Virus record (IMG/VR): IMGVR_UViG_3300021959_007960
Location: 32,001-96,000 of that record
Reading direction: 5' to 3' (one strand)
Length of the DNA: 64,000 nt
Source of the DNA: a virus
In this document: positions 1 through 64,000 of the stretch, one piece after another
Position numbering within the stretch: position 1 is the first letter of the stretch
Layout: each line of letters begins with the position of its first letter
Notes under the pieces: generated by a model
Seen by the model: the letters and a program-made list of their open reading frames with translations, nothing else
What the model was told of the DNA's origin: nothing
Database searches by the model: none
Program-made: the position numbers and the translations under genes

Positions 1-321
1 AATTATGAGAACAATTTGGTAGAAAATAAATTTCTTAAAGAATATAATTTTGTAGATAAAGACTTAAGATTAATCAACGATGATGGTAAATATGTTGATG
101 AAGAGGGTCGTTTATTGGATGAAAATGGTAGATATATTAATAGCAGGGGTGAGTTTATAGATAAAGACGGAAATTTAGTAGATGATGCGGGAGATTACGT
201 ATTTGAATTTAAGCCGTTCTTGGACAAGGATGGGAAACCTGTACAAAAAGAGAAAACTAATGCTACAAAAAAAGTTGCTAAAACTAAACGAAAGAAACCC
301 GCAGAGACAGTCTCAGAGTAA
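1..321 (+). CDS. 5'-truncated protein directly upstream of tape measure (possible tail assembly chaperone), with 7-residue xDxxGxx repeats
   Basis: Frame is open from base 1 (NYENNLVENKF...). Repeats INDDGKY/VDEEGRL/LDENGRY/INSRGEF/IDKDGNL/VDDAGDY. Chaperone role inferred from position only. Confidence 0.6.
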   Translation, partial: NYENNLVENKFLKEYNFVDKDLRLINDDGKYVDEEGRLLDENGRYINSRGEFIDKDGNLVDDAGDYVFEFKPFLDKDGKPVQKEKTNATKKVAKTKRKKPAETVSE

Positions 322-348
322 AACATTTGGTGGTTTAGTATTTTCCAA

Positions 349-383
349 AGGGGCACTACGTTTTTTAGCGTAGTGTTCTTTTA
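349..383 (+). terminator. Intrinsic terminator-like hairpin
   Basis: aagggcactacg-ttttttag-cgtagtgttctt stem (G-U allowed) followed by T-rich tract, just after the stop at 321. Confidence 0.65.
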
Positions 384-403
384 TTTTAAAGGATACCTAA
401 TAA

Positions 404-3400
404 ATGGCTAAAGGTTACAATCTTACAGTTCAGCTTAACTTACAAGGCCCTAATAATCTTAGTGGGGTTGTTAATAACATTAATAAAAGACTGAATAATA
501 TTCAGGCTAATGTTAACGTTAAATTACCTACTAGTACTTTAAGACAGATTGCTCAAGTTAATCGCAATTTAAAGCAAACTGGTAAAGATGCAGCTAATGC
601 TGCTAGCGGAATGGAAAAATTCGGTAAGGCTGCTGGTTTAGCTGTTAAGCGTTTTGGTGCATTTACTGCTGCTACTGCTGGTTTTTATGCAATTACTAGG
701 GCTACACAACAGTCTTTAGAGAAATTTGTAGAATTTGATAGACAGGTAACAAGAATTGCTCAGGTTACAAATAGCACAAAACAATCTCTTAATGGTCTTA
801 CCAACGAAATTACAAAACTATCTGTTTCTTTAGGAGCTAGTAGTTCTGAACTGGCTAGTGTTGCTGTTACTTTGAGTCAGGCTGGTCTAAGTGCTAGAGA
901 AACACAAAGAGCATTAAAAGCATTAGCCCTAACTACATTGGCTCCTACGTTCAGCAATTTGAATAATACTGTTGAAGGTAGTATTGCCTTGATGAAACAG
1001 TTTAGTATTAGTACTAGACAATTAGAACAGGCATTAGGTAGTATTAATGCTGTAGCCGGAAGTTTTGCTGTTGAAGCAGGTGACCTGATTACAGCTGTTC
1101 AAAGGGCTGGTGGTGTGTTTGCTTCTGCCAGTAAAGGCGTAGCTACAGGAACAGAAGCTCTGAATCAGTTCTTGGCTGTGTTTACCAGTGTTAGGGCAAC
1201 TACTCGTGAAAGTGCTGAAACAATTGCTACTGGCTTAAGAACTATTTTTACCCGTATTCAAAGAGCAGACACTATTGAGGCATTAAAAGCATTTGGTGTT
1301 ACTCTGACAGACTTAGAAGGTAAATTTATTGGTCCTTTCAGAGCTATAGAACAGTTAAGTAAAGGGTTGAGAACCTTAGATCCTAGATCTCTACAGTTTA
1401 GTGGTATTGTTGAAGAACTTGGTGGATTCCGTCAGGTTGGTAAGGTTATTCCTTTAATCCAAAGATTTTCTACAGCACAACAAGCCCTTAATGTTGCTCA
1501 ACAAGGTTCTGGTTCTTTAGCTAGAGATGCTGCTACAGGTCAACAGGCTTTAGGTGTTCAGATCTCTAAAGTACAACAGCAGTTTGATGCTTTGATTAGA
1601 AGTATAGGACAAACAGGAGAGTTTAGACAATTTATAACTTTAAGTCTTGATCTAGCTAGTGCTTTAATTAAAGTTGCAGATGCTATCAAACCAGTATTGC
1701 CTGCATTGGCTGCTTTGGGAGCTGCTAAAGTAGTAGGAGGCTTAGGAGGTTTAGCTAAAGGCTTTAAAGGAGGACTAGGTTTCAATCAGGGCGGTGTGGT
1801 TCCCGGTAGCGGTAACTTTGACAGCGTTAAAGCTAATCTGACTCCTGGAGAATTTGTAATTAGGAAAAAAGCTGTACAAGCTATTGGTGTCGATAATCTT
1901 TATAGGATGAATAAGTATGCTAAAGGAGGTCCTGTTAAACCTGATTCTCTAGGCAGTTCAGAAATTCGTTCTAGAATTGTTAGAACGGGCAAGGCAGATC
2001 AGTATTTAGCAGGTCAAAGAATTAATGCAGGTGATCGTATTAATTTAGATATAAAAAGTATTCCTTTTGATGGAGGTAAAGTAGGCAATACTGAGTTTGA
2101 AAAAAGAGTTGCAGCTAGTTTGGGAGGAACATGGAAAGGAGGCAATGCCCCTGTTGATGTTATTGCTCCTGGATATGGTCCGATAGAGGTAAGGAACAGA
2201 TCCAGATTTACCCCAGCCTCAGAATTGGCAGATAAACTTGCTAGATATAAAATAGGCACTGTTGGAGACGCTGCATTAAGTAATCAAATGCAAAATGACA
2301 ATATTAATCTTGGTAGAATATATGTTGCATACAATACTGGTAAATTATCGAAACAAGATAAAGAAAAATTAACAGCTAAAGGGAAAGGAATTAAGAAGCT
2401 TTCTGCATTACCTAAAACTAAAAAAGCAGCAGGAGGTGCTATCAGTGGACAAGACACCGTCCCTGCTTTACTTACTCCCGGTGAGTTTGTAATTAATAAA
2501 GGCGCTGCTAGTAGAATAGGATCTTCCAATCTTAAGGCTCTTAATAATGTCGATAAAATCACTGGATATAACAATGGTGGCTTTGTTCAAAGATTCCGTG
2601 GAGGAGGAATGCCAAGTGATCCTGCTTGGAAAAAGAGAGGGTTTAAGATTGGTGGTGGTGGTGGTGGTCGGGAACCTGGAGCACTTGATTTATTTGTAAT
2701 ACAAGGTGGTATATCTGCTTTTAGTGCGGCTATAGGAGATGCTACAAAAGAAACAGCAACTGCTGGAAATGCTTTACAGTCACTAGGCACTGCTGCCTCC
2801 GCAAGTATTGTAGCTTTTCAAGCTTTGAAAACATTTGGTGGAAAGAGAGTGTCAGGTAAAGTTGCTGGACGAGCTGCTCTTGGAATAGGTGCAATTGTTG
2901 CTTTTGATGGAATTATTAAAACTATTTCAAATACTGCTGCTGACTTTGATAAGAAATTAGGTCAAACTAATTTTGACAAAGCTTTAGATACTGCCAGTAA
3001 GTCTTTAGAATTGTTAGCTAAAAACGGAAATGATGCGGCAGCGGCTGCTCAATTACAAGCGCAACTAGCTAGTGCAGTAGATTCTGCAAGAGCCGTAGAT
3101 GCAGCAGCAACAGGTAGCAGAGGTAGTTTACGTCAAGGTATGATGGATATGGTTGCGTATGTTTCTGGCACTGGAGGAGCTGCTGGTATTAGTAGTGGTA
3201 TGGGCGATACGTTTGATGTTGCAGCTAGTAGGGTACGTGCTAATCAAGGGATAACTGGTGCGTTTTTTGAATTCATAGACCCAGAAGGTTTTGCTAAACA
3301 AGTAAATGCTGAGATTGCAGCTACTCAGGATGCATCAGCTAGAAGATATAGTGCTATTTCAGATATGACAATGCAAAGAGGATTGCAACAAGTTGACAGA

Positions 3401-6400
3401 GGAGCTAGTATAGAACAAGTCTCTAGAGGCTTAAACGCTGAACAAAGAGAAGCTATAGCTAGATCTACTGTAGCAGGAGCAAAACGTTTAGATGCTGCAG
3501 GCGGGGCGGGTACAGCAGCTGGTCAGGATATTATTAACCAAGAAGTTACAAAACAACTTAAGCTTACTCTCGGCCCTGCTCTTGCTGATAGAATTGCTAG
3601 AAATGCTAATGCGGCGGCAGCACAATTACAGGTAGCTTTGGAAAGAACATTTAGTAAAATGGATCAGGCGTTTTCAAGAGTTGCAGCTAATATGGATTCT
3701 AATTTCTCCAGAGCTGCATCTACACTCGCTGCTGGATTAGGGAAAACAGGTATTAGATTTGATAATAATCAACAAAAAAGTATATTGGATAATCCTGAAG
3801 CTTATGCATCAAATACTGTTAAAGAAGCTATAGATAGAGTAACTTCTAACTTTGGTCCTAGAGGTAGTAGGGTAGGAGACTTAGCTTTTGCTAGTACTCA
3901 AATTGGAGATAACATAGAAGGTATTGTTAATAGAAGAATTTCAGGAGCTAAACCAGGTGCTGAAGCAGAAACTATTATCAAGGGTGTTGGTGCAGATTTA
4001 ACGAATATGATTAGTGGACTAAACTTAGGCTCTGATATTGAAACAACCATTAATAGACAACTTAAGGAAGCATTTAAAACAGCATCTAAAAATGTAGCAG
4101 GACTTTCTGGAGCAGAAAGAGATGCTGCACTTAAAGAAGAAATTAATAATATTGTTAAAAATCTACCAGCGTTGAATGGAGCTTTAGATGTTGTTAAAAG
4201 AGGTTTTGAAGTTCTTAGTAGTGCTCAAAAACAATATAGTCAAGCTGTTCAACAAATTAGTGAAGCCATCATCCAACGTAATGAATATTTCAATAGAGCT
4301 TCATCTATTAGAAGAGAAGGAGGTGTAGCATTACGAAGAGGATTAGGAGAAAACATTCCTATTACAGACGTTATTAAAAATGTTGCTGCAAGCGTAGCTG
4401 ATCAAACTGGTGGGGTTACTGGTATACAACAATTAGGAGATAATTTAAAAAATCTAATTGCTCGAAGAGAACAAATAGAAGCTAGAAGAGATTCTCTGTC
4501 AGGCACTAATAGTCCAGAGTGGAAAAAGTTAACAGATGAATTAGGCAACATTAATGTAGAAATAGACAAAACAAGAAGTGGCTTAGAAACTTTTGCTAAT
4601 AGTACAGAAATAGCAACAGCTGCATTAAGTGAAATATCACGAATTAGACAAAGAGCAGAAGAACAATCAGCGTTTGGCGAAAGGCTTATAGGATCTACTC
4701 CAAGAGAATTAGGGGATATACAAGGTTTAATATACACTTTGGAAAATGTTGCTAGTGGAGGATCATTAGATTTAAATAATAGCTTTATGGCACAAAGAGC
4801 TTACATGGAAAGCCTAATGAGTGGTGGTAATATTTTTGAAGCTAGACAAGCTGCACAACAAGGATTGGCCAATGAAAGAGGTGGAGTAGTTAGTATTCTT
4901 AAAGAATTGAAACCTTTCTTTGGTGAAGATAATAAAGAATTTAATAAGACGTATGAAACTGTGATGAGATCATTCTTAAGTTCAATTGGAATGATGACTC
5001 CTGCTTTTGAAAAAATGTTTGAAGCAAGAAGAAATGCTACAGACAGACAACAACAACTAATACAGGTTTACCAGAGAGCTACTGACGCACAAGCACGAGC
5101 TAATGAAGCATTAGGACAAACTATTCCTATACAACAAGCTATAGTAGCATCTAATCAGAATTTAGCTGGGGCGATGGTGAACTTAACTAAAGCTATTAAT
5201 GGTATGGCTCAAAGACAAGGATTTGCTAGTGGTGGTGTTGTATATGCTTCTCAGGGTCAATTGGTAAATATGCAACCTAAAGGCACAGATACTGTACCTG
5301 CAATGCTTACTCCTGGAGAGTTTGTTGTTAATGCTCAAGCAACTAAGAAAAATTTAGGATTGCTTCAAGCTATTAATGCAGGCGGCACTGGAAAGACACA
5401 CACTGATGGAGGGGTTCTCTATGCTGAAGGTGGAGTTGGCCCAATCCCTGGGGTACAAGGACGACCGCAACAGGTATTCACGCCAGAACAGTTTTATCAA
5501 TATTATTGGAATCAGAATATGCAAAAGTATGGCACATTTATGCCTAGAATGAATTTAAGGACAGGAAGAATGGAAATGAAAGGGACTATGCCTCTTGCTT
5601 ATCAGCATTTAGCATATTCTCAGGCAGAGGCTGCGTTTTTTCAGCAGGATGCTAGAGGGCGACAACAAGCTAGGCAAGAGCAGCAACAAAAGTATATAAC
5701 TGGCCTTCAAACTTCATATATGGCAGAGCGTAAAGCAGAACTGAAAAAGAGATTCCCAGGTGCTACTGATGCACAAATAAACACTTTTATACAAAATGAA
5801 GCACAAGACCCAGCTAAATTGTATGAATATCAACAAAAGAAAAAACGGGAACATTACCAATACGTACAGGCATACAAAGCAGCTAAGTTTGCTGGCCAAG
5901 AAGTGCCTGACAAAATGTTGAGTCAAAATGAGTATCTACAGCGGGAAGATCCACCTACAGCATCTTCTATAATTGGTAAAGCTAAGGGTCGTCCCGAAAC
6001 AAGAGGGGCTGGTGGTATGTTTGCTGGATTTGACATGACGAATGTAAAATCTGGTCGTCCTGGTGCATCTCGTGATTCCGACGCAGCACAAAAAAGACAT
6101 GATGAAAAATATTTATACAAACACAGAGATCCTGCAACTGGACAACTTAAATTTACTAGAGGTAATATAGTTGGAACAGATAGTAATGGTAATTTACAAA
6201 TAGCTACAATTGATAGAGATGGTAATCTTACTGGAAATACTGCAACAGTTCAGTATGATAATTTAACTCCTACAGCTAAAACAAAGGCTGCTGGTAAATT
6301 AACTACATCATTAATTGGTGGAGCAGGATCGGCTGCTATTTCTGGAACTAGTGGTGCTTCAGAATTTATATCAGGAGTAATAGATACTGCTGAGGGGGTA

Positions 6401-9049
6401 GGAACTTCAATAATATCTGCATATGAACAACAAAAATTAGAAAGAAAAAAAAGAAGAGAACGCAGAGAGGCGTTGTTTGCTCAAGGTAAGCAAATAGGAA
6501 GCAACATTGTAGGAGCAGTAAAAGACACTGTTTCTACTGCGACTAATCTTGTAGGAGAAGCCTCAAATCTTGTAACAAAAGGAATTGAGTCTTTAGCTTA
6601 CCATAGTCTACCTGCAACTAATGTGACAGGTAAGAGATATGGTAATGATTATGATCCAGCTCAAATTGCTGCCATAAACAGAATGCAAAACAGACCAACT
6701 GATGCTGCTGGTAATACTGCTCGTGTTGAAACTTTTAGAAATACTCATCCTGGTTTAAATGCTAGTAAATATACTAATTTTATAGAAGATGTAAGAGCAG
6801 CTGAAAGTGCTACTAAAGCTGATCTTGAAAAGTTTGGTTCTGATTCAATGACTATGAATTATGGCAAAGGATATAGTATTACACGATACAAAGACGGTAG
6901 AGTAGAAGTAAATGTTCCTACAGCACAACAAGTAGAACAGGCTACCAGTGGTTATTCTACTAATGTTAGAAGTGGAGCGTTTTATGATTATGGTAGTGAT
7001 ACTCCTGATTTGGTAAATCCACTAGTACCAACGTTAGGTATGCCTGGTGCTGTTGGTTCTACGGCTATGGATGCTTCACTTTTTGAACGAATGGGCTATG
7101 CTCAGACATTACTACAAGCATTTGCTGGTTCTCCCGGAGCGAAACCTAGTATGGCAAAAGGCAAGCCGGTAACTCCTCCGTTAAAATCAGTGCCTCTTAC
7201 CAGTAGAATTAGAACAAAGACATTTAGACCTAACGCTCCAGGGACAAGTCAAATTGATGTAGGTGGGGGTAATATGGCAAGAGGTGTACCTCAGCGGCAA
7301 GCTACACTAGCTAGACAGCAAGCTTTTTCTAGAGGACCAGCAGCTCAGAAGATGTACAATCAGTTAAGAGATAATGGCATGCCTCATGACCAAGCTGTTA
7401 TGACAATGCAAAGTCAAGGATTTAATCCTAAGAGTCGTGCTACTGAAGCTAAGTTAATGGAAAACTATGGTTTTGAAGGATTGAAAACACCGACAGCTCA
7501 AAAACCACGTGTAAAACTTCCAGTCTCTCAGTCAGGTCAGTCAGGAGCATCATCATCGGTAGACTTTACCAATGTTCGTGGTGGTCGTCCACAAGGAACA
7601 CAAATCAGCGAATCAGCTGCTATGAGACAAGCCAGACTCGTAGGAGATCCTAGAGGAACAGCAGGTAGCGGATACGGCATGAGACAGACTTTAACAACTT
7701 CTCCAATGTCTAGAAGCGGTTCAGCATCTGAGTCAGCAGCGCGAGAATTGTTTTTGAAATATGGTATAGGTTCCTTGCCAGGTGGTTCAACATCTGTGGC
7801 AGCTAAACCTACAACAGCAGCTAAACCTACAACAGCAGCTAAACCTACAACAGCAGCTAAACCTACAACAGCAGCTAAACCTACAACAGCAGCTAAACCT
7901 GCAAAAACTAGACCACAAATGAAATCATTTGCAGAAGAACGAATGGAGAATTTTGAAAAATTTAGCAAGGACCCTACTTTTACATTATCTGCAGTTCGAA
8001 AAAAATATGGAAGCAGCCAGAAAAAGTCAGAACGTGAGTTTTTAGCTCAGTATGAAAAAATGCCTCGTGTTTTAGATGCGTTTAGAACTTATGGAGCAGA
8101 GAATTACGGTAGATTCCGGTCTGCCTCGAAGAGACCAGAAGCACAGTCTTTCGACAAAGCGTTCACACAGTTTGCACGCGAACAGATACTTAAAGGAGGA
8201 GCTCCTAGAACCGAGAGTGGAGATTATGCTGGAACGGGATATCGAATTGATTCGGGTATTGCGCGTGTGTATGGTCCAGACTCTGCTGGTCGAGGTCGAG
8301 CAATTTTATATGAGATCCCTATGGGTAAAGTAAAAAATCCAGCTAATTTAGAAAAACTATTTAAGACGCAAGGCATTCAGAGATTTGCTTCTGGAGGTAT
8401 TGTTGGAAATTACTTTAACACAGGAGGTCTTGCTAAAGGAACAGATACAGTACCAGCCATGCTTACTCCGGGAGAATTTGTAGTTAACAGAGAAGCTACT
8501 CAAAAAAATAGGGGCTTATTAAGCTCCATAAATAATGGTGTTACATATGCTAACGAGGGAGGAATAATTGGTAATGGAGGAGGCAATGGTGGTGGTATGG
8601 ATTTTTCGGGCTTTATAACCGCTGCTAATACACTAACCCCAAATCTTGCTCTTTTTGCTGAGGCTGCCACAGCATTCTCTAATATAGAATTTGGTGTATT
8701 AAGTGATGTAGGCACTCAATTTCAAGGAGCTTCTAATGCTTTTGGATTAGCTGCTAGGAATTTTGGTGCTCCAGTAACTAAATTTGATAATTCTATTGGC
8801 ATGTTTGTAAATCAAACAAATCAACTTATAGCAGCTATTAGCAATATGGGACAAATACAAGGAACAGTTAATGTGGTAGGAACTATAGCTTTTGCTCCTA
8901 TAGAAGTTAATGTTCTTGGTTTAGACCAGATAGCTGGTTTGATAGGAGGTATTGAAAATAGCGTATTGGCACAAGTTGGTGCGGCACTATCACAAGACAA
9001 TCCAGGTATTTCTGTAAACACTTTAAGCTCAGGTGGATCACTAGCATAA
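404..9049 (+). CDS. Phage tail tape measure protein (TP901-like core) with long modular C-terminal extension
   Basis: 2881 aa. Ala/Gly/Gln-rich helical N-terminus with TMP core (ESAETIATGLRTIFTRI, GVTLTDLEGKF). Four GG..DTVPAMLTPGEFV-type motifs. Starts the tail gene block. Confidence 0.9.
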   Translation: MAKGYNLTVQLNLQGPNNLSGVVNNINKRLNNIQANVNVKLPTSTLRQIAQVNRNLKQTGKDAANAASGMEKFGKAAGLAVKRFGAFTAATAGFYAITRATQQSLEKFVEFDRQVTRIAQVTNSTKQSLNGLTNEITKLSVSLGASSSELASVAVTLSQAGLSARETQRALKALALTTLAPTFSNLNNTVEGSIALMKQFSISTRQLEQALGSINAVAGSFAVEAGDLITAVQRAGGVFASASKGVATGTEALNQFLAVFTSVRATTRESAETIATGLRTIFTRIQRADTIEALKAFGVTLTDLEGKFIGPFRAIEQLSKGLRTLDPRSLQFSGIVEELGGFRQVGKVIPLIQRFSTAQQALNVAQQGSGSLARDAATGQQALGVQISKVQQQFDALIRSIGQTGEFRQFITLSLDLASALIKVADAIKPVLPALAALGAAKVVGGLGGLAKGFKGGLGFNQGGVVPGSGNFDSVKANLTPGEFVIRKKAVQAIGVDNLYRMNKYAKGGPVKPDSLGSSEIRSRIVRTGKADQYLAGQRINAGDRINLDIKSIPFDGGKVGNTEFEKRVAASLGGTWKGGNAPVDVIAPGYGPIEVRNRSRFTPASELADKLARYKIGTVGDAALSNQMQNDNINLGRIYVAYNTGKLSKQDKEKLTAKGKGIKKLSALPKTKKAAGGAISGQDTVPALLTPGEFVINKGAASRIGSSNLKALNNVDKITGYNNGGFVQRFRGGGMPSDPAWKKRGFKIGGGGGGREPGALDLFVIQGGISAFSAAIGDATKETATAGNALQSLGTAASASIVAFQALKTFGGKRVSGKVAGRAALGIGAIVAFDGIIKTISNTAADFDKKLGQTNFDKALDTASKSLELLAKNGNDAAAAAQLQAQLASAVDSARAVDAAATGSRGSLRQGMMDMVAYVSGTGGAAGISSGMGDTFDVAASRVRANQGITGAFFEFIDPEGFAKQVNAEIAATQDASARRYSAISDMTMQRGLQQVDRGASIEQVSRGLNAEQREAIARSTVAGAKRLDAAGGAGTAAGQDIINQEVTKQLKLTLGPALADRIARNANAAAAQLQVALERTFSKMDQAFSRVAANMDSNFSRAASTLAAGLGKTGIRFDNNQQKSILDNPEAYASNTVKEAIDRVTSNFGPRGSRVGDLAFASTQIGDNIEGIVNRRISGAKPGAEAETIIKGVGADLTNMISGLNLGSDIETTINRQLKEAFKTASKNVAGLSGAERDAALKEEINNIVKNLPALNGALDVVKRGFEVLSSAQKQYSQAVQQISEAIIQRNEYFNRASSIRREGGVALRRGLGENIPITDVIKNVAASVADQTGGVTGIQQLGDNLKNLIARREQIEARRDSLSGTNSPEWKKLTDELGNINVEIDKTRSGLETFANSTEIATAALSEISRIRQRAEEQSAFGERLIGSTPRELGDIQGLIYTLENVASGGSLDLNNSFMAQRAYMESLMSGGNIFEARQAAQQGLANERGGVVSILKELKPFFGEDNKEFNKTYETVMRSFLSSIGMMTPAFEKMFEARRNATDRQQQLIQVYQRATDAQARANEALGQTIPIQQAIVASNQNLAGAMVNLTKAINGMAQRQGFASGGVVYASQGQLVNMQPKGTDTVPAMLTPGEFVVNAQATKKNLGLLQAINAGGTGKTHTDGGVLYAEGGVGPIPGVQGRPQQVFTPEQFYQYYWNQNMQKYGTFMPRMNLRTGRMEMKGTMPLAYQHLAYSQAEAAFFQQDARGRQQARQEQQQKYITGLQTSYMAERKAELKKRFPGATDAQINTFIQNEAQDPAKLYEYQQKKKREHYQYVQAYKAAKFAGQEVPDKMLSQNEYLQREDPPTASSIIGKAKGRPETRGAGGMFAGFDMTNVKSGRPGASRDSDAAQKRHDEKYLYKHRDPATGQLKFTRGNIVGTDSNGNLQIATIDRDGNLTGNTATVQYDNLTPTAKTKAAGKLTTSLIGGAGSAAISGTSGASEFISGVIDTAEGVGTSIISAYEQQKLERKKRRERREALFAQGKQIGSNIVGAVKDTVSTATNLVGEASNLVTKGIESLAYHSLPATNVTGKRYGNDYDPAQIAAINRMQNRPTDAAGNTARVETFRNTHPGLNASKYTNFIEDVRAAESATKADLEKFGSDSMTMNYGKGYSITRYKDGRVEVNVPTAQQVEQATSGYSTNVRSGAFYDYGSDTPDLVNPLVPTLGMPGAVGSTAMDASLFERMGYAQTLLQAFAGSPGAKPSMAKGKPVTPPLKSVPLTSRIRTKTFRPNAPGTSQIDVGGGNMARGVPQRQATLARQQAFSRGPAAQKMYNQLRDNGMPHDQAVMTMQSQGFNPKSRATEAKLMENYGFEGLKTPTAQKPRVKLPVSQSGQSGASSSVDFTNVRGGRPQGTQISESAAMRQARLVGDPRGTAGSGYGMRQTLTTSPMSRSGSASESAARELFLKYGIGSLPGGSTSVAAKPTTAAKPTTAAKPTTAAKPTTAAKPTTAAKPAKTRPQMKSFAEERMENFEKFSKDPTFTLSAVRKKYGSSQKKSEREFLAQYEKMPRVLDAFRTYGAENYGRFRSASKRPEAQSFDKAFTQFAREQILKGGAPRTESGDYAGTGYRIDSGIARVYGPDSAGRGRAILYEIPMGKVKNPANLEKLFKTQGIQRFASGGIVGNYFNTGGLAKGTDTVPAMLTPGEFVVNREATQKNRGLLSSINNGVTYANEGGIIGNGGGNGGGMDFSGFITAANTLTPNLALFAEAATAFSNIEFGVLSDVGTQFQGASNAFGLAARNFGAPVTKFDNSIGMFVNQTNQLIAAISNMGQIQGTVNVVGTIAFAPIEVNVLGLDQIAGLIGGIENSVLAQVGAALSQDNPGISVNTLSSGGSLA
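7799..7900 (+). repeat. Perfect 18-bp in-frame tandem repeat (gcagctaaacctacaaca x5 plus 12 bp) encoding AAKPTT
   Basis: Read directly from sequence. Confidence 0.97.
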
Positions 9050-9070
9050 TTTAAAAAGGGTATATTAATC

Positions 9071-12000
9071 ATGGCTAATAAATTTTATAATTACAGAGTT
9101 AGAGCAGCACAAACAGCAGCTGCTAACCCTATGCCGCAAGGAGGTACTGGATATTTAGACTTTACCAATACGGGAAGTTATAACCAGTTTGACTCTGTGG
9201 TTAATATCTCTGCTGGCTCGGAAGAAAGATTTGTATATAGAATTACAGCTGCCAGTGAAGCTAGTAAGTATGAATATGGTATAGGATATATTACAAGTGT
9301 TTCTAGCGACTTAAGGCTTACAAGAGAAAAAACATATAGTTCTAGTCAATCTGATAACTCTAGAGTAGCATGGGCCACGGTCGATGGAGCCTTAACTTTA
9401 GACATGATGGTTCCTAACCCTAATTATGTTAGTCGTAAAAGACTTAGTTTCGGAACCTCTGCAACACACAACATACCTAATCTTACCACAACATATCTGT
9501 TAACTGCTTCAGGTAATATGACTTTAAATTTGCCACTAATTGAGAGTAATACAGATTCTGTAGCAATTGACCTAATGATTACTGATTTAAGCGGCAGTCA
9601 GAACTCAAGATCTAATGCAGTTACGCTAGATGCTAGTGGATCAAATACTATTAATAGTACAGGAACGTATGTCCTGACCAAAAAGAATGATCTTGTTAAA
9701 CTTATTTCTGATACTGATAATACTAATTGGATAGTACTAGATCCTGAAAATGATACTGCTGGGTCAGATGGATCAGACGGTGCTGTACAACTTGCTAGTG
9801 GTGGCTCTTTAAGTAGTGATACAGGTTTATTTTTCAAAGATAATGCTTTGTTTATAGGGGGTTCTGGAACATCTGATGCTTCTATACAACTAACAGAATC
9901 AAATGGCGCTACTTTCAACCTACAAAGCGGATCAATAGATTTTGCCGTACATTCTAATGGGGCTGCTAATACTCTGTTTGTTGATGGTTCTACTAACAGG
10001 GTAGGTTTAAGAACAAATTCTCCATTAGATATTTTACATGTAAACACTACAGGTGTTGGTGGAATTATGGTTAGCAATACTGGATCTGGTGGTGTTCCAG
10101 TTGCTACATTCAAAAATAGTGATACTAATTCTACTGATGGCACTGATGTAGGTAGAATAGATTTTATTGGAATAGACAGTGCTTCTAATGATACAACATA
10201 TGTAAGAATTTTAGCAGAAGTAGCTGATGAAACTAATGCCTCAGAAGAAGGACAGTTAGACTTTTTAGTTAACCATAATGGGACCTTGCAACCCGTTGCT
10301 AAATTAACATATGACGATTTAAATATAGGTACTAATAATAGTGTTTCAGGAGGGTTAGTAGTTGGAAGTAGTAATACTAATAAGGGTGAAAATGTAGTTA
10401 TAGGTTTTTCCAATACTAATTGTGGAAATACTAGTATTGCTGTAGGTCATTCTAATACTATTACTAGTGGTAGTTATGGCGGTGCTTTTGGTAAAAATCA
10501 CACTGTAACAGGATCTCATATGTGGTTGTTCGGAGGTTCTGGATTTGATGTTACAGGGAATAACACAACATATTTGGTAGGCAATAGTAATAATTATATT
10601 AAAGTAAAACATGATGATCAAGAAAGAATATGTATTTATGTAGATACTACAGGTACAGATTTTAATATTATTAATAGTAGGGTTTCAACCACAGGTGTTG
10701 AACATAAACAAAATTTTGTATTTAATAATAGTGATGGGGTTTCTAAAACTGGCGTATCTTATGGTATTGAGGTTACCAATCCTGCTAGTGGATCTGAAAG
10801 TACTAAATTCTTTATCCAAACTTTAGAGACCGGTGTGTTAACAGATGTTTTAAGGGTTAGCCCTAATAATGTTAATATTTCTAATGTCTCTGGTTTTGAT
10901 AATTCTGTATTAGTTGGTAATAGTTTAACTATTACTGGAACAGGCAATAATACTGTTGTGGTAGGTATGTCTAATACATTGACCGCTAATAGTGGTAATA
11001 ATGTAGTAGTAGGATATAATAATGAGCTTAGTGCTTCGGGCAATAATAATACGGCCTTATTGGGTAATTCTAATACTGTAGATGAAAATTATACTAGTAC
11101 TGTTGGAACTTCTAATAGAAATAGTGGACTTTATTCTGCTGTTATAGGTTATAATAATGGTATCTATGGAGAAAACATTGGAGCCGTTGGAGTTAATAAT
11201 TCTGTATCTGGTAATAACTCTAGTGTTCTGGGTTATAACAACAATATAGATCATAATAGTGTTTATGTTGTTGGTCAAGGTAATACAGCAGCTTATTCTG
11301 GTGTTACTCTTATAGGTAACAATATTACTGCAACAGGTAGTAATCATACTATTATTAAAAATGATGTTGTTATTATTACGGGAACTACTGTAAGGTTTGA
11401 TGCTAATGTTGAAATTGGAAATAATACAGCAATAAGTAGTGGTGATAATATTAGTGTTCTTACAAATGACGCTGGATATATTACTGGAGAAGCATATGTT
11501 ACTGGTATTACTTATACTACAGGATTAACTTCTGGTCTTCTTGTGCTGTCTCATCACAGTGGCACAACCACAGGCGTATTAACAAACGTAATGCATTCTG
11601 GCACAAAGATTAGTTTTCTTACTAATGATAGTAATTATGTGGCTAGCGGATCTAATGTTAGTCAGCTAACTAATGACTCAAACTATATTGATTCTAGTGG
11701 TTTTGCCGTACCGAAACTAACCTTTACAGTAACTTATGATGGCTTAAATAATAGATATACTGTAAGTGGTGCTGGTACAACAGGTCAAATCAATCCTGAT
11801 TTGTATTTGCACAGAGGAGTCTCTTATGACTTTAAGCATGTTGGTGCAGCTGGTGGAATAACCATAATGACAGGAGCTGGAGGTTTGGGTAATTATGCGC
11901 CTTATAATTTGGGCGTTACAAACAATACTGGCGAAATAGGGGGAACTACTTCGTGGACAGTAAGACATGATACTCCTATTGTTCATGATAGTGGTACAGG

Positions 12001-12100
12001 TCTGTGGAATGTCCCTTCTGCTGCAAATAGTGTTTACATTACTGGTAGATACTTAAATTCAGGTACTCCATCTCAAGGTGGTAATATATTTGTTGTCTAG
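9071..12100 (+). CDS. Tail fibre / receptor-binding protein with YadA-head-like beta-roll repeats
   Basis: N-terminal virion-attachment-like segment (YEYGIGY..LTRE..SSS). About 14-residue N-x-x-V-V-G-x-x-N repeats. Thr/Gly/Asn/Ser-rich. Repeated ISxLTND motifs. Confidence 0.75.
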   Translation: MANKFYNYRVRAAQTAAANPMPQGGTGYLDFTNTGSYNQFDSVVNISAGSEERFVYRITAASEASKYEYGIGYITSVSSDLRLTREKTYSSSQSDNSRVAWATVDGALTLDMMVPNPNYVSRKRLSFGTSATHNIPNLTTTYLLTASGNMTLNLPLIESNTDSVAIDLMITDLSGSQNSRSNAVTLDASGSNTINSTGTYVLTKKNDLVKLISDTDNTNWIVLDPENDTAGSDGSDGAVQLASGGSLSSDTGLFFKDNALFIGGSGTSDASIQLTESNGATFNLQSGSIDFAVHSNGAANTLFVDGSTNRVGLRTNSPLDILHVNTTGVGGIMVSNTGSGGVPVATFKNSDTNSTDGTDVGRIDFIGIDSASNDTTYVRILAEVADETNASEEGQLDFLVNHNGTLQPVAKLTYDDLNIGTNNSVSGGLVVGSSNTNKGENVVIGFSNTNCGNTSIAVGHSNTITSGSYGGAFGKNHTVTGSHMWLFGGSGFDVTGNNTTYLVGNSNNYIKVKHDDQERICIYVDTTGTDFNIINSRVSTTGVEHKQNFVFNNSDGVSKTGVSYGIEVTNPASGSESTKFFIQTLETGVLTDVLRVSPNNVNISNVSGFDNSVLVGNSLTITGTGNNTVVVGMSNTLTANSGNNVVVGYNNELSASGNNNTALLGNSNTVDENYTSTVGTSNRNSGLYSAVIGYNNGIYGENIGAVGVNNSVSGNNSSVLGYNNNIDHNSVYVVGQGNTAAYSGVTLIGNNITATGSNHTIIKNDVVIITGTTVRFDANVEIGNNTAISSGDNISVLTNDAGYITGEAYVTGITYTTGLTSGLLVLSHHSGTTTGVLTNVMHSGTKISFLTNDSNYVASGSNVSQLTNDSNYIDSSGFAVPKLTFTVTYDGLNNRYTVSGAGTTGQINPDLYLHRGVSYDFKHVGAAGGITIMTGAGGLGNYAPYNLGVTNNTGEIGGTTSWTVRHDTPIVHDSGTGLWNVPSAANSVYITGRYLNSGTPSQGGNIFVV

Positions 12101-12112
12101 AAGGAATTTTAA

Positions 12113-13495
12113 ATGGCTGTTACAGCACAGGGATTAACTTTATACAGACCTACTGCTTCAGTACAAAGAGAATATAGTTATGATTCTGATGGAGAAACTA
12201 TCGGGGTCACAGACAATGTAACTATTCATGATACTGTGCTGTCTGAAGATGCAGATTTAGTACAGACAGCAGATCAGATTATCGCATATGTCAAAGAAGG
12301 TAGTAATAACTTTAGATCTTTAGTATATGGTGCAAATACAGCACAGGGTAGAGTTGCGAGCATTTCTTTTGATTCTAGTTCAGACTATACCAACGTATTG
12401 AAATATTCAATTACTTTTAAAGTCGTTCCTATTAACGCTAGTTTAATATCTAGTTGGAATTTTTCTCCTAGTGATGGTGTTACAGATTTAAGCTATAGAG
12501 AAAGCCTTGATATTCCAAAAGACATAAATTTGATTAGCTTGCAATCAGGAGGAAGTTATTGGAATAATTATAACACATATACTTTTGAAGCATCTGTATC
12601 ATGTCAACAAGTAAATAGTAACACTAATTCGCAAGACCTAGCAAAAGCAGCTTTAAACCAAATCAAAGCTATTATTCCTGACAGGATAGCAAAACTTATA
12701 GATACAGAAGGAACAAAAAATTATCTTAATATTTCAGAAAATTCATCTAAAGAAGGCACTGCTAGCATAAATATTTCTGCTGCGATTGTACCGGATGGAT
12801 CAAGTAGTGGTACTACTATTATTAGTAGTGAAGAACAGGGAATAGAAAAGATTAATACTCCACAAGAATATGAAAAACTTACTTACAAAGTAACATTTAA
12901 AACATTAGAAAATATGAGTATTGATCCTCTTGGTGGTATTGCTGTTGAAAGTACAAGAAGTGCGGCTGAAAGTCTAGCTCAAGGAGTAGTGAATTATTAT
13001 AATGGACCTCTTACGCCCTCTAGTACTCCTCCTGGAAAAACTATTGTTTGTGTAACAGCTTTGCCTAAGCTACCTGCGGGCAGTTGTTTTAATGTTACAT
13101 CAGCAGGTGTAGATGTTGATCATGCTGGAAAAACTGCTACAGCCGTTATAGAATCTAGTACAGAACCTCAAAATTGTGATGGAGATGGATATAAAGTAGA
13201 ACATAGAACTAATCATATAAAAAATAAAAAATTACATGTTGAATTATTTGGATGGGGTGTTCCAAACACTATTGTTCAAGACCTTCAAAGTAAATCAGCA
13301 GATGTTAAAGAGTATAATGTTCAAGTAAGTAGTGCGTCCAAATGCTTAACAAGTGAGCTTAAAACAAAAGCAGAAACTAAATTTAATGAGATTAAAGATG
13401 GTAGTGGTACTATTATTAAACATAATATAGTAGTTAGTAATGGTAGATGCACCATTACTGCGACAGAATTTTTAGGACAACCAGATACATTATAA
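12113..13495 (+). CDS. Putative virion tail/baseplate protein (paralog A)
   Basis: 460 aa, beta-rich, RBS aagga, tail operon context, shares a Cys pattern with the next gene. Confidence 0.55.
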   Translation: MAVTAQGLTLYRPTASVQREYSYDSDGETIGVTDNVTIHDTVLSEDADLVQTADQIIAYVKEGSNNFRSLVYGANTAQGRVASISFDSSSDYTNVLKYSITFKVVPINASLISSWNFSPSDGVTDLSYRESLDIPKDINLISLQSGGSYWNNYNTYTFEASVSCQQVNSNTNSQDLAKAALNQIKAIIPDRIAKLIDTEGTKNYLNISENSSKEGTASINISAAIVPDGSSSGTTIISSEEQGIEKINTPQEYEKLTYKVTFKTLENMSIDPLGGIAVESTRSAAESLAQGVVNYYNGPLTPSSTPPGKTIVCVTALPKLPAGSCFNVTSAGVDVDHAGKTATAVIESSTEPQNCDGDGYKVEHRTNHIKNKKLHVELFGWGVPNTIVQDLQSKSADVKEYNVQVSSASKCLTSELKTKAETKFNEIKDGSGTIIKHNIVVSNGRCTITATEFLGQPDTL

Positions 13496-13507
13496 GGAGA
13501 AAATGTT

Positions 13508-14854
13508 ATGCTATCTATTGGTATTGGATTAAAACCCGCACCTGACTTTAATATTGAACCAGAATTTTTCTATGCTGGTCAAGACGTTATTGGTGGTGTT
13601 ATAAAGTTAACATTAAGTGGTACTCATTATGCAGACAGTGTGACTACATATGAAACTATGAGCGATACTATTCTTTCTCTTAATGGTGTTTGTCGTACCC
13701 TACAAAGCTTAGGCACTTGTGGAGGAACTTTAGGTGAGTTAGTAGGAAGTGTAGGTTTTATAGAGTCTGCTTCAACATCTGATACTGATTCTCCTTTAAA
13801 TCTTGGGTATACTATTGTTATGGTTTTTACTCATAGCAGTAGTGGTCGAACTCCTTTTATAGAGCCAAGTAGTGCTTATACAGGTATGCAAGGCAATTTA
13901 ATATTAACTAATTATTCTAAATCAGAATCTTTAGACGCAAGTTCTTTATCTACTTTTGTTTTTCAAAGCAGCGGTAAATTATTGGCTACTCAAGGAGAAT
14001 ATAATGTAGAATGTTCTGTTGGTGTTTATGCTAGTGATAGGTGTGATAGTGGTGGTGCAACAAACAAAAAACAAAATATCAAGACATTTTTAGATTCTCA
14101 AACAGGTTTCGATAGAAATTTTAAGATTCCAAGTGGATTTACTAGATTTTTAATTAATGAGAAAGTTTCTATTGGTGAAAATGGTGGTTCTATAAGTAAA
14201 AAATATATTATAGCTCCCTCTAACAGTGTTGCTGTAGTAACGCTTAATAGATCTAACAGGACAGATCAGATTACCGGTATAGCTAAATTAAATATTCAAG
14301 GAAATATTACAGGATTAAGATCTTTTGCTGATGCTCAAACGGTGTATAGTAAAATATCTAATATTGACAGTGTAGCTACACAGGATTTATTAAGTAGTAC
14401 TTGTGGAGATAACACCCCTTTACCTTTGGATTTATGTAGAATACTATCGTCTTCAAAAAGAATAGACAATCAAGCTCAAAGAAGTATTGCTTTTGATTTT
14501 ACTTATTCTGATGTAGAAAAGTGTGTGGCTCAAGGATATCAAATTGTTACAGAATATTCAGAAAATAAAGATGTTCATAAAATTGCAGAATATCTTGTTC
14601 CAGGAAAAATTGATTCTATTGTTTTTAAAAGTGCTGGTAAAACAGCTAGGAAAATGAAATTAAAAGTTACTGGAAGAATTACAAGTTGTAACGAAGATTT
14701 TGTAAGTACGGTTGAGGGTGGAGTAAGAACAGAGTTTAACACACAAAAAAATGATTTAGGGTTACTTGGTGGTAACGTAATTAGAATATCAGAAGGTGAA
14801 GAAACGGGCAGATATAGTTTTAGCAAAACAGAGGAATATATAGAGTGTGCATGA
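13508..14854 (+). CDS. Putative virion tail/baseplate protein (paralog B)
   Basis: 448 aa, RBS aaggag, C-terminal half aligns by eye with 12113..13495. Confidence 0.55.
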   Translation: MLSIGIGLKPAPDFNIEPEFFYAGQDVIGGVIKLTLSGTHYADSVTTYETMSDTILSLNGVCRTLQSLGTCGGTLGELVGSVGFIESASTSDTDSPLNLGYTIVMVFTHSSSGRTPFIEPSSAYTGMQGNLILTNYSKSESLDASSLSTFVFQSSGKLLATQGEYNVECSVGVYASDRCDSGGATNKKQNIKTFLDSQTGFDRNFKIPSGFTRFLINEKVSIGENGGSISKKYIIAPSNSVAVVTLNRSNRTDQITGIAKLNIQGNITGLRSFADAQTVYSKISNIDSVATQDLLSSTCGDNTPLPLDLCRILSSSKRIDNQAQRSIAFDFTYSDVEKCVAQGYQIVTEYSENKDVHKIAEYLVPGKIDSIVFKSAGKTARKMKLKVTGRITSCNEDFVSTVEGGVRTEFNTQKNDLGLLGGNVIRISEGEETGRYSFSKTEEYIECA

Positions 14855-17800
14855 AATGAAAAAGGATAATAAAAATAAAGAACTATATAACAAAATTTTA
14901 AATTCTGAATCTAATGAAGAATTAGATAAGATTAAAATTACTGTTAATGCGTACCAAGATGGAAATGTTTGTTTCGATGAATATGCTGACTTTGGAACGC
15001 TTGAGCTGCCAGTGGTCGAGAACGAACAAAATCCTACTGATGGCAGTCCTTATACACAGTTTTTTGCAGGTGCTATTGATGGTCCTCGGGCGTTAACTGT
15101 TAGTTTACCTGGTTGGGTTACTATGAGTTTGAGTGAGATTACTGATTGGGACTATGTTTATGATGTTTACCTAAATACACAGGTTCCATCCTTTGAAAGC
15201 GCTCCTGCTTTACCTGGAAGCACTTCTTATAGAAAAATAGTACATAGTGGCAACTGGTCACTATCTCCTGGTACGTGCGTGGGATATGTATTGTTTAGTG
15301 TTGATGATGCAAATGAACCTCCTGGTCATAGTGTTACTTTTAGTAATTATCCTATTTGTATAGATGAAGAGACAACAGAAGCTCTTGTAGGGTGTATTGA
15401 TGTTTTGGATGATCCCGATACGCTAAATAAAGAACTGAGATATATAACAAACGTTACTGTTGCAGGAGAACATGCGGCATACTTTAGCATAAGTAATTTT
15501 ACTCCGGGTTATACTGACGACGGAGTAAGGTTCTGTTTAAGACTAAACAATATTCAAGGTGCAGTAGCAGCTGGTCTAACCACTTTAAATGTACAAACAG
15601 TTATTCATAATGGAATAGCCGACGAAGATTTTATAAAAGGCTGGGGTAATGATGGTCAGGATATTACTACTGTATATGGCACCGAGAATCATAGTATTGT
15701 ACTATCGTATGGTAATAGTATTCAGATTCCTGGGTTTTATCAGCAAGAATATGGTGTTGAGTCAGCCACTGAAATACCGTCTTTTACTATACCTAGTGGT
15801 TTAACCTTAAGTGGCACAGACATATTTGTAGGATATCGTGGTGGTTTTTGTACCCCTGTTGGTTGTGGTGCCGGGATAGCTGATGGTATAGGTGTCGAGC
15901 ATTCTTTATCAAACAATAATAGCTCAGATGATACCGTAGATTTACGATACAATAGCAAAGTAGGACCAGGAGAAGTTCCTATCGGTACACTTTTAGATGT
16001 CACCTCCCCACAATTCGTTTCAGGTTTGTCTTCATACAGTGGAACTGCTTATGTTGATGGCTTTTATACTAACTCATTCCAAGCCAGTACCGATCAGTGC
16101 TGTCCTTTAATAGATGGAGAGGTTATAACCAGGATTAATATATCAAATACTGCACTGAATCCTTATCACACAGGTATTGGTCCTAACATTCCTTTTACTG
16201 GTGGTATTAATAAAGTAGAAGGGTCATACTTTATATCTTTTGGTGAAACAGATGTGTTTTCTCATGATTCAGCAGGAACAAGATATATTGCTGCTATACC
16301 TAATGATACTGGTGTTGATTTTAACTCTAATGATAATTCGTTTTTTGTATATACTGTAGGGCAAACAGGATTAATTAAAGCAACACACCCTACACAAACA
16401 GGCATAGTAGAAGCAGCAGGATTTTCAAGATATTTAGCAATTAGATATAAAAATACTAGTGCTAATAAATTTTATAAATATGATATTTTTTCAACAGACT
16501 TTACAGAAGTTACAACGTCTCTTAGTAGTATAAAGAGAATTATAACAGTAAGAGATCAGTATAGCTCAAATAATAACAGAGGTAGGTTTTGGATATTAGG
16601 AACCGACGAATCAGTATTATACGATCCTATTAGCAACAATCAAACTAGTGTGGACCATAGGATGTTTACTGGAGTTTCTGGAATTCCTCATAATATTGAT
16701 GTGTTTAATATTCCTAATTTTGTTGACAAACAACCTGATTCTGAGATTGCGAATTGCCAACCTTATGATGATAGTAATATTCAACAATATGGTAATTTAA
16801 TTTTTCCTGTAAATACAGGTTATGGTCCAGCTTTAGATCATTTTCCTGTTCAATTAGATATCAGGAATGCTCAACTAGTAGCAAAAACCGAAAGTGTAGT
16901 CGGTATTAGCCCAATTCAAGCAGGGATAAGTTTTTTTTCTGGCATATCCTTAAATGGCTATCGTCTTGATTCTCATCTAAACTACAGAGCAGATTTAGCT
17001 CTAGTTCAACACGCGTTAGTAGCTTCTGTATTTAACACCGGTACTAATCATAGTGAGCTTTTGGCTTTTAATTTAGATTTTCCTATAGGATTATCTGGCA
17101 GTATCGTTGATTCTTATGCAACTCCACATCTTATTAGTAGATATGCTCCAACAAGTGGCACGTATAACAGAGTTTGTAAAACAAGTAATGAGCTTATATT
17201 GTGGGCTCCAACAAGTACTGATAGGCCAGTAATTTTACTAGATGTTTATGGCAGATTAAATGATAATGACGATCCTGTTGTGCAAAAAGTTGTTACTGGC
17301 ATCAAAGAACCTATTAGTGTGGTTAAAAGCGCACATAGGCATGGAGAGCAGTTTAGAACATGTTTATTAAATGATGGTGGAAATACTGCATATACAATAA
17401 ATGATTATGATTATACTATTCAAAAACATACCTTTGTTAGTGGATTAACTATGGGTCATTATTCAGATATTGCTTTGGCTACTGGCAGTATGAACAATAG
17501 ATTAGAAAATTTTGTATTGATGCCTAGAACTACATATGAAACTAATACTATTAGTGGTAGTCTAGCTGTTTTATCTACAACCACTACTCCTTTAAGTAGT
17601 ATAAGTTTTGCAAATACTGGTATAGATGAAACTGTTATTAGCTTGGCTCCAAGTCAAGTTACTACAGGAGAAATTTTTATTGGTTCTATCACATTTACAG
17701 ATGACGAATTTGTTGGTACCAACACTTTTTCTGCTAATGAAGTTTTAGGAAGTGAGATATTTACAGTTAGTGGAGCTAATGTATATGTTAAATCTGGAAT

Positions 17801-20800
17801 AGCTCTTGATCACGAAACTACAACAGTCATGACCGGTGTAATTACTGGAGTAGACCCCTATATTGGGGGAGTGCCTTTTGTTGATACTTTCTTATTGACT
17901 ATTAATGATGTTAATGAACCTCCTACAGATATAACTTTAAACCCATCTAGCGGTAAAATTGCATCTAACTTTGATCTAGCAACACAAGATTACCCTGCTG
18001 CAACAATATCTTTGAGTGATGTTGATGACTCTCCGTTCGATAATAACGATATAGACATAGCAGCAGGAATTAATAAACAATATTTTAAGATTAGTGATGA
18101 TAAATTGTCTTTACTTGTAAAAGCCGGAAGTGTCTTACAGCCTAATACAGATTATACAGTAACAGTTCTTGCAAAAAGCACAGGAACTACAGAATATACA
18201 GCAGCAAAAAGCTTTACCTTAAATGTTGCTGGACATAGTCCTATTAGTTTAAATCTATTTAATACGACTGCTACAGTAAAAGAAAATATTCCTTCCAATC
18301 TCTTACCGACCTTGACTACTTTTGATTTAACAGATCCAGACGGAGGAACAGATAATGAGGTAATTATTACAGGTATTGACTCTACATTTTTTAATGTTTC
18401 TTATAATGCTGCGACTAACGCTGGCACTTTAAGTGTAGCTAGTGGTTATGTTTTTGACTATGAAACTAGGAATAGTTATACTGGATTTTTAGTAGGTAGA
18501 ATAATTGGTACTACTGCTCCTATTGTTAGAGGTGTTTTTACTCTTAATATTGAAGATGTGTTAGAGCCTAGCGGTATTATTTTTACGCCTTCTGCTAGAA
18601 CAATAAATGAAACTTCCTCTACAGTTGAAACATTTCTTAGTACTCTTACTATTCAAGATCAAGATAATTTTGCTGGAGATGATTTAGTTATTACCAATCT
18701 AGCTTTTACAACAGGTGGAGTTGTAGGAGATTTTCGTGGTGCATTAGATCCTTTTTGGGTTTTTGATAATAGTACAACTGATCCAGATTTAAAAGTATTA
18801 GCAGATAGAGCACTAGATTTTGAAACTCAAAACCAATATTTTATAGTAGCCTCTGGACATCCTAGTAGTAGTCCAGCAACTAAATTAGGAGGTCAATTTA
18901 CTTTAAGTATTAATGATATGGACGAAGCCCCTACTGTTAGCTTACAACCTACTGGGACATCTATTAATGAAACTACAGACACTAGTTTGGGTAGATTTAA
19001 AGTTGCTGATATTTACGTACAAGATGAAACACAGTCTGAAATACAACTAAGTCTTGCGGGTATTGATGGAAATAAGTTTACCATAGTTCCTTCTTCTGTT
19101 ATTACAGATAATCCTACTGAAAGCGTTCTTGTAGGATCATTATTTTTTAATAGTGGTGTTCAATTAGATTACAACACTAAGCCCTTTTACGATGCTGTTG
19201 TAGTAGCAAAAGATCTCGATGCGTTTAGTCCTACGAATGGCTTAGCTTTAAGTGGAACCGCTGATTTTAGACTTGCTATTAATGATGTCCCAACTTGTAC
19301 TATAAATGTAGAAGGTTCTTCTACGGATGTATTATGTCCATTAGATACAGATGGTAGTGTCTCATTAAATATAACTTATACTGGTGATGGGGCTAGTATT
19401 TGTTCTATAGATAAGCCTTTATCAGTGTCTTGGCAAAATCTTCCTACTGATGCGGATACCTCTGTTAATGGTTTTTTTGTTAATGGATTAGGCACTGGGA
19501 CATATACTGCTAATATTTTAGGTGGATCAATTCCTATTACATCAGTACAATATCAAGTTAATAGTCCTACACCTATGAGTATTACTCAAGTAGTTCTTAA
19601 CAATGAGCCTTGTGCATCAGAAGGTTCAATACACATAGGCTTTACTGGCGGGCAACCTCCTTATATTGTATCTTATGGAACTCAAAGTGTAATTCTTCCT
19701 TCTGGTTCTGGCTTTGTAGGTAAAATACCTGTGACTGTACAGAGTTCGGGAAATGTTTCCGTACGAGATGCTAATAATTGTTTGGCCAGTGGATCTAATT
19801 TCACATTTAATTTTCCTAATGCTAATCCTCAATATAATATCATTAGTAAAACCCCTCCTGCTATACACGATAGCTTTTTACAAGACTATAAGTTTACATT
19901 ATTATTTGGTGAAGGTCCTCATAGAATTAATATATATAGTAGCACAACAGGAGAAAAAGGTAATTTAATTACAAGTATAGACGAGTATGACACTACTGTA
20001 ATAGAGTCTCTAAAACAACCCGGTAGTGAAATTTTTGATAGCTCTGGCAATCAAATAGGCATACAACTATCTCAAGACTTGAATTCAAATCCTATAGAGT
20101 ATAGCTATGATATAGGTAGTCAAATATATCCTGGTTCATATGTTTTTGAATTTGTAAATCAAGATAATTGTACTTTTTTAACAGATGTACAAACCGCAGA
20201 AAATATAATCCCCCTTTCTGCTGAATTGATAACAGTTAATGATTTTCCTTTAGACATAGGCACACAAGTTTTATCTCAGCCAATACTAGATACATTATTT
20301 ATTCCTTATAGAATGTTAATTAGTGATAGTGAGGTATTAAGTTATATTTCTAATATTACAGAACGAAGCGATATACGATTGGAAATTGGTAATCAAATAT
20401 TTGATAGAAAAGCTATCTATGGAAGTGTTAATTGTGATACGCACAGTTTAGTTAATATTAAGTTTTTTGGTTTTAAAAATAATGAATGGTTCTTTACCAT
20501 ACCTTTTTATAAGGGTTTTGATATATCTGATACTAGCGAGGTGGATATCCTTAATGAAAATATATCATTGGTTATTTCAGACAGTAAAAAAATTAAAATA
20601 GATAAAGAATATAACAATAATGTTGGAACAATAAAATTATTAAAAGGGTCTGTCCTTACAACAGATTTAAATTTATCTCAATTTAAAAACGATAAAGACA
20701 TAACCTTAAGTCGTCTTTTGTCAGATGGTACTTTTGAAGAACTTGCTATGGCTACTGTAGGAGATAAGGTTTACCTACAAAATAAACATATAGCAGGTAG

Positions 20801-21749
20801 TATATTTATGATTGACTTTTTGAAAAACACACAAACTTCTGAAGATTTAAGAACTAATGATATTTCGTCTGTAAGTTTTGATTGCAGAACAAATCAAAAA
20901 GCTATTGCTAATAATTATCAATTTTTAAATAATTTAAATAATTTTGATTTATTAGATAGTTTGTATGTAAAAAGATCTGGTGGTTCACTTCATGGGGGCT
21001 TTTTAACTCTTTTATTGTCTGGTGGATATCCTGATTATATTATATCATATAAGTATTATGATCAAGAAACAAAGAGTCTTGTAGATCTAAGACTAAATAA
21101 TGAGTCTGTAGATAATAAAACTTTTCTAGACAGTATAAAGCCTGGAGCTTATATCGTTAAGATTACTGATCAAAATGGTAATAAGCTAAAAGCTGTAAAT
21201 GATACTCCTTATGATAATTTTTATTCTAAAATGATTGATTTTATTATCAATGATTTACATACAGATAAAGAAACTTTAAATTTTAAACACGGAGATCTTT
21301 TAATAAATATATACGACTCTTCTAAAATAACAAATCCTCCTCCTGCAATTCCTTCATTCCCGCCTCAAATAACTCCTACACCTCCTACTGTGGACATACC
21401 AACAGTTACTACTACCACTCATGAAGTTTCTCCTAATACCATATATACCAATGAACTTGTTATTCAAACAGATCCTGTCAAAGTTAAGTTTACAGTCTCT
21501 GGGCCTTTAGGATACAAAAAGACATTTAGTGACAGAGTAAAATTAATTCAAATGCCTGCTGGTGTATATACTATAGAAGGAAACACCAAGGATTTATATA
21601 ATAAATATTTATATCAAGATAAACGTAGAGTATTTATTAATCCTGATACTAAGGTTTTAAGTACATTAAATTTTGAATCTTACAAAGACAGTATTATTAT
21701 AGACGGTTCATCTGACTCTAGTTCGTCTAGTTCGTCTAGTTCATATTAA
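14847..21749 (+). CDS. Large virion adhesin-like protein with cadherin-like and SprB-like repeats
   Basis: Cadherin motifs LDHET/FDYET/LDFET/LDYNT followed by INDVNEPP/IEDVLEP/INDMDEAP. SprB-like DVLCPLDTDGSVSL and GGQPPY. Pro-rich linker. Ser-rich C-tail. True start may be ATG at 14856. Confidence 0.7.
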   Translation: MHEMKKDNKNKELYNKILNSESNEELDKIKITVNAYQDGNVCFDEYADFGTLELPVVENEQNPTDGSPYTQFFAGAIDGPRALTVSLPGWVTMSLSEITDWDYVYDVYLNTQVPSFESAPALPGSTSYRKIVHSGNWSLSPGTCVGYVLFSVDDANEPPGHSVTFSNYPICIDEETTEALVGCIDVLDDPDTLNKELRYITNVTVAGEHAAYFSISNFTPGYTDDGVRFCLRLNNIQGAVAAGLTTLNVQTVIHNGIADEDFIKGWGNDGQDITTVYGTENHSIVLSYGNSIQIPGFYQQEYGVESATEIPSFTIPSGLTLSGTDIFVGYRGGFCTPVGCGAGIADGIGVEHSLSNNNSSDDTVDLRYNSKVGPGEVPIGTLLDVTSPQFVSGLSSYSGTAYVDGFYTNSFQASTDQCCPLIDGEVITRINISNTALNPYHTGIGPNIPFTGGINKVEGSYFISFGETDVFSHDSAGTRYIAAIPNDTGVDFNSNDNSFFVYTVGQTGLIKATHPTQTGIVEAAGFSRYLAIRYKNTSANKFYKYDIFSTDFTEVTTSLSSIKRIITVRDQYSSNNNRGRFWILGTDESVLYDPISNNQTSVDHRMFTGVSGIPHNIDVFNIPNFVDKQPDSEIANCQPYDDSNIQQYGNLIFPVNTGYGPALDHFPVQLDIRNAQLVAKTESVVGISPIQAGISFFSGISLNGYRLDSHLNYRADLALVQHALVASVFNTGTNHSELLAFNLDFPIGLSGSIVDSYATPHLISRYAPTSGTYNRVCKTSNELILWAPTSTDRPVILLDVYGRLNDNDDPVVQKVVTGIKEPISVVKSAHRHGEQFRTCLLNDGGNTAYTINDYDYTIQKHTFVSGLTMGHYSDIALATGSMNNRLENFVLMPRTTYETNTISGSLAVLSTTTTPLSSISFANTGIDETVISLAPSQVTTGEIFIGSITFTDDEFVGTNTFSANEVLGSEIFTVSGANVYVKSGIALDHETTTVMTGVITGVDPYIGGVPFVDTFLLTINDVNEPPTDITLNPSSGKIASNFDLATQDYPAATISLSDVDDSPFDNNDIDIAAGINKQYFKISDDKLSLLVKAGSVLQPNTDYTVTVLAKSTGTTEYTAAKSFTLNVAGHSPISLNLFNTTATVKENIPSNLLPTLTTFDLTDPDGGTDNEVIITGIDSTFFNVSYNAATNAGTLSVASGYVFDYETRNSYTGFLVGRIIGTTAPIVRGVFTLNIEDVLEPSGIIFTPSARTINETSSTVETFLSTLTIQDQDNFAGDDLVITNLAFTTGGVVGDFRGALDPFWVFDNSTTDPDLKVLADRALDFETQNQYFIVASGHPSSSPATKLGGQFTLSINDMDEAPTVSLQPTGTSINETTDTSLGRFKVADIYVQDETQSEIQLSLAGIDGNKFTIVPSSVITDNPTESVLVGSLFFNSGVQLDYNTKPFYDAVVVAKDLDAFSPTNGLALSGTADFRLAINDVPTCTINVEGSSTDVLCPLDTDGSVSLNITYTGDGASICSIDKPLSVSWQNLPTDADTSVNGFFVNGLGTGTYTANILGGSIPITSVQYQVNSPTPMSITQVVLNNEPCASEGSIHIGFTGGQPPYIVSYGTQSVILPSGSGFVGKIPVTVQSSGNVSVRDANNCLASGSNFTFNFPNANPQYNIISKTPPAIHDSFLQDYKFTLLFGEGPHRINIYSSTTGEKGNLITSIDEYDTTVIESLKQPGSEIFDSSGNQIGIQLSQDLNSNPIEYSYDIGSQIYPGSYVFEFVNQDNCTFLTDVQTAENIIPLSAELITVNDFPLDIGTQVLSQPILDTLFIPYRMLISDSEVLSYISNITERSDIRLEIGNQIFDRKAIYGSVNCDTHSLVNIKFFGFKNNEWFFTIPFYKGFDISDTSEVDILNENISLVISDSKKIKIDKEYNNNVGTIKLLKGSVLTTDLNLSQFKNDKDITLSRLLSDGTFEELAMATVGDKVYLQNKHIAGSIFMIDFLKNTQTSEDLRTNDISSVSFDCRTNQKAIANNYQFLNNLNNFDLLDSLYVKRSGGSLHGGFLTLLLSGGYPDYIISYKYYDQETKSLVDLRLNNESVDNKTFLDSIKPGAYIVKITDQNGNKLKAVNDTPYDNFYSKMIDFIINDLHTDKETLNFKHGDLLINIYDSSKITNPPPAIPSFPPQITPTPPTVDIPTVTTTTHEVSPNTIYTNELVIQTDPVKVKFTVSGPLGYKKTFSDRVKLIQMPAGVYTIEGNTKDLYNKYLYQDKRRVFINPDTKVLSTLNFESYKDSIIIDGSSDSSSSSSSSSY

Positions 21750-21760
21750 GGAAATATATT

Positions 21761-24700
21761 ATGCCATGTCAATCAGTTACAGCAAACTATTCACTAGTTT
21801 ATGCAGGAACAAACAATAGTGTTTTTGGCCCAGATGCAACAGACAGAATTTTAGGGTTTACTAGCAATATAGGACTAGGTAGCGAATCTTCTACTCTTTC
21901 TTTCACACTAGCTGGAAAAGCAGGTACAAATGCATTTGGTGTTAGTCCAGCAGAGAATGTTGGACGAGCTGTTATATTTACTTGTAATAGCTTTAACTTT
22001 GGTGGTATTATAAAGTCTCTTAGTAATAGTGAAGACGGTGGTGGGAATACAACAAAGGTTACCTTAACTTGTGCTAAAGAAATGCTTGCGAATGGTGATA
22101 TAATGTTGAATAAAAATGTAGTTGGTTTTGATAGCGTTCGCGCTTGGCAAAGTCAGTACGGTACTACTTTTGTCCGTACAAGCATAGCCGATGTAAATGG
22201 AGCGAACGTACATGCTATTACTGAGAGAGCATCTGTTCCTGTAAACCTTAGAAACGAAAACGTTAATGGCACCAATGCAACAGCACGTCCACAAGCTGGT
22301 GATTGTAGCAAATATGGATTATCAAATCAAAACAGAGTAGCTCATGGTAATTCAACTTATAGTGCAATATTAGGCTCATTATATAGTAATGGTTTCAAGA
22401 TAAAAACTGTAGGTGGAAGTGATACACTGTTTGTAGATTTTACTCCTATTACTCGTCTTGCCAATGGTATTCCTTATGCTAGTACTAGTGCATATAAAAT
22501 GAGTATATTAGACTTGGCTAATTCAGTGTGCGACGAAGCTGGTTTTGATTTCCACTGCACAATAGAAGGACAATGGATTAAGTTTAAATTAATAGACAAA
22601 AGAGTAGAAACTACTTTTGGTAGTGTTCAAAATATAGTTAATACCGCTAAAAATAGCGATAAATGCATTAGTAGTAGTATAGGAGCAGAATTTAAAGGTG
22701 TTAAAACTGCTAGATTTATTACTGGTCATCATATTAATTATATTAAAGAAGCTTACATAGGAGGTAATGCTAAAGGTGCTTTAGTAGGTCAAATTTATAA
22801 TCAACGACCACTATATTCTTATACTAGTGATTTTAATATGAGGTTTGATACTAGTAAGCTTAGCCAAGCCTTAATTCAAAATGGGTTCTCTGGTGTCGGA
22901 GGCACACATGCCGTTCAGGAAAGAGAATTTATTGCTTGTGGAAATTTAGACACTTGGAAACTATGGGGTATAGAGAATCCTAATAGTCTATCTAGAAGTT
23001 GTTTGAATGCTTGTCAACTTCCTGTAACTAGAGCAGTAAGTTTCCTAAGAAATCAAGGAAGCGCTCATTATGTCGCTAGGTCTGCTGTAGAAGCAGTAAA
23101 AAGTTTAGGAATTAAAAGTCCAGGAGCTATGGTATATGAAGAAGTGTGTTATAGTTACTTTAAAAATTTATATGAAACATATTATGGTCAATATTATTTA
23201 GTGGTTCTTAATGGTGGCACAACTTGCTTTCAAGATCCTACAGGATATGTTAGCAATACAGGTATATTTTTAGGAGAAGGCGGTGCAGCTACTCTTATGG
23301 ATACTCCTATAGATTCTGGTTGGCCAGATAATGAACGTCAAGTTATAGGGAATACTACATTAGCCCCTTTTTTTGACAATGCAGGAAAACTGACTTGTTT
23401 TGTAGGTATTCCTATGGGAGACACATTAGGTAAAGGTTTATATAATACTACTTTTGATCCTACCTTAATGAATGCAGAATATATTGTTGAAAATGGTACT
23501 TTGTATACAAAAGCACAGGTAGATGGACGAGCTTATAATATTGGTGGAGAGTTGGGGATTCTAATTAAAATGCCTAGTATTATTAGTCATAGACCTGTTT
23601 TAAGTGGTGGTATTAATAGTTTTGGTTTAAGAGCTATTAGCCTGTGTTTAGGTCGAGGTTTATTTGGATTTAGTAATAGTGGAGGCACACTAGATACTAG
23701 TTATGCTAATATATTTAAAGAGAATGTAGCGGCTGGTCGTTTTACTAAAATTGCTATTCCTATGAAAAATAATCAGTTGGTTTATGGGCCGTGGAGAGGT
23801 GGGGCTTATGGAGCTAGAAATGGAGGTGGAGTAGATATACAAGTAAGAGAAGACCTGAATCCTTGGCAATATGGAAGCTATAGCAATATGGATTATGCTG
23901 GACAAAATTATGCATCACATGGGATTCCTTGGAGAACTAGATACGAATCTGGTCACGTAACCATTGCAGAATCGCCAGCAGAAAGTTTAGGAGAAAAAAA
24001 TGTAGGCGAAGCATTACTAGCTAGTGTCGTAGTTAAATTTGATAAGTCTGGTAGTACAACTACATATAACTATGAAACCTATAAACCTAAATTTGGTAAT
24101 GCTGCTGAAAATTTTAATACTTTTATTAAAAAGAACATAGCAGATAGACGAGATAATTATAATATACTAAAAGAAAACTATCATGAAATAATTAGAAATC
24201 ATAATAGTGCTATGAGAGTTGCTGGGCAAATTAGAGAAAGATTATTTAGACAACAAATAGAAAATAATGCAGGGGCTAACGCTCATAGCCAATCACAAAT
24301 AATGACTCTTTCTTACCCTGATCCTTTTCAGGGACAGCTTTTTGATTGTAAAACAGAAGTTGGCTTAACTAAGGCTTATGATTCTTCTATATTTCAGGAT
24401 CAAGATAATTATGCTAAGTATGCAGCTGTAGGTTTGGATATGTTTTTTGCTCCTGTATCTACAGCAGCTACTTTTGCAATGGGTTATATGAGTCCTAAAA
24501 ATTTGCCTGATGAGCCTGGAAATAATTCAAGTCCTCTAAGTATGCCTCCATTTGAGGGTGGGATGACACCTAAAAAGCATCTAGCTATTGATAATTTTAG
24601 ATTAAATCCTTTTAGTACTAGAGCAAATATTAATTCATATTTTAGTGGAAGAGGATCTAGTTTTGGATTTCAAACAGACTATTGTACATATGGAGCTATT

Positions 24701-25573
24701 AGTCAGGTATTGGATTTAGATAATGCAAAACAGGATTTCAATAATGTAAGGGCTGGTGCTTTAAGAGGCCCTTTAATGTTAACTTCATGGGGTTATGATC
24801 TTGATGGTAAACCTGTGCCTGGTGATGGTAGTGATAGTTTTACTACAGGATGGATGAGTAATCCTAAAAGTTGGCCTACTGGCCCTATTGATTTGAGATG
24901 GGATGACAAAAGAGGTGTATGGACAATACCTGCCGGAGAAAAAATCGTAGCAGCTCAATTAATTCAGCCATTATCAGCAGGGGGTTCAGCTAAAGCTGTT
25001 CTTATTGGTGGTTATGGAGAAGATGTTCCTTCTTCTCAAAGTCCATTAGGTTGTGGACAATTAGCTGGTGGTGGTGGTGGGAGCTATGGTACAATTACTG
25101 TATATGATGTAGTTAATAGACCTTGTAATATAGGTACTAGAATTACTGCTGTACATAGTGGTGAAGGCAAATATCTGCCTTTAGGTTATATTGATACTTA
25201 TAAGAAAAAAGAGTTTGATGGTTGTGGTGACACCGTGCCTGTTGCAGATGAGTGTACTCAATTAGGTTTATGGAGTACGCCTAAGAAATATACTGTACAA
25301 GGACTTGATGAATTTGCTAATCCTGTACTACATGATCTTGAAGAAATATTTAAGTACCCCGATCTACCCGAACAAAGCATGGGAGAAGATATGGTACTAG
25401 GCTTTAGTAAAACAAACGAAATGGGGCAACCTTGTATGAAGGCATTTCCTATTGTGACTTGTAGTGGAACATATCCGGATGATGGTAGTGGCCCAACTAC
25501 GCCGCTGCCTTGTCCTCCTGGGTATATAAGAAGTCCTACTGGATCTGGACGTTGTGTGCGTACGGATCTTTAA
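21761..25573 (+). CDS. Putative baseplate hub / tail tip protein
   Basis: 1270 aa, last gene of the tail operon. Hub-like segments (FNFGGIIKS, SILDLANSVCDEAGFDF). Function inferred. Confidence 0.5.
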   Translation: MPCQSVTANYSLVYAGTNNSVFGPDATDRILGFTSNIGLGSESSTLSFTLAGKAGTNAFGVSPAENVGRAVIFTCNSFNFGGIIKSLSNSEDGGGNTTKVTLTCAKEMLANGDIMLNKNVVGFDSVRAWQSQYGTTFVRTSIADVNGANVHAITERASVPVNLRNENVNGTNATARPQAGDCSKYGLSNQNRVAHGNSTYSAILGSLYSNGFKIKTVGGSDTLFVDFTPITRLANGIPYASTSAYKMSILDLANSVCDEAGFDFHCTIEGQWIKFKLIDKRVETTFGSVQNIVNTAKNSDKCISSSIGAEFKGVKTARFITGHHINYIKEAYIGGNAKGALVGQIYNQRPLYSYTSDFNMRFDTSKLSQALIQNGFSGVGGTHAVQEREFIACGNLDTWKLWGIENPNSLSRSCLNACQLPVTRAVSFLRNQGSAHYVARSAVEAVKSLGIKSPGAMVYEEVCYSYFKNLYETYYGQYYLVVLNGGTTCFQDPTGYVSNTGIFLGEGGAATLMDTPIDSGWPDNERQVIGNTTLAPFFDNAGKLTCFVGIPMGDTLGKGLYNTTFDPTLMNAEYIVENGTLYTKAQVDGRAYNIGGELGILIKMPSIISHRPVLSGGINSFGLRAISLCLGRGLFGFSNSGGTLDTSYANIFKENVAAGRFTKIAIPMKNNQLVYGPWRGGAYGARNGGGVDIQVREDLNPWQYGSYSNMDYAGQNYASHGIPWRTRYESGHVTIAESPAESLGEKNVGEALLASVVVKFDKSGSTTTYNYETYKPKFGNAAENFNTFIKKNIADRRDNYNILKENYHEIIRNHNSAMRVAGQIRERLFRQQIENNAGANAHSQSQIMTLSYPDPFQGQLFDCKTEVGLTKAYDSSIFQDQDNYAKYAAVGLDMFFAPVSTAATFAMGYMSPKNLPDEPGNNSSPLSMPPFEGGMTPKKHLAIDNFRLNPFSTRANINSYFSGRGSSFGFQTDYCTYGAISQVLDLDNAKQDFNNVRAGALRGPLMLTSWGYDLDGKPVPGDGSDSFTTGWMSNPKSWPTGPIDLRWDDKRGVWTIPAGEKIVAAQLIQPLSAGGSAKAVLIGGYGEDVPSSQSPLGCGQLAGGGGGSYGTITVYDVVNRPCNIGTRITAVHSGEGKYLPLGYIDTYKKKEFDGCGDTVPVADECTQLGLWSTPKKYTVQGLDEFANPVLHDLEEIFKYPDLPEQSMGEDMVLGFSKTNEMGQPCMKAFPIVTCSGTYPDDGSGPTTPLPCPPGYIRSPTGSGRCVRTDL

Positions 25574-25578
25574 ACTTA

Positions 25579-26625
25579 TTACGTAAATAAATCCGCAATT
25601 TTAGTCAGCATCAAGTTTCTTCTAAAAGTACTTATGTTTCTTCCTCTATAAAACTCTAACTCTGAAGGAAGATCTCCTCCTTGAGTTCTTTCGTAATATT
25701 CATCAAATGTTTCGGAAAATGTATCGCCCTCTGTGCCACCAAAAAACATATTACTATCTCCAAACAAGAGTAGAGCTCCATTTCCAAGCCTATCTCCTTT
25801 ACCTTGAACATTACCTCCTGGACAGCCTGGGGCGTCATCAACATTGCGGTTTACATTGTATTTATTGGTTGTAGTAAATGGTGCTGTTCCCCCAACTATT
25901 TCAGCCGTTGCTGCACCTTGAACCATCACATTTGTTAGTAAAGGAGAATTGCTATTATTATATTTTTCATAAGCAGCTGAAATTGTATTACAACCTCTAC
26001 GAATACTAGATCCAAGAGTTATCATATGATCTTCAAAACCTATCTTGTCACCACATCCATCTTCATCATTATCAGCATTATTTCCCCATTCACAATTACT
26101 TAAATAAAATCCTCCAGACTCGATAAATTCTTTCACATCATAAGATTCTAAATACGGATAGGTTCCACATTTCGAATAAAAATAATCTATTACTACATCA
26201 CATCCCGGACCAGCTAAATCTCGTGTTTGATACCAAGGAACCTCTACACCACCATATTCAAATGTTGTATTATCGTCTATTCTGTGGTCACCCAACTCCT
26301 CAGAGTATCCGAATATGTATAGATTGGTTCTATTTTCGTCCTGAAAACTGGCTCGTAATGTTCTTTCCTCCATTGAGAGCCACTTTGAATAATTTGCATG
26401 AAAACAAATTCTAGACCTTGGAGCTTCCTCACAACAACAACCAAAATCTTTTTTAAGATCTTCTACTGTTGTTGAGTTACTGCCTAGAATACCAATACCT
26501 GGATATTGTGGAGATGAGCTTATTCCTGTACCTAATCCTTTTTGACTAAATATTCTAAAAAGGTTTGAAATACTAAATGGATTAAATAATTTTTTCTTTT
26601 CAGGTTCAATTATTTGCCCTGCCAT
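25579..26625 (-). CDS. Hypothetical protein, possible GATase1-like/DUF4350-like fold, Cys-rich
   Basis: 348 aa with VKEFIESGG and GNGALLLFGDSNMF motifs and a CCC cluster. Overlaps the upstream gene stop. Confidence 0.45.
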   Translation of the reverse strand: MAGQIIEPEKKKLFNPFSISNLFRIFSQKGLGTGISSSPQYPGIGILGSNSTTVEDLKKDFGCCCEEAPRSRICFHANYSKWLSMEERTLRASFQDENRTNLYIFGYSEELGDHRIDDNTTFEYGGVEVPWYQTRDLAGPGCDVVIDYFYSKCGTYPYLESYDVKEFIESGGFYLSNCEWGNNADNDEDGCGDKIGFEDHMITLGSSIRRGCNTISAAYEKYNNSNSPLLTNVMVQGAATAEIVGGTAPFTTTNKYNVNRNVDDAPGCPGGNVQGKGDRLGNGALLLFGDSNMFFGGTEGDTFSETFDEYYERTQGGDLPSELEFYRGRNISTFRRNLMLTKIADLFT

Positions 26626-26927
26626 TTATACCATCCCCTATTTGGCATATATTCTCCCTTATCGTCTTTACGCTTAGGGAACAGCGTACCACCCTTCTTG
26701 TGTTGACCAAAAGCAAGTGTGGCTCCACAGTCCATACATCGCAATTCATAATATTCATTGTCTTCTACAACTCTTACTACAAATTTAATATTTTCAGATC
26801 CACACATTCCACATTTCGTTTCTCCAAAAATTTCTTGTATAGAGGCAAGCTCTTTAAATATTTCTTTTTGGCCTTCGCCTTCAACTTCAAATTGTAATTT
26901 ATCACTAACTTTATATGACGCTCTCAT
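26610..26927 (-). CDS. Zinc-ribbon hypothetical protein
   Basis: CGMC...CMDC; ATGA coupling with the upstream gene. Confidence 0.7.
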   Translation of the reverse strand: MRASYKVSDKLQFEVEGEGQKEIFKELASIQEIFGETKCGMCGSENIKFVVRVVEDNEYYELRCMDCGATLAFGQHKKGGTLFPKRKDDKGEYMPNRGWYKWQGK

Positions 26928-27589
26928 TTCCAGTCCTCTTCGTATCCTAGAATAGTTTCGGGTATAGCACTAGTATCCTGTTGATAACTAGATAACTTTC
27001 TAATAATAGATACACCACTAGTATGATCTAGCTCGTCAATATCTATAGATAAATCCATATTTTCTAAACATTTTACAGGATTAATATTCAGCCTTTTACA
27101 AAGAACATCCATAAAATTTAACTGATTATTAGTAACTTTGCCTACCGTTGTTCCATCAATATCTTCTACTTCTTCAGCTAGTTCTTCAGCGGCTACCACT
27201 TTCCTTAACCGTAATCCTCTTCTTAAAGCCCTACCTTCAGCCCTTGTTTCTGCAACAGCCACAGGATGATTACGGAAAATTTTGTCACAATTTCCCCAAT
27301 ACACATCAGCAGCCCCATTTACTGTTCTGGTTTTAATGGCATTGTCTAGTTTAGAATCATTTAAAACATACGTCAGAGAATGGACCACAGTGGCCCTATT
27401 GCCATTCATTGGGTCTGGAGATTGAGTGACTTCCGAAGAAGATCCTGTTAAAGTACAGTTCATAGCTATCTCAAAAATCCTACGCAATCCATCTGTGGTA
27501 GGATTACCCATAATTTTCTCGTCGTCTGACAGAAGTCCTAGTACATAGTCTGTCCACTCAATATCATGAATTTTTGGCTTTTTAGTCAT
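26924..27589 (-). CDS. Single-strand annealing protein (Rad52/Sak-like)
   Basis: AETRAEGRALRR..AEEL motif; C-terminal TNNQLNFM helical domain typical of phage SSAPs. Confidence 0.6.
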   Translation of the reverse strand: MTKKPKIHDIEWTDYVLGLLSDDEKIMGNPTTDGLRRIFEIAMNCTLTGSSSEVTQSPDPMNGNRATVVHSLTYVLNDSKLDNAIKTRTVNGAADVYWGNCDKIFRNHPVAVAETRAEGRALRRGLRLRKVVAAEELAEEVEDIDGTTVGKVTNNQLNFMDVLCKRLNINPVKCLENMDLSIDIDELDHTSGVSIIRKLSSYQQDTSAIPETILGYEEDWK

Positions 27590-28367
27590 TGTTGTCCTCT
27601 ATGTAAAATAATTGTTCTTTACTATCCGAAATACTTTCTAGTAATTTCATAAGTTTGTTGCTCAAAATAATTGCTTTAGCTTTAGAATAATCTCCTGTTT
27701 GTTTAATTCTAATAAGCTTCATACCTTTACCAAGTATAAGTCCTGTTTTTTTCTGATCATATTTTTGATTTCTGTTTAGAGCATTACTTCCCCATACAGG
27801 TTCAAAATGAGAAGGTCCGTCTACTTCTATTGCTATATTATGCTGTGGTAAGAATATGTCAATCTGTAATTTTGTATTCGCTAGAATTTGTTCTTTATGG
27901 AATTGTGTTTTATAGTTATTTTCTAATAATTTAGCAAGAAGAAATTTTTCTAGTTTAGATCCTTCAACACTAGATCTTCTAATAGCTACATGTGCCGCAT
28001 GTTGCATATTTTCTTTTGTTTTATCGTCCATATCGTTCCATCTTTTTTTACTATCTTGTTTTCTCTTTTTTCTTTCTTTGTCTGATAGATTATTCCAAGA
28101 TGAATGCATACTTAAAGAAATTTTATCTTTTTCAGAATCCGACCTTTTCTTTCCTTTAGTTGGGTGTTTAGATTTGCCAGATTGCAAAACATTTTTTTGT
28201 GCTTCGCTTTTATTTCGTATGGGTAATTTAAACTTCATAGCATCTCTTCTCACCTTATTTGCATAAGTTCCATGTGTTTTGGCTATTTCTCCAAAGGATT
28301 GTTTTTCTTCTACGTATAACTTTTTTATAAGTTTAATTTTATCAGTATCATTCATCTGTTGATACAT
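27582..28367 (-). CDS. Free-standing putative homing endonuclease (HTH + NUMOD3-like + Vsr/DUF559-like nuclease)
   Basis: N-terminal HTH, HPTKGKKRSDSEKDKIS, C-terminal DIFLP..IAIEVDGPSHF. Confidence 0.7.
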   Translation of the reverse strand: MYQQMNDTDKIKLIKKLYVEEKQSFGEIAKTHGTYANKVRRDAMKFKLPIRNKSEAQKNVLQSGKSKHPTKGKKRSDSEKDKISLSMHSSWNNLSDKERKKRKQDSKKRWNDMDDKTKENMQHAAHVAIRRSSVEGSKLEKFLLAKLLENNYKTQFHKEQILANTKLQIDIFLPQHNIAIEVDGPSHFEPVWGSNALNRNQKYDQKKTGLILGKGMKLIRIKQTGDYSKAKAIILSNKLMKLLESISDSKEQLFYIEDNND

Positions 28368-28752
28368 TTTTGATCTCCTCTAGAGATTTAATGTTTGTAA
28401 AAGTTAGCTTATGATATTTATCTTCTAGCTTTTCTAAAAGTTCTTCATTATCATATGTATAATAATTATGATGGTCATATACTGCTGGTATTTCTAAAAG
28501 TTTTTCGTCCAAGATTACGATATCTTTTTTCTCTGTATTAAGATAATTTAAATGAAAATTAGGAATAAATAAATTTACAGGAACTTGAAAATCATCAGTA
28601 TATATAGCATAATTATATTTTGTTTTAAATTTATCATCTAGAGATAATTTAATCAATTCTTTTACACAAGGAGATTCGTATGTTTTATTATCAAAAACTG
28701 AACAGGCTACTCCCAAATGATTGTCGATATATTTAATTTTTATAACAGCCAT
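28348..28752 (-). CDS. Hypothetical protein
   Basis: 134-aa ORF packed in the operon. Confidence 0.6.
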   Translation of the reverse strand: MAVIKIKYIDNHLGVACSVFDNKTYESPCVKELIKLSLDDKFKTKYNYAIYTDDFQVPVNLFIPNFHLNYLNTEKKDIVILDEKLLEIPAVYDHHNYYTYDNEELLEKLEDKYHKLTFTNIKSLEEIKNVSTDE

Positions 28753-28756
28753 ATTT

Positions 28757-29449
28757 TTATCCTATATATTGTTGTAGTGATTTTTTGTTAAATACTAAAT
28801 GAGTGTCTTTGTTTTTTAAAGTACTAGGTTTGCAAGTGCTTCCTTTAGAAATGCAATAGTTCAAAATTTCAAATAAGAACTTATTTTTATTATTTTCAAA
28901 TTCAAAGTTATTCATAATAAAATCTTTAGTGTGCTGATTGATATAAACTAATCCTATATATTTGTGTTGTAAGCCAAAAAATAAATTCAATACATTACCA
29001 TTATCTATAACACAACCTAAATCAATATCTTCATTTTGTTTGTGCTTGTGAGTAATACAGCCTATTGTTATGTCTGTAGTTGACGTATCTAGGTCTTTCA
29101 AACATTGAGAAGACAGAACTAACCCACACTCTATATTAACTACATCTGGGTATTTGGCAAGTGCTAAACCTTTAAGAAATGATCCTCCATAATTAATATT
29201 ATTATAATCTAAATACAAGTACTTAACATGAGGTAGTTTTTTCTGTATAAATTTATGTGTTTTATAGTTTTCAATACTATTTACTAGAATGATTTCATAC
29301 GGTGTGTTTACGCAAAATTTAGCTATAGAATAACATTGTTTTTCTATTATGTTTTTACGCTTATTGGTAAATAGACATTTTGACCCTAGTGATTTTATTC
29401 CACTATCATAATATGGGCATGTTATAATAAAGCTAATCGGTTTCTTCAT
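28757..29449 (-). CDS. Divergent nucleotidyltransferase / GT-A fold protein
   Basis: N-terminal GIKSLGSKCL resembles the G-x-R...PK-x-L signature of sugar-phosphate nucleotidyltransferases. Confidence 0.45.
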   Translation of the reverse strand: MKKPISFIITCPYYDSGIKSLGSKCLFTNKRKNIIEKQCYSIAKFCVNTPYEIILVNSIENYKTHKFIQKKLPHVKYLYLDYNNINYGGSFLKGLALAKYPDVVNIECGLVLSSQCLKDLDTSTTDITIGCITHKHKQNEDIDLGCVIDNGNVLNLFFGLQHKYIGLVYINQHTKDFIMNNFEFENNKNKFLFEILNYCISKGSTCKPSTLKNKDTHLVFNKKSLQQYIG

Positions 29450-29876
29450 GTTTTTTTATAGATATACTATATTCATATCCGTTTGTGTATGATGCCATGT
29501 CTATTTTAGTATTTTTTATCTTATTCACTAGACTTATCATTTCATCAAAAGTGTGGCAAAAACCTCGTTGATTTTCATATAAAATATATCTAAGTTTATC
29601 CATACTTAAATTCATCCTAGCACCAAACCAACATACTTGAAATATATCTGGTGCCTGTATATGAATTAATCCATCTGTTTTAGTTTTATCTACAATACTA
29701 TTTAAAGTATCCTCAAAATCTTTGGGAGGAATATAGTCTAGCAGATCTCCTATAAAAATATTATCACAAGAGTTATTGTCTATTTGTTCAATATCAGATA
29801 GTTCGTGTTCACTGTAACTATCAGGGTATTGAGTATCTTCATTAATTATTAATGCTATATCTTTAGCCATTATCAT
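29433..29876 (-). CDS. Truncated class I methyltransferase-like protein
   Basis: DNNSCDNI...LLDYIP...KTDGLIHIQAPD resembles Methyltransf_11 motifs; SAM motif I not evident. Confidence 0.4.
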   Translation of the reverse strand: MIMAKDIALIINEDTQYPDSYSEHELSDIEQIDNNSCDNIFIGDLLDYIPPKDFEDTLNSIVDKTKTDGLIHIQAPDIFQVCWFGARMNLSMDKLRYILYENQRGFCHTFDEMISLVNKIKNTKIDMASYTNGYEYSISIKKHEETD

Positions 29877-30348
29877 CCTGTTCTGTATCTAGTTTAAAAA
29901 CTTCTTCAGACAATTCTTTAAACAGTGCTTTCCACTTGTCAATGTCTTTCTTGTCAGTAATATCCATTCCTATTGCATCATGATAATTATCTATGCCCCA
30001 TGATTCAGCAACATTAGCATTTAATGCTATCTGTCTGTATGTAATTTTAGGTGGAGATATTTTATTTAAAGATACAAATTTTGGTTTTGCTGTACAATCC
30101 AATATAATTAAAGGAACATGCAAATGGTGTGCGAGATATAAACACTTCTCTAGCATTTCTGTTTTGTTTAAACATATTACACTGTGAATACCTATATGAC
30201 TAAAAATAGCATCGTCCATACCATGTACATTTTTTTTACCTAAGACTTTAGTAAAAAATCTATATATATGTTTGTTATCTGTGCTAGAAATAACAACATG
30301 CATATTATCTTTATTTAGTGTTTTTAAAATACAATTTTTAATAGTCAT
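29863..30348 (-). CDS. Hypothetical protein
   Basis: 161-aa ORF with stop/start overlap. Confidence 0.6.
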   Translation of the reverse strand: MTIKNCILKTLNKDNMHVVISSTDNKHIYRFFTKVLGKKNVHGMDDAIFSHIGIHSVICLNKTEMLEKCLYLAHHLHVPLIILDCTAKPKFVSLNKISPPKITYRQIALNANVAESWGIDNYHDAIGMDITDKKDIDKWKALFKELSEEVFKLDTEQDDNG

Positions 30349-31436
30349 TATAATAAATTATTAATGTTAGAGATATCGTATTGTGATATATCATCATGTA
30401 AATCATCTATTTGTTTATGTCTGGAATAGTAAGCAGTAATCATACTTTGTCTTAAATCATTATTGTCCATAGTATAATAATAATTATATATATTGTTATC
30501 TGTTATGTCATTATAATAAGCTGCTTGTGAATTACAAATCATAGAATTAACATGTAAACAATTTGTTAAATATGATGAAGTTGTAAGCCTATCATTTGAT
30601 ATGATGTGTTTATTCATGGCTGCTAAATTTAATACTGAGTATGATGCTTCATTTGTTTTATTAACGTCTACAAAACAATGTACATTACTATATATTTTTG
30701 CTAAATCTGACTTATCCAAAACATTATTAATAAGAATAGGCATATTATTATCGTTAGCTTTTAATCTGCTGTCAGTAAGAATATCGCGTATATCCTCAAG
30801 AACAAGTTGTGATTTTTCTTTTGACAAGTTATTGGTTTTTAATATAAGTCCAGTATTACTATTGGTAAAAGTAGTTACATAAGTATAAATTAATTTTTCC
30901 CAATCGTATTGCTCAGTAAAATTTAATTCTGTATAAAAATAAAATCTATCTTTTTCCATCCACTCAAAAGTTTCTGGGGTTTTATATTCTTCAATATTAG
31001 CACAGTCTAAAAGTTGTGGAGAATAAACAAATTTATCATACAGTTTAGAGGATACAATGTTCTGTAAAACTTTTAATTTAACTTTGCAGTTGACCACTAT
31101 TTGATCTAACAAGAATAGATTATTATTAATAATAGGGTCTGGATCAAAACCAGAGATATCACATATGCCTATATTTCTTTCAAAATCAGAGTGGTAAACA
31201 AACTCACTATTACCACAATGTTGTATACAAATGTCGTACCTATCAAAATTATTTTTTTCTAAATCTGCGATATCATTAAATATTTTATTATTTAAGTATT
31301 TTTCACAAAATCTTGGGATAGTTTTAATATTATGCCCTGCTTTTTGTAAGGCTTTAATATTCATATATGCATAAAAGCCTCTGTTAGATTCTTCTCTATA
31401 AGGCCCGATATATAATATATTTTTAGCAGAAGACAT
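30348..31436 (-). CDS. Divergent GT-B (GT4-like) glycosyltransferase
   Basis: NILYIGPYRE..GF N-terminus; C-terminal IYSNVHCFV...E...LAAMNKHII. Confidence 0.55.
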   Translation of the reverse strand: MSSAKNILYIGPYREESNRGFYAYMNIKALQKAGHNIKTIPRFCEKYLNNKIFNDIADLEKNNFDRYDICIQHCGNSEFVYHSDFERNIGICDISGFDPDPIINNNLFLLDQIVVNCKVKLKVLQNIVSSKLYDKFVYSPQLLDCANIEEYKTPETFEWMEKDRFYFYTELNFTEQYDWEKLIYTYVTTFTNSNTGLILKTNNLSKEKSQLVLEDIRDILTDSRLKANDNNMPILINNVLDKSDLAKIYSNVHCFVDVNKTNEASYSVLNLAAMNKHIISNDRLTTSSYLTNCLHVNSMICNSQAAYYNDITDNNIYNYYYTMDNNDLRQSMITAYYSRHKQIDDLHDDISQYDISNINNLL

Positions 31437-31438
31437 TC

Positions 31439-33043
31439 TTATCCTTTCAGGAAGGGTGATTCGTCTTTAGCTTTTCCTGATCTTAAATTTTCCAATAATG
31501 CTTTATGATTTAGTATAGACTCCAAAACTTTTTTAGCCATATCCCTGTTGTAATTTACTATGTTTCCTCCAGCAGCTACAAATCCTTGGTCTAGGTGTTG
31601 AATCATTGATTGTATCATAGTAGTTTTTAATAGGTGTGGACTCATGATAATGTTTTTAAGAGCATATGTGATCCATTCCCTATTGCTTGTTATGTCTTTA
31701 GGTATTGTAGGGTTGTTAGAGTCAAACATCATAGGCGTATCCCAATTATTTTTAGGTTCTATACTGTCAAATAGCTTTTCATATGTTTTTGCTGTCTTAT
31801 CCCAACTATAATTGTCTATAATTGCTTTTCTAATATTTACTTGTTTTTCTTTCTGTTCTTCTTTAGAAAGTTCTAGGTACTGAAACAATTGTTTAACTAA
31901 ATCTTTATCGTTAGGAACTGCTCTAAATGCTCCAGTTTCTAATTCTTTAAATAAAGCATACGGTATTTTATTTGTTTTTAATTTAGTAGTTACTTCACTC
32001 ATAGCACTGTAGTCTACTGAGAAAACAGGAACACCACAAGAAGCAGCTTCAAGCTGAGGGATACCTAATCCTTCACATATTGCATATTGAACATAGACAT
32101 CAAAAAAATTATAGATATTTTTTAATTCATTATCTGTTAAGCCGTGTACCACATTAGGAAAACTTGCGCCGTTTTTATGGCAGAAAGGACATTTTGTTTT
32201 AGGTCCTTTCCATAATGAAGCCCATGCTTTTTTACAGTGTGGGCAATAATATGTAAAGAAAGTAAAATTATATGCCTCATACTCTTGTAATAATGAAGGG
32301 ATGTCCCATCCACTTTTTTCGGGGTAGCTGGTATGTAGATATAGATAGACATTACTGTTTTTCGACAGCAATCTTAGATCTCTGATAGCACCCATTAGAT
32401 TAGGAATTAATTTGCGTTTTTGATTCCTCATAACTGCTCCTACCACAAAAGAATCAGTAGGTAGCATGTGTAAAGCTTTGTTTGTTTTGTGAGAAAAATT
32501 GATTGGCCTAAATACATCTGTATCTACAGAATCAGATACGCTTGGACATGTATTTATATTATATCCAGATGCATCCATGTAATTTACAGCCCAATCTGTA
32601 TGACCAGAAACAAAGTCTGCATTAGCAAAAGTTTGCATCCAATGATATTGTTGAGGTAATGAGTCTACAGTAGGAGCAATAACCCAATGAAAATATGGCC
32701 TAAGTAAAGAAGCATCTTGCCAAGCAAGCATCCAATAGTCTCTAATATCAAATACAATATCTGGTCTAAAATCTAAAACAACTTGATCAAATCTCCATTT
32801 ACCAAAAACATTTTCTGGATCAGCATTATATTGTTTAGCATGTTCATGGTCATTACCAACTGCATTAGGATAAACTTTCCATGGAACTTGATTATTATGC
32901 AGATTAGTATTGAAGCAACTTAATTCTGCTATCTTATACTTTCCAGTATTATGTAGTCTTTGTAGGATTTCTCTAGTATACAAGCCGAACCCTGATTTGG
33001 CGACATGGTGTTCACCAACCATTAAAATTCTTTTTTTTCTCAT
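31439..33043 (-). CDS. GT4-family glycosyltransferase with zinc-ribbon insertion
   Basis: SGFG, VMRNQKRK, EGLGIPQLEAASCGVP; CPHC...CPFC insert. Confidence 0.85.
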   Translation of the reverse strand: MRKKRILMVGEHHVAKSGFGLYTREILQRLHNTGKYKIAELSCFNTNLHNNQVPWKVYPNAVGNDHEHAKQYNADPENVFGKWRFDQVVLDFRPDIVFDIRDYWMLAWQDASLLRPYFHWVIAPTVDSLPQQYHWMQTFANADFVSGHTDWAVNYMDASGYNINTCPSVSDSVDTDVFRPINFSHKTNKALHMLPTDSFVVGAVMRNQKRKLIPNLMGAIRDLRLLSKNSNVYLYLHTSYPEKSGWDIPSLLQEYEAYNFTFFTYYCPHCKKAWASLWKGPKTKCPFCHKNGASFPNVVHGLTDNELKNIYNFFDVYVQYAICEGLGIPQLEAASCGVPVFSVDYSAMSEVTTKLKTNKIPYALFKELETGAFRAVPNDKDLVKQLFQYLELSKEEQKEKQVNIRKAIIDNYSWDKTAKTYEKLFDSIEPKNNWDTPMMFDSNNPTIPKDITSNREWITYALKNIIMSPHLLKTTMIQSMIQHLDQGFVAAGGNIVNYNRDMAKKVLESILNHKALLENLRSGKAKDESPFLKG

Positions 33044-33079
33044 ATACTAGAGACTCCTTTTGCTATTAATAAAAAATAA

Positions 33080-33460
33080 TTAGAATGCTACAGGTTGTTG
33101 TTCCTTAGATTCTGTACTAGTGGTACTCTTCTTTAGCTTAGTAATCTTTGAAAAGTTATTTACTCTAACTTTCATAGTACTATGCTTTACTCCATCCTTT
33201 TCCCACTTATCGTTTCTCATCGAACCCTCGACAAAAACCAGGTCTCCTTTTCTGAAAGACTCTGCGATAAGTTCTGCACCACTATCCCATGCTTCACAAG
33301 GAATATATGAAACAATCTTATCTCTCACACCGTTTGCTTTGGTGTATTCTCTAGAGACAGCTACAGTAAAATTAATAACAGAGATTTGTCTATCTCCACT
33401 ATCAATCTTTCTAAGTTCTGGATCTCTAGTAAGATTGCCTCGTAAAATAACTGTATTCAT
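33080..33460 (-). CDS. ssb: Single-stranded DNA-binding protein
   Basis: MNTVILRGNLTRDPELR...KGDLVFVEG; C-terminal VAF. Confidence 0.95.
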   Translation of the reverse strand: MNTVILRGNLTRDPELRKIDSGDRQISVINFTVAVSREYTKANGVRDKIVSYIPCEAWDSGAELIAESFRKGDLVFVEGSMRNDKWEKDGVKHSTMKVRVNNFSKITKLKKSTTSTESKEQQPVAF

Positions 33461-33511
33461 ATCAATTACTCCATATCAAAAGGGTTAAAAAAACAGATTA
33501 AGCTGTTACGT

Positions 33512-33539
33512 ATTATAGGCTAATCTTGAACTTTGTCAA
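33512..33539 (-). promoter_or_regulatory. Consensus sigma70-type promoter upstream of ssb
   Basis: TTGACA-N16-TATAAT on the minus strand. Confidence 0.75.
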
Positions 33540-35137
33540 GACTGTGGAATAAAAATTTTATCCACTATTAAACTTTCCTTATCTTTAGATCTATTTCCTT
33601 TAATAATAACAATATTTCCATCAAATAAAACATTTTGATAAACTCTATATGTCTCTGGAAATATAATAATAGAATCTAAAACTCCTGTACTATCTGACAG
33701 GCTCAAAAATGCCATTTCAGCACCTTTGTTTTTTCCTGATTTAGTTTTGACTACATTTACTTGTTCTATTTCTCCAGCCAATACTACTTCTTTTTGAGCA
33801 TTTTTTAAGAAATCCCCACAAGTACAATTTGTATTAGAAACATCATACATGTCAATTCTGGAGCAGGATATGGAGTATCCTAATAGTTCATATTCTTTAT
33901 CAGAAATCCACTCTATTGAGTCGTTTAAGTCAAATGGTGGTTTGTCTATACTTTTAATATGATTGTTGACAATTGCTTGTCTTCTAATATTAATTTTATC
34001 TAACATTAGTTTTTGCAGTATGTCTTTTATGGTCGAGTCTTCAGAGATGTATTTTTGACATTTTTCTATTTCTTTTTTTGTTAGATCTGAAATTATACTA
34101 TATTCAAATAACATGCAGTTTCTAGTTTTGCCATAATGATCCATTGCCCCAGAAGATATCAAGCCTTTAACTGCTGTGCTATTCAAGTTTAGTAATATAT
34201 TAAAAAGTAATTCTATCCAACTTAATTTATCTATATCATAATCTTTTACTAAAGTCTCTAGCTTCTTAAAAACAGATTGACCAACACCCTTAATATCTGT
34301 CAAACCAAAATATATAATTTTATTTTTTAAAACAAAATATTGGTTTAGCTTTCTAATATCTGGCGTGGAAACCAAGATGTTCATTTGAGAAGCATTTTGT
34401 ATGAGTTCTTTGATTTCTTGTTGTGTATCTATTTTATCCTTAGCAAATTTAAGATATGACGCAAAAAATGTTCTGGTGAAGTGTGCTTTGCTATATGCAG
34501 ATAAGTAAGCATTCATTGCATAGCTAACAGCATGACTTTTATTAAAGCTGTATCTTTGGCTTTTTTCAATCCAAGAAAATATTTGTTCTGCTTGTTCAGC
34601 GGAAATAATATCTAATTTTTTACAACCTTTAATAAATTTGTCTTTTAGCTTAGACATCTCTCCTGCTTTTTTCTTACCAATAGCTTTACGCAGCATATCT
34701 GCTTCCTGTAAGTCAAAACCAGCTAATTCTTTAGCAATCTGCATAGCCTGTTCTTGATAAACCATTTCTCCAAAAGTATTTTTAAGAATAGGTTCTAGAG
34801 CAGGGTGAAAGTAATCTATAGACTCTAGTCCGTTTTTCTTGTCTATGTAATGATTACTAACTGTCTTGCTATCTCTTACAGCCTCCAAACATCCCGGTCG
34901 CATAATACTAATTAAGGCTGAAAGTTGCTCTATAGAATCTGGCTTGAGTTTTTTAGCCATACTTCTTCCAAGTCTGGACTCTAGCTGAAAACAGCCTTTA
35001 GTATTTCCACTTGATATTAAATCCCAAGTAGCATTACATTTTAAGTTTATAGAAGAAATTTGTGGATCAAAAATGATGTTTTCATTTTCGTCTAGAGCAA
35101 ATTTACATCCACAGTTTTTGTATTCAAAGTATTTCAT
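33536..35137 (-). CDS. dnaE: DNA polymerase III alpha, C-terminal half (fingers, HhH, OB fold)
   Basis: GCFQLES, RPG, MVYQEQAM, ADMLRKAIGKKK, YSFNKSHA, GLTDIKGVG, MAFLSLSDSTG. Confidence 0.93.
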   Translation of the reverse strand: MKYFEYKNCGCKFALDENENIIFDPQISSINLKCNATWDLISSGNTKGCFQLESRLGRSMAKKLKPDSIEQLSALISIMRPGCLEAVRDSKTVSNHYIDKKNGLESIDYFHPALEPILKNTFGEMVYQEQAMQIAKELAGFDLQEADMLRKAIGKKKAGEMSKLKDKFIKGCKKLDIISAEQAEQIFSWIEKSQRYSFNKSHAVSYAMNAYLSAYSKAHFTRTFFASYLKFAKDKIDTQQEIKELIQNASQMNILVSTPDIRKLNQYFVLKNKIIYFGLTDIKGVGQSVFKKLETLVKDYDIDKLSWIELLFNILLNLNSTAVKGLISSGAMDHYGKTRNCMLFEYSIISDLTKKEIEKCQKYISEDSTIKDILQKLMLDKINIRRQAIVNNHIKSIDKPPFDLNDSIEWISDKEYELLGYSISCSRIDMYDVSNTNCTCGDFLKNAQKEVVLAGEIEQVNVVKTKSGKNKGAEMAFLSLSDSTGVLDSIIIFPETYRVYQNVLFDGNIVIIKGNRSKDKESLIVDKIFIPQS

Positions 35138-35820
35138 TGTGCAAAAGAATTTCTAAATTTAATCTTTTTGGCTTCATTCCTATGAAGCCTTAAAAACCTA
35201 ATCAACATAGCAGCACAGTCATTGACATCTTTCATAGCGTCATGTGCTCCTTCTTTACTTATGCCTAAATACTCACGCATAGTATCTAGCGAAAGACTTT
35301 TTAAATCTTCATTGTTTTCAAACCAAAGAAACATTAGATGCATTAAATCTATTTTGTCTCTTGGATGAAAAATATTATTGGTTTTATCTTTCCCTACATT
35401 TTTATATTTTAAAGCCATTCTGTCTACTATAGGAATATCAAATCTCAGTATATTATATCCTGCTGCTATTGGAGCAGAGAACATACTTTTACGAGAGCTT
35501 CTAGTGTGATATTTATCTAAGTAGTTAACAAATTGACTCCAAGATTGTTTTTGTGGAGGGAAATTTTGCCAACTGTTTAAGACTTCTGAAGCTGTACTAT
35601 TTTGTGCTTTAGCATGGAACTCTAGTAAGTCGGTTTCGTATTGATGGTCTGGATTCTTATCTAGTAATTCAGGTTTAAGATTTATATTAAACTCAGAATT
35701 AGGGATAACTTCCAATTTATCTGCATCCACCATAACAGCAGCAAGCTGAACAGGGCTACATTGGAACGGATCTTTACCATCTGTTTCAAAGTCAAAAACA
35801 CATATTTTATTTTTTTTCAA
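35134..35820 (-). CDS. DEDDh 3'-5' exonuclease (DnaQ/epsilon-like)
   Basis: FDFETDG, GYNILRFD, AHDAMKD. Confidence 0.9.
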   Translation of the reverse strand: MKKNKICVFDFETDGKDPFQCSPVQLAAVMVDADKLEVIPNSEFNINLKPELLDKNPDHQYETDLLEFHAKAQNSTASEVLNSWQNFPPQKQSWSQFVNYLDKYHTRSSRKSMFSAPIAAGYNILRFDIPIVDRMALKYKNVGKDKTNNIFHPRDKIDLMHLMFLWFENNEDLKSLSLDTMREYLGISKEGAHDAMKDVNDCAAMLIRFLRLHRNEAKKIKFRNSFAQ

Positions 35821-35992
35821 GTCTTGTTACCTCGTCTAAGGGTCGGAATACAGCGTCGGCATTATCTAGCTTTCGTTTTGCGTTACATTTTACTTTACAA
35901 CAGCTAACTCTTACTTCAGGAACCTTTGTGTATTGAGCATTTTGCCCCGGTTTCACGAAGATGTCGTTAATACTTAGATCTTTAAATTGCAT
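35807..35992 (-). CDS. Small Cys-containing hypothetical protein
   Basis: 61 aa filling the gap between dnaE-N and the exonuclease; RBS aaggag. Confidence 0.65.
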   Translation of the reverse strand: MQFKDLSINDIFVKPGQNAQYTKVPEVRVSCCKVKCNAKRKLDNADAVFRPLDEVTRLEKK

Positions 35993-35993
35993 T

Positions 35994-37871
35994 TTATACT
36001 CCTTGTTTTAACATTGAAGATATGTTCATGATTTTATCTAATACCGCTACTCCTAGAATATCAAATTTAATCACTCCAATGTTCTCTAGGTCTTGCATTT
36101 CCATACCAGCTATCAAATTCTTATTTTTGGTATCATATACCATCGGACAAATATTACTTAGTTTTTCTGGAGCAATCACGACTCCAGCAGCATGTTTGGA
36201 TTGATTTGTTTTAGTACCCTCTAGTCTAATAGACTGTTCAAAGCGTTTTGACAAGGGCCCTTGTAGATTTCCTTCTTTATCTATCGAACACCACTCTTTT
36301 AAATCTTTAGCTTTATTTTCTAAAGTCCACTTAATAATAGATGCCTCTCCCTGTTCTTTTTTCATTTCTTCTAACTCATCAGAAATTTTAGCTTCATCAG
36401 GTATGTTTTTAGTAATTTTATTCATGTCTTCAAAAGACAAATTACCATACGCCCTTAAAACATCTTTCAATGCACCTCGACCTTTCATTGTATTAAAAGT
36501 TAACATTTGAGAAACTTTGTCTTCTCCATAAGTTTTTTTAATGTATTCAATAATACCTTCTCTCTTATCAATAGGAACATCTAAATCAATATCTGGCATA
36601 GAAACTCTATCTTTAGTATTTCTACCAGCGTTATAAAATCTATCAAACAATAAGTCGTATTTCATAGGATCAATTGAAGTAATACCCAAAAGGTAAGAAA
36701 CCAGACATCCTGCTGCACTACCTCTACCCGGCCCCGGCAACCAAGAAGAATTTCTAATATATTTAACGATATCTTGTACAATTAAAAAATAACTAGATAG
36801 ACCAGCACCATGCAAAACATCAAATTCATATTTTAATCTGCTGACATATTTATCTTGTATTTGCTTATCTAAGCCATTAAGTTTGTTATTTCTCCAACCT
36901 TCTCTACAAAGTTGTCTTAAATAGTCTGAGTCAGAATCATACTCACTAGGATATTGAAAAGGTGGTAAAATAGGCTGACTAAGAATATTATAATCTTCAC
37001 ACAATTGATCTACAAATATTGTATTTTCTATTTCTTCTTCAGTATGTAAACCATGCATTTCTTCGCTAGATGGTATGTAATACTTGTCACTATTGAAAAA
37101 GCAAGATAATCCAACCTCTATATTATTTTGTAATTTATGATTCACAGCAGATAGAGTTGTTCTCATATTGTTGCACAATAAAATTCTTTGATCTACTGCA
37201 TCTTCTTGTTTTGCATAATGTGCATCGGGTGTGCAGATAACCTTAGTTTGTGTAGAATGTCCAAGCGATCTAATGCTATCAGTAAGTTCAACTTGAATAG
37301 GGTTTGCTATTCTATCTATTAATTGAGCTTCTAAAAATACGTTTTCTTTTCCAAAGATATTATGTAAGTGCGATATGTGGTTTGTTGCGTCTTTCTTCCA
37401 GCTATCACTTATCTTATCTTCGACTACAATACGGTTGGCTAATGTAGAACCTAAATGTCCTGTAATCGCTATAATGTTATCATCTAACAAATCCCCTAAA
37501 GTATCTAAATCCACTCTAGGTTTGTGATAGAATCTATCAGGATGGTTAGACTCTGAAACTATTTTAATTAAAGTTTTCCATCCCTGTAGATTTTTACATA
37601 ATACAACAAGGTGTTCTAGTTTTGCGTTTTCTTTTTTCTTTTCTTTAGAACACTTTTTAGATATGTAAAGTTCACAACCTAAAATGGGTTTGATATTATT
37701 GCTTTTTAATTGTTGATAAAATTGAACGGCTCCAGAGATTGAACCATGATCTGTTATAGCACAAGACGTTGCTCCTATAGTTTTACATCTGTTAACAATG
37801 TCTTTAGGTTTACTTAAACCATCCAATAAAGAATAATGAGTGTGAACATGCAAAGGAGTATATAATTTCAT
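35994..37871 (-). CDS. dnaE: DNA polymerase III alpha, N-terminal half (PHP + palm/thumb)
   Basis: HVHTHYSLLD, TDHG, DAHY, GPGRGSAAG, MPDIDLD, SKHAAGVV, KFDILG. Confidence 0.95.
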   Translation of the reverse strand: MKLYTPLHVHTHYSLLDGLSKPKDIVNRCKTIGATSCAITDHGSISGAVQFYQQLKSNNIKPILGCELYISKKCSKEKKKENAKLEHLVVLCKNLQGWKTLIKIVSESNHPDRFYHKPRVDLDTLGDLLDDNIIAITGHLGSTLANRIVVEDKISDSWKKDATNHISHLHNIFGKENVFLEAQLIDRIANPIQVELTDSIRSLGHSTQTKVICTPDAHYAKQEDAVDQRILLCNNMRTTLSAVNHKLQNNIEVGLSCFFNSDKYYIPSSEEMHGLHTEEEIENTIFVDQLCEDYNILSQPILPPFQYPSEYDSDSDYLRQLCREGWRNNKLNGLDKQIQDKYVSRLKYEFDVLHGAGLSSYFLIVQDIVKYIRNSSWLPGPGRGSAAGCLVSYLLGITSIDPMKYDLLFDRFYNAGRNTKDRVSMPDIDLDVPIDKREGIIEYIKKTYGEDKVSQMLTFNTMKGRGALKDVLRAYGNLSFEDMNKITKNIPDEAKISDELEEMKKEQGEASIIKWTLENKAKDLKEWCSIDKEGNLQGPLSKRFEQSIRLEGTKTNQSKHAAGVVIAPEKLSNICPMVYDTKNKNLIAGMEMQDLENIGVIKFDILGVAVLDKIMNISSMLKQGV

Positions 37872-38911
37872 TCTGTGCTTCCTGGGGCCTTGTAGTGTCC
37901 TATATTATAGCCTGGAACAGTGTATTCGTCAACAGTATTTTTGTATCCTTTTACAGAAATGTCATGAGCCACCTGTTCGCATTTGGTCATAGGAGTATTT
38001 ACAGAACAAACTTGGCCATCCCTATATTCTACCAATGGCTGTATATCGGTATCTTCGAATGTAGTTTTCCCATAATGACACAACTTAGTGCATTTCCAAG
38101 TCTTTTTTAATTCTGGTTTGACAGTATTTTTAATATGTTTAAATTTTTTCTTTAGTAATTCTTCAGTTTTACATAGGTCTTTTTTACTAAACGTCATACT
38201 AAAAGGACCACCATCATTTATAAAATATATAGTTACGATACAATGATCTATTTCAGGATAAAGTTTATTTACTGCATAATAATAAATCATTAGCTGTGGA
38301 TCAATCTCTAATTTTTCTTGCGTCTTTTCCTCTCCGGTCGCCCAATTAAGTCTACGTCCTGTTTTCCAATCAATAATTTCAGCAGTATTTTCGTTTGGTT
38401 TTGTTATTAAGTCAATTGTTCCTTTGATAGATAATTGACCTTCTAGTGGCCCATCTTTCGTGTCATACTTGAATTTAGCCCAAGGCTTATCAATAGTTAT
38501 ATCAAATTGTTGTTCTGGATATAATATATTTTTATTACGAGGATCAAACATTCCATCAGCATAATTAATTGCTTTATATGTCCACTTAGAGCAATCTTTA
38601 AAATCAACATTTGTCCACTTATGATGAGTAAAAGCACTAGTATAATAGGTATATACAGACTCTATAATACCGTCCAAATTGTAATCTTCAACATATACCT
38701 CCCCTACAATATCGTCTGTAAAAGACCGATTACCTTGTTGTTGGTGATACTTAATAAATGCCAAAATTTCTAATACTTTATGTACAATAGTACCCTTGTC
38801 TGCTTTTTTATTAGAAGGAGATCTATACCCTAATACATAATCAAAGAAGTATTGTTGTTCGCACATATTGTGTGTGTTGTAGGATGAACTACGAAAGTAT
38901 GTAATTATAAT
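37868..38911 (-). CDS. Cas4/RecB-like PD-(D/E)XK exonuclease with probable Fe-S cysteines
   Basis: KGTIVH, GTIDLI, IIDWKTG, QLMIY, N-terminal Cys and C-terminal Cys cluster. ORF track starts at 38866 but the frame extends to a likely ATT start at 38911. Confidence 0.85.
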   Translation of the reverse strand: MIITYFRSSSYNTHNMCEQQYFFDYVLGYRSPSNKKADKGTIVHKVLEILAFIKYHQQQGNRSFTDDIVGEVYVEDYNLDGIIESVYTYYTSAFTHHKWTNVDFKDCSKWTYKAINYADGMFDPRNKNILYPEQQFDITIDKPWAKFKYDTKDGPLEGQLSIKGTIDLITKPNENTAEIIDWKTGRRLNWATGEEKTQEKLEIDPQLMIYYYAVNKLYPEIDHCIVTIYFINDGGPFSMTFSKKDLCKTEELLKKKFKHIKNTVKPELKKTWKCTKLCHYGKTTFEDTDIQPLVEYRDGQVCSVNTPMTKCEQVAHDISVKGYKNTVDEYTVPGYNIGHYKAPGSTE

Positions 38912-39528
38912 GATATCACCTTTTGTTCTGTAAGAAAATTATAAATATGTTGGTCTTTATCTTCAATAGATAACGAGTGATTATCAATAATTAAATCAAA
39001 ATTAGATTGGTCGTAGCTGGCTTCATCTAGTGCAGTTTCACTAGCATGAGTTGACGAATACAAACTCCTATCTAGTTTTATAACTAATCCACCTGCTTGT
39101 TTAACAGCTGCAACTTCATTAGGAAAACGACAGTCTGCAATTAAAGCTAACGGGAAATTCTCTTTTTTTATTTTTCTAAGCGTAGCATCGGACCATACAT
39201 TGTTTTGCATCCTTCTTAATACATCAGTTCCCACATATTGCATCACCTCTCGCGCTGTCATTTGTGCGTCAATACCTGGCCAAAAACAATTAACCAGTTC
39301 ATTTTTATTTTCATCTGTACCATAACACTGTGCTTCAGTTAAACCTAATATGTCTATACACAGCTTTTTTAATGGGTCAGCAAAATTATATGTGCTGACA
39401 ACTTCGCAGTAATCGCTTTGATCGAGAACCGTTCTATATTTATAGTAATGATTAGTAAAAAGTCTAGAAGCAAATTTACACGCACTAGTTTTACCAGATT
39501 GTTTTTTACCAGCAAATGCAATAATCAT
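38905..39528 (-). CDS. Deoxynucleoside monophosphate kinase
   Basis: GKKQSGKT, FADPLK, REVMQYVGT, ADCRFPNE, HASE. Confidence 0.9.
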   Translation of the reverse strand: MIIAFAGKKQSGKTSACKFASRLFTNHYYKYRTVLDQSDYCEVVSTYNFADPLKKLCIDILGLTEAQCYGTDENKNELVNCFWPGIDAQMTAREVMQYVGTDVLRRMQNNVWSDATLRKIKKENFPLALIADCRFPNEVAAVKQAGGLVIKLDRSLYSSTHASETALDEASYDQSNFDLIIDNHSLSIEDKDQHIYNFLTEQKVISL

Positions 39529-40673
39529 GTTCTTTCCTTTATAAATTGTATAATTTGAGTATCAATTTCTTCACGAGTCATTTCTGCAATGTCTGTTGCA
39601 GTAATTTGTGGTCTATGTATTGTATAGGTGTTTTCGCATTTTTGTTGTATTTCTGTAGCTGCTTTGTCTCCAGCTTCATCGTTATCCATAATAAGAAATA
39701 GTGTCATAGCCCCAGAAGAATCTAAAATTAGTTTCTGTCTATCGCTTAAATTACAACCGAAAATTGCAACACTATTATGAATATTATTTTCTTCTAATTT
39801 CCATACATTACCTGGACTTTCTACAAGTATTGCATAATTATTATTGTATATGTATTCTTTAGCATTCCAAAAATTATACAGATAATGCTGAGACTTAAAA
39901 CCATAGCTATGTTTCCACTTAGAGTATTGCCAAGCCACATCTTTAGATGGACACATTTCTTCTGGATTGTGATACGATTGACAAGTAGTGCATTTATCAA
40001 ATATACTTCTACCTGTACATCCTACCAAAAACTCTCCAGTGTCATCATATATTGGCACAATAACTCTATTATACATAGGCTTGTCTGGATTACTACAAAG
40101 TCCAACATCATATTTAGTTAGTATGTCTTTTGAAAAACCCCTATCTATATAGTATTGAGAAGGTATTTCAATATTTTTTATTGCTGAATTCCTAGTTATC
40201 TTACTGTTTATTAATTGTTTAGGATTAATTTTATCAACTATTCTAGCAAAATTATTTTTATCTTGAGAGACCTTACTAACCAATAGATCATTGTTGTCAG
40301 AGCCTAGCAAATTTTTGCAGAATTCTACCACCTCATTAAAGGAGCACATTTTATCTCCTTGTTCAGACCAATTATATTTTTGAGAAGATATGACACCTCT
40401 GATAAATCCTAAGATAGATCCTCTGAAACAATGTTCACACTGATGGGTTCTACATTTCCAATTGCCTCTATATGTATCGCCTTCATAGTACAAATTTAAA
40501 GCAGAATCATTATCTCCACTATGAATAGGACAAGACATAGTAATCATCTTACTATTATCTCTATAATCATCTAAACCTAAAGCGTTCAAAACATCTTCTA
40601 TATTATCACACAATAGATCACACATGCGTTTCAATTCTTGTTGATTATACGAATGGGATTTCGTCTTTATCAT
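39525..40673 (-). CDS. dnaG: DNA primase (Zn finger + TOPRIM)
   Basis: CPIH...C..H.C zinc finger, NRVIVPI, GRS, VESPGNV, MDNDEAG. Start taken at MIKTK (track start 40709). Confidence 0.85.
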   Translation of the reverse strand: MIKTKSHSYNQQELKRMCDLLCDNIEDVLNALGLDDYRDNSKMITMSCPIHSGDNDSALNLYYEGDTYRGNWKCRTHQCEHCFRGSILGFIRGVISSQKYNWSEQGDKMCSFNEVVEFCKNLLGSDNNDLLVSKVSQDKNNFARIVDKINPKQLINSKITRNSAIKNIEIPSQYYIDRGFSKDILTKYDVGLCSNPDKPMYNRVIVPIYDDTGEFLVGCTGRSIFDKCTTCQSYHNPEEMCPSKDVAWQYSKWKHSYGFKSQHYLYNFWNAKEYIYNNNYAILVESPGNVWKLEENNIHNSVAIFGCNLSDRQKLILDSSGAMTLFLIMDNDEAGDKAATEIQQKCENTYTIHRPQITATDIAEMTREEIDTQIIQFIKERT

Positions 40674-42093
40674 TGTCAACCACAAACCCTTCTGTATCAT
40701 TTGAGTCATTATTTGCCAATTCCAATTTAGTTCTACCTTCTGTTATCTTCGCACACCAGCCCTTCATATTACAGTTTATGTAATCGTTATCGTCTAAACC
40801 TCCACCGTGTCTACTAATAATAGGAATGAGTTTTCTATTACCAGCAGAAGGTCCGTCTTCTGATATTTCTTCATCACTCTTTCTTTTAAAAATTGTAAAA
40901 TTACTACACAACCAAATAATTCTATCAGAGCCACTAGCTGTATCTGTACTTTCTTTAGTTATCCCATCACGGTTTAACTGTATAAAGGCAACAATAGGTA
41001 TTTTATATTTACTAGCAAAATTATGCAAACTAGTCATCATGAATCCTAAAAGCTGATATTCTTTCATATCGGCAGAAAGTCCTTGAGTATCCATTAATTT
41101 TAGATAGTCATAAAAAACTACGCAATCCTTCGCAGTCCCGTCATCGTTTAGACCTACTTCCTTTACTATCCATCTTTTCATAATAGATAACTGTTCGTCA
41201 AATGGTTTTCCTGCAATAGACTTATGATAAAAATTAGCATTTTTTAATTCCTCTGCTGCTTTATTCACTTTTTGTATGGAAGCATGTGAATCTGCAAACT
41301 TGCCAGTTTCTATTTTGTTCATTTCTATTTCTGTCATCATAGCTATAAGTCTGTTCATATGATCTTGTTTGGTCATTTCAGTGTCCATATTTAAAACCGG
41401 AATGCCTGACTTAGCTATGTTTAAACCCATGTTGTCTGACAATAAAGTTTTACCAGTTTTTGGTCTAGCAGCAATAACATTAATTGTACTTTTTCGCAAA
41501 CCTCCTCCAATTGATTGGTCGTATACTGGAAAGCCTGTAGGAATACCTACCTGATCTATAGGGTTTTCTTGTAATTCTTTTAAATAATCATCTAATCCTG
41601 TAGCCATTTGTTCTGGAGCAGTATCGTCGTTACTAATTAAGTTAGTAAAATCAAAAATCGGATCTTCTGCCAAAGAGATAATATGAGAAACACTTTCTGA
41701 ACCATTTATTCCATTGATATTTTTCTGAGCATTACCCAGTTGTTCTTTTAAAAGTCTTGCTATTTTTAGTTTGGCTATTTTAGTAGCAAACTTTTTTACA
41801 TTGTCTCGATGTATAGGAAAATTTAAAACAGCCTGCAGGTGGCTGAGTTCATCTTTTTTATTAAAAAAATCTTCATAACCTAATTCTTTTGCTTTAGATA
41901 AAATAGATGCTATATCTATTGCTGTTATGTTTTCTTCACAAAGGCTATGTAAACATTGAAAAATTAATTTATTACTATCTATAGTAAAACACTCAGCGTC
42001 CATAACGTCTGCAATTTCCAAATATATGCCATCTGCATATTTACATATGCCAGATAGTACTGCTCTTTCTGCTGCTGTGTCTTTTAACGACAT
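40645..42093 (-). CDS. dnaB: Replicative DNA helicase
   Basis: AERAVL, AARPKTGKT, DTEM, YDYL, QLNR. Start taken at MSLKD. Confidence 0.93.
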   Translation of the reverse strand: MSLKDTAAERAVLSGICKYADGIYLEIADVMDAECFTIDSNKLIFQCLHSLCEENITAIDIASILSKAKELGYEDFFNKKDELSHLQAVLNFPIHRDNVKKFATKIAKLKIARLLKEQLGNAQKNINGINGSESVSHIISLAEDPIFDFTNLISNDDTAPEQMATGLDDYLKELQENPIDQVGIPTGFPVYDQSIGGGLRKSTINVIAARPKTGKTLLSDNMGLNIAKSGIPVLNMDTEMTKQDHMNRLIAMMTEIEMNKIETGKFADSHASIQKVNKAAEELKNANFYHKSIAGKPFDEQLSIMKRWIVKEVGLNDDGTAKDCVVFYDYLKLMDTQGLSADMKEYQLLGFMMTSLHNFASKYKIPIVAFIQLNRDGITKESTDTASGSDRIIWLCSNFTIFKRKSDEEISEDGPSAGNRKLIPIISRHGGGLDDNDYINCNMKGWCAKITEGRTKLELANNDSNDTEGFVVDNDKDEIPFV

Positions 42094-42094
42094 A

Positions 42095-42484
42095 CTAACC
42101 CCCAATCCTTGAGCAAGCATTACATTTATAGCGAGAAGATTCTGTAACTAATACAGGATTTACTTTTTCTCTCTTACCACAAGAACGACATGTAACATCA
42201 ACACTATTGTACTTTCTGGTTCTTGGAGCAGGAGGTTTTACATTTAACTTTCTGTCTATTTCTACATCTTCTTTGTGCATACCTCTAATGTCCATACTCT
42301 CAAATTTATTTAGACTTGCTTTTTTTGTAGTTGTTGTGCTCTTTTTTCTGTTAGTTTTTGTTTTTTTACTAGTAGTTCTTTTTTTTCTAGTAGTCTTCTT
42401 AGGTGCTTCTTGGGGTTCGTCGTCATCAACCAAAGACCTTAAAAGATCTACAATTTGTTCTATGGTTTCTTTTTTATTGCTCAT
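42095..42484 (-). CDS. Basic zinc-finger hypothetical protein
   Basis: Lys/Thr-rich linker; CRSC...CNAC. Confidence 0.7.
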   Translation of the reverse strand: MSNKKETIEQIVDLLRSLVDDDEPQEAPKKTTRKKRTTSKKTKTNRKKSTTTTKKASLNKFESMDIRGMHKEDVEIDRKLNVKPPAPRTRKYNSVDVTCRSCGKREKVNPVLVTESSRYKCNACSRIGG

Positions 42485-42956
42485 GTTTCAATTTACTCCT
42501 CTGAATATTTAGCAAGATATCTGATAGGTTTTTGATACTATTTGCTATATACTGCAATCTGTCAGATCTCATCTTAGCGTATTTTTTAATTTTGTTCAAT
42601 GAATTTGCACTATCATTATGCTTTATTGCTTGTGTTGATTTTTCAATATAGCCATATCCTTTGTATGTGTTTAGTTCATCTGCAATGACTTCTTTAATAT
42701 TCTCTTCAGCCCAATTACATCTTGCTAATTCTCTATTTATACTTCGTTGAATATGAAAACTAAACTGACCTAATCTATATGCTATCTCGCCACAATCTTG
42801 TGGTGTCATAGTTTCCAAAACTTTTCTGTCCATTGAAAAATAGTGTTCAAGTTCATCGTTAGAAAATTGCTGTCCTTGATAAACAGGAAGACCAATACCT
42901 TTTTCATATTCATCTAAAACGCTATCCCACTCTTTAACTTTTTCTTTAGTATTCAT
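42474..42956 (-). CDS. Helical hypothetical protein (possibly a recombination mediator, UvsY-like by position)
   Basis: 160-aa coiled-coil-like ORF between recA and dnaB; function inferred. Confidence 0.5.
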   Translation of the reverse strand: MNTKEKVKEWDSVLDEYEKGIGLPVYQGQQFSNDELEHYFSMDRKVLETMTPQDCGEIAYRLGQFSFHIQRSINRELARCNWAEENIKEVIADELNTYKGYGYIEKSTQAIKHNDSANSLNKIKKYAKMRSDRLQYIANSIKNLSDILLNIQRSKLKHEQ

Positions 42957-43353
42957 CTATTTTTTTTGTCCAATCGTCTAAATTTTCATTATAAGGTAGT
43001 TCAACATATGTAATATTATTTTGCTCACACCATTCTTTTTTTTCGTTATCTCTTTTCTTCGCCTTCAAAAAATTTAATTTAGTAGTATGATAAAAAGGAA
43101 TAAACTTATAATGTTGTTCCCCATGTACTTCGACACAAGTTTTTATGAGAGGTAAATAAAAATCCAAATACATAACTTCTTTAGGTCTAACTGGTATAGA
43201 TACTTCTTCTAAAATTTGAAGGGTAGGAAATAGTTCATGTAATAATTGTCTAGCACGAATATGATATGTAGATTTATTAGTAGCTGTAGCCTTAGAGATA
43301 TATCCCTTTAGATTCCATTGTTTAGTATTATTATCTAAATCTACGATATTCAT
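42946..43353 (-). CDS. Small Vsr/DUF559-like endonuclease
   Basis: LDFYLP..CVEVHGEQHY...RD..KKEWC...YVELPY. Confidence 0.75.
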   Translation of the reverse strand: MNIVDLDNNTKQWNLKGYISKATATNKSTYHIRARQLLHELFPTLQILEEVSIPVRPKEVMYLDFYLPLIKTCVEVHGEQHYKFIPFYHTTKLNFLKAKKRDNEKKEWCEQNNITYVELPYNENLDDWTKKIDEY

Positions 43354-44420
43354 TATATTCCTAACGCATCACTGACTTCTGATATTAAATTGTTATAAAC
43401 TTCAGGATTGTTTACCATAAAATCTCTAGCCTTTTCGGAACCTTGAAACTTAGGTGTTTCATCTATACTAGTAAAAGTATACCAAGCACCACCTTTACTA
43501 ATAATGCCAATGTCTACTGCAAGATTAAATAATTCCATATATTTATCCAAACCTTCTCCATATCTAATATAGCTTGTGGTTGTTGCTCCCGGAGGGCCTA
43601 GAGCAGAACATACCACTTGCCATTCCACTTCTTGTCCAATTTGATTGTTTTCTTTACCTAAAAGCCAAGGACTAAATCTTTTTGCTCGTAACTTAATATC
43701 GGTTTGGTATGCAATAGCTTGTCCAGATTTTTCTTTAAACTCCGCACCATACCCTGTAGGATTTCCCATTAGATGAGTAATACCTATCACAATATTTTTA
43801 TTAACAGGAATAACATTTGCAACTTTCCTACAAAATTTTGCTAATAACTTTGCCCCATCTGCTCTTTGCATTTTATTCATATCTGACGTAATTTCTGCTT
43901 CAGTACATAGTGCAGAATAGGAGTCTATAATTACAATACTTCCCGGTTCTTGGTTAATAATTCTTTCTGCAATCTGGAGATATTCTTCTGCATGTAAAAT
44001 CTTACCTTGAGTAGAGCCTATCAAAGTAAACCTATTCAAGTCCAAACCTTTAATGCCTTCTATATCTCTTTTCTTTAGTCTTCCTTCTATATTTAAATAG
44101 TATACATGTCTTGGTTTTTCTAGATTGCCTTGATACTTAGGGTCTAATGCGGTAGCTGCCAAACTTAATGATGTAACAGTTTTACCACACTTAGGCTGTC
44201 CTGTCAATACTACAAAACTACCTTCTGGAACACCTCCGTTTAGTATCATGTCTAATGATGGACTTAAAGGAATAACAATAGTTTGCTTTTCCTTAATAGC
44301 ACTACCAGACATTAAAATATCTTCACCAAACGTTTTCTTTAAGTCTGTAGCTAAAGCAGTATTGATAGAGGGAACAGACAGTGCTGTTGATTTTTTAGTA
44401 CTAAGTGCCTTACTCGCCAT
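43353..44420 (-). CDS. recA: RecA/UvsX recombinase
   Basis: SPSLDMILNGGVPEG, GQPKCGKT, IIDSYSAL, ISKGGAWY, FQG. Confidence 0.92.
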   Translation of the reverse strand: MASKALSTKKSTALSVPSINTALATDLKKTFGEDILMSGSAIKEKQTIVIPLSPSLDMILNGGVPEGSFVVLTGQPKCGKTVTSLSLAATALDPKYQGNLEKPRHVYYLNIEGRLKKRDIEGIKGLDLNRFTLIGSTQGKILHAEEYLQIAERIINQEPGSIVIIDSYSALCTEAEITSDMNKMQRADGAKLLAKFCRKVANVIPVNKNIVIGITHLMGNPTGYGAEFKEKSGQAIAYQTDIKLRAKRFSPWLLGKENNQIGQEVEWQVVCSALGPPGATTTSYIRYGEGLDKYMELFNLAVDIGIISKGGAWYTFTSIDETPKFQGSEKARDFMVNNPEVYNNLISEVSDALGI

Positions 44421-44835
44421 TGTCTAAGTCCTTTATTTTAGAAATAATACTTTTTTTGTTTTTATTTGTAGCAAATTTTTTGATAGTTTTTCGTTCATAG
44501 CTATTGTTTAAATCTGTATTTTCTATTAATAGCTTATCTTCTTCACTCTCTATTATAGCAATAAGATGTGGAGCCCTCAAGGAATAAATTCTAGAACTTT
44601 TCGGATTATTTAAAGCTCTGATGATAGCTTTAGAATTATACTTTTTAAGTAATTTATTTGCAGTTCCTATTTGATTTCTGTAATAAGCCGACCATGTTTT
44701 ATGAGTCCAGAATCTATAATGTAAATCTAGCTTATTTTTTTGAGCATAATGTTCACATATAATCTCAGTAATATATTGTGCAGCAGTTACTTGTTTATCA
44801 TTAGAATATTTTGAAATATATTGTTGCTGTTTCAT
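44410..44835 (-). CDS. Hypothetical protein
   Basis: 141 aa, coupled ORF. Confidence 0.65.
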   Translation of the reverse strand: MKQQQYISKYSNDKQVTAAQYITEIICEHYAQKNKLDLHYRFWTHKTWSAYYRNQIGTANKLLKKYNSKAIIRALNNPKSSRIYSLRAPHLIAIIESEEDKLLIENTDLNNSYERKTIKKFATNKNKKSIISKIKDLDNGE

Positions 44836-45164
44836 TCTGTGATTTTAAAAATGTTTTTATTATGCTTATGTTCTGTAAATGCTGGATGTTTCTTATTTGC
44901 GTCGTTTACTTCTGATGCTTCCTTAGTCATAACAGCGACTTGGTTATTATTCTTGCTGTTGGTATGTCTGATCATTAAATCCTTAGAATTTACTGGGCCA
45001 GATTTAACATCTGTTGTTTTCTCTTTTGTCGCTACAGAATTTTTAGCTACAAAATTGCTGACTGTTTTTTCAGGAAGTTTTAATTCTTTAACAATTTCTG
45101 GCACAGACTTATCGTTGTGCATTAGCCACTGAATTGCATATTTTTGTGTGTTATTTAATCTCAT
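44832..45164 (-). CDS. HTH-containing hypothetical protein
   Basis: KSVPEIVKELKLPEKTVSNFV. Confidence 0.6.
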   Translation of the reverse strand: MRLNNTQKYAIQWLMHNDKSVPEIVKELKLPEKTVSNFVAKNSVATKEKTTDVKSGPVNSKDLMIRHTNSKNNNQVAVMTKEASEVNDANKKHPAFTEHKHNKNIFKITE

Positions 45165-45559
45165 GATAGTTCCCTGTTAGTATTATTAAGCCATGCAATA
45201 TTTTTGGTCCTCAAAAAAGATAGATAAAGTTCAAAAACTCTTTGATTAACTTTTTTGTAGTTAAATTCATTTTTACCTATTTTAGACAAGACTTTATTAT
45301 GTTGACCTTCTGAAAACAAACCAATAGGATTATGTGCTCTATTATCTAATCCTACTTTAATAAAAAACTTACCATCTATTGTCTTTGCAAAAGTATTATC
45401 GTGTTCTTCGTTTTGTCTTGTATTACCTTCATCATCAATATAGTCTTGATTCCCTACAGCAGTATAATACATACCTTCTTTTTGTTTTGTTGCAGACTCA
45501 TTGTCTTTTGTTTTATTTACAATAAATTGGTCAAAATTATCAGTCATAATTATCTCCAC
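45161..45559 (-). CDS. Hypothetical protein
   Basis: Coupled ORF; probable start MTDN. Confidence 0.65.
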   Translation of the reverse strand: MEIIMTDNFDQFIVNKTKDNESATKQKEGMYYTAVGNQDYIDDEGNTRQNEEHDNTFAKTIDGKFFIKVGLDNRAHNPIGLFSEGQHNKVLSKIGKNEFNYKKVNQRVFELYLSFLRTKNIAWLNNTNRELS

Positions 45560-45891
45560 TTAATTTTCTTTTGAGGTTTTTTCATTCTCGACATACCTTT
45601 TGGTAATTCTTTAACCAAATCCTGATCTTTATATTCATTATGCTTTTTATCTAATGCAATCTTTTGGTCATCTGATAAATTGTCTCTGTTTCTATTAGCT
45701 AAATCTCCAATGGTTTTGAGTTCACTATCAGCTTTTTTAACAGATGCAGACTGCGTTAAGATATCATCGTAATCTCTTTGACAGGTTTTCTTACAGTCTG
45801 GACATCTCACCCTTTCTTTATACTTGCTAATATAAAAAAACTTTTCGAAAGTTATATCGCACTTAGGACAAAAATAACTATAATTAGGCAT
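45550..45891 (-). CDS. FmdB-family zinc-ribbon protein
   Basis: MPNYSYFCPKC...FE...CPDC. Confidence 0.8.
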   Translation of the reverse strand: MPNYSYFCPKCDITFEKFFYISKYKERVRCPDCKKTCQRDYDDILTQSASVKKADSELKTIGDLANRNRDNLSDDQKIALDKKHNEYKDQDLVKELPKGMSRMKKPQKKIKWR

Positions 45892-45933
45892 CAGATATAA
45901 TATCTCCCATTTCTCAGTATCCTTTGGTCTACT

Positions 45934-45962
45934 ATAGTATGCAGCTGACAGGCGAATGGCAA
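45934..45962 (-). promoter_or_regulatory. sigma70-like promoter heading the FmdB-recA-dnaB operon
   Basis: TTGCCA-N17-TACTAT followed by RBS gggaga. Confidence 0.6.
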
Positions 45963-45966
45963 GGGT

Positions 45967-46677
45967 TCATTTTAATTTATTAACAATGTCAGCTATAATA
46001 GGATTTCTGACAATATCAACAGGTTCTAGATATGAAAAACCTATATGATATGTATCTTGTAATCTATCTATTACAGTTTTAAAACCACCTTGTTTTCTAA
46101 ATTCTAGATCAGACTGTTCTACATCTCCAGTTAAGACCATTTTACTATCCATGCCGATACGTGTCAATAGCATTTTTAATTGATCGTAAGAAGCATTTTG
46201 GCATTCATCAGCAACAATAAAAGAGTTGTGAAAACTTCTACCCCTCATAAGACCTAGAGGTACAATTTCTACTTGACGAGTATGAACTAATTTACTATAA
46301 TGTTCTTTTTTTAGAAAGTAATTAATTTCATCAAATAATGGTAATAAATAAGGGTGTAATTTTTCTTCTGCTGTTCCCGGTAAAAAACCTAGTTTTTCTC
46401 CAGCCTCTACAACAGGTCTAGTAATTACTACTTTTTCTACCTTTCCATGTATCAAATGTTCAAAGGCCATACCTACAGCTATATGAGTTTTACCACTTCC
46501 AGCAACACCTTGACAGAAAGTGATCGTATTTTCTGCAACAGCTCTAATATAGTCTTTCTGATTGTTGCTTCTAGGCTTTAATCTATTTTTAAAACCTATA
46601 CCCACATCTTCTATATTATCAATACTATGTTTATCTCCCTGTATATGTATGGTTCCTTTTTTATTTTTTTTTCTCAA
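45967..46677 (-). CDS. phoH: PhoH-like ATPase
   Basis: GVAGSGKT, TRPVVEAGEKLGFLPG, MRGRSF, DECQN, LTRIG, TGD..QSD. Probable TTG start at 46677. Confidence 0.93.
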   Translation of the reverse strand: MRKKNKKGTIHIQGDKHSIDNIEDVGIGFKNRLKPRSNNQKDYIRAVAENTITFCQGVAGSGKTHIAVGMAFEHLIHGKVEKVVITRPVVEAGEKLGFLPGTAEEKLHPYLLPLFDEINYFLKKEHYSKLVHTRQVEIVPLGLMRGRSFHNSFIVADECQNASYDQLKMLLTRIGMDSKMVLTGDVEQSDLEFRKQGGFKTVIDRLQDTYHIGFSYLEPVDIVRNPIIADIVNKLK

Positions 46678-46703
46678 AATTATACCCCTTTTTAGGATAA
46701 AGA

Positions 46704-48899
46704 CTAAATCAGACAAGCGCCACCGGCACAACTAATTTCTTCTATTCCTACGGTATTGTCTTCAGTTTCCAGTAGTTGTGTGTAATCAACCTTTTTAAAA
46801 CTATCATAAAGATCCATATAAAATTTCCAGTTATAGACATCTTTCATACAGTATGTTAAACGCCTTAAATCTCCATCAAAATACTTTTTAGCAAATCTAT
46901 TCATTTTTGTAGCAAAAAGTTTTTTAGCTTCTGAGTCTTCTTCAGTTGCTTGTTCAAGAGTCATATAATCACAAGCTGCCCAAAGATTTAAATGGAAAGC
47001 ATTTAGGCCTAATTCAATTAAACCAGAACACCACAAAGCAGCATCTCCATATTCTTTTACTATTTCTCTACTAGTATAAACTGTAGTAAAAGGAGCCTGA
47101 GGATAGTCTTTATCTCCACTTTGAGGAATAAGACTAATACCAGCAAAAAACTTTCTATTATTATAAATAAATTTAGTTACATCTTCCCACTCGTCTGGTT
47201 GTACTGTAACAGTATTACTTACATTATGACTTAAAAAATCTTGTGTACAGAGGGATCTGTTTTTACCAGAATGCACCCAGTTTTTTTGAGCGTCTTTCAC
47301 AACACCTAACATAGCTACGGCAGGTAATTGATTTTTTAATTTAGAGCCATCAGGAACTTCTATAGGGAATTTTACTACCTCATCTGTATTATTAGCAGAC
47401 CAAGCAGATTTTTCACAGGCTTGTGGATTATAGTTTTTAAAATGCTGATATGGAGCTTCTAAAACATTAGCTTGTACATGTCTAATATATCGTTTAGCAT
47501 GATGCGGATGTATGCCCGAACTAGTTCCTAACATACTACTACTTGTTCCTTCTGGCTTGAGACAAGTAACTCTAGCAGCTTGATTGATATTAATTTTTTT
47601 AGACAATTCTTTATTTGTAGAGACAGCAATCTTTGCCCCATTTTTTAATACTTTTTCTGTTAGTACTAGTTCATGTTTTTCCATAATGCCTGTGAGACTT
47701 ACCCCTAGAAGTGCTTCACGATCAAAGATAGACTTGCTTACTTCTCCTAAGTAATCTAATTGTGTGAAACCAGCCTGTAAAGTACCTATGATTGCAGCAG
47801 CTTTACATCTTTCATAGAAATCCTCTTCATCTACTACAGAAGAACAATTAATAGTAGAAAGATTACAACCTTGCCATCCTGACTTACCAGATTTTTCATC
47901 TACAGGCCACATCCCAACTTCCACACAAGGATTAAAAGTCATTTCAGTAGAGTCACTCCAGATAAAACCTGGCTCACCAAATTGTTTAACTGATTCCATT
48001 AGTACTTGAAACTGTTCATATGTCGTATCATCTTTTATCAATAAAGCTGAGTTATTACTTCTGGCTCTTTGAGGATTATCTACATACCAATTCCCTGTTT
48101 TAGCTTTAGCCATTTCTTCATCGTCTGCACTAAATAATGCTAACGATGCGCTTCTACGAACACCACCAGATAATACAGCATCGCTTGAGTGCATAATAAT
48201 ATCATAAGCATCAATAGGCCTGAGTTTTTTTTGTTTGTTTTCAACGCACTTCTCCAATAATTCTCTAATTTTTTCTAAACCATTTTGTAAAGGCTCAAAG
48301 CCCGGAGCTTTGCCCACACCAGAAGATAATTGAGCGCCTTTTTCTCTAATGTTACTATAATCAAAAACAATGTGTTGATTTTTATATTCTTTGAATTTAT
48401 CTTCAGATGGCTTATTAAAATAAGAACTAAGCAAAACACCTAAAGCATCAGCCCAGCCCTCAATACTATCTTCTATAACATACTTTATACCACGTTTAGG
48501 TTTAGCTTCATGAGATAAAGTAGGCAGTTTAGCAACATGGTGTTTTTGGACACTAAATCCTGTACCGCTTCCGCACAACAACAACCAGAAGCACTCTTGG
48601 AAAAATCTTAATCTATCGCAATATGAACTAGTACAATTATATATTTTAGCATGTCTTTTTAATATAGGATCTCCACCAAACTGCAAGGCTCTTTGACTAC
48701 CTAGTACTCTTTTTTTAAACATTAAATCATAAGCCCAATCAATTTCTTCGGCAATATTGTCTTCAGAATATTGAGTATGCATCATATTTTTAACACGATC
48801 TACTGCTTCTTTCCATGTTTCTCTTCTATTTTCACTCTCTATCCAACGGGCATACTTACTAACAAATGTATAATTCTGTAATTCATTTAATGCCGACAT
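46704..48899 (-). CDS. nrdJ: Class II (adenosylcobalamin-dependent) ribonucleotide reductase
   Basis: YNC, GGVRRSA, NPCVE, CNLS, KPEGT, HNVSNTV, C-terminal CAGGAC; no nrdB nearby. Confidence 0.85.
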   Translation of the reverse strand: MSALNELQNYTFVSKYARWIESENRRETWKEAVDRVKNMMHTQYSEDNIAEEIDWAYDLMFKKRVLGSQRALQFGGDPILKRHAKIYNCTSSYCDRLRFFQECFWLLLCGSGTGFSVQKHHVAKLPTLSHEAKPKRGIKYVIEDSIEGWADALGVLLSSYFNKPSEDKFKEYKNQHIVFDYSNIREKGAQLSSGVGKAPGFEPLQNGLEKIRELLEKCVENKQKKLRPIDAYDIIMHSSDAVLSGGVRRSASLALFSADDEEMAKAKTGNWYVDNPQRARSNNSALLIKDDTTYEQFQVLMESVKQFGEPGFIWSDSTEMTFNPCVEVGMWPVDEKSGKSGWQGCNLSTINCSSVVDEEDFYERCKAAAIIGTLQAGFTQLDYLGEVSKSIFDREALLGVSLTGIMEKHELVLTEKVLKNGAKIAVSTNKELSKKININQAARVTCLKPEGTSSSMLGTSSGIHPHHAKRYIRHVQANVLEAPYQHFKNYNPQACEKSAWSANNTDEVVKFPIEVPDGSKLKNQLPAVAMLGVVKDAQKNWVHSGKNRSLCTQDFLSHNVSNTVTVQPDEWEDVTKFIYNNRKFFAGISLIPQSGDKDYPQAPFTTVYTSREIVKEYGDAALWCSGLIELGLNAFHLNLWAACDYMTLEQATEEDSEAKKLFATKMNRFAKKYFDGDLRRLTYCMKDVYNWKFYMDLYDSFKKVDYTQLLETEDNTVGIEEISCAGGACLI

Positions 48900-48924
48900 A
48901 CTTGCACACTCCTTGAAAAATCTC

Positions 48925-49004
48925 TTGAAAAAGCCCTTTGGAAGAAAATATTGAAGTCATAAACATATGATAGCGTTCCGTTTATGTTTGGCAAGGGCTA
49001 GAGG
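48925..49004 (-). promoter_or_regulatory. Structured 5' leader of nrdJ (nested stems plus U-tract)
   Basis: agccctt/aagggct outer stem, cataaac/gtttatg inner stem, followed by TTTT. Confidence 0.45.
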
Positions 49005-49030
49005 AAAAATAGTTAATTTGGATAACTTAA

Positions 49031-49040
49031 TATTACACCT
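49031..49040 (-). promoter_or_regulatory. GGTGTA(A/T)-type putative phage promoter motif
   Basis: aggtgtaata in the intergenic region upstream of the nrdJ leader. Confidence 0.4.
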
Positions 49041-49075
49041 GATAGAATTAGCATGAGAAAAAGTTTTTATAATTT

Positions 49076-49537
49076 TTAAATATCAATTTCTTTTATCCAA
49101 GAAATATTTGGTGTAGCATAAACAACCTGCATACCGCTTTGTTTTACGAAAAAATCAAAATTGTGTTTTTCTTTATCGTTAAATAATTTTGTTCCATGAG
49201 AGTTTGCCATAATGACTTTGGTCACGCCTTCTTGCCACAAAGATAAAATACAATCGTTACAACACTGCCCTGTGACATAAGCTATTCCGTTGTCTGGTCG
49301 GATAACGCAATTACTTAAAGCATTTCTTTCTGCGTGTATCATCCAATCGTATTTTTCTGGTCTAGAAGTTGGCAACAAAGAATCATTCATACCTTTAGGA
49401 AAACCATTATATCCTACACCTAATATTATATGGTTTTGGTCTGTGATCACACAACCATGTTGAGTATGAATATCATGACTACGTTGTGAAATAACTTTTG
49501 CAAGTCCTAAAAAATAGTCTGTCCACTCTGGTCTCAT
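49076..49537 (-). CDS. dCMP deaminase
   Basis: WTDYFLGLA, GYNGFPKG, IHAERNA, CCNDC. Confidence 0.9.
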   Translation of the reverse strand: MRPEWTDYFLGLAKVISQRSHDIHTQHGCVITDQNHIILGVGYNGFPKGMNDSLLPTSRPEKYDWMIHAERNALSNCVIRPDNGIAYVTGQCCNDCILSLWQEGVTKVIMANSHGTKLFNDKEKHNFDFFVKQSGMQVVYATPNISWIKEIDI

Positions 49538-50340
49538 CTAAAATCATATCCTTTAATATTATTGTATTCTTCTAATATTTTTATAGCTTGCAACCTAGAG
49601 CAACGTTCCCCATCATTATGTAAAAGATGAGAAACGTCTTCAACTGATCTTAATGTAGAATCTGGTTTACAAAATATTCCATTATGGTAATGGATAAGAA
49701 ATGGAGGTTTTAAATTTTTTAACACCGTTTCATTTGGTACTCTGCTTAATAAAGGATGATAGATAGGCAGCTTAACTAACCTAGCTGTTATCATCAGATC
49801 GCTAAATTTATGAGCAAGTCTTTCATCTGGATGCGTATTTATAATTTTTGCTAAAGTTTTAGGTTCATATCCTCCTGTTTGAACCTCAAAAAAAGTATCT
49901 AATGTTTTTCTACCTCCCCAAGTATTCAATTTACCCACAGACGAACACCCTGACAGTCTAAAATTTTCATCTGGAATGTCATTGTCTGGAACAAATCCAT
50001 AATTTATTACATCATAGTCTGCCCAGTAGATAAAACCATTCTCTTTGGCAAACTTATAGTAAGCTAACCATCTCATATAGCAAGCTCTCGTATACTCGCA
50101 ATCAAAGTCAAGACTATACTTACATAAAATTGATTCTGAGAAATTATCAAATTTTAAATCAGTATAATATTTTTCATCTTTGATATAATCTTCTGTCAAT
50201 ACATGAGCTTTCCATCCGTTGCTCTCCCAGCTTTGTTTCCAGTATTGAATTAATGGAAAACATTGTTCCGTAAATTTTTTTGTACAATGATTGTTTGTTA
50301 GCTCAGTATAAAAACATGCTACTTTATTGGTTTTACTCAT
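49534..50340 (-). CDS. GT-A-like glycosyltransferase
   Basis: W..SW..NGW, CYMRWLAY, ADYDV (DxD), IHYH. Confidence 0.5.
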   Translation of the reverse strand: MSKTNKVACFYTELTNNHCTKKFTEQCFPLIQYWKQSWESNGWKAHVLTEDYIKDEKYYTDLKFDNFSESILCKYSLDFDCEYTRACYMRWLAYYKFAKENGFIYWADYDVINYGFVPDNDIPDENFRLSGCSSVGKLNTWGGRKTLDTFFEVQTGGYEPKTLAKIINTHPDERLAHKFSDLMITARLVKLPIYHPLLSRVPNETVLKNLKPPFLIHYHNGIFCKPDSTLRSVEDVSHLLHNDGERCSRLQAIKILEEYNNIKGYDFR

Positions 50341-51437
50341 AAGAAATTTTTGTCCTGAGTTTCTTCTGGATGATTAATAAAATCTAGTAACTTGTTTGGT
50401 TCACACAACTTACAACACATCTGACATTTTTCTTTATAGTTCAAAGACCTAACATATTTTATAGCCTCTTTCCGTTGTTCTGAGTACCAAATATCTTTAA
50501 ATGAATCTGTATTAATATTGCCAAAAGATAATTTAGGATCATCAGGATGATACGTACAAACTTTGACATCTCCTGCCGCTGTTAGTATTGGTTCAAAAAA
50601 ATGACCTTCACAACTTCTAAATGAAAAGGCTGTACCGTTTTTCAAGTCTCTTCTTTTGTCATCGCTGAGATTAATCTTAGCCATTTGTTTTTGAGGAAGA
50701 TTATCTAGGTAATCCCAAACCTCTAAATTTATCTCTGCTGTACCAGTTTCTTTGTATGCTGTTTCTGCTTCTTTATAAAACCTGGGAAGTATAGGCCTAA
50801 ATTGTAAATAACATATATTATCACTATTATTAACCCAATTCACTAGATCTTTAGCATGTTGAAGAGTGATATTAGGGCCAACATTACAATTAATACCAAT
50901 ATTACAGCTGCCCATTCCATGCATTGTTTCAATATTTTTTTTAATAATTCTGACACCATCTACCTCTTTCCATTCTTTGTATTTGTCTTCATCCAAAGTA
51001 TCAAGAGATATACGAATCCATTGGAAATTTTCTGCAATCAATCTACAGTACTTGTTTTTGAATACGGCATTAGTCATCATTCCTAGTTCTAATCCAGCCT
51101 CTTTTGCTGAAACAACAGCTTCTTCAAAGTCAGGATAAAACGTAGGTTCCCCTTGACCAGCAAATGTTACTGCTTTCCCTCCCATATCAGCAAAATCTAT
51201 AAAATATTGTTTAAGAGCATTTATACTAATATGTAGTCCTGCCTTATTATCTCTTCCCAATTCTGTAATGCACCAATAGCAAGCCATGTTACACTTATCC
51301 GTTAATCCTATCTCCATAAAAATAGGACAATCAGTATCTCCATTAGTTTGATACTGGTGTAATTTATCTAGATGCAATAACATCTTAGCTTGTGTAGCAA
51401 AGGGATTGTCTCCAGAAAATAAAGTATAATTATTCAT
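50337..51437 (-). CDS. Radical SAM / SPASM domain protein
   Basis: CNMACYWC, GQGEP, TNA, C-terminal SC..VKVC..GNINTDSFKDIW..CQMCCKLC. Confidence 0.9.
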   Translation of the reverse strand: MNNYTLFSGDNPFATQAKMLLHLDKLHQYQTNGDTDCPIFMEIGLTDKCNMACYWCITELGRDNKAGLHISINALKQYFIDFADMGGKAVTFAGQGEPTFYPDFEEAVVSAKEAGLELGMMTNAVFKNKYCRLIAENFQWIRISLDTLDEDKYKEWKEVDGVRIIKKNIETMHGMGSCNIGINCNVGPNITLQHAKDLVNWVNNSDNICYLQFRPILPRFYKEAETAYKETGTAEINLEVWDYLDNLPQKQMAKINLSDDKRRDLKNGTAFSFRSCEGHFFEPILTAAGDVKVCTYHPDDPKLSFGNINTDSFKDIWYSEQRKEAIKYVRSLNYKEKCQMCCKLCEPNKLLDFINHPEETQDKNFL

Positions 51438-52266
51438 TATTGCTTTCTATTATTCTGTCTAGACCTGTAAAAATTGATATGGTTGGTTTGAACCCAAGAG
51501 ACTTTAGCTTAGAAATATCTAAATACATATCTTGAACCTGTACTGTTTTATGAAAATCTGGTGGTGCAATAGTAATCAATTTAGATGTAGAACCCGTTTT
51601 AAATTTTACATATTCAATTAGGGGTCTAAATCTTTGTGGTATACCACTCCCTACATTTATTATAGTATTTGTATCAGCTTTGTCAATGCACAAAGTTATA
51701 GCTTTACACACATCTTTTACATGCATAAAATCACGAATATTTGAACCATCATCATATAATTCAACATCTTCATTAGCAATAACCTTTCGAACCATAAACT
51801 GTAAAGCATTTCTTTTTACGGATACATTAGTTGCATTTTCTCCGTAAACATTACACAACCTTAATATTCTATATTTTAAATTAAAAGTTTCACAATAAGA
51901 TTGAATTAATTGCTCTGCTGCATATTTGGTAATAGAATAAAACCCCTTAGGCTTACAAGTACTGTCTTCATTGGCTGGAAAATCAGTATCTCCATAGACA
52001 AACCACGAGCTTATAAAATTAAAGATGTTATTGGGGCATTTTACTTTAAACTCTTTAAGCACAGAAACTAGTTTAGTTAAGTTTACATCAATATCAAGAT
52101 TAACATTTTCAAACACATTATAGTTATGTGTAGTACTAATAAAATATACGGTATCTGTATTAGAAATTGGCTTATTACTTTCTCTAGATATTTTAAATAG
52201 ATCAGAATCAGAAGAACAAAAATGACTTCCTATAAAACCGCTAGATCCAAATATAGATTTTTTCAT
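51430..52266 (-). CDS. NAD-dependent sugar epimerase/dehydratase
   Basis: GSSGFIGS, ISSWFVYG, YSITK, LRLCNVYG, RDFMHVKD. Confidence 0.9.
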   Translation of the reverse strand: MKKSIFGSSGFIGSHFCSSDSDLFKISRESNKPISNTDTVYFISTTHNYNVFENVNLDIDVNLTKLVSVLKEFKVKCPNNIFNFISSWFVYGDTDFPANEDSTCKPKGFYSITKYAAEQLIQSYCETFNLKYRILRLCNVYGENATNVSVKRNALQFMVRKVIANEDVELYDDGSNIRDFMHVKDVCKAITLCIDKADTNTIINVGSGIPQRFRPLIEYVKFKTGSTSKLITIAPPDFHKTVQVQDMYLDISKLKSLGFKPTISIFTGLDRIIESNNE

Positions 52267-53222
52267 AAAGATAAGACCTTTACATCAAAAGGTATATTAT
52301 ATATTTTACTAGGCCACATAATAAAACTAGATCCCCAAGCATAGCAACTAAACGTAATATTTTTTTTACTATTAATAATAAATTTTAAATCTAAAGCAGT
52401 ATCTCTAAGTGCCGTTTTTTTAATAGGATTTTTAAATTCTGTATATTTTAGCAGGCCCGGACTAGGAGATGTATGAACACTATTGCAATGTAAAACATGA
52501 ATATTTTTATGACGAGAGCCTTCTTCTTGTACAAATTTTTTAAAATCATTAGAGTCTGATAGAACAACAGTATTTTTAAAATTATTTTTTTTTGATTCTT
52601 TTTTAATTAGATAGTAGTAATAATCATAGTCGTGTTGAAACTTTTTTAAGTTATAATTATTTTTAACAATTTCATCTGTGTCTTGTAATTTTTGGTCTAT
52701 GTCTTTTAATGTGTGTCGGTCTCCTAATCTAAAATGAACTATACCATAATCTTGAGGAGATAATTTCTTAAATAATTTATTAATTTCTGAACTAAAAATT
52801 ATGCTATCTTTTACCATACTTATACACTTATCAGATACTGCACTATTGCATATATTTTTTGTTCTGTTTTCAGAAAAATCGTTATCTAAAGCAGAATACC
52901 ACGAAGATACTGTTGCTGGCTTAAAAGAAGAGTCTTCAAATATTGTATTTACAATGTCGTTAAGACCTGTTTCTATTCTTTTTTCATGAGGGATATTTAA
53001 TAAAGAATTTCTAAAGTCCTCTGCATCTATTATATATTTAGTATCGTATTTAGGATATTTATGTTGAGAGTAGATGTATTGACTGATAGCATGATTACTC
53101 CAATCCATACCAACATCTAAACCAAATTTAAGACATATTGTTTGGAGATGGCTTGTTCCTTTTATAAAATCTCCTATACCACCACTGAATTTATCGTGGT
53201 AGCAATTAATAATATCAAACAT
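52263..53222 (-). CDS. Fucosyltransferase-like GT-B glycosyltransferase (NodZ/GT11/GT23-like)
   Basis: GGIGDFIKG, VHFRLGD, LSDS, D.....S, WGSSF. Confidence 0.6.
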   Translation of the reverse strand: MFDIINCYHDKFSGGIGDFIKGTSHLQTICLKFGLDVGMDWSNHAISQYIYSQHKYPKYDTKYIIDAEDFRNSLLNIPHEKRIETGLNDIVNTIFEDSSFKPATVSSWYSALDNDFSENRTKNICNSAVSDKCISMVKDSIIFSSEINKLFKKLSPQDYGIVHFRLGDRHTLKDIDQKLQDTDEIVKNNYNLKKFQHDYDYYYYLIKKESKKNNFKNTVVLSDSNDFKKFVQEEGSRHKNIHVLHCNSVHTSPSPGLLKYTEFKNPIKKTALRDTALDLKFIINSKKNITFSCYAWGSSFIMWPSKIYNIPFDVKVLSL

Positions 53223-53240
53223 AAGTCCTTAATTTTCCTA

Positions 53241-53489
53241 TTATCTTTTAGTTAACTTATTATATACTAATAGTGCAACTACTGATCCAGCAATTCCTAA
53301 AATGATACCAGCAGGAGCAACTGCGCTTTCTACGCCAAGTAAATATGCCGCCGCACCACCAGCATATGAACCAGCAACACCCAAGCAAATAGTTTGGAAG
53401 AAACCCATTTTTTCTTCGCCGGGGACAATGCTTTTAGCAATAGAACCTACTGCCACACCATAAACACACCATATTAAAATACTAATCAT
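53241..53489 (-). CDS. GlsB/YeaQ/YmgE (transglycosylase-associated) membrane protein
   Basis: W...G...G.IAK.IVPG....G...TI.LGVAGS..GG; three hydrophobic segments. Confidence 0.88.
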   Translation of the reverse strand: MISILIWCVYGVAVGSIAKSIVPGEEKMGFFQTICLGVAGSYAGGAAAYLLGVESAVAPAGIILGIAGSVVALLVYNKLTKR

Positions 53490-53844
53490 TTGCAGCCTCC
53501 ATTAAAGCCTTTGTTTCAGAAAGTGAAATATTGTTACCCACATTTAAAATGGCCGACTCCAATTCGCCCCTATATTTTATATATTGATCTGTACTCATAA
53601 CTTTTCTCATTTCTCTGCGAAGTCTCCATCTTGCCAGAGCTCTTTGATTACAGAATTTTTTCATATCACTATATATATCTTCGGTAGAACTATTTACCTT
53701 ATTACATTCTTGTATAATGCGTATAGCAGTAAAGCACAAACTAAGTACCATTAATAGTGCTATAACACTACCAAATTTTTCTTCTTCTGGTATATTAGTT
53801 TCTGCTAAAATCTTTTTAGAGATATTTTGTAATTCTGTATTCAT
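53482..53844 (-). CDS. Single-TM membrane protein
   Basis: FGSVIALLMVLSLCFTAIRII hydrophobic stretch followed by a basic region. Confidence 0.65.
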   Translation of the reverse strand: MNTELQNISKKILAETNIPEEEKFGSVIALLMVLSLCFTAIRIIQECNKVNSSTEDIYSDMKKFCNQRALARWRLRREMRKVMSTDQYIKYRGELESAILNVGNNISLSETKALMEAAND

Positions 53845-53857
53845 AATGATATTTATG

Positions 53858-54739
53858 TTATATAGTATTTTTATCTGTGTTAGGATACACCGTTTCTGTT
53901 TTTCTTCGATGTTCTAAATACGATTTAATATTATTTAATAATAGTGAATTGTTTATAGCATATAAGTTATTGTCGTCAATTCGTAAATCTGTAGAAGGGG
54001 CAAAATTATATGCTGTTAGTATATTATTTCTGGATAGGTATTTCCTATTGTGTATAGAGCCGTGGAAAAAATGCTCTATTGAACCTTTAGTATAGCCGAT
54101 ATTGCCCTGTACTTTTGACCAACTATCCCAAGCCCACAGTAAAAATTCTTTACGATATTTAAGGTTTAAATCAATAATATATTGATGATTCCATATACCC
54201 ATCCAAGCCATTAGTTGCAACACATCTCCATTACCTACTGGATCACAATCATATAATTTATTGTTCACTAGAATATCTTTTCTAAAAGCCCAACAAAAAC
54301 CGACATGAGGATATGTTGGCTGTTCATGATCGTGTGCAAGTTTAAATCCTAAGCTAGTATTATTATTGTATTCATTTATTTTTGGAGTTTCAAAGCAGGT
54401 GTCAAACATTTGAACTACAGAATATCTATCTAACTGCTTTAATGTATCCTTAGCGAAATGACGACTATAAAACCTAATGTCTGTATCTATCCAAGCTATA
54501 GCCTGAGCGTTGAGGGGTAATGTTTCTATAGCAAGATTAAGACATCTTTCTTTTTGCCAAAAAATATTATTTGGATTAGATCTAATCTTAATACTATCTT
54601 CAATAAAAAATTGCTGATGAGGTAAAGCTACCTCTATTGTTGTTATAGGGTGTGGAAAGTGTTTTCTAAATTTAATATAATTTTCTTTAATCTTAATAGA
54701 ATCACTAAAATTAAAATAAGAGCAAATAAAATGTAGCAT
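53858..54739 (-). CDS. GT-A fold glycosyltransferase-like protein
   Basis: WQKERCLN, WIDTDI (DxD), GFCWAFR, GNGD, HFFHG. Confidence 0.65.
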   Translation of the reverse strand: MLHFICSYFNFSDSIKIKENYIKFRKHFPHPITTIEVALPHQQFFIEDSIKIRSNPNNIFWQKERCLNLAIETLPLNAQAIAWIDTDIRFYSRHFAKDTLKQLDRYSVVQMFDTCFETPKINEYNNNTSLGFKLAHDHEQPTYPHVGFCWAFRKDILVNNKLYDCDPVGNGDVLQLMAWMGIWNHQYIIDLNLKYRKEFLLWAWDSWSKVQGNIGYTKGSIEHFFHGSIHNRKYLSRNNILTAYNFAPSTDLRIDDNNLYAINNSLLLNNIKSYLEHRRKTETVYPNTDKNTI

Positions 54740-55008
54740 TAGTCTCTGATGATTTTAGTTTTTTGAATACCATTTTCAGGTTCGCAATATCCACAATCCA
54801 CTTTAGCTATACCATCTCCACTAATGTACCATCCCTTACCTTTGCATACAGGACAGTCTTTCCTTTTGTATTTTACAGAAATAGCATCGCTAGTTTTTAG
54901 AACAGCACCGCTAAGGCATACTCCTGCCATAGTGGATATTTTGCTTGTGTCAGTGCTTACTGATACTGTAGAGATTAAAGCTAACGCTATAATAGTTTTA
55001 TGAATCAT
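54739..55008 (-). CDS. Secreted/membrane protein with a DnaJ-type CxxCxGxG zinc finger
   Basis: N-terminal signal-like segment; CPVCKGKG...CGYC. Confidence 0.7.
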   Translation of the reverse strand: MIHKTIIALALISTVSVSTDTSKISTMAGVCLSGAVLKTSDAISVKYKRKDCPVCKGKGWYISGDGIAKVDCGYCEPENGIQKTKIIRD

Positions 55009-55175
55009 TTAAACCACCTATCTAAAATATCTTTTAGGGGTTTTCTTCTTTTAGGTTCTGAAGAGTCGTTAGGTGAAAACATTTTTAAAATAGCCAAAAT
55101 AAAATCAGTAATAATTTTAACAAGTTGATTAATTGCTATTTTATCTAAAAAACCTTTATGTTTATTGTCTGTCAT
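55005..55175 (-). CDS. 56-aa amphipathic/cationic peptide (not in the ORF track)
   Basis: MTDNKHKGFLDKIAINQLVKIITDFILAILKMFSPNDSSEPKRRKPLKDILDRWFK; ATGA overlaps at both ends. Confidence 0.75.
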   Translation of the reverse strand: MTDNKHKGFLDKIAINQLVKIITDFILAILKMFSPNDSSEPKRRKPLKDILDRWFK

Positions 55176-56098
55176 AAGTATTCTCCAAATCCGTAATCGG
55201 GTAATTTTTGAGGAGGAAAACCATTGAAATCACTAAAGGCATAAGCCCCGTTTTGTCTAAGCATCCCTTCTGCTACATCGGCATGTATCAAGAAAGAGCC
55301 GTCTGGAATTGGCCCCCATTCAGGATGCCCACCGGAGTTCCATTTACCCCAGCTGTTTTGTACTAAGAATGCTGGTTCTTTACCAGTATCATCACAAGCT
55401 GTCCATGCCATTGCGTGAGCCCATGACCCACTTTTTCGAGCAAATCCAGTACTACTACGTTTATTGGAAAATCCATAACCACTACACACACTTAAACCAT
55501 AGCCATTAGCTAGAGCATCTCTCGCTTCTTCTACAGTTTTGATTAGCGATACTGTTCTAATTTGGTGATCATCTGCTTTATCTACAACTTTATCGGGAAC
55601 TCCCCTACCTCCCCAATTAGTGCCGATCTTACTATTATATTTACTTAAGTTTATAATTCCTGGGTAGTTTTTTCTGACTAATAATCCTCCAGTTTTACTT
55701 ACAAAAGTTGCGGCCCTAGCACAACTCATACCTTGTCCAGTATGACCTCTTGCTCCATAGATTGCTTCTGTTGCCCCTCTAGCAATCCAACTTTCTTTAT
55801 CTCCCTTAACATCTATTTCTACTGCTCTTGTTAAATCGCATCCGTTACGAGTAGCGTGTGAAACACAATCGCCTGTAGTTTGTCTTTCTACATAGGCATT
55901 CTTATCAAACTTTAGTACTGACATAAACGGAGTTGATAGTTTGCCTTTTCCGCTATTTTTAATTCTTTTAGCACCATCTTTAAAATATGCATACTTAGAC
56001 ATCTCTACTAAATCATCAAAAACATGCTGTTCCCAAAGACATCCGCTAAAACCTTTTCTGTATTCGTTATATAGAGCTTCTGGTGTGAACTTAGACAT
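55172..56098 (-). CDS. Papain-like (C1) cysteine peptidase
   Basis: QTTGDCVSHA (oxyanion Gln, catalytic Cys), WAHAM (His), VQNSWG (Asn). Confidence 0.85.
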   Translation of the reverse strand: MSKFTPEALYNEYRKGFSGCLWEQHVFDDLVEMSKYAYFKDGAKRIKNSGKGKLSTPFMSVLKFDKNAYVERQTTGDCVSHATRNGCDLTRAVEIDVKGDKESWIARGATEAIYGARGHTGQGMSCARAATFVSKTGGLLVRKNYPGIINLSKYNSKIGTNWGGRGVPDKVVDKADDHQIRTVSLIKTVEEARDALANGYGLSVCSGYGFSNKRSSTGFARKSGSWAHAMAWTACDDTGKEPAFLVQNSWGKWNSGGHPEWGPIPDGSFLIHADVAEGMLRQNGAYAFSDFNGFPPQKLPDYGFGEYL

Positions 56099-56593
56099 TT
56101 ACTTTGCTCCCTCTAAACAGCCCCAAGCTAAAGCCTGAAATGCTTCTACAGATTTATTTCTTAATGCTTTGTCTAAAGCAACAGAATCTCCAGAGACATG
56201 CTCTTTCACTAATTTGTCACATGCTTCAGCCAATCCCGGATACTTGCCCCTTAAATCAATACGCAATAGTTGTGCAGCTAATACGTTGGCTTCTTTAATA
56301 GTTTCTGTAGTTTTGATAATAGGCTTGTCATCTAGCGATATTAATTTTGACATATCATTATATAATTGTGCCAATCTATATCCATCTTGTTTTCTATCAT
56401 CATCACCTTGCTTAAATTTATCGGCTACATTTTCTGCTAATGTTTTTAATGTAGAATTTGATGGTTCTGGAATATCTAATTCCTCCACAGGAATCACAGA
56501 TGGAACATTAACTATAGGTAGAGAAATATTGGATCTGTTTAATCCTAAGACAATAAATATAGCAATGATAACAAGCAGTATTTTTTTACTCAT
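56099..56593 (-). CDS. N-terminally anchored exported helical protein
   Basis: MSKKILLVIIAIFIVLG signal/anchor followed by a Pro-rich linker. Confidence 0.7.
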   Translation of the reverse strand: MSKKILLVIIAIFIVLGLNRSNISLPIVNVPSVIPVEELDIPEPSNSTLKTLAENVADKFKQGDDDRKQDGYRLAQLYNDMSKLISLDDKPIIKTTETIKEANVLAAQLLRIDLRGKYPGLAEACDKLVKEHVSGDSVALDKALRNKSVEAFQALAWGCLEGAK

Positions 56594-56936
56594 TTTTATC
56601 TTCTTCCTTTGGAACTAAATATGGAAACATTTGATCTGCTATTTCAACAGCTTTATCGGCTCCATAAATCTCAGCTAAATCTCTTGTTTGTTTCCAACTT
56701 TTGATCAATTCAAAAAAGACATCATCTTGTATAGAGTCTGGGTACTCAACATCCACAGGAATTAAATCAGTCTTATTTTTATTATCTTGCCAAGAGTTGA
56801 AATTATTTTTTAGATTATTTACAATTTTATTTATTTGTTCCTGAAATAATACATATAAGACTACAAGTAATCCTGCATAAAGAACAAGATCAACAGTTGA
56901 TAATCCTGCTCCAAAATTTTCTAACGCTTCTTTCAT
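56586..56936 (-). CDS. Single-TM membrane protein
   Basis: LVLYAGLLVVLYVLF. Confidence 0.7.
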   Translation of the reverse strand: MKEALENFGAGLSTVDLVLYAGLLVVLYVLFQEQINKIVNNLKNNFNSWQDNKNKTDLIPVDVEYPDSIQDDVFFELIKSWKQTRDLAEIYGADKAVEIADQMFPYLVPKEEDKNE

Positions 56937-57382
56937 GTCGTCCTCGCTATCTCTGTTAAGTGGTCTAAAAAGTCATTAATTGGTGCTTCAGTAGTAAGTT
57001 CTGTTGTTTTTATCACATTAAACACACCTACATCTTTAAAAGTAGCAACTAAAGCGTCTATAGCTGAATCTACCAAAATCATTAAAATTTTCTTGATATA
57101 GTCATGAATCAAAGACTCTAATGCACTAGGTAAAAATGGTAGGTCAATATGTTCAAAAATTGCATCATAGAAACTATTAATCAGTTCCATAGCCAGTTTC
57201 TTCTTTTCAGCACCGCCTAAATCCGTAGCTATATTTTCAATTACTTGTATTACTGCTGCTGTTAAAAGTTGCAAAATCTTCCATGCTTCTGCTATTGCAA
57301 AGCTCTTAACTTCACCTAAAGATTTTTTACTGGCTTCAATTAATTTATCAATTTCTGCTCGTACCTGATCAGATGTTGTCAT
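56933..57382 (-). CDS. Helical protein with holin-associated GxEKK motif
   Basis: GGAEKKKLAMELI; amphipathic helices. Confidence 0.55.
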   Translation of the reverse strand: MTTSDQVRAEIDKLIEASKKSLGEVKSFAIAEAWKILQLLTAAVIQVIENIATDLGGAEKKKLAMELINSFYDAIFEHIDLPFLPSALESLIHDYIKKILMILVDSAIDALVATFKDVGVFNVIKTTELTTEAPINDFLDHLTEIARTT

Positions 57383-57846
57383 GATTTTTCCTCTACTGTT
57401 AAATACTTTTCTATATCTCTATAAGTTCGTTCACCTATACCATTTACAGACATAAGATCTGTTACATTTTCAAAAGGGCCATTAGCATCTCTGTGTCTAA
57501 TAATTTTTTGAGCCAGAGAAGTGCCAATATGAGGTAGCTGTATTAGTTCTGCAAGGCTGGCACTATTTATATTAACCTCAGAAATGGTTTTGTCAACCCC
57601 TATATAATTTTCTAATTCAGTGCTGATATTTTGTTCTTCTTGTTCTTTTGCTCTTTTTTTAGACATATAGCGAGCAAATACAGCAACTTGGCCTACAATT
57701 AAAATTATGCTCTCTACGGCGTGAGTGACCACGTATGTTAATTCTTCTTTATCGTAGTCACTAATAACGCCAAGTAAAAATAAACCGCTAATTATAAAAC
57801 TTACTATAGTAAACCAAAATTCAGAAGTTTTATATCTTGAGTTCAT
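57379..57846 (-). CDS. Holin-like two-TM protein fused to a ComEA-type helix-hairpin-helix DNA-binding domain
   Basis: YKTSEFW followed by two TMs; VNINSASLAELIQLPHIG..LAQKII..R...GPF....DL..VNGIG. Confidence 0.85.
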   Translation of the reverse strand: MNSRYKTSEFWFTIVSFIISGLFLLGVISDYDKEELTYVVTHAVESIILIVGQVAVFARYMSKKRAKEQEEQNISTELENYIGVDKTISEVNINSASLAELIQLPHIGTSLAQKIIRHRDANGPFENVTDLMSVNGIGERTYRDIEKYLTVEEKS

Positions 57847-57849
57847 TTA

Positions 57850-58083
57850 TCATGCCCCGCCACCGTCGATACCTGAAGCTGTATTGTAGTATGCAACCTC
57901 GTCTAGTCTATTCGTATATGTGGTTTCAACCGTAGCATGTAAAGGAGTATTTACAACATAAGTATCAATAGTTTGATAGATATTACCAGGAACTTTAGAA
58001 GTCCCAATTACAATAGTACCATGCTTAATAGTGTCTGTGCTTGTGACTGCTGACTGTAAAACATCTGTAGTGCTAACTGCCAT
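57850..58083 (-). CDS. Small Thr/Val-rich hypothetical (possible virion) protein
   Basis: 77 aa, RBS gagg. Confidence 0.55.
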   Translation of the reverse strand: MAVSTTDVLQSAVTSTDTIKHGTIVIGTSKVPGNIYQTIDTYVVNTPLHATVETTYTNRLDEVAYYNTASGIDGGGA

Positions 58084-58122
58084 GATTATGCCTCATATGA
58101 GTAAAGTGTGATATATCAATAT

Positions 58123-58132
58123 ATTATACACC
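58123..58132 (-). promoter_or_regulatory. GGTGTATAAT putative phage promoter
   Basis: Intergenic, about 40 nt upstream of the 58083 start; heads the membrane/peptidase operon. Confidence 0.5.
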
Positions 58133-58140
58133 GTTTTAAA

Positions 58141-58347
58141 CTATTGTGCGTTGCGATCATAAACAACTACTTGTCCAATAGCTATTTTATCTATACTATT
58201 ACCACCTACTTTTAGGTCAGAAACAGCGGTACTACCTATTTTATTAGTGTCTGTAATAGGATCGTCATAAGCCAAACCAGTAACTATCTTCTTAGGGGTT
58301 TCCCCACCGAGTATTCTTTCATACAATTGTCTATTCTGATCAGACAT
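58141..58347 (-). CDS. Small hypothetical protein
   Basis: 68-aa coupled ORF. Confidence 0.55.
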   Translation of the reverse strand: MSDQNRQLYERILGGETPKKIVTGLAYDDPITDTNKIGSTAVSDLKVGGNSIDKIAIGQVVVYDRNAQ

Positions 58348-58348
58348 A

Positions 58349-58738
58349 TTATGTTCCTGTTACGAAATATACTGTTGAAGGATGCTTTGATCCTAAAGCT
58401 GAATAATCACCAGAACTAATACTAACTATATTAGTAACAATATTACCTCCACCGGCAACTCCTGTGTTACTTAGTAGTTCAGCATTAATGGTTACAGCAC
58501 CTGTTGTGCCACCACCACTTAATCCACTACCAGCAGTTACAGCAGTAATATCTCCAGCACCACCACCCCCAGCAATTAGTCCACTTAAAGAAGAAAAAGA
58601 ATCAGATCCGTTTCCTATTTTTAAGGTTTCTGTATCGGTAGCATACGCTGGTTCTCCGCTAGATAATACTTTACTAGCTAAATTTGATGCTGTATCTCTT
58701 CTTAATTGTATTTTTACCTTGCCATATTCATAAGCCAT
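58349..58738 (-). CDS. Mini tail-fibre/decoration-like protein (Mtd_N/hyaluronidase-N-like N-terminus)
   Basis: IQLRRDTA...GEPAYATDTETLKIGNG; GDITAVTAGSGLSGGG; C-terminal DYSALGSK..TVYFV. Confidence 0.75.
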   Translation of the reverse strand: MAYEYGKVKIQLRRDTASNLASKVLSSGEPAYATDTETLKIGNGSDSFSSLSGLIAGGGGAGDITAVTAGSGLSGGGTTGAVTINAELLSNTGVAGGGNIVTNIVSISSGDYSALGSKHPSTVYFVTGT

Positions 58739-58743
58739 AATAG

Positions 58744-59094
58744 TTACCTTTCGATTCTATTTTCTAGTGCTTCTAAAGTTTTTCCTAAAGTAGCTATTTG
58801 TATTTTGAGTTCTGTCATTACTTCTGTATTTTTTTCTAATGCCCTAAATAATATATTAGTATCTTCTTTATGGCTGTTTAATCTTTCCATAATAAACTGT
58901 CTATCTTTAGCATATTGACTAGCCTGTGCTGTAGCAGCTATCATTTCTTCAACTTCTTTCCTGTTTACTAAGTTTTTAACAAAAGTAGTCCAAAATCCTA
59001 TAAGAGCAATTACAACACTGAACATTGATGTTGTAAAATTTTCAAAAAAATGACCTAATGTATTTGGATCTGGTTCTGACATGTGTTTCTCCAA
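58744..59094 (-). CDS. Single-TM coiled-coil protein (holin/hemolysin-like architecture)
   Basis: MFSVVIALIGFW TM plus C-terminal heptads. Confidence 0.55.
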   Translation of the reverse strand: MEKHMSEPDPNTLGHFFENFTTSMFSVVIALIGFWTTFVKNLVNRKEVEEMIAATAQASQYAKDRQFIMERLNSHKEDTNILFRALEKNTEVMTELKIQIATLGKTLEALENRIER

Positions 59095-59106
59095 TAATTA
59101 GTTATA

Positions 59107-59140
59107 ATAAAAGCCAGAGATGCCTTAACATCCCTGGCTT
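59107..59140 (-). terminator. Intrinsic terminator-like hairpin
   Basis: aagccagggatg-ttaagg-catctctggctt followed by T-rich sequence on the minus strand. Confidence 0.7.
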
Positions 59141-59150
59141 CTCTAAATGA

Positions 59151-59160
59151 TTTATACACC
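59151..59160 (-). promoter_or_regulatory. GGTGTATAAA putative phage promoter
   Basis: Intergenic copy of the motif at 58123. Confidence 0.45.
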
Positions 59161-59176
59161 TAAATAATAATTCAAA

Positions 59177-59701
59177 TTAAGTATTTTTGGCACTATATTC
59201 ATCTTGAATCGCAAGAGGACTACCATCACGATAAGCAAACTCACCGGGAGTAGCACGGCTTGGATTAGCAGCATTATCATTGCCAAAATCAGGATCGAGG
59301 CCAGATAGTACAGGACTAAACTCTCCACTGAAAGCATTCCATCTACCATCTCTAATAGCCGTTGTAAGATCGCTTACAATGATACCAGAAGTTTGGTGAA
59401 TAGCATCTCTTTGACTTGGAACAGCAGCACCAGCTTGCAAAATGGTGTTACTAATACCTCCAATAGTGGTATTTACTCTACGAATAACACCTCTAGGACT
59501 ATCAAAAGCAAGTGTTCCAGCACTAACCGATTCATCTACTTGGCTGTTGTCTACAACAGTGGATGCAAATACTGTTTTTTCACCGGAAAAGAAAGGTCTA
59601 TCAGTTAATAAGTCTGAAGTCCCAACATGCTTACCTACTCCACCGTTATTCTTGGTGCTGGTAGTTGTAACGGCTGATCCGTCTACTTGTTTAGTGGCCA
59701 T
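59177..59701 (-). CDS. Hypothetical (possible virion) protein
   Basis: 174 aa, Ser/Thr/Gly-rich, RBS ggaga. Confidence 0.65.
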   Translation of the reverse strand: MATKQVDGSAVTTTSTKNNGGVGKHVGTSDLLTDRPFFSGEKTVFASTVVDNSQVDESVSAGTLAFDSPRGVIRRVNTTIGGISNTILQAGAAVPSQRDAIHQTSGIIVSDLTTAIRDGRWNAFSGEFSPVLSGLDPDFGNDNAANPSRATPGEFAYRDGSPLAIQDEYSAKNT

Positions 59702-59773
59702 ATTAATTCTCCATATTTTAAAATTCGGGTTCTATAGCTATATGAACTAATACTACATTACCCCAAAGTAGAT

Positions 59774-60430
59774 TTAAATTCTATATTTTTGAGAAATATT
59801 AGCTAAAATCTGTGTATTATTGACCCTAAAATGAGTAATTTTATTTTTTTCTAATAAATTTAGATGATTATCGTTATAAATGTTAGCATTAGGAATTGTC
59901 TTAATTTCAGGTATTTCCTTCTCTATCATGGCTACTGCTATTAAATGGTCGAAAATATCGTCTAATTTATCTCCAGTAGATAGGTATATATCATTGAGAT
60001 CAAATTTAATCAAATTTTTTATAAGCCTATATAAACAAGCATAATTATATGATCTATATTCTAGAATATAGTGCAAATCCACAGAATTATTAGAACATAA
60101 TTCATAGCATTTAGAAATATCTGTTTTAATTTTAACGGTTTGCTTATTATTGATTAAAAAAGAAGGGGTTACCACTTCTATAGACTGACAGCCATCGGTA
60201 ATAGCCTGATTAATGATTTCTAATTTATGAGAAGTTTGAAGAACACCTAAAGGGAAATCTACAATAGCAGATATAACATATCTATCTTTAAAATGATTTT
60301 TAATACATTTAACATAAGGGGGTAAGCAAGCAATTTTTTTAACAAAATTATGCTCTTTTATTTTTTCTAAAGTATTAATCACTTCTTCGTTAGATAGTAC
60401 TGAGTCTGTACACTGAAATTCTATATTCAT
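59774..60430 (-). CDS. Degenerate DeoC-like TIM-barrel protein
   Basis: CLPPYV, VDFPLG, AITDG..IEVV, ILE, YLSTG (catalytic Lys of KTSTG absent). Confidence 0.65.
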   Translation of the reverse strand: MNIEFQCTDSVLSNEEVINTLEKIKEHNFVKKIACLPPYVKCIKNHFKDRYVISAIVDFPLGVLQTSHKLEIINQAITDGCQSIEVVTPSFLINNKQTVKIKTDISKCYELCSNNSVDLHYILEYRSYNYACLYRLIKNLIKFDLNDIYLSTGDKLDDIFDHLIAVAMIEKEIPEIKTIPNANIYNDNHLNLLEKNKITHFRVNNTQILANISQKYRI

Positions 60431-60469
60431 TTTACTGTTCTCTTAGTATATTTTCTATTTATCAATACA

Positions 60470-61102
60470 CTATTTGAGAACCTTATCTGCAAAACCATAA
60501 TACACAGAATCTTCAGCATTTAAAAACCAATCTCCATCTTTTAATTTTCTTTTCAACCAAGCGTTTACTTTTGATATGCTGTCTTTTGTACCTCCATATT
60601 TTTCTTTAAAATATTTACCTTTGTAACAATTGCTTGAATAAATATCAAACATAATATTACAAATATTTTTTTCAAACCTAACCCAATTTTGTACATTCAA
60701 ATATTCTCCATTAGCATCAGTTGTTCCATAATGAGGCATGAAGTAACTATGACGAGACATAATTCTTTCATCAGCAGCTTGTAAAATAATACTACTCATA
60801 CTTTCTGCTTGACCATATACAATAATTTTTACATAAGATTGACACATAGCAATAGCGTCAAAGATAGCCATACCATCCGACCATTCTCCACCAACACTAT
60901 TCATGTGTATAGTAATTTCATCGTTAGATTTTTTCTCTAGTATTTTTATATTCTTTAAAAAAACATTAGCCATTCTATAGTCAACGCCGGGATTTTCTTC
61001 TTCAGATGAGTAATAATTGTGTAAAAATATTTCTCTAGAGTGTAAAGATGCCCCGTAGTTGTGCATATCTTGTAAAATATCTGAATTATTATAATAGTTC
61101 AT
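60470..61102 (-). CDS. clpP: ClpP-family serine protease
   Basis: MNSVGG, GMAIFD, AESMSS (Ser), MPH (His), DWFLNAEDSVYYGFAD (Asp). Confidence 0.88.
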   Translation of the reverse strand: MNYYNNSDILQDMHNYGASLHSREIFLHNYYSSEEENPGVDYRMANVFLKNIKILEKKSNDEITIHMNSVGGEWSDGMAIFDAIAMCQSYVKIIVYGQAESMSSIILQAADERIMSRHSYFMPHYGTTDANGEYLNVQNWVRFEKNICNIMFDIYSSNCYKGKYFKEKYGGTKDSISKVNAWLKRKLKDGDWFLNAEDSVYYGFADKVLK

Positions 61103-61530
61103 ATTATACTTTTTTGTATGACGTGATTAAGTAAAATATTAAAATCCATATCGGGGCTAAAACCACTATGCTGAGTGCTGTTTACTACTTTTGTCCATTG
61201 AAAATCCTCTAAACATTTGTATTGCAGAAGAATCCCTCCATAACAAACGATTAAGTCTTCTTTTTCTACAAAGTCAAAATTTTTATGAACATACTTGCAA
61301 GTTAATTCGTCTTGTATAGAAAGAAAATTATACTTACAAGCATCATTGAATTTTATAGAGCCTGCTTCAAAAAAGTTAACTATATGTTGCATAGCTTCCT
61401 TATGAAAGAACTCTGTATATTTAATTTCGACAAGAGGGACAATAAATTTTTCTCCCTTTAATGTTAATAAAAAACTTTCATTGTCTTTCGTATTTGCCGA
61501 AAAAATAATTGGTAAAATATAAACTTTCAT
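61099..61530 (-). CDS. Hypothetical protein
   Basis: 143 aa with ATGA coupling. Confidence 0.6.
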   Translation of the reverse strand: MKVYILPIIFSANTKDNESFLLTLKGEKFIVPLVEIKYTEFFHKEAMQHIVNFFEAGSIKFNDACKYNFLSIQDELTCKYVHKNFDFVEKEDLIVCYGGILLQYKCLEDFQWTKVVNSTQHSGFSPDMDFNILLNHVIQKSII

Positions 61531-62111
61531 ACAAATTCACCCTGTAGTTTTTTAATGCAGCTTTTAAGTGTCTGTCTAATTGCTTCTCTTGTTACTCCGT
61601 ATTTTTTGCCAACTTTAGCTAAACTATAACCTTCTAAATAATAAAGTCTAACTTTATCTTTTTGTTCTTGTGTTAATAATTTAGAATCAAAGATATCATT
61701 AATAGTCTGAAATTTTAAGTCTTCTTTTTCTTGGTCTAAAAGCTGTGTAATAGGTTCGTTCTGTCTTTCGTCTACTAGCAAATCAGTTAAATCCATTTCT
61801 TGATCTTGCACTAAATTGTTCAGGTAGACCGTTTTTCTTTTGAGTCTTTTTTTAAGATAGGTTTGAATGCCCCAAATAGCACATTGATTCCTATAAGAAT
61901 ATTGGGTTTTTGAAAGATTACTTATTTGCCCTTTTCTGTTAGGGTCATATTTCCAATCTCCCCACATAATAGCCTGAGCCACATCAGCAATTGCATCCTC
62001 ACTTTGAGACATCTGATAAGAAATGCCGGGACAAATTTTATCAGCAAAAGCCTTAATTGCTTTCTGTGCAATCTCTATATATTCTACCATATCCTTGTAT
62101 TCTGTTTCCAT
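61527..62111 (-). CDS. Phage RNA polymerase sigma factor (sigma70 regions 2 and 4)
   Basis: KYDPNR...YSY...WGI; region 4 LTQEQKDKVRLYYLEGYSLAKVGKKYGVTREAIRQ. Confidence 0.85.
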   Translation of the reverse strand: METEYKDMVEYIEIAQKAIKAFADKICPGISYQMSQSEDAIADVAQAIMWGDWKYDPNRKGQISNLSKTQYSYRNQCAIWGIQTYLKKRLKRKTVYLNNLVQDQEMDLTDLLVDERQNEPITQLLDQEKEDLKFQTINDIFDSKLLTQEQKDKVRLYYLEGYSLAKVGKKYGVTREAIRQTLKSCIKKLQGEFV

Positions 62112-62156
62112 AATTAAAAGTCCTATCTAAATTGTCAAAAACAAACGTGCTCAAAG

Positions 62157-62546
62157 CTAACTGTTCTGAGCTCTTTTCCATGCTTCTTTATTAGGTCTGT
62201 CTTTATCTCCAGGTTTTGCTGGTTTATATTTCTTACCTTCACGAAGCTTTTTCTTTCTAATATTCTCCCACAAACTTGCAGGAGCCATATCTTCTTTATC
62301 GTCATCAGAAGGAACATACTTTACAAAATCATGAATTGTTGTCATGTAGTCTTCTGTTATAGCAATTTTACCCTGTAACCAACTCTCTGTCAAGTTGTTT
62401 TTTACCATAGGATTTTCAAGATCAGCTAAGATAGACTGTGCTTTACGCATAATAGCATTTAGTGAACCGATATTCATTTCCAGAAAATCTTTTTTGTATT
62501 CTGATAAATTATCTTGTGCTTCAGATAGAATTTTGTATTTTCTCAT
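62157..62546 (-). CDS. Hypothetical protein with basic C-terminal motif
   Basis: SWLQGKI..EDY; SLWENIRKKK..KPGDKDRP. Confidence 0.7.
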   Translation of the reverse strand: MRKYKILSEAQDNLSEYKKDFLEMNIGSLNAIMRKAQSILADLENPMVKNNLTESWLQGKIAITEDYMTTIHDFVKYVPSDDDKEDMAPASLWENIRKKKLREGKKYKPAKPGDKDRPNKEAWKRAQNS

Positions 62547-63222
62547 AATATTTGCTCAGTATAGGGTAAATAGTTTGAATGATTTTTAGTGAGGCTTTAT
62601 TATCCGAAGGATAATGTACACCTTGTAATACACGAATATGGCCACATTTTTTTGCTAAAGAACGAAAAGACTGCCTTTTTTCAGGATATTTTTCACTTAA
62701 AATTTCCGCAGCCAAGCCTGCATACATGGTGTGACCACTAGGATATGCTGGTGTTCCATCACTACCAGTGCGTATAATATCAATAGGAATTTTATAAAAT
62801 TCTGCAATTTGAAAAGGTCTAGGTCTATTATAATAATATTTTAAATGATCAATTAATTCTTGTACAACTAAATTATATAAGGTAGCAAATTTATTATCTG
62901 GAAATATTAAATTATTACTATCTATAAAATCATTAAAAACAGAATTAGCATCCTCATCAACATCATAAACTAATTTGATCTGTTCACTAGTACGGTTTTG
63001 AGTAAGTGTACTAATATATGATATTTCTTTTTTAGTAGTAACCCCAGCATTAGACGGAGGCTTAGGCACAATATTAAATATGTCTATATTAGATAGTTCT
63101 GGAAAAGACATATGTACATACTTAGATTGTTTATAATCAAAATTTTGATCATAACGTAAATCATCAATATTAGAAATACTATATTGTAATTCTTTTTGAA
63201 CAGAGTGAATTAATCTAGGCAT
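62521..63222 (-). CDS. Soluble PAP2 / vanadium-haloperoxidase-like phosphatase
   Basis: KYYYNRPRP, PAYPSGH, RVLQGVHYPSD. Start taken at MPRL (track start 63282). Confidence 0.88.
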   Translation of the reverse strand: MPRLIHSVQKELQYSISNIDDLRYDQNFDYKQSKYVHMSFPELSNIDIFNIVPKPPSNAGVTTKKEISYISTLTQNRTSEQIKLVYDVDEDANSVFNDFIDSNNLIFPDNKFATLYNLVVQELIDHLKYYYNRPRPFQIAEFYKIPIDIIRTGSDGTPAYPSGHTMYAGLAAEILSEKYPEKRQSFRSLAKKCGHIRVLQGVHYPSDNKASLKIIQTIYPILSKYYEKIQNSI

Positions 63223-63226
63223 GTTA

Positions 63227-63742
63227 TTACCAGAACTTACAAGACCAATATCTTGCTTTATGTTTTGGCCCCGGGTTATCACAATTATGTCTAGCTCTAA
63301 AAGATTTTCGTCTAGCAGGATCGCTTTTTTTGATCTTCATGTTAGGATCGCCAAAGTTTACCTTAACGACATTACCTTTATCGTTTTTAACATAAACGCT
63401 TCTCTTCTTTGGCCCTTTAGGAGTCAGGAAAGGTTTGTTGAGAGTTACTTTTCTACCTTGGTATTCTGCTCCTAAAGCATTACCTTCTTCATCATAAACC
63501 ATTTCTGCTACAACCTCCTGAACAAATTCATCACACTCATCATCCCATGTAGCATTTGCAACTAATAATTCATCGTGAACATCTGATATTAAAGATGACT
63601 TGGTGCCTTCTTTAGCTTCTTTAACACAGTAGGCTATACGCTGCTTTGTGTCTGAAAAATCTTTTTTAGAATTCGGATCAGACATACAACGACTTACAAA
63701 TTTCTTTCGATCTTCACCGGGCTTATGTTTTGGTAGAGGCAT
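63227..63742 (-). CDS. Conserved phage hypothetical protein (DUF6321-like C-terminal domain)
   Basis: AEYQGRKVTLNKP...KVNFGDP...RRKSFRARHNCD...ARYWSC. Confidence 0.7.
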   Translation of the reverse strand: MPLPKHKPGEDRKKFVSRCMSDPNSKKDFSDTKQRIAYCVKEAKEGTKSSLISDVHDELLVANATWDDECDEFVQEVVAEMVYDEEGNALGAEYQGRKVTLNKPFLTPKGPKKRSVYVKNDKGNVVKVNFGDPNMKIKKSDPARRKSFRARHNCDNPGPKHKARYWSCKFW

Positions 63743-64000
63743 TTAACATCTCCTTAGATAAAATAGAGGCTGTATTATTCCATGTGTATTGTTTAACTGT
63801 TTCAAGACCTGCTGTATTAGTCTTGACACTATCTTTATACACCCTTTTCAGAAACTCTACAGTTTGATCCATTTGATTTGATCCTAAATCTGCCCATTGA
63901 CCCTCATTATTGAAAAATTTACCATCATCAGCACTGGTTAAATTATCAATTTCAATTAGCATACTATTATCTTTTGTACAATATTCTGTATGTGCTGAAT
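63723..64000 (-). CDS. 5'-truncated GT4-like glycosyltransferase (C-terminus)
   Basis: Frame is open to the window end: SAHTEYCTKDNSML...WA...YTWNNTA. Confidence 0.65.
   Translation of the reverse strand, partial: SAHTEYCTKDNSMLIEIDNLTSADDGKFFNNEGQWADLGSNQMDQTVEFLKRVYKDSVKTNTAGLETVKQYTWNNTASILSKEMLNASTKT

Follow-up and report, generated by a model that had tools for sequence, protein, structure and literature searches.

Evidence for exchange of inserts bounded by a repeated joint in a very long phage tape measure protein

Described tape measure systems and the window protein

Tape measure proteins (TMPs) are usually given a passive part, first as rulers and afterwards as a lining of the DNA channel. 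Published accounts of phage lambda report that its TMP, gpH, leaves the tail and forms a trans-envelope channel. During tail maturation it is cut in a Gly-rich region into gpH* and the C-terminal fragment gpHC, and according to these accounts the site and the protease went without assignment for forty years. A hydrophobic stretch of gpH was placed at aa 691–712 (PMC12617516). The T5 protein pb2 is reported to be cut into pb2* and pb2C after R1127; the cut separates a hydrophobic stretch from a peptidase motif, and the enzymatic C-terminal part stays in the tip. Mycobacteriophage TMPs (TM4 gp17 with its mt3 motif, Fionnbharth gp22 of cluster K, Douge gp16) contain a non-ruler domain in the form of an embedded cell-wall motif. 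In TM4 gp17 mt3 is described as dispensable, its deletion being viable and shortening the tail. Sle1 of Streptomyces lividans is reported as a TMP-like scaffold whose functional domains can be exchanged and which undergoes packaging and ejection (PMC13277306). Small PD-(D/E)xK-type domains present as divergent alleles behind a conserved junction are found in the T6SS VRR-Nuc effectors such as TseV, in CdiA-CT and in Rhs toxins. Literature titles were searched for TMPs as cargo, polyproteins or effector carriers, or with a nuclease, and none was relevant.

The protein studied here is encoded by an uncultured marine phage as a single ORF at 404..9049 on the plus strand of the 64-kb stretch of DNA analysed (the window). 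It has 2881 aa, with the stop codon at 9047–9049. Pfam PF10145 (PhageMin_Tail) matches aa 135–328 (E 7.9e-21, 75.3 bits against a curated cut-off of 33.2) and NCBIfam TIGR01760 matches aa 94–447 (E 1.5e-26, 93.2 bits against 28.8). PHROG TMP families match the ORF as well. The initial annotation of this DNA, which had called the ORF a TMP from its letters, is thus borne out. A 99%-identical protein, P0049, is known from other contigs. Five ORFs of 1009, 460, 448, 2300 and 1270 aa come next on the plus strand; their order is kept in the relative L001, and none has a match in PHROGs, Pfam or NCBIfam. Megablast of the TMP gene against 50,697 phage records gave no match. The N-terminal 510 aa gave nothing in tblastn at 1e-10 and, at 1e-3, only 21–25% matches to SPbeta-like, Lactococcus 949-like and Enterocloster phages. 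By these searches, therefore, the window TMP has no cultured relative.

The window TMP carries two inserts, further referred to as segA and segB, and four copies of a conserved element of ~60–75 aa, further referred to as the joint. As in lambda gpH, a hydrophobic stretch and a Gly-rich run precede the joint, here joint 1; unlike the window TMP, gpH is 853 aa long, carries one joint and lacks inserts, and its cleavage is established. The mycobacteriophage proteins share with the window TMP the non-ruler domain within a TMP, but their joints number only one or two and their insert is of the wall-hydrolase, not the nuclease-like, kind; insert exchange between relatives is not described in the portions of the mycobacteriophage literature available to us. 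T5 pb2 has no significant match to the joint (E 0.27). SegA may be a small domain of the same type as those of TseV, CdiA-CT and Rhs, likewise carried by a delivery scaffold; in contrast to them, its carrier is a virion ruler and its position is internal and fixed, not a C-terminal tip. Sle1 is likewise a modular TMP-like scaffold, although it belongs to an intracellular phage-tail-like particle, a contractile injection system and not a phage.

The joint and its family

The consensus of the joint is [FY]AxGG, G-x-D-T-V-P-A-M-L-T-P-G-E-F-V-[VI]-N-x2-A...L-x2-[ILM]-N, then [FY]xxGG. The N-terminal TMP core (aa 1–454, 404..1765) ends with a hydrophobic region at aa 410–451 in the hydropathy scan. 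Joint 1 (aa 455–512, 1766..1939, FNQGG..NFDSVKANLTPGEFVIRKKAVQAIGVDNLYRMNKYAKGG) separates it from segA (aa 513–667, 1940..2404). Joint 2 (aa 668–740, 2405..2623, KKAAGG..GQDTVPALLTPGEFVINKGAASRIGSSNLKALNN..YNNGGFVQRFRGGG) is followed by the middle backbone (aa 741–1603, 2624..5212), which has hydrophobic segments at its start (aa 759–778 and 820–842). SegB (aa 1681–2657, 5444..8374) lies between joint 3 (aa 1604–1680, 5213..5443, FASGG..GTDTVPAMLTPGEFVVNAQATKKNLGLLQAIN..YAEGG) and joint 4 (aa 2658–2722, 8375..8569, FASGG..FNTGG..GTDTVPAMLTPGEFVVNREATQKNRGLLSSINN..YANEGG). The remainder is a Gly-rich and hydrophobic C-terminal tail (aa 2723–2881, 8570..9046). All these parts are on the plus strand.

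The N-terminal core is 95% identical to that of L001 and 98–100% identical to those of P0152 and P0153, and this block is common to 134 of the 153 top relatives. Identity of the middle backbone equals 50–75% to P0002, 45–50% to P0123 and 24–30% to many giant relatives. The C-terminal tail, 75–95% identical to that of P0002, is one of several conserved C-terminal families and has 33 members. By analogy with the lambda, T5 and Douge structures it is presumed to bind the tail tip.

The profile used for scoring was made from the four copies of L001 alone. Joints 1–4 of the window TMP score 72.8, 92.3, 74.7 and 73.5 bits, the best score over 200 shuffles of the protein being 5.3 bits, and no match outside these four copies was found in the six frames of the window. 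PGEFV occurs once per joint, at aa 481, 692, 1637 and 2689. The motif [FYW]xxGG is observed 9 times against 2.2 expected (none of 2000 shuffles reached 9), with 8 of the 9 falling in the 273 joint residues. The four module copies and the [FY]xxGG-like motifs reported initially were all recovered, the copies at coordinates inside the joint ranges and in agreement with the profile and the shuffles. The likeness of copies 3 and 4 at the DNA level held in part: they are 81% identical over 77 nt, but their longest exact run is only 11 nt.

The joint has no Pfam or NCBIfam model, and text searches of the literature returned no paper naming this sequence. Phmmer of joint 3 against the PDB gave no match. 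The joint profile, applied to all PDB sequences, matched proteins of lambda, Douge and JBD30. In lambda gpH there is one joint at aa 727–785 of 853 (E 6.9e-8 as a single target, 1.3e-6 against all PDB), and in JBD30 it is found at aa 1014–1068 of 1158. By profile comparison the joint is homologous to this single element of gpH. Fionnbharth gp22 has it at aa 872–942 of 1391 (E 6e-10), Douge gp16 has two copies (aa 962–1033 and 1410–1470 of 1699), and the 3404-aa TMP of Nodularia phage 2AV2 also has two, at aa 1001–1113. Hence the suggestion that the motif usually stands near TMP C-termini fits gpH and JBD30 but not the latter three proteins. Two joints are also present in Gordonia phages. In Fionnbharth gp22 the joint is followed at once by ..YKWGGTNWGDCSG.., by eye a motif of the mt3 or cysteine-peptidase type; Pfam confirmed no hydrolase family there.

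In total, the joint profile matches 22,508 cluster representatives at E<=1e-3, of which a limit of E<=1e-30 leaves 1,124. The best 150 joint-bearing representatives are 935–7872 aa long, with 3–12 matched stretches each. Complete relatives include L029 (2296 aa), with three joints and lacking the segB slot, and L015 (3429 aa), with six. Cassette families take different ordinal positions in different joint-bearing proteins. In 153 re-scanned proteins, having 3–10 joints each, the number of joints grows with protein length (r 0.70). This growth is what one would expect if the inserts merely provided length or spacers for a very long tail and the joints were structural, keeping the chain in register, touching the tube or hub, or forming membrane hairpins in the channel after ejection; no effector would then be delivered, and variation would reflect selection on tail length or channel properties. 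We consider this doubtful. Cultured phage 2AV2 is consistent with it, pairing its two-joint TMP with a tail reported to be 795 nm long (PMC6293099, Table 1), so that giant TMPs go with giant tails. The shortening of the TM4 tail upon removal of the embedded motif is also as predicted. Moreover, none of the 25 giant relatives scanned contains a known enzyme family above Pfam cut-offs; besides PhageMin_Tail, the sole family above the cut-off was EF-hand_5, in one protein. Visual inspection suggested HAD-like motifs in certain cassettes of P0042 and P0075, which were rejected as non-significant: the 12 PDB profile matches, mostly HAD-type phosphatases, have E 0.27–2.4, and Pfam at E<=1 gave only noise for both stretches.

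Mosaicism at the joints

Comparison of the window TMP (P0001) with P0002 gives a mosaic profile. Identity is ~95% over aa 1–500, falls to 13–39% per 50-column block in segA (aa ~510–660, about 28%), returns to 38–78% per block, mostly 50–75%, at aa 662–1650, drops to unalignable noise in segB and reaches 60–96% at the C-terminus. P0152 and P0153 are 98–100% identical to the window TMP over the first ~500–510 aa and ~90% or more identical after joint 2, whereas their segA is only 16–17% identical. P0123 shares segA with the window (78%) and segB with P0002. The initial annotation had proposed aligning TMPs of related phages, expecting variable inter-module segments and conserved modules; the identity profiles of relatives agree with this, the joints and the backbone being conserved and the segments between joints varying.

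The breakpoints are sharp at the nucleotide level. Just past YAKGGPV, identity falls from 59/60 to 35/60 and then 17/48, and it is back at KKAAGG. It is at this KKAAGG of joint 2 that identity to L001, P0152 and P0153 restarts. Identity to P0002 stops after YAEGG of joint 3 and restarts at GGIV of joint 4. Exact runs between orthologous joints of different phages are 26–53 nt long; among the four joint copies within one gene they are 8–12 nt long. Identity steps lie within 25 aa of a joint edge in 44 of 67 cases against 9.6 expected, a statistic that is inflated because joints are islands of conservation and the pairs are not independent. The other 23 steps are away from joints, for instance near aa 1047–1067 in P0153.

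Phylogenetic trees of the flank and the insert are incongruent. In the N-terminal tree P0001, P0049, P0152, P0153 and P0002 form one tight clade (support 99/96), whereas in the segA tree P0152 and P0153 group with L014, L010 and L029 (100/99), apart from P0001. Taken without recombination, these patterns would have to arise from conserved islands, the joints, between segments that diverged fast in place. The joints do exceed their surroundings in conservation, and this alone yields identity steps at their edges. Rapid divergence in place is nevertheless scarcely credible given the near-identical flanks of the dissimilar segA in P0152 and P0153, the strongly supported conflict between the trees, and the grouping of P0123 with the window in segA and with P0002 in segB. 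Exchange of inserts between related phages, with breakpoints at joint edges, is well supported by these sequence comparisons, and the earlier proposal that the repeats act as recombination points accords with the mosaic identity, the breakpoints and the trees. Polymorphic toxin and effector delivery systems likewise swap variable modules between strains at a conserved junction. They also place a cognate immunity gene beside each toxin module, which a virion-borne protein of a lytic phage need not have. Recognisable toxin or enzyme families, a feature of polymorphic toxins and effectors, were not found by Pfam in segA, segB or the 25 relatives.

The inserts and their fate

The AlphaFold2 (AF2) model of segA is an alpha/beta domain with pLDDT >90 over model residues ~57–210. 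Its conserved motif is E...D...ExK/R, the window copy having an invariant K and, as a point against the nuclease assignment, ExR (EVRNR) in place of ExK. In 16 aligned segA sequences D, FE, D, E and K are invariant. Across 48 homologues the first E is present in 47, D in 48 and E/D in 48; at +2, 34 homologues have K and 14 have R, and the later K is kept in all 48. The segA of L001 is of the K type. These columns were tentatively matched to the catalytic positions of solved nucleases by spacing and secondary structure. Structural comparison with VIA-align gave PD-(D/E)xK nucleases as the best, weak matches (Z<=4.8, all values being below 5 and thus under the trust level of the tool): the VRR-Nuc domain of FAN1 at 4.8, Hjc at 4.5, 4.0 and 3.9, NhoI at 3.9 and FokI at 3.5. 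Among the 50 neighbours listed most, including the top nine, are such nucleases, and CdiA-CT and VRR-Nuc chains are among the weak neighbours. Foldseek of the model against PDB and BFVD gave nothing at E<=1e-3, short BFVD matches being joints of other viral proteins. There was no Pfam match (only noise at E<=1) and no NCBIfam match. In the ESM Atlas segA scored at most 0.78; an Mrr_cat_2 cluster, ranked 20th (0.76), is treated as a lead only. Together, the motif and the weak structural likeness of the model suggest that segA is a folded, PD-(D/E)xK nuclease-like domain.

Of the 35 representatives having a segA-type domain, 34 carry it immediately behind joint 1, which weakens the reading of this slot as a free payload slot. 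Within the part of the family that has it, segA keeps its place while its alleles diverge strongly, with 16–29% identity between them. Both the conservation of an active site-like motif in a compact alpha/beta domain despite such divergence and the allele lengths (155 against ~190 aa), by which a swap hardly alters the length of the TMP, argue against the inserts being a matter of tail length only.

SegB is a clade-specific insert of 977 aa, basic (net charge +50) and of low complexity, with homologues found only in P0049, P0152 and P0153. Pfam searches at E<=1 gave only noise for segB in four pieces and for the inserts of L001, and ESM Atlas returned no usable match for segB. Its AF2 model, built from a 4-row alignment, has mean pLDDT 37.8 and is uninformative on order versus disorder; at this low confidence it consists mostly of helices and unstructured stretches. 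The proposal that the segments between modules are not helical and hold folded domains was accordingly upheld for the one between copies 1 and 2, where segA is confidently alpha/beta, but not for that between copies 3 and 4, where long helices and unstructured stretches are modelled and no domain is recognisable. A tandem 18-nt repeat encoding (AAKPTT)n, family D1 in the repeat search, occupies 7781..7922 on the plus strand; its copy number varies, P0049 being 24 aa shorter at this place. SegB tolerates indels, and a variant with a ~200-aa deletion exists. Such composition, repeat variation and tolerance of deletion are in line with a ruler or spacer role for segB. In sequencing run X8 a contig links nt 7767 directly to nt 8381, where joint 4 has its first codons, and a contig of this run carries 91 other letters in place of nt 5382–5468, at joint 3. 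Gene stretches without contig cover in runs X6–X8 (e.g., segA in X6) were not counted as evidence. Small-sided contig junctions (1449>2471, 1347>2471 and others with a side <30) were set aside as conserved pieces of other organisms.

Lambda gpH has, in order, the hydrophobic stretch, Gly-rich GGAVGGGASASGG and the joint ..FATGG..RGEFVFTKEATSRIGVGNLYRLMRGYATGG; the GG pairs of this joint stand in FATGG and YATGG, and it has the GEFV core. The window TMP shows the same type of arrangement: the hydrophobic region at aa 410–451, GGLGGLAKGFKGGLGFNQGG and joint 1. Release of effectors from the TMP by cutting was inferred from the start; what supports it is the analogy with lambda gpH. In such a polyprotein injector the cut at [FY]AxGG would be made by a protease, of the phage or of the host, or else by the joint, and would free the nuclease-like domain and segB in the tail or in the host. 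The only joint of lambda opens the C-terminal fragment that is released, beside the Gly-rich region within which the cut is placed. The T5 cut FVPR|AEGG can be placed on the C-terminal [FY]AxGG of the joint, but the alignment is that of the non-significant profile match. GG pairs rank with the most conserved parts of the joint (93% at profile positions 61–62 in 769 joints); they would suit a hinge equally well. None of the tail genes was recognised as coding for a protease, and a cut at joint 1 or 2 would part the N-terminal TMP core from the ruler. We regard the polyprotein injector as unlikely. Cleavage at one or more joints, by the same analogy, is a real though minor possibility and is not needed for our main account.

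A bolder version, quite unlikely in our view, would make the giant TMPs of aquatic phages programmable polyprotein injectors in which the joint is a double-glycine processing element and up to a dozen cassettes are packed in the tail tube, cut apart and delivered to the host ahead of the DNA. If it were true, the cassettes would include nuclease-like, possibly phosphatase-like and many unknown-fold families, and host defences would drive an arms race in which the phages shuffle them at the joints.

The account that we prefer, and hold to be slightly better than an even bet, is that of a real, very long TMP made of a conserved backbone and joint-bounded, exchanged inserts that are delivered with it, segA acting on nucleic acid. 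The backbone would comprise the N-terminal core, the long middle part and the tip-binding C-terminus, with a joint at each insert boundary. The joints may be flexible Gly-hinged linkers tolerating foreign sequence on either side; this hinge reading rests on absence of order, namely the low AF2 confidence of the joints (pLDDT 42–67) and their reported lack of resolution in the lambda and Douge structures. They would also supply co-infecting relatives with nucleotide homology. Because the joints would thereby permit in-register recombination, the inserts could move as cassettes and intragenic deletion would be avoided. The whole protein, including the inserts, is expected to be loaded in the tail tube and, when the phage infects, to pass into the host envelope as part of the ejected TMP. 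There the nuclease-like domain may act on host DNA or RNA or on a defence target at entry, or it may hold the phage DNA end. SegB would be an extension, basic and for the most part non-globular, by which the ruler is lengthened as well. Against the loading of inserts stands a packing problem, as three to six folded ~12-kDa domains would have to fit in a tail-tube lumen of ~4 nm.

The joint marks insert exchange points in thousands of long TMPs. As it adjoins the maturation cut of gpH, it provides a concrete handle on TMP processing in lambda itself. The joints also give a rule for placing foreign domains in a TMP, which may be used in phage engineering. Finally, the joint-bounded cassettes form a catalogue of candidate virion-delivered proteins, the first of them being the nuclease-like domain, which is conserved and evolves through replacement of alleles.

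The tape measure gene and its repeated joint

The tape measure protein (TMP) is encoded by a single ORF of 2881 aa (404–9049, plus strand). It is identified as a TMP by agreeing profile matches in Pfam (PF10145, aa 135–328, E 7.9e-21), NCBIfam (TIGR01760, aa 94–447) and PHROG, where several TMP families were matched; the PHROG family phrog_35029, of unknown function, matched four separate stretches of the protein. The gene lies in a large phage genome of the lytic type, and the window also encodes a split DNA polymerase, primase, helicase, ribonucleotide reductase, PhoH, dCMP deaminase and a ClpP-like protease. Among 50,697 phage records no DNA-level relative of the TMP gene was found, and the TMP core gave protein matches of 21–25% only. 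The gene was seen on contigs of marine, estuary, seawater and sponge metagenomes.

Five large ORFs of 1009, 460, 448, 2300 and 1270 aa follow on the same strand (9071–25573) and presumably encode tail tip and fibre proteins. Except for a weak cadherin match in the 2300-aa ORF, they had no match in PHROG, Pfam or NCBIfam; the first three stand in the same order in L001, the record that encodes the relative TMP P0002. On the minus strand, a 129-aa protein (58349–58738) matches PF18454 (Mtd_N, E 2.5e-14), the N-terminal domain of the Bordetella-phage major tropism determinant, and near the window end (60470–63282, minus strand) genes for a ClpP-type protease (PF00574), a sigma-factor-like protein and a PAP2 phosphatase are clustered.

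The initial annotation had claimed four copies of a module in this protein. They were borne out as profile matches at aa 455–512, 668–740, 1604–1680 and 2658–2722 (joints 1–4, all on the plus strand), which score 73–92 bits with a profile built from the four copies of one relative alone, against at most 5.3 bits for shuffled TMP sequences. No further joint was found in the 64-kb window with this profile. The pattern [FYW]xxGG occurs nine times in the TMP versus 2.2 expected (none of 2000 shuffles reached nine), eight times inside the joints. The likeness claimed for copies 3 and 4 at the DNA level holds in so far as they are 81% alike across 77 nt, but the longest identical run between any two joints of the window does not exceed 12 bases. 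In a contig of sequencing run X8 (depth 111) that matches the TMP gene on both flanks, 85 bases at 5382–5468, the variable tail of joint 3, are replaced by 91 other letters.

The consensus of 769 joints from 153 proteins is GG[VI][VI]-Y-A-A-x-G-G-x-V-x-G-T-D-T-V-P-A-M-L-T-P-G-E-F-V-[VI]-N ... L-x2-I-N ... [YF]-x2-G-G-x-V. Conservation is 89–100% at each of the GG pairs and of the residues D, P, A, L, G, E, V and N, figures that are biased to the consensus because these joints are the top scorers of a family-built profile. In the AF2 model the joints have pLDDT of 42–67 and contain a short helix pair only; the joint is visible in no structure.

Exchange of inserts between related phages

The TMP was compared with five relatives sharing its backbone (P0049, P0002, P0152, P0153 and P0123). 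As had been proposed, the segments between the modules vary while the modules are conserved: P0152 and P0153 are 98–100% identical to the window TMP over aa 1–500, yet only 16–17% identical in segA, the insert between joints 1 and 2 (aa 513–667). From joint 2 on, P0152 is again about 90% identical, including segB, the insert between joints 3 and 4 (aa 1681–2657). P0153 is 45% identical over aa 748–1067, then 100% over aa 1068–1667, and lacks about 200 aa at the end of segB. P0002 is about 95% identical over aa 1–500 and 60–96% at the end, with 13–39% per 50-column block in segA (about 28%) and 38–78%, mostly 50–75%, over aa 662–1650; its segB (about 575 vs 977 aa) cannot be aligned. P0123 has the segA of the window TMP (78%) and the segB of P0002.

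Trees, from which L005 and L006 were omitted as near-duplicates of L001, agree with this pattern. A tree built on the 400 aa preceding joint 1 places P0001 (the window TMP), P0049, P0152, P0153 and P0002 together in a single tight clade (99/96), whereas in the segA tree P0152 and P0153 group with L014, L010 and L029 (100/99), far from P0001.

Codon-wise nucleotide identity to L001 falls from 59/60 to 35/60 and 17/48 right after YAKGGPV, recovers at KKAAGG, is lost again beyond YAEGG and recovers from GGIV in joint 4. Between the window and L001, orthologous joints have exact runs of 53, 34, 26 and 35 nt in common. In ten pairwise comparisons, 44 of 67 identity steps are no more than 25 aa from the edge of a joint versus 9.6 expected, an excess that partly follows from the joints being islands of conservation; the remaining 23 lie away from the edges and speak against exchange at joints. 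A contig of depth 120 from an independent seawater run (matched at 90% likeness, reported 'side' 27, with 485 and 348 letters on the two sides) fuses nt 7767 directly to the opening codons of joint 4 (nt 8381), which is the deletion of P0153. These alignments and trees show that inserts have been exchanged among related phages at joint edges.

Other complete relatives have three joints and no segB slot (L029, 2296 aa) or six joints (L015, 3429 aa). A tandem repeat (AAKPTT)n with an 18-nt unit lies at 7781–7922, inside segB. P0049 is 99% identical to the window TMP and lacks 24 aa exactly at this repeat, so its copy number varies among near-identical phages. In the metagenome contig L007 (1473–6395) the TMP frame ends after 1640 aa with two joints only, 300 nt before the contig end; a frameshift or an assembly error could explain this, or the gene may really be split.

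The two inserts

Folded domains had been expected between the modules, and segA agrees with this: AF2 predicts an alpha/beta domain at aa ~511–664 with pLDDT above 90. In an alignment of the unit from joint 1 to joint 2 (16 sequences) D, F-E, D, E and K are invariant. The domain profile matched 48 of 182 TMPs. Among the 153 representatives it matched 35, and 34 of them have the domain directly after the first joint. Across the 48 homologues the motif consists of E (47/48), D (48/48), E/D (48/48) and a later K (48/48), with K (34) or R (14, as in the window) at the +2 position. VIA-align against 48,161 chains placed PD-(D/E)xK nucleases in most of the 50 listed rows, the top nine included (FAN1 VRR-Nuc, Z 4.8; Hjc, 4.5, 4.0 and 3.9; AF1548, 4.1; NhoI, 3.9; FokI, 3.5), all Z values being under the level of trust advised for the tool. 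Foldseek gave no significant match for the model. Because of these sub-threshold values and the empty Foldseek search we term segA nuclease-like, without assigning it to the superfamily. The models and alignments show a predicted folded nuclease-like domain of fixed position with divergent alleles. Hydrophobic stretches flank the unit (aa 410–451 before joint 1; 759–778 and 820–842 after joint 2).

In two other TMPs, P0042 and P0075, the cassette following the nuclease-like domain has DxDxT, (S/T)ARP and DD motifs and by eye resembles a HAD-type phosphatase. It had no Pfam match, and a two-sequence profile against PDB returned mostly HAD phosphatases, at E 0.27–2.4 only.

For segB (977 aa, net charge +50) the AF2 model, built from four nearly identical rows (mean pLDDT 37.8), is uninformative: long helices, a few hairpins and long unstructured runs. 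Homologues were found in P0049, P0152 and P0153 only, and conservation of 74–98% among them marks segB as real coding sequence. Family and Atlas searches gave no match, and neither these nor AF2 gave a sign of an enzyme.

The joint in other tape measure proteins and its possible role

An eight-copy profile searched against 1.84 billion proteins found 22,508 joint-bearing cluster representatives at E≤1e-3 and 1,124 at E≤1e-30. The best 150 of the 22,508 have 935–7872 aa and 3–12 matched stretches. A local rescan of 153 proteins gave 3–10 joints per protein, a number that correlates with protein length (r 0.70). An N-terminal core is common to 134 of the 153, and most also end in one of a few C-terminal families. 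Their 616 internal segments (median 818 aa) fall into many families, with 151 singletons, and some families differ in ordinal position from protein to protein. No joint model exists in Pfam or NCBIfam, and a text search with joint core strings and 'tape measure', figures being outside its reach, found no paper.

In cultured phages the joint occurs in annotated TMPs of Mycobacterium, Gordonia, Nodularia, Brevundimonas, Burkholderia, Ralstonia and other phages; a few matches are genes labelled 'hypothetical protein' or unannotated records. Among the matches listed, Nodularia phages and many Gordonia phages have it at two places per record. Douge gp16 has two joints, and its structure models the last 42 residues only. 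Fionnbharth gp22 has one joint immediately followed by the stretch YKWGGTNWGDCSG, which by eye looks like the mt3-type wall-hydrolase motif of the TM4 paper; Pfam did not confirm this motif.

Lambda gpH has a single joint (aa 727–785; E 6.9e-8 as a single target, 1.3e-6 among all PDB sequences), immediately C-terminal to GGAVGGGASASGG. These profile matches show the window joints to be, as judged from sequence, homologous to the lambda element. The T5 protein pb2 is cleaved after R1127, at a site that has a hydrophobic stretch on one side and a peptidase motif on the other (PMC10038345), and the alignment of the joint profile to this region was non-significant (E 0.27).

In Nodularia phage 2AV2 two joints stand about 40 aa apart (aa 1001–1113), one third along the TMP, and look like an empty cassette slot. 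This phage combines a 3404-aa TMP with a 795-nm tail (PMC6293099), and an enzyme family scored above the cut-off in none of 25 giant relatives scanned. Both facts favor the alternative that inserts serve as a tail-length ruler with no effector delivery, which we nevertheless consider unlikely.

We favor a reading in which inserts are delivered. The joints would be Gly-hinged linkers that tolerate inserts and would also provide homology between phages. By analogy with lambda as a precedent, proteolytic cleavage at the joints is possible. The inserts would be carried in and leave with the TMP, and segA would act on nucleic acid at entry.

Follow-up and report, generated by a model that had tools for sequence, protein, structure and literature searches.

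A phage DnaE polymerase encoded as two chains around a proofreading exonuclease gene: a probable non-covalent C-family replicase

Introduction

Textbooks present the alpha subunit of DNA polymerase III (Pol III) as one catalytic chain, either encoded whole or completed by an intein.

Several systems with divided replication enzymes have been described. In cyanobacteria, DnaE is encoded in two genes and trans-spliced by a split intein, and related 'fractured genes' are known (Dassa et al. 2009, PMC2677866). Further examples are the B-family polymerase of Aeromonas phages 25 and 44RR, which is divided into gp43A and gp43B, and NrdA of phage Aeh1, which is split as well; gp43A and gp43B of phage 25 co-purify and polymerise (PMC2988022). 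Iyer et al. (2021, PMC7824862) described a 'minimal' split Pol III alpha in group 2.2 jumbo phages and proposed that its two proteins come together as one enzyme. Finally, the record of the cultured Rossellomorea phage phiT1 (PV767480.1) labels the two halves of its DnaE as two 'DNA polymerase III subunit alpha' genes.

The locus considered here belongs to an uncultured aquatic phage and lies in a window of 64,000 nucleotides (positions 32,001 to 96,000 of IMG/VR record IMGVR_UViG_3300021959_007960). Its DnaE is also encoded in two pieces, and a proofreading exonuclease gene is situated between them. No published description of such a non-covalent alpha-N / alpha-C / epsilon-like replicase was found in the literature.

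Organization of the gene block

Four tightly coupled genes of the minus strand follow one another in the order alpha-N, 61-aa protein, epsilon-like exonuclease and alpha-C. The first, dnaE-N (35994–37871, 625 aa), encodes the PHP domain and palm/thumb of Pol III alpha, and the last, dnaE-C (33536–35137, 533 aa), the fingers, HhH and OB. Between them are placed, just as the sequence-only reading had located them, the gene of a 61-aa protein (35807–35992), a predicted small SH3-like beta-barrel and a clade-specific candidate accessory subunit, and that of a DnaQ/epsilon-like DEDDh 3'-5' exonuclease (35134–35820, 228 aa).

DnaE does not form one continuous polypeptide in this window, as a stop follows residue 625 and a new ATG occurs only later. 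The description of both ends in the sequence-only reading was accurate: dnaE-N terminates shortly past the third catalytic Asp (D604 in KFDILG), with 22 further residues, the ending ...KQGV and a TAA stop, and dnaE-C has an ATGA-coupled start of its own before the fingers, where GCFQLES occupies residues 48–54. The ATG of the 61-aa ORF lies 1 nt past the dnaE-N stop and is preceded at 6 nt by an AAGGAG Shine-Dalgarno sequence within the last dnaE-N codons. The exonuclease begins with a TTG that overlaps the 3' end of the 61-aa ORF (in the relative L002, the start region has ATG), and the dnaE-C ATG overlaps the exonuclease stop as ATGA. Altogether, 856 nt separate the dnaE-N stop from the dnaE-C ATG, and this DNA codes for the two other genes.

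A consensus scan gave a sigma-70-like promoter match (11/12; minus strand, 37904–37932) about 33 nt upstream of dnaE-N and a perfect TTGACA-16-TATAAT (12/12; 33512–33539) as a putative SSB promoter, both being pattern matches. From the dnaE-N stop to the last 170 nt of dnaE-C, the scan revealed no terminator-like site and no promoter match as strong as that upstream of dnaE-N. The module is flanked upstream by a PD-(D/E)XK nuclease gene (37868–38866, minus strand; PF12705), found directly before dnaE-N in nearly all tabulated relatives, and downstream by a conserved SSB gene (33080–33460, minus strand), assigned by PF00436 and synteny.

Domains and active site of the two halves

In dnaE-N, Pfam recognized the PHP domain (PF02811, E = 6e-38, residues 7–183) and the palm (PF07733, E = 3e-73). 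All nine metal-ligand positions of the PHP domain are occupied (H8, H10, D17, H42, E67, H87, H139, D216 and H218); across the family these ligands vary and are lost in many members, as found by comparison of 152 sequences. The catalytic triad D429, D431 and D604 is contained entirely in dnaE-N and is invariant in 152 relatives. This half aligns to residues 7–628 of Taq alpha and to E. coli alpha up to about residue 565.

The second half, dnaE-C, matches PF17657 (1e-47) and PF14579 (5e-8) and aligns to residues 586–899 of E. coli alpha and 651–951 of Taq alpha. The dNTP-binding motifs RK and FN.SH and other residues of the fingers are invariant in dnaE-C of the relatives. The OB domain scored 21.7 bits with PF01336, below the cut-off of 27, and the AF2 model contains a strand-rich domain at residues 450–532, where the OB fold is expected. 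The AF2 model of dnaE-C alone has a pLDDT of 73; such moderate confidence would fit a need for a partner and is no proof of one.

Among solved structures of alpha, matches were obtained to 2HNH/2HQA of E. coli and to 2HPI of Taq. On the 1190 positions of PHROG 405, dnaE-N covers 43–616 and dnaE-C 622–1077, and these complementary matches indicate that no piece of DnaE is missing. Judging by the sequences, the active site is divided between two proteins, with the Asp triad in alpha-N and the dNTP- and template-binding fingers in alpha-C.

Proteins encoded in the break

The exonuclease was recognized by PF00929 (37.4 bits, cut-off 24) and by PHROG 192, 'DNA polymerase exonuclease subunit'. It has the Exo I (DxE), Exo II (D) and Exo III (Hx4D) motifs of DnaQ/epsilon exonucleases, and its DEDDh set (D10, E12, D128, H193 and D198) is invariant in 23 relatives. 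The nearest solved relative, the Thermotoga PolC-type exonuclease 2P1J, is a weak match (9e-7). The possibility that slippage at an A8 run fuses the 61-aa ORF with the exonuclease was considered and rejected, as the run was found only in the window and in L001, and most other relatives have a plain ATG overlap of the two ORFs and no such run. Natural fusions of the exonuclease or the 61-aa protein to either DnaE half would have been a sign of contact between the proteins; searches, weak as they were, found none, which speaks somewhat against the assembly proposed below.

No match to Pfam or PHROG was obtained for the 61-aa protein. Its AF2 model (mean pLDDT 92.7) is mostly beta-strand and resembles an SH3-like barrel, and structural matches were limited to generic SH3/KOW/FeoA-type barrels (best Z 5.2). 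All close relatives have an ORF of 59–64 aa in the same position, and F12, K23, S30, C31 and C32 are invariant among these ORFs; the ORF is missing in the more distant L041, L042, L139 and L145, which have the same split. Theta is a helical protein. A theta-like role of the 61-aa protein seems less likely in view of its predicted SH3-like barrel with generic matches only.

It had been suggested from the sequence alone that Cys clusters in the small ORF (CC..C) and in the N-terminus of the C-half (CGC) may aid assembly. In the C-half of this clade, C9, C11 and C34 are invariant, and in the small ORF the SCC pair is conserved and the third Cys is not. The N-terminal extension of dnaE-C carrying CGC comprises about 20 aa, is clade-specific and is missing at least from phage phiT1. 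Since the small ORF is absent from distant relatives and the extension from phiT1, these Cys features cannot be a general requirement for a working split enzyme.

Distribution and history of the break

Conservation of the split point had been proposed as a check, and it was borne out by 139 IMG/VR loci showing both halves (identity 37–95%), in 137 of which the same break contains the exonuclease gene. Moreover, about 140 of the 150 nearest representatives of 50%-identity protein clusters consist of the N-half only and end 18–54 residues past KFDILG. In some relatives the gap contains additional genes for ThyX, an FkbM methyltransferase, a DUF1559 pilin-like protein, UDG or a LAGLIDADG homing endonuclease, and ordinary genes inserted between the halves reach up to 4.5 kb. 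The halves always occur together, in the same order, beside helicase, primase and SSB genes.

Unsplit relatives are few and nested within the split radiation, and the tree implies three or more changes of the split state. Two unsplit IMG/VR loci have the exonuclease gene just upstream of dnaE, and DnaE of the cultured Bacillus phage PK-1 is unsplit. The existence of unsplit relatives means that the split is not mechanistically required. The corresponding locus of vB_BpsS-140 is unannotated. The closest database 'phage' matches, 'Bacteriophage sp.' records from human faeces, have a contiguous DnaE; they look like bacterial DNA, because MT835501, the one with enough flanking sequence, has a neighbour that seems phosphofructokinase-like by its N-terminus, and they were used as an outgroup only. 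No relative was found among 185,579 prokaryote genomes searched, so prophages give no clue to the host.

Absence of splicing elements

Pfam found no intein or Hint domain in dnaE-N or dnaE-C, and the termini of both halves align to DnaE itself and have no N- or C-intein ends. Thus, the earlier statement that intein residues are lacking at the break holds, as does the statement that YSFNKSH (residues 196–202 of dnaE-C) is uninterrupted. RNA splicing, named earlier as an event that would overturn the two-chain interpretation, also found no counterpart in the sequence: no intron family was detected by Rfam at E <= 1 within 32500–39000, and the DNA between the halves is filled by two conserved, overlapping ORFs and does not have the character of a group I/II intron. 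Split inteins with endonuclease genes are present in dnaE of the relatives at GPGRG|SAAG and YSFNK|SH and never at the palm/fingers break. L033 (CFLPD...VHN|S) and L008 (CLDPS...TSN|S), with inteins at other DnaE sites, served as positive controls.

Interpretation

In our opinion, the locus quite probably encodes a replicative C-family polymerase made as separate chains, the halves of which assemble non-covalently into an alpha-N / alpha-C / epsilon-like replicase. This reading, already proposed from the letters of the window, has gained support and is the best one, because the active site is divided, both of its parts are strictly conserved, and DnaE is the sole polymerase of a complete relative. 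In the latter genome (138,480 bp, terminal repeats, CheckV 100%), the only polymerase palm is that of DnaE, PolA and PolB are lacking, and neither a beta clamp nor a clamp loader of the phage was detected. The co-purification and activity of gp43A and gp43B set a precedent for such a complex.

In the proposed complex, alpha-N would contribute the PHP domain and the metal-binding Asp triad, and alpha-C the dNTP- and template-binding fingers, HhH and OB. The halves would dock along the interface that they would share in a single chain, and such docking would be needed for a working active site, since its catalytic parts are split between them. The exonuclease and, in its own clade, the SH3-like 61-aa protein may join as further subunits. 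We infer the physical assembly, the stoichiometry and the roles of the two latter proteins in the complex.

The simplest objection is an artefact, namely misassembly, a frameshift introduced by sequencing or a pseudogene in decay, and the window is indeed one metagenomic sequence. Its probability is, however, negligible, and the comparative data have already refuted it. The break recurs in 137 independent contigs at 37–95% identity and in the cultured phage phiT1, which excludes the assembly error feared earlier; none of the four ORFs is disrupted and their protein sequences are conserved, and the intervening DNA is coding and shows no frameshift. Covalent joining of the halves by an unrecognized intein-like, ligase-like or RNA trans-splicing process is somewhat easier to imagine and still very improbable. 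Trans-splicing of cyanobacterial DnaE, the split inteins hosted by this phage family at other dnaE sites and the conserved Cys at the dnaE-C N-terminus are in its favour, but neither a Hint domain nor an intron was found, and the tail past KFDILG, only 22 residues long and aligning to a normal DnaE helix, leaves no room for an N-intein. In addition, phiT1 shares the break without any Cys extension, and up to 4.5 kb of unrelated genes lie in the gap of some relatives.

It is also conceivable, and in our estimate unlikely, that the halves have diverged and are no longer one polymerase; for example, the N-half and the exonuclease may form a nuclease or repair module in a phage replicated by host Pol III. 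Host factors would be needed anyway, as the complete relative has no clamp or clamp loader, and the loss of PHP metal ligands in many family members points in the same direction. Against this stand the Asp triad, invariant in 152 of 152 relatives, and the invariant dNTP-binding motifs in the fingers of the C-half, a combination understandable only under selection for polymerisation with a contribution from each half, as well as the constant co-occurrence and order of the halves near helicase, primase and SSB genes.

A further reading goes beyond the non-covalent replicase and is more doubtful, although not to be dismissed. According to it, the break would go back to the ancestor of a very large radiation of aquatic phages and would represent a new quaternary form of Pol III, with the exonuclease integral at the palm/fingers seam, and single-chain relatives would be re-fusions. 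The exonuclease, in its own clade together with the 61-aa protein, would dock at or bridge the seam, which would explain why its gene has stayed in the break, and re-fusion would have moved this gene to just upstream of dnaE.

It may be concluded that an abundant environmental phage group apparently runs its only replicase with an active site shared by two proteins and has kept the proofreader gene inside the cut of the polymerase. This offers a natural system for studying the communication between palm and fingers in a C-family polymerase, a test case of whether a proofreader is built into the polymerase seam, and a view on how split enzymes arise and re-fuse. From the point of view of annotation, these phages will be scored wrongly wherever gene callers or polymerase surveys expect about 1100 aa in one protein.

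Comparison with known systems

The E. coli Pol III core (alpha-epsilon-theta) has the same set and order of domains (PHP, palm/thumb, fingers, HhH, OB) and the same three catalytic Asp residues, and a separate DEDDh proofreader is also encoded alongside. In contrast to the single-chain alpha, the phage alpha is divided into two polypeptides, the break corresponding to about residue 577–585 of E. coli alpha, just past the palm. Other differences from the E. coli system are the location of the exonuclease gene inside the dnaE break, the predicted beta-barrel nature of the third small protein and the absence of a clamp and clamp loader from the complete phage relative.

Cyanobacterial split-intein DnaE is likewise encoded in two genes, and cyanobacterial-like split inteins with an endonuclease gene, at the sites given above, are present in relatives of this phage (compare Dassa et al. 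2009, PMC2677866). The phage break, however, is elsewhere, there are no intein halves, and the products are separate; unlike in fractured genes, the gap holds a replication gene and not merely a homing endonuclease. The minimal alpha of jumbo phages (PMC7824862) is without PHP and other domains, is split inside the nucleotidyltransferase module into distant genes and accompanies PolB, whereas the DnaE described here is full-length, cut between palm and fingers into adjacent genes and, according to the complete relative, the sole polymerase.

In phage phiT1 (gp20/gp19/gp18), DnaE, about 32% identical to that of the window, has its break at the same place: ...QGVAV closes the N-half, the C-half begins just before IPLDD...GVFQLES, and a small ORF lies between them. 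Nevertheless, the exonuclease is missing from this gap, the ORF in it (49 aa) is not related to the 61-aa protein, and the C-half has no Cys extension. In gp43A/gp43B and NrdA, an essential phage replication enzyme is likewise cut into two cistrons by an insert without splicing. The present polymerase differs from gp43A/gp43B in belonging to the C family instead of the B family, in a split that is fixed across a huge radiation and not in a few phages, and in an insert that encodes its own proofreading partner.

Gene Organization and Position of the Cut

The DNA of the window is phage-like and AT-rich (GC about 32%), and its replication module occupies the minus strand between about 42 and 33 kb. 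In order, it comprises DnaB helicase, Toprim primase, dNMP kinase, PD-(D/E)XK nuclease, then the split-DnaE block with its four genes and, last, SSB. The block consists of dnaE-N (35994-37871, minus strand; 625 aa), encoding the PHP domain and the palm domain of Pol III alpha, a 61-aa ORF (35807-35992, minus), a DEDDh exonuclease gene (35134-35820, minus) and dnaE-C (33536-35137, minus; 533 aa), encoding the fingers and HhH domains with a weak OB match. Reading of the junctions confirmed the sequence-only reading, in which DnaE was divided into two genes with an exonuclease between the halves. The N-half ends with ...KQGV and TAA, and the ATG of the 61-aa ORF, with AAGGAG ahead of it, lies 1 base past this stop. 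The exonuclease starts with TTG inside the overlap with the 3' end of the small ORF (ATG at the matching region of the relative L002), and its stop shares an ATGA overlap with the ATG of dnaE-C.

A consensus scan revealed a good promoter-like match directly upstream of dnaE-N and a perfect TTGACA-16-TATAAT match (33512-33539, minus) that lies across the dnaE-C stop codon and is directed at ssb. From the stop of dnaE-N to a point 170 nt short of the end of dnaE-C, it gave neither an equally strong promoter match nor a terminator-like site. By their sequence, the four genes look like a single translationally coupled unit. In the relative L028 (4064-6001), an insert of about 950 nt breaks up the PD-(D/E)XK nuclease gene that precedes dnaE-N.

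On PHROG 405, a full-length phage DnaE profile of 1190 positions, the N-half covers 43-616 and the C-half 622-1077. In alignments to solved structures, N-half residues 614 and 613 correspond to Taq alpha 628 and E. coli alpha 565, and C-half residues 27 and 33 to E. coli alpha 586 and Taq alpha 651, respectively. Thus, the cut, at about E. coli alpha residue 577-585, falls directly past the palm strand and helix bearing the third catalytic Asp. As judged from these alignments, the two halves together are a full enzyme with nothing missing; the N-terminus of the C-half has about 20 additional residues, CGC among them.

Distribution of the Split

Searching IMG/VR with the N-half and three relatives as queries gave about 150 loci, in 139 of which both halves were visible. 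The break with an exonuclease gene inside was found in 137 of these 139 (N-half identity 37-95%; gap between the halves 635 to 4510 nt), and in close relatives the split point is identical to the residue. Such recurrence excludes an assembly error, and the split is neither an error nor a rarity. Larger gaps contain extra genes for ThyX, an FkbM-type methyltransferase, a DUF1559/N-methyl pilin-like protein, uracil-DNA glycosylase, a LAGLIDADG endonuclease or a second exonuclease copy (L121, 6905-11407; L110, 6905-10391; L048, 6548-9230; L140, 6623-8359), and the presence of these ordinary genes argues that the halves act as fully independent cistrons. The DUF1559 protein may be a host clue; proteins of this type with an N-terminal methylation motif are typical of Planctomycetota.

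When 1.84 billion cluster representatives were searched, about 140 of the best 150 matches (38-64% identity) stop 18-54 residues past KFDILG; they are 437-1421 aa long, several being longer through inteins. In the cultured Rossellomorea phage phiT1, DnaE is broken at the same place, with a 49-aa ORF but no exonuclease inside; the record of this phage just lists two 'DNA polymerase III subunit alpha' genes. No relatives were found among 185,579 prokaryotic genomes. In the metagenomic representative P0124 (762 aa), the C-terminus of a DnaE N-half is not free but continues into a circularly permuted YpsA SLOG domain (PF12694, 1.6e-35).

Splicing Elements and History of the Split

An Rfam scan (E <= 1) found no intron at the break, and neither half has a Hint or intein domain according to Pfam. 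Split inteins occur elsewhere in the family and provide, at the sequence level, a positive control for their detection. In L032-L037, the N-half is broken between GPGRG and SAAG (N-half residue about 384) by an N-intein starting CF(L/V)PD, then about 0.8 kb closed by stop codons and a C-intein ending VHN before S. In L008, the C-half is broken likewise between YSFNK and SH (C-half residue 200; CLDPS...TSN before S). The intein pieces are set about 0.8-1 kb apart, the intervening DNA of L008 being an open reading frame, and DnaE of these relatives is therefore encoded in three pieces. These sites match the 'fractured gene' arrangement described by Dassa et al. (PMC2677866), but the palm/fingers break does not, and no locus has a split intein there.

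Six of the best 150 cluster representatives are unbroken across the site. In a tree of N-half columns rooted with cellular DnaE, phiT1 is the first branch and the six form two small clades nested among split forms, in agreement between FastTree (154 rows) and an IQ-TREE quick tree (56 rows; SH-aLRT 97-99). A tree with every unsplit row on one side of a branch was rejected (AU p = 0.0004), a test weakened by the naming of the unsplit group after the tree was seen. Since unsplit forms lie in two clades within split ones, the state changed at least three times. One old split followed by two re-fusions would be the most economical reading; repeated splitting or recombination might explain the same nesting less economically. 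Among the IMG/VR loci, only L134 and L135 lack the split at this site; in L134, the homologous exonuclease gene directly precedes dnaE, and there is a split intein at YSFNK.

Two GenBank records of 'Bacteriophage sp.' from human faeces, MT837297.1 and MT835501.1 (L050, L051), contain contiguous DnaE of 1150-1170 aa. Both look like bacterial DNA; in MT835501, the N-terminus of the downstream ORF resembles that of a 6-phosphofructokinase.

Active Site and Probable Function

All 152 family sequences share the Asp triad D429, D431 and D604 without exception. In the clade, the fingers motifs of the C-half, including R150, K151, F198, N199, S201 and H202, are invariant, and so are the DEDDh residues of the exonuclease. 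In the E. coli and Taq structures of Pol III alpha, the palm carboxylates and the basic and steric-gate residues of the fingers form one active site, so neither half would be able to polymerise alone. The absence of a splicing element, the conserved break and the divided active site support the earlier suggestion of a non-covalent multi-subunit replicase.

In a complete relative (G001, the IMG/VR contig of L012; 138,480 bp, terminal repeats, CheckV 100%), a single DnaE palm was found but neither a PolA nor a PolB domain, which makes the two-piece enzyme most likely the replicase of the phage. No match to the beta clamp (PF02768) or clamp loader (PF13177) was found in it. The replicase probably works with host accessory factors; presumably, the split polymerase borrows host processivity factors or does without them. 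All nine PHP metal-ligand positions are filled in the window (H8, H10, D17, H42, E67, H87, H139, D216, H218), so this phage may have two potential proofreading nucleases; among the 152 family members, the share that has lost the ligand varies with the position from a third to two-thirds.

Every close relative has an ORF of 59-64 aa after the N-half and before the exonuclease, with F12, K23 and S30-C31-C32 invariant. The 61-aa protein is predicted to be a small SH3-like barrel (pLDDT 92.7) with only generic structural matches (ribosomal protein L2 C-terminal domain, KOW, FeoA and CarD types; best Z 5.2). In the C-half N-terminus, C9, C11 and C34 are invariant in the clade. As to the proposal that Cys clusters may aid assembly, the small protein and these residues may stabilise the complex of the window's clade, but they are not what allows the split in general, because more distant split relatives lack the small ORF (exonuclease start 8-30 nt past the N-half) and the phiT1 C-half lacks the Cys-bearing extension.

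Comparison with Known Systems

Split phage enzymes without splicing are already known. In Aeromonas phage 25, the products of the split genes 43A and 43B can be purified together and have polymerase activity, and phage Aeh1 has a split NrdA that is active (PMC2988022). Iyer et al. (PMC7824862) described in some jumbo phages a minimal Pol III module whose pieces are encoded far apart, which differs from the full-length DnaE with an exonuclease in the cut. In surveys of viral and bacterial polymerases, we found no description of a full-length DnaE cut at the palm/fingers boundary with an epsilon-like gene inside, the arrangement seen here across a large radiation.

Follow-up and report, generated by a model that had tools for sequence, protein, structure and literature searches.

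Gene organization and distribution of the cassette

The window analysed here is a 64,000-nucleotide stretch (positions 32,001 to 96,000) of the IMG/VR virus record IMGVR_UViG_3300021959_007960. The original prediction of a chain of abutting or ATGA-coupled genes was borne out: eleven open reading frames occupy positions 53241–58083, all on the minus strand, and neighbours abut or overlap by 1–8 bases (Table 1). Nine of them form a block of fixed order: g155, g149, g116, g164, the peptidase g308, g56, g89, g120 and g82.

Table 1. Positions in the window and predicted character of the genes described, in order of transcription.
Gene	Length (aa)	Position	Strand	Description
g116b	116	58744..59094	-	N-terminal TM helix (hydrophobic segment 21-43) and coiled coil
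g77	77	57850..58083	-	Small variable ORF
g155	155	57379..57846	-	Holin-like; two N-terminal TM helices and C-terminal ComEA-type HhH domain
g149		56933..57382	-	Helical protein with G-x-EKK motif; weak likeness to LL-H-type holins
g116		56586..56936	-	N-terminal TM helix 8-35 and conserved C-terminal domain
g164		56099..56593	-	Signal-anchored (N-in, C-out) helical-bundle protein directly upstream of g308
g308	308	55172..56098	-	Papain-fold (clan CA, C1-like) cysteine peptidase, core enzyme, without export signal
g56	56	55005..55175	-	Amphipathic cationic peptide; hydrophobic helix and basic tail; ATGA overlaps at both ends
g89		54739..55008	-	Exported DnaJ-type zinc-finger-like protein with signal-like N-terminus
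g293	293	53858..54739	-	Variable insert, originally called a GT
g120		53482..53844	-	Single-TM protein (TM 22-47); weak likeness to LL-H-type holins
g82		53241..53489	-	Small GlsB/YeaQ/YmgE-type membrane protein

Presence was counted over 80 related IMG/VR loci, many of which end at contig ends. Core genes were found in 63–80 of these with the order unchanged; 49 loci have the full set of nine and 60 have eight or more. The synteny check proposed with the original prediction thus showed the cassette to be real and syntenic. It belongs to a widespread family of large (about 190–230 kb) uncultured marine and freshwater phages, and in lineages at 35% identity the peptidase still sits in a small operon of its own, among genes for membrane and exported proteins. 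No published description of the cassette was found in the literature. As hints to the host, DUF1501 genes occur in two relatives and MAG bins are labelled mainly Flavobacteriales.

The small first ORF of the predicted chain, g77, exists, but is variable (31/80 loci, 41% identity, no Pfam or PHROG family matched) and is probably not a core component. The supposed GT, g293, gave no match in Pfam and PHROG searches and was excluded from the cassette as a variable insert because it occurs in just six of the 80 loci, its site elsewhere being empty or filled by other genes. The motif GGTGTATAAT, noted ahead of the chain, is not supported as a repeated motif and does not belong to the conserved unit; it is not enriched over chance (one exact copy; five copies with one mismatch versus 7.3 expected). 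Outside the predicted stretch, g116b (no Pfam or PHROG family matched) was found always upstream of the cassette in 39/80 loci at 64% mean identity, many loci stopping short of its position, and is a possible further member of the module.

The peptidase

Residues Q73, C78, H228 and N248-S249-W250 of g308 are either invariant or conserved at 90% or more among 40 diverse homologues (30–50% identity). The catalytic motifs are intact in 79/79 loci, in none of which was an N-terminal hydrophobic segment or export signal present. A g308 profile matched caricain (2e-6), xylellain (2.4e-4) and cathepsin K in the PDB. The AF2 model (pLDDT 91.7) has a papain fold, and a Foldseek search with it gave xylellain (3ois, 5e-8) as the best match, followed by actinidin and cathepsins; weaker structural matches were mycobacteriophage LysA and phage proteins fused to peptidoglycan-binding or muramidase domains. 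Homologues, profile and model bear out the C1 peptidase with intact Gln, Cys, His and Asn: g308 is a genuine papain-fold enzyme. The Pfam C1 model (PF00112) stayed below its gathering score, with a best E of 3.6e-4 and matches in 9/40 family members, and did not match the window protein itself.

The family comprises 2205 close homologues (1424 clusters at 50% identity), seen in phage contigs only, beside membrane proteins; it has no GenBank phage match and no named or characterised member. With 81.5% identity to the relative G001, g308 ranks second in conservation among the proteins of the window, after RNR (86%) and ahead of RecA (71%) and DnaE (62–66%). Inteins occur at all three catalytic residues among its homologues. 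The enzyme is under very strong purifying selection, and this conservation together with the inteins looks like the pattern of a core enzyme; endolysins are usually far less conserved.

Anchored and exported partners

The two membrane-anchored proteins of the original prediction, g116 and g164, have one hydrophobic segment each. The former is present in 77/80 loci, its sole match being a sub-threshold one to Flp1_like over the TM helix. Of 76 g164 homologues, all have K/R ahead of a TM helix and two have a lipobox. The g164 model (pLDDT 89.4) is all-helical, and a fold search with it gave no informative match.

In eleven fused homologues of 490–800 aa, an N-terminal TM anchor with K/R on its N side leads into a g164-like domain and then the peptidase; the g164 family aligns to residues 45–161 of these proteins (hhalign probability 99.1, E 1e-18). 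Another peptidase homologue, P0127, begins with an RRxFL Tat-type signal, and the gene downstream of it encodes a lipoprotein with WCGPC and Thioredoxin_7 on record. Given the Tat-type signal of one lineage and the exported thioredoxin lipoproteins (WCGPC) encoded behind the peptidase, the family would act outside the cytoplasm; the host envelope is the most likely site of action of g308 itself, and g164 is the predicted periplasmic partner of the enzyme. The g164–peptidase fusion in other lineages, the Tat form and the exported thioredoxins are among the new findings here.

The exported zinc-finger protein g89 was likewise confirmed by its signal-like N-terminus and by a CxxCxGxG motif with a further CxxC behind it in 75/75 homologues; family searches gave weak Anti-TRAP and Lar matches only. 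At the g89 position, loci L081 and L084 encode a protein with a signal peptide, a similar Cys-rich stretch and a CGFC or WCGPC thioredoxin-like domain, and L106 a lipoprotein WCGPC thioredoxin (Thioredoxin_7 on record). In position, g89 thus corresponds to the exported thioredoxins that other lineages encode. The predicted 56-residue amphipathic peptide, g56, is kept in 63/80 loci with its N-terminal helix and K/R-rich C-terminus conserved.

Holin-like proteins

Every holin assignment in the cassette lies below the family threshold. In g155, described as a holin-like/ComEA fusion, TM helices were placed at 7–32 and 38–58 and the tail matched HHH_3 (E 6.7e-21), while Phage_holin_1 gave only E 0.095. 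The two-helix part is kept in 72–73/80 loci; the fusion holds less generally, with the HhH tail present in 23/72 homologues (about a third) and 47/72 being 135 aa or shorter. The positive-inside rule places the HhH domain in the cytoplasm.

For g149 (75/80 loci), sub-threshold Phage_holin_6_1 matches came from homologues in two complete relatives (E 4.7e-4 and 0.0155). In the nearest named Atlas cluster 23% of members carry this family (score 0.81), no more than a lead. The Tat-signal lineage, too, has a g149 homologue (blastp 1e-9). The predicted TM protein, g120 (70/80 loci), does have one hydrophobic segment, and its homologue in the relative G003 matched Phage_holin_6_1 over positions 8–95 of 101, below threshold (E 0.0049). 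The GlsB/YeaQ assignment of g82 (71/80 loci, 63% identity, overlapping the end of g120 every time) agrees with a Transgly_assoc match of E 6.7e-5, which at 23.5 bits falls just short of the 25.3 cutoff. The GlsB family is listed in TCDB as a putative holin family (1.E.43) of unknown function (PMC6281302).

Search for other lysins and spanins

No lysozyme, amidase or M15/M23 enzyme had been recognized in the window, which proved true for the ORFs scanned; no lytic domain was found in the tape measure or the other large tail ORFs. The proposed search for canonical endolysins was carried out with Pfam models over six-frame translations of five complete (CheckV-100%) relatives, not of this genome; two of the five have terminal repeats. 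None of 19 peptidoglycan-hydrolase or wall-binding families was found at E <= 0.01 (Phage_lysozyme, Phage_lysozyme2, Lysozyme_like, SLT, GH19, GH25, GH108, Muramidase, Glucosaminidase, Hydrolase_2, Amidase_2, Amidase_3, M15_3, M15_4, VanY, M23, NlpC/P60, CHAP and PG_binding_1), where the GH19, GH108 and Muramidase models gave no match in any control genome and a muralytic enzyme of divergent or new type could escape a Pfam-based search. The same search did detect DUF1501, thioredoxin and weak holin matches in the relatives' records. A search of the five relatives for prohead proteases of the HK97 type (S78) and the T4 type (S77) found none. No spanin pair or spanin-like lipoprotein was found in this lineage, going by the rarity of a lipobox among the g164 homologues.

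Proposed function

The original interpretation, a peptidase in the endolysin slot of a lysis operon, is partly supported; the protein-rich or atypical host envelope suggested with it is speculative. The cassette may be how these phages burst the host, and from sequence and model we give about even chances to g308 being the lysis enzyme of a holin-dependent module. In this lineage the signal-less g308 would build up in the cytoplasm until the inner membrane is opened late in infection by the holin-like g155, g120 and g82, and possibly g149. It would then enter the periplasm, dock on g164 and cleave a peptide bond on which the cohesion of the envelope depends, either in peptidoglycan stem peptides or cross-links or in wall-forming or wall-tethering envelope proteins. 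The thiol-oxidoreductase-like g89, once exported, could keep or make the catalytic Cys reduced in the oxidising periplasm or reduce substrate disulfides, and the cationic g56 may help to break the outer membrane.

Lysis is favoured by the conserved active site and papain fold, by synteny, by the holin-like neighbours g155, g149, g120 and g82, and by the extracytoplasmic forms (the eleven fusions, P0127 and the exported thioredoxin-like neighbours). It is also favoured by the want of an alternative lysin family in the five relatives, by the same fold in LysA and in phage proteins with peptidoglycan-binding or muramidase domains, and by late-type neighbours: a ClpP-type protein with a PHROG match to head maturation proteases (phrog_94, 3e-27) five genes upstream and tail-fibre-like gene(s) just upstream. 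Against it stand the conservation above the usual endolysin level and the inteins, nearest folds that are true proteinases and not peptidoglycan-cleaving NlpC/P60 or CHAP enzymes, the lack of a spanin pair or lipoprotein in this lineage, the sub-threshold holin assignments and a direction shared with the downstream replication and nucleotide-metabolism genes. The absence of a lysin moreover rests on relatives, where a divergent or novel one could be missed, and g308 and g164 would be kept apart by the membrane until this is opened.

Several of these objections would suit a non-lytic remodelling of the envelope, in which an exported or released peptidase and its membrane partners process host or phage envelope proteins during infection, for example in receptor destruction, superinfection exclusion, trimming of periplasmic defence or stress proteins, or maturation of a phage membrane complex. 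The extracytoplasmic forms and partners, the proteinase folds, the core-enzyme-like conservation with inteins, the direction shared with replication genes and the lack of spanins all agree with this reading, which we nevertheless consider unlikely: lacking an export signal in all 79 loci, g308 would reach the envelope only after the membrane opens, a lysis-type event, the neighbours are holin-like and not transporter-like, and the five genomes yielded no other lysin.

Alternatively, an unrecognised muralytic enzyme could lie elsewhere and g308 do a second lysis job, cutting outer-membrane-to-wall tethers (Lpp, OmpA or Pal-type) instead of spanins or activating host autolysins. The proteinase-type fold and the lack of a detectable spanin point this way, a novel lysin is compatible with the Pfam-based result, and a preprint (bioRxiv 10.1101/515445) reports that ~15% of phages lack spanins and use other outer-membrane disruptors. 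With the 19 families absent from the five genomes, no lytic domain in the large tail proteins of the window and no second candidate enzyme in the cassette, we regard such an accessory role as quite unlikely.

A cytoplasmic regulatory or counter-defence protease, cutting host or phage proteins in deubiquitinase-like or host-takeover style beside unrelated membrane proteins, would fit the missing signal peptide, the very high conservation and the occurrence of deconjugating enzymes among papain-like enzymes (PMC10318531). It is very unlikely given the relatives fused to a signal-anchored periplasmic partner, the Tat-signal form, the exported thioredoxin neighbours and the strict gene order with stop and start codons overlapping those of membrane-protein genes. 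A prohead or tail maturation protease or a virion-borne enzyme is highly improbable because relatives that are anchored in the membrane or exported through Tat cannot function within a capsid and a ClpP-type candidate for head maturation lies nearby; the cassette and the tail module are also ~80 kb apart in G001, set against the nearby tail-fibre-like genes and the failure to find S78 and S77 proteases.

Comparison with known systems

With the papain family (MEROPS C1, PF00112) g308 shares the two-lobed fold and the order Gln, Cys, His, Asn-Ser-Trp, and with its nearest solved structure, xylellain from Xylella fastidiosa, an N-terminal extension of ~70 residues before the catalytic Gln. It differs in having neither a signal peptide nor an I29-type propeptide, and TM-scores to papain-family structures are only about 0.5–0.6 at 12–18% identity. 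Endolysin domains of clan CA (CHAP, NlpC/P60 and the N-terminal peptidase domains of mycobacteriophage LysA) likewise combine a papain-like core with Cys-His nucleophile chemistry; their known targets are the stem peptides or cross-bridges of peptidoglycan (PMC10318531, PMC3314691). In contrast to these, g308 has the full two-domain C1 fold instead of the minimal NlpC/P60 core and no cell-wall-binding domain, and the CHAP and NlpC/P60 Pfam models are unmatched in these genomes.

Like the holin–endolysin–spanin cassettes of lambda (S-R-Rz/Rz1) and T4 (t/e), the present one is a coupled cluster with a signal-less soluble hydrolase amid proteins of one or two TM helices, its position is conserved across relatives and no other lysin was found in the genome (five relatives). 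Unlike them, it has holin-like proteins below threshold, no i-spanin/o-spanin pair or lipoprotein, and an enzyme of no known muralytic family that is much more conserved than typical endolysins; the signal-anchored docking partner, the exported zinc-finger/thioredoxin protein and the GlsB-type protein are extras. By analogy only, with no sequence relation claimed, g56 may be likened to the phiKT gp28 'disruptin', a cationic peptide that replaces spanins (bioRxiv 10.1101/515445): g56, too, is cationic, as well as amphipathic, and its gene lies within the cassette of a phage without detectable spanins.

The N-terminal anchor of the fused relatives would hold the enzyme at the periplasmic face, as in the SAR endolysins P1 Lyz and phage 21 R. 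These are lysozymes and not cysteine peptidases; g308 itself has no anchor, a domain of ~120 residues and a linker separate anchor and enzyme in the fused forms, and release of the latter from the membrane is putative. P1 Lyz is activated by disulfide isomerisation, which the tie of the cassette to thiol–disulfide proteins recalls. The soluble, membrane-anchored and Tat-exported forms of one catalytic domain would mirror the canonical and SAR forms of lysozyme-type endolysins.

Sequence sets and searches

Synteny was assessed on 80 IMG/VR loci (contigs of up to 232 kb) encoding the peptidase at 73-98% identity. Lysins were searched for in five relatives, taken in place of the window's own genome, all of which are 100% complete according to CheckV and two of which have terminal repeats. 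The 19 Pfam families used were the glycosidase-type families Phage_lysozyme, Phage_lysozyme2, Lysozyme_like, SLT, GH19, GH25, GH108, Muramidase, Glucosaminidase and Hydrolase_2, together with Amidase_2, Amidase_3, Peptidase_M15_3, M15_4, VanY, M23, NlpC/P60, CHAP and PG_binding_1.

Fold, active site and family of the peptidase

The 308-residue product of g308 was aligned with its homologues (40 sequences, 30-50% identity). Cys78, His228 and Trp250 are invariant, and Gln73, Asp77, Ser80, Asn248 and Ser249 are kept in at least 90% of the sequences. The papain set Gln/Cys/His/Asn-Ser-Trp occurs in the papain order and is fully preserved in each of 79 related loci. Comparison of the alignment profile with the PDB retrieved caricain (2e-6), cathepsin K and xylellain. 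The AlphaFold (AF2) model (pLDDT 91.7, pTM 0.90) shows the two-lobe papain fold preceded by a helical extension of ~70 residues; the top 50 Foldseek matches in the PDB are all C1 peptidases, the best being xylellain (3ois; 5e-8, TM 0.53-0.60). The C1 peptidase with intact Gln/Cys/His/Asn of the original prediction is therefore retained, and from its fold and catalytic set g308 is predicted to work like a C1 papain-family enzyme. C1A peptidases typically have a secretory signal and an I29-type inhibitory propeptide, whereas g308 has neither (no Pfam match to the propeptide).

PF00112 gave no match to the window protein at E <= 0.1 and Peptidase_C1_2 only one at E 0.18; nine of the 40 homologues match PF00112 (best E 3.6e-4). 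Since it lies below the Pfam C1 gathering threshold, g308 is best filed as a separate, unnamed sister family within the papain-like superfamily. The family comprises 2205 close homologues (1424 clusters at 50% identity), and no named homologue was found in any source searched. Nothing was retrieved from GenBank phages by tblastn of the peptidase (50,697 records) or by blastn of the cassette. The window DnaE has GenBank phage relatives at only 30-35% identity, so that there is no cultured relative from which annotation could be borrowed.

In comparison with the complete relative G001 (230,691 bp), identity of the peptidase is 81.5%, second in the window after the ribonucleotide reductase (86%) and ahead of PhoH (76%), RecA (71%), DnaB (66%) and DnaE (62-66%); for its neighbours in the cassette the values are 35-65%. 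Many homologues contain inteins with LAGLIDADG or Hint domains. The three insertion sites found all adjoin catalytic residues: one immediately precedes Cys78, which is then the +1 residue of the intein, and the others immediately follow His228 and Asn248. The carriers are P0121, P0122, P0126, P0129, P0130, P0140, P0144, P0151, P0158 and P0186, some with two inteins.

Organization of the cassette and its surroundings

The gene chain described in the original prediction is present as 11 minus-strand ORFs at 53241-58083, each adjoining the next or overlapping it slightly. The features of the window and of related loci are collected in the table.

Features of the window and of related loci (positions refer to the window unless another record is named)
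Feature	Position	Strand	Remarks
Tape measure	404-9049	+	2881 aa, PhageMin_Tail (Pfam)
Split DnaE (DNA polymerase III alpha)	33536-37871	-	Two genes, both matching phrog_405
Exonuclease gene	37868-38866		Just upstream of the DnaE N-terminal half
Sugar-modification island	50337-53222	-
g82	53241-53489	-	Eleventh in transcription order
g120	53482-53844	-	Tenth
g293 ('GT')	53858-54739	-	Ninth
g89	54739-55008	-	Eighth
g56	55005-55175	-	Seventh
g308, peptidase	55172-56098	-	Sixth
g164	56099-56593	-	Fifth
g116	56586-56936	-	Fourth
g149	56933-57382	-	Third
g155	57379-57846	-	Second
g77	57850-58083	-	First
Mtd_N protein	58349-58738	-	129 aa
ClpP-fold protein	60470-61102	-	PHROG head-maturation proteases, phrog_94, 3e-27
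Insert between g308 and g56	L024:6981-9300	+	Two ORFs, 263 and 505 aa
Thioredoxin-fold protein	L117:1492-1857	-	In G005; 121 aa
DUF1501, L113	G005:149282-150409		E 1e-107
DUF1501, L114	G002:216035-217162		8e-103

Apart from g155 and g82, no cassette protein, the peptidase and the 'GT' included, was assigned to a Pfam or PHROG family. The order g155-g149-g116-g164-g308-g56-g89-g120-g82 is constant throughout the 80 loci, so the synteny in relatives by which the cassette was to be judged is kept. Each of the nine core genes occurs in 63-80 of these loci; 49 loci have all nine and 60 have eight or more, with many loci cut at contig edges. The remaining two ORFs are not part of the core. The gene read as a glycosyltransferase (g293) occupies a variable insertion point in six of the 80 loci, and the leading small ORF (g77), taken as a cassette member, varies among related loci. 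g308 and g56 are separated by a second variable insertion point, occupied in L024 by two fibre-like ORFs with a common N-terminal motif; gaps matching this insert site are also present in L065 and L079. GGTGTATAAT, considered as a repeated promoter motif, is not supported as such, no enrichment being found in the window. Matches from sigma-70 promoter and terminator scans were no better than chance.

Upstream of the cassette a string consisting of the ClpP-type protease, g218, g174 and g116b (a 116-residue protein with a transmembrane helix and a coiled coil) is conserved. The ClpP-fold protein is remote from the tail genes and lies five genes upstream of the cassette. The Mtd_N protein (tail-fibre N-terminal domain; Pfam 2.5e-14, phrog_31660) stands alone amid non-structural genes and is variable between relatives. 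The sugar-modification island encodes an NAD-dependent epimerase/dehydratase, a protein of the radical SAM/SPASM type and a 319-residue protein of no assigned kind. Its genes occur in just 1-5 of the 80 loci, which marks it as a recent strain-level insert adjoining the cassette.

The window belongs to a large tailed phage, and the length of the tape measure implies a very long tail. DnaB, primase, RecA, PhoH, class II ribonucleotide reductase, dCMP deaminase and a sigma-70 region-4 protein are also encoded. The two halves of DnaE cover positions 43-616 and 622-1077 of the phrog_405 model, with a 228-residue ORF in between. The exact stretch was recovered from estuary, marine, seawater and sponge metagenomes, in at least seven studies besides possible source samples.

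Membrane and exported neighbours

By hydropathy g155 has two transmembrane helices, its N-terminal part being the conserved one, and residues 89-150 match HHH_3 (PF12836, ComEA-type; 74.6 bits against a cutoff of 27, E 6.7e-21). Only 23 of 72 homologues have room for this tail and 47 are too short. The holin-like/ComEA fusion originally described thus stands as to its two helices and its HHH_3 match, while the helix-hairpin-helix tail falls outside the conserved part and is an accessory domain. Phage_holin_1 matches g155 below threshold (E 0.095). Phage_holin_6_1 gives sub-threshold matches (E 4.7e-4 to 0.0155) to the g149 homologue in two genomes and to the g120 homologue in one; in the Atlas search it is also the named cluster nearest to g149, with a score that serves as a lead only.

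Hydropathy supports the two membrane-anchored proteins, with one helix each in g116 and g164, and gives one helix in g120 and two or three in g82. The latter matches GlsB/Transgly_assoc (PF04226) over 48 of 49 profile positions just below the cutoff (23.5 against 25.3 bits, E 6.7e-5). GlsB/YeaQ/YmgE proteins are classed as putative holins (TCDB 1.E.43), the holin function of the family itself being unproven (PMC6281302).

g89 has a signal-like N-terminus, and CxxCxGxG, a motif of DnaJ-type zinc fingers, is found together with a second CxxC behind it in 75 of 75 homologues; the best Pfam matches were only Lar (0.024) and Anti-TRAP (0.061). No thioredoxin motif is present in the g89 homologues of the window lineage, where g89 occupies the position that thioredoxin-like proteins hold in other lineages. 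A thioredoxin-fold protein with a signal peptide and CSYC is encoded in the complete relative G005 ~25 kb from the cassette, and an exported redox protein may accordingly exist in the window lineage at another site. A lipobox was found in two of 76 g164 homologues and in none of the window cassette proteins.

Where the peptidase acts

11 homologues of 490-800 residues consist of an N-terminal hydrophobic anchor with Lys/Arg on its N side, a further domain and then the peptidase. The g164-family profile aligns to residues 45-161 of these fusions (probability 99.1%, E 1e-18), which identifies the gene just upstream of the window peptidase as its fused partner elsewhere; Pfam found nothing in their N-terminal parts. 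Lys/Arg followed by a transmembrane helix occurs in 76 of 76 g164 homologues, and by the positive-inside rule g164 is predicted to be a signal anchor with its domain outside. The g164 model is a confident helical bundle; fold searches gave nothing below E 0.4 (Foldseek) and Z values of at most 7.0, within helical-bundle noise (VIA-align). Complex prediction for g308 and the periplasmic portion of g164 scored 0.00, which is evidence neither way.

The homologue P0127 starts with an RRxFL twin-arginine-type signal. On its contigs the next gene encodes a WCGPC lipoprotein with Thioredoxin_7 on record, and g149 and g164 homologues lie upstream. In L081, L082 and L084 (~35% identity) the peptidase has a small operon of its own. 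Two small membrane proteins and then a lipoprotein or signal-peptide protein precede it. The gene behind it encodes a protein with a signal peptide, a stretch rich in Cys and a thioredoxin-like domain of the CGFC, CGPC or WCGPC kind (sub-threshold in Pfam), and the operon ends with two small products, of which the second has a C-terminal transmembrane helix. The lipoproteins of L081 and L084 were considered as g164 relatives and rejected, homology to g164 not being detectable.

On the grounds of the anchored fusions, the g164 topology, the Tat-type signal and the exported thioredoxin-like or Cys-rich neighbours, we hypothesize that the family acts beyond the cytoplasm, assisted by a thiol-redox helper. 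With the fused and signal-bearing variants this localization is open to direct test. None of the 79 peptidases of the window lineage has an N-terminal hydrophobic segment that could act as a secretory signal, so that the enzyme would have to wait for the membrane to be opened.

Search for another lysin and host hints

None of the 19 families matched the five complete relatives at E <= 0.01, the tests for GH19, GH108 and Muramidase being weak as these matched no control genome. The same search detects other families in these records, namely DUF1501 (1e-107), thioredoxin (7e-16) and weak holin matches. In the window no lytic domain was found in the tape measure or the large tail ORFs, and no cassette protein belongs to a muralytic Pfam or PHROG family. 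The earlier statement that no endolysin is recognizable in the window agrees with these results, and for the relatives it extends to complete genomes.

Full-length DUF1501 proteins are encoded by two of the five complete relatives; they may hint at a host among PVC bacteria, planctomycetes for instance, but fall short of host evidence. A single-protein scan of genome contigs returned only phage contigs binned into MAGs (L097-L104), labelled Flavobacteriales (twice), Aureispira, SAR202, Dehalococcoidia, 'Promethearchaeota' and an unclassified bacterium. Their binning is likely an artefact of bin contamination and is not host evidence.

Function of the cassette

The most economical explanation of these sequence data is a lysis module, to which we give an even chance. 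It would account for a signal-less hydrolase amid holin-like membrane proteins in genomes of a family where no other lysin was found, and for a catalytic domain that occurs in soluble, anchored and Tat-exported versions as in lysozyme-type endolysins. We go no higher because the peptidase is conserved like a core enzyme, unlike a typical endolysin, because its nearest folds are proteinases and not wall amidases, and because a spanin is absent. The same conservation and folds would suit a non-lytic, envelope-processing role, which we consider unlikely; if not the lysis enzyme, the peptidase would be a core envelope-directed protease in one of the commonest large aquatic phage groups. Lower still we place an accessory part in lysis beside a lysin that the 19 families fail to recognize. 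A regulatory protease in the cytoplasm would fit the missing signal and is improbable, being hard to reconcile with the anchored and Tat-exported relatives. A virion protease is the least credible: the prohead proteases S78 (HK97-type) and S77 (T4-type) were not found in the five complete relatives (S77 matched no control genome either), but the same relatives of the peptidase speak against it, as does the head-maturation protease of ClpP type that is encoded five genes upstream.

The lysis-module reading can be carried further to the whole family. The unnamed phage papain-fold peptidases (~1400 clusters at 50% identity) could form a protease-based lysis system that uses a docking partner and an exported thiol-oxidoreductase, does without a peptidoglycan glycosidase or amidase and exists in soluble (holin-dependent), membrane-anchored and Tat-exported versions; we put this forward tentatively, as a possibility with the odds against it. 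Such enzymes might themselves cleave peptides of the wall or envelope proteins joined by disulfides, or might trigger host autolysins. An abundant, globally distributed phage family has no recognizable muralytic enzyme, yet keeps a highly conserved papain-fold peptidase that is tied to partners in the membrane and in redox chemistry. Were this peptidase the lysis enzyme, endolysins would gain a catalytic class and a regulatory logic (docking partner, thiol control) that are new to them, the failure of endolysin finders on these genomes would be explained and new enzymes would become available for envelope biology. A protease-based system would add a fourth enzymatic class to the endolysins and would be a major way out of the host, so far unstudied, for abundant aquatic phages.

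Comparison with known lysis systems

Gram-negative phage lysis is classically carried out by a holin, a muralytic endolysin and a spanin. The g308 cassette resembles holin-endolysin-spanin cassettes in layout and differs from them in having no enzyme of a known muralytic family and no spanins, neither an inner-membrane protein with an outer-membrane lipoprotein nor a unimolecular spanin. No lipoprotein is encoded in the window cassette; in the ~35%-identity lineages, lipoproteins are encoded immediately before the peptidase. Its matches to holin families (g155, g149, g120 and g82) are all sub-threshold. SAR endolysins carry an N-terminal signal-anchor on the enzyme, which is absent from g308 and all 79 close loci but present in the 11 distant fused homologues. 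Lysozyme-type endolysins likewise exist as soluble, membrane-anchored and Tat-exported versions. Cysteine-peptidase endolysin domains are known in the form of CHAP, NlpC/P60 and LysA N-terminal domains. In the literature searched, a lysis cassette with a C1-type peptidase was not found described, and beside these domains a C1-type lysis enzyme that works with a docking partner and is helped by a redox protein would extend an already known kind of enzyme.
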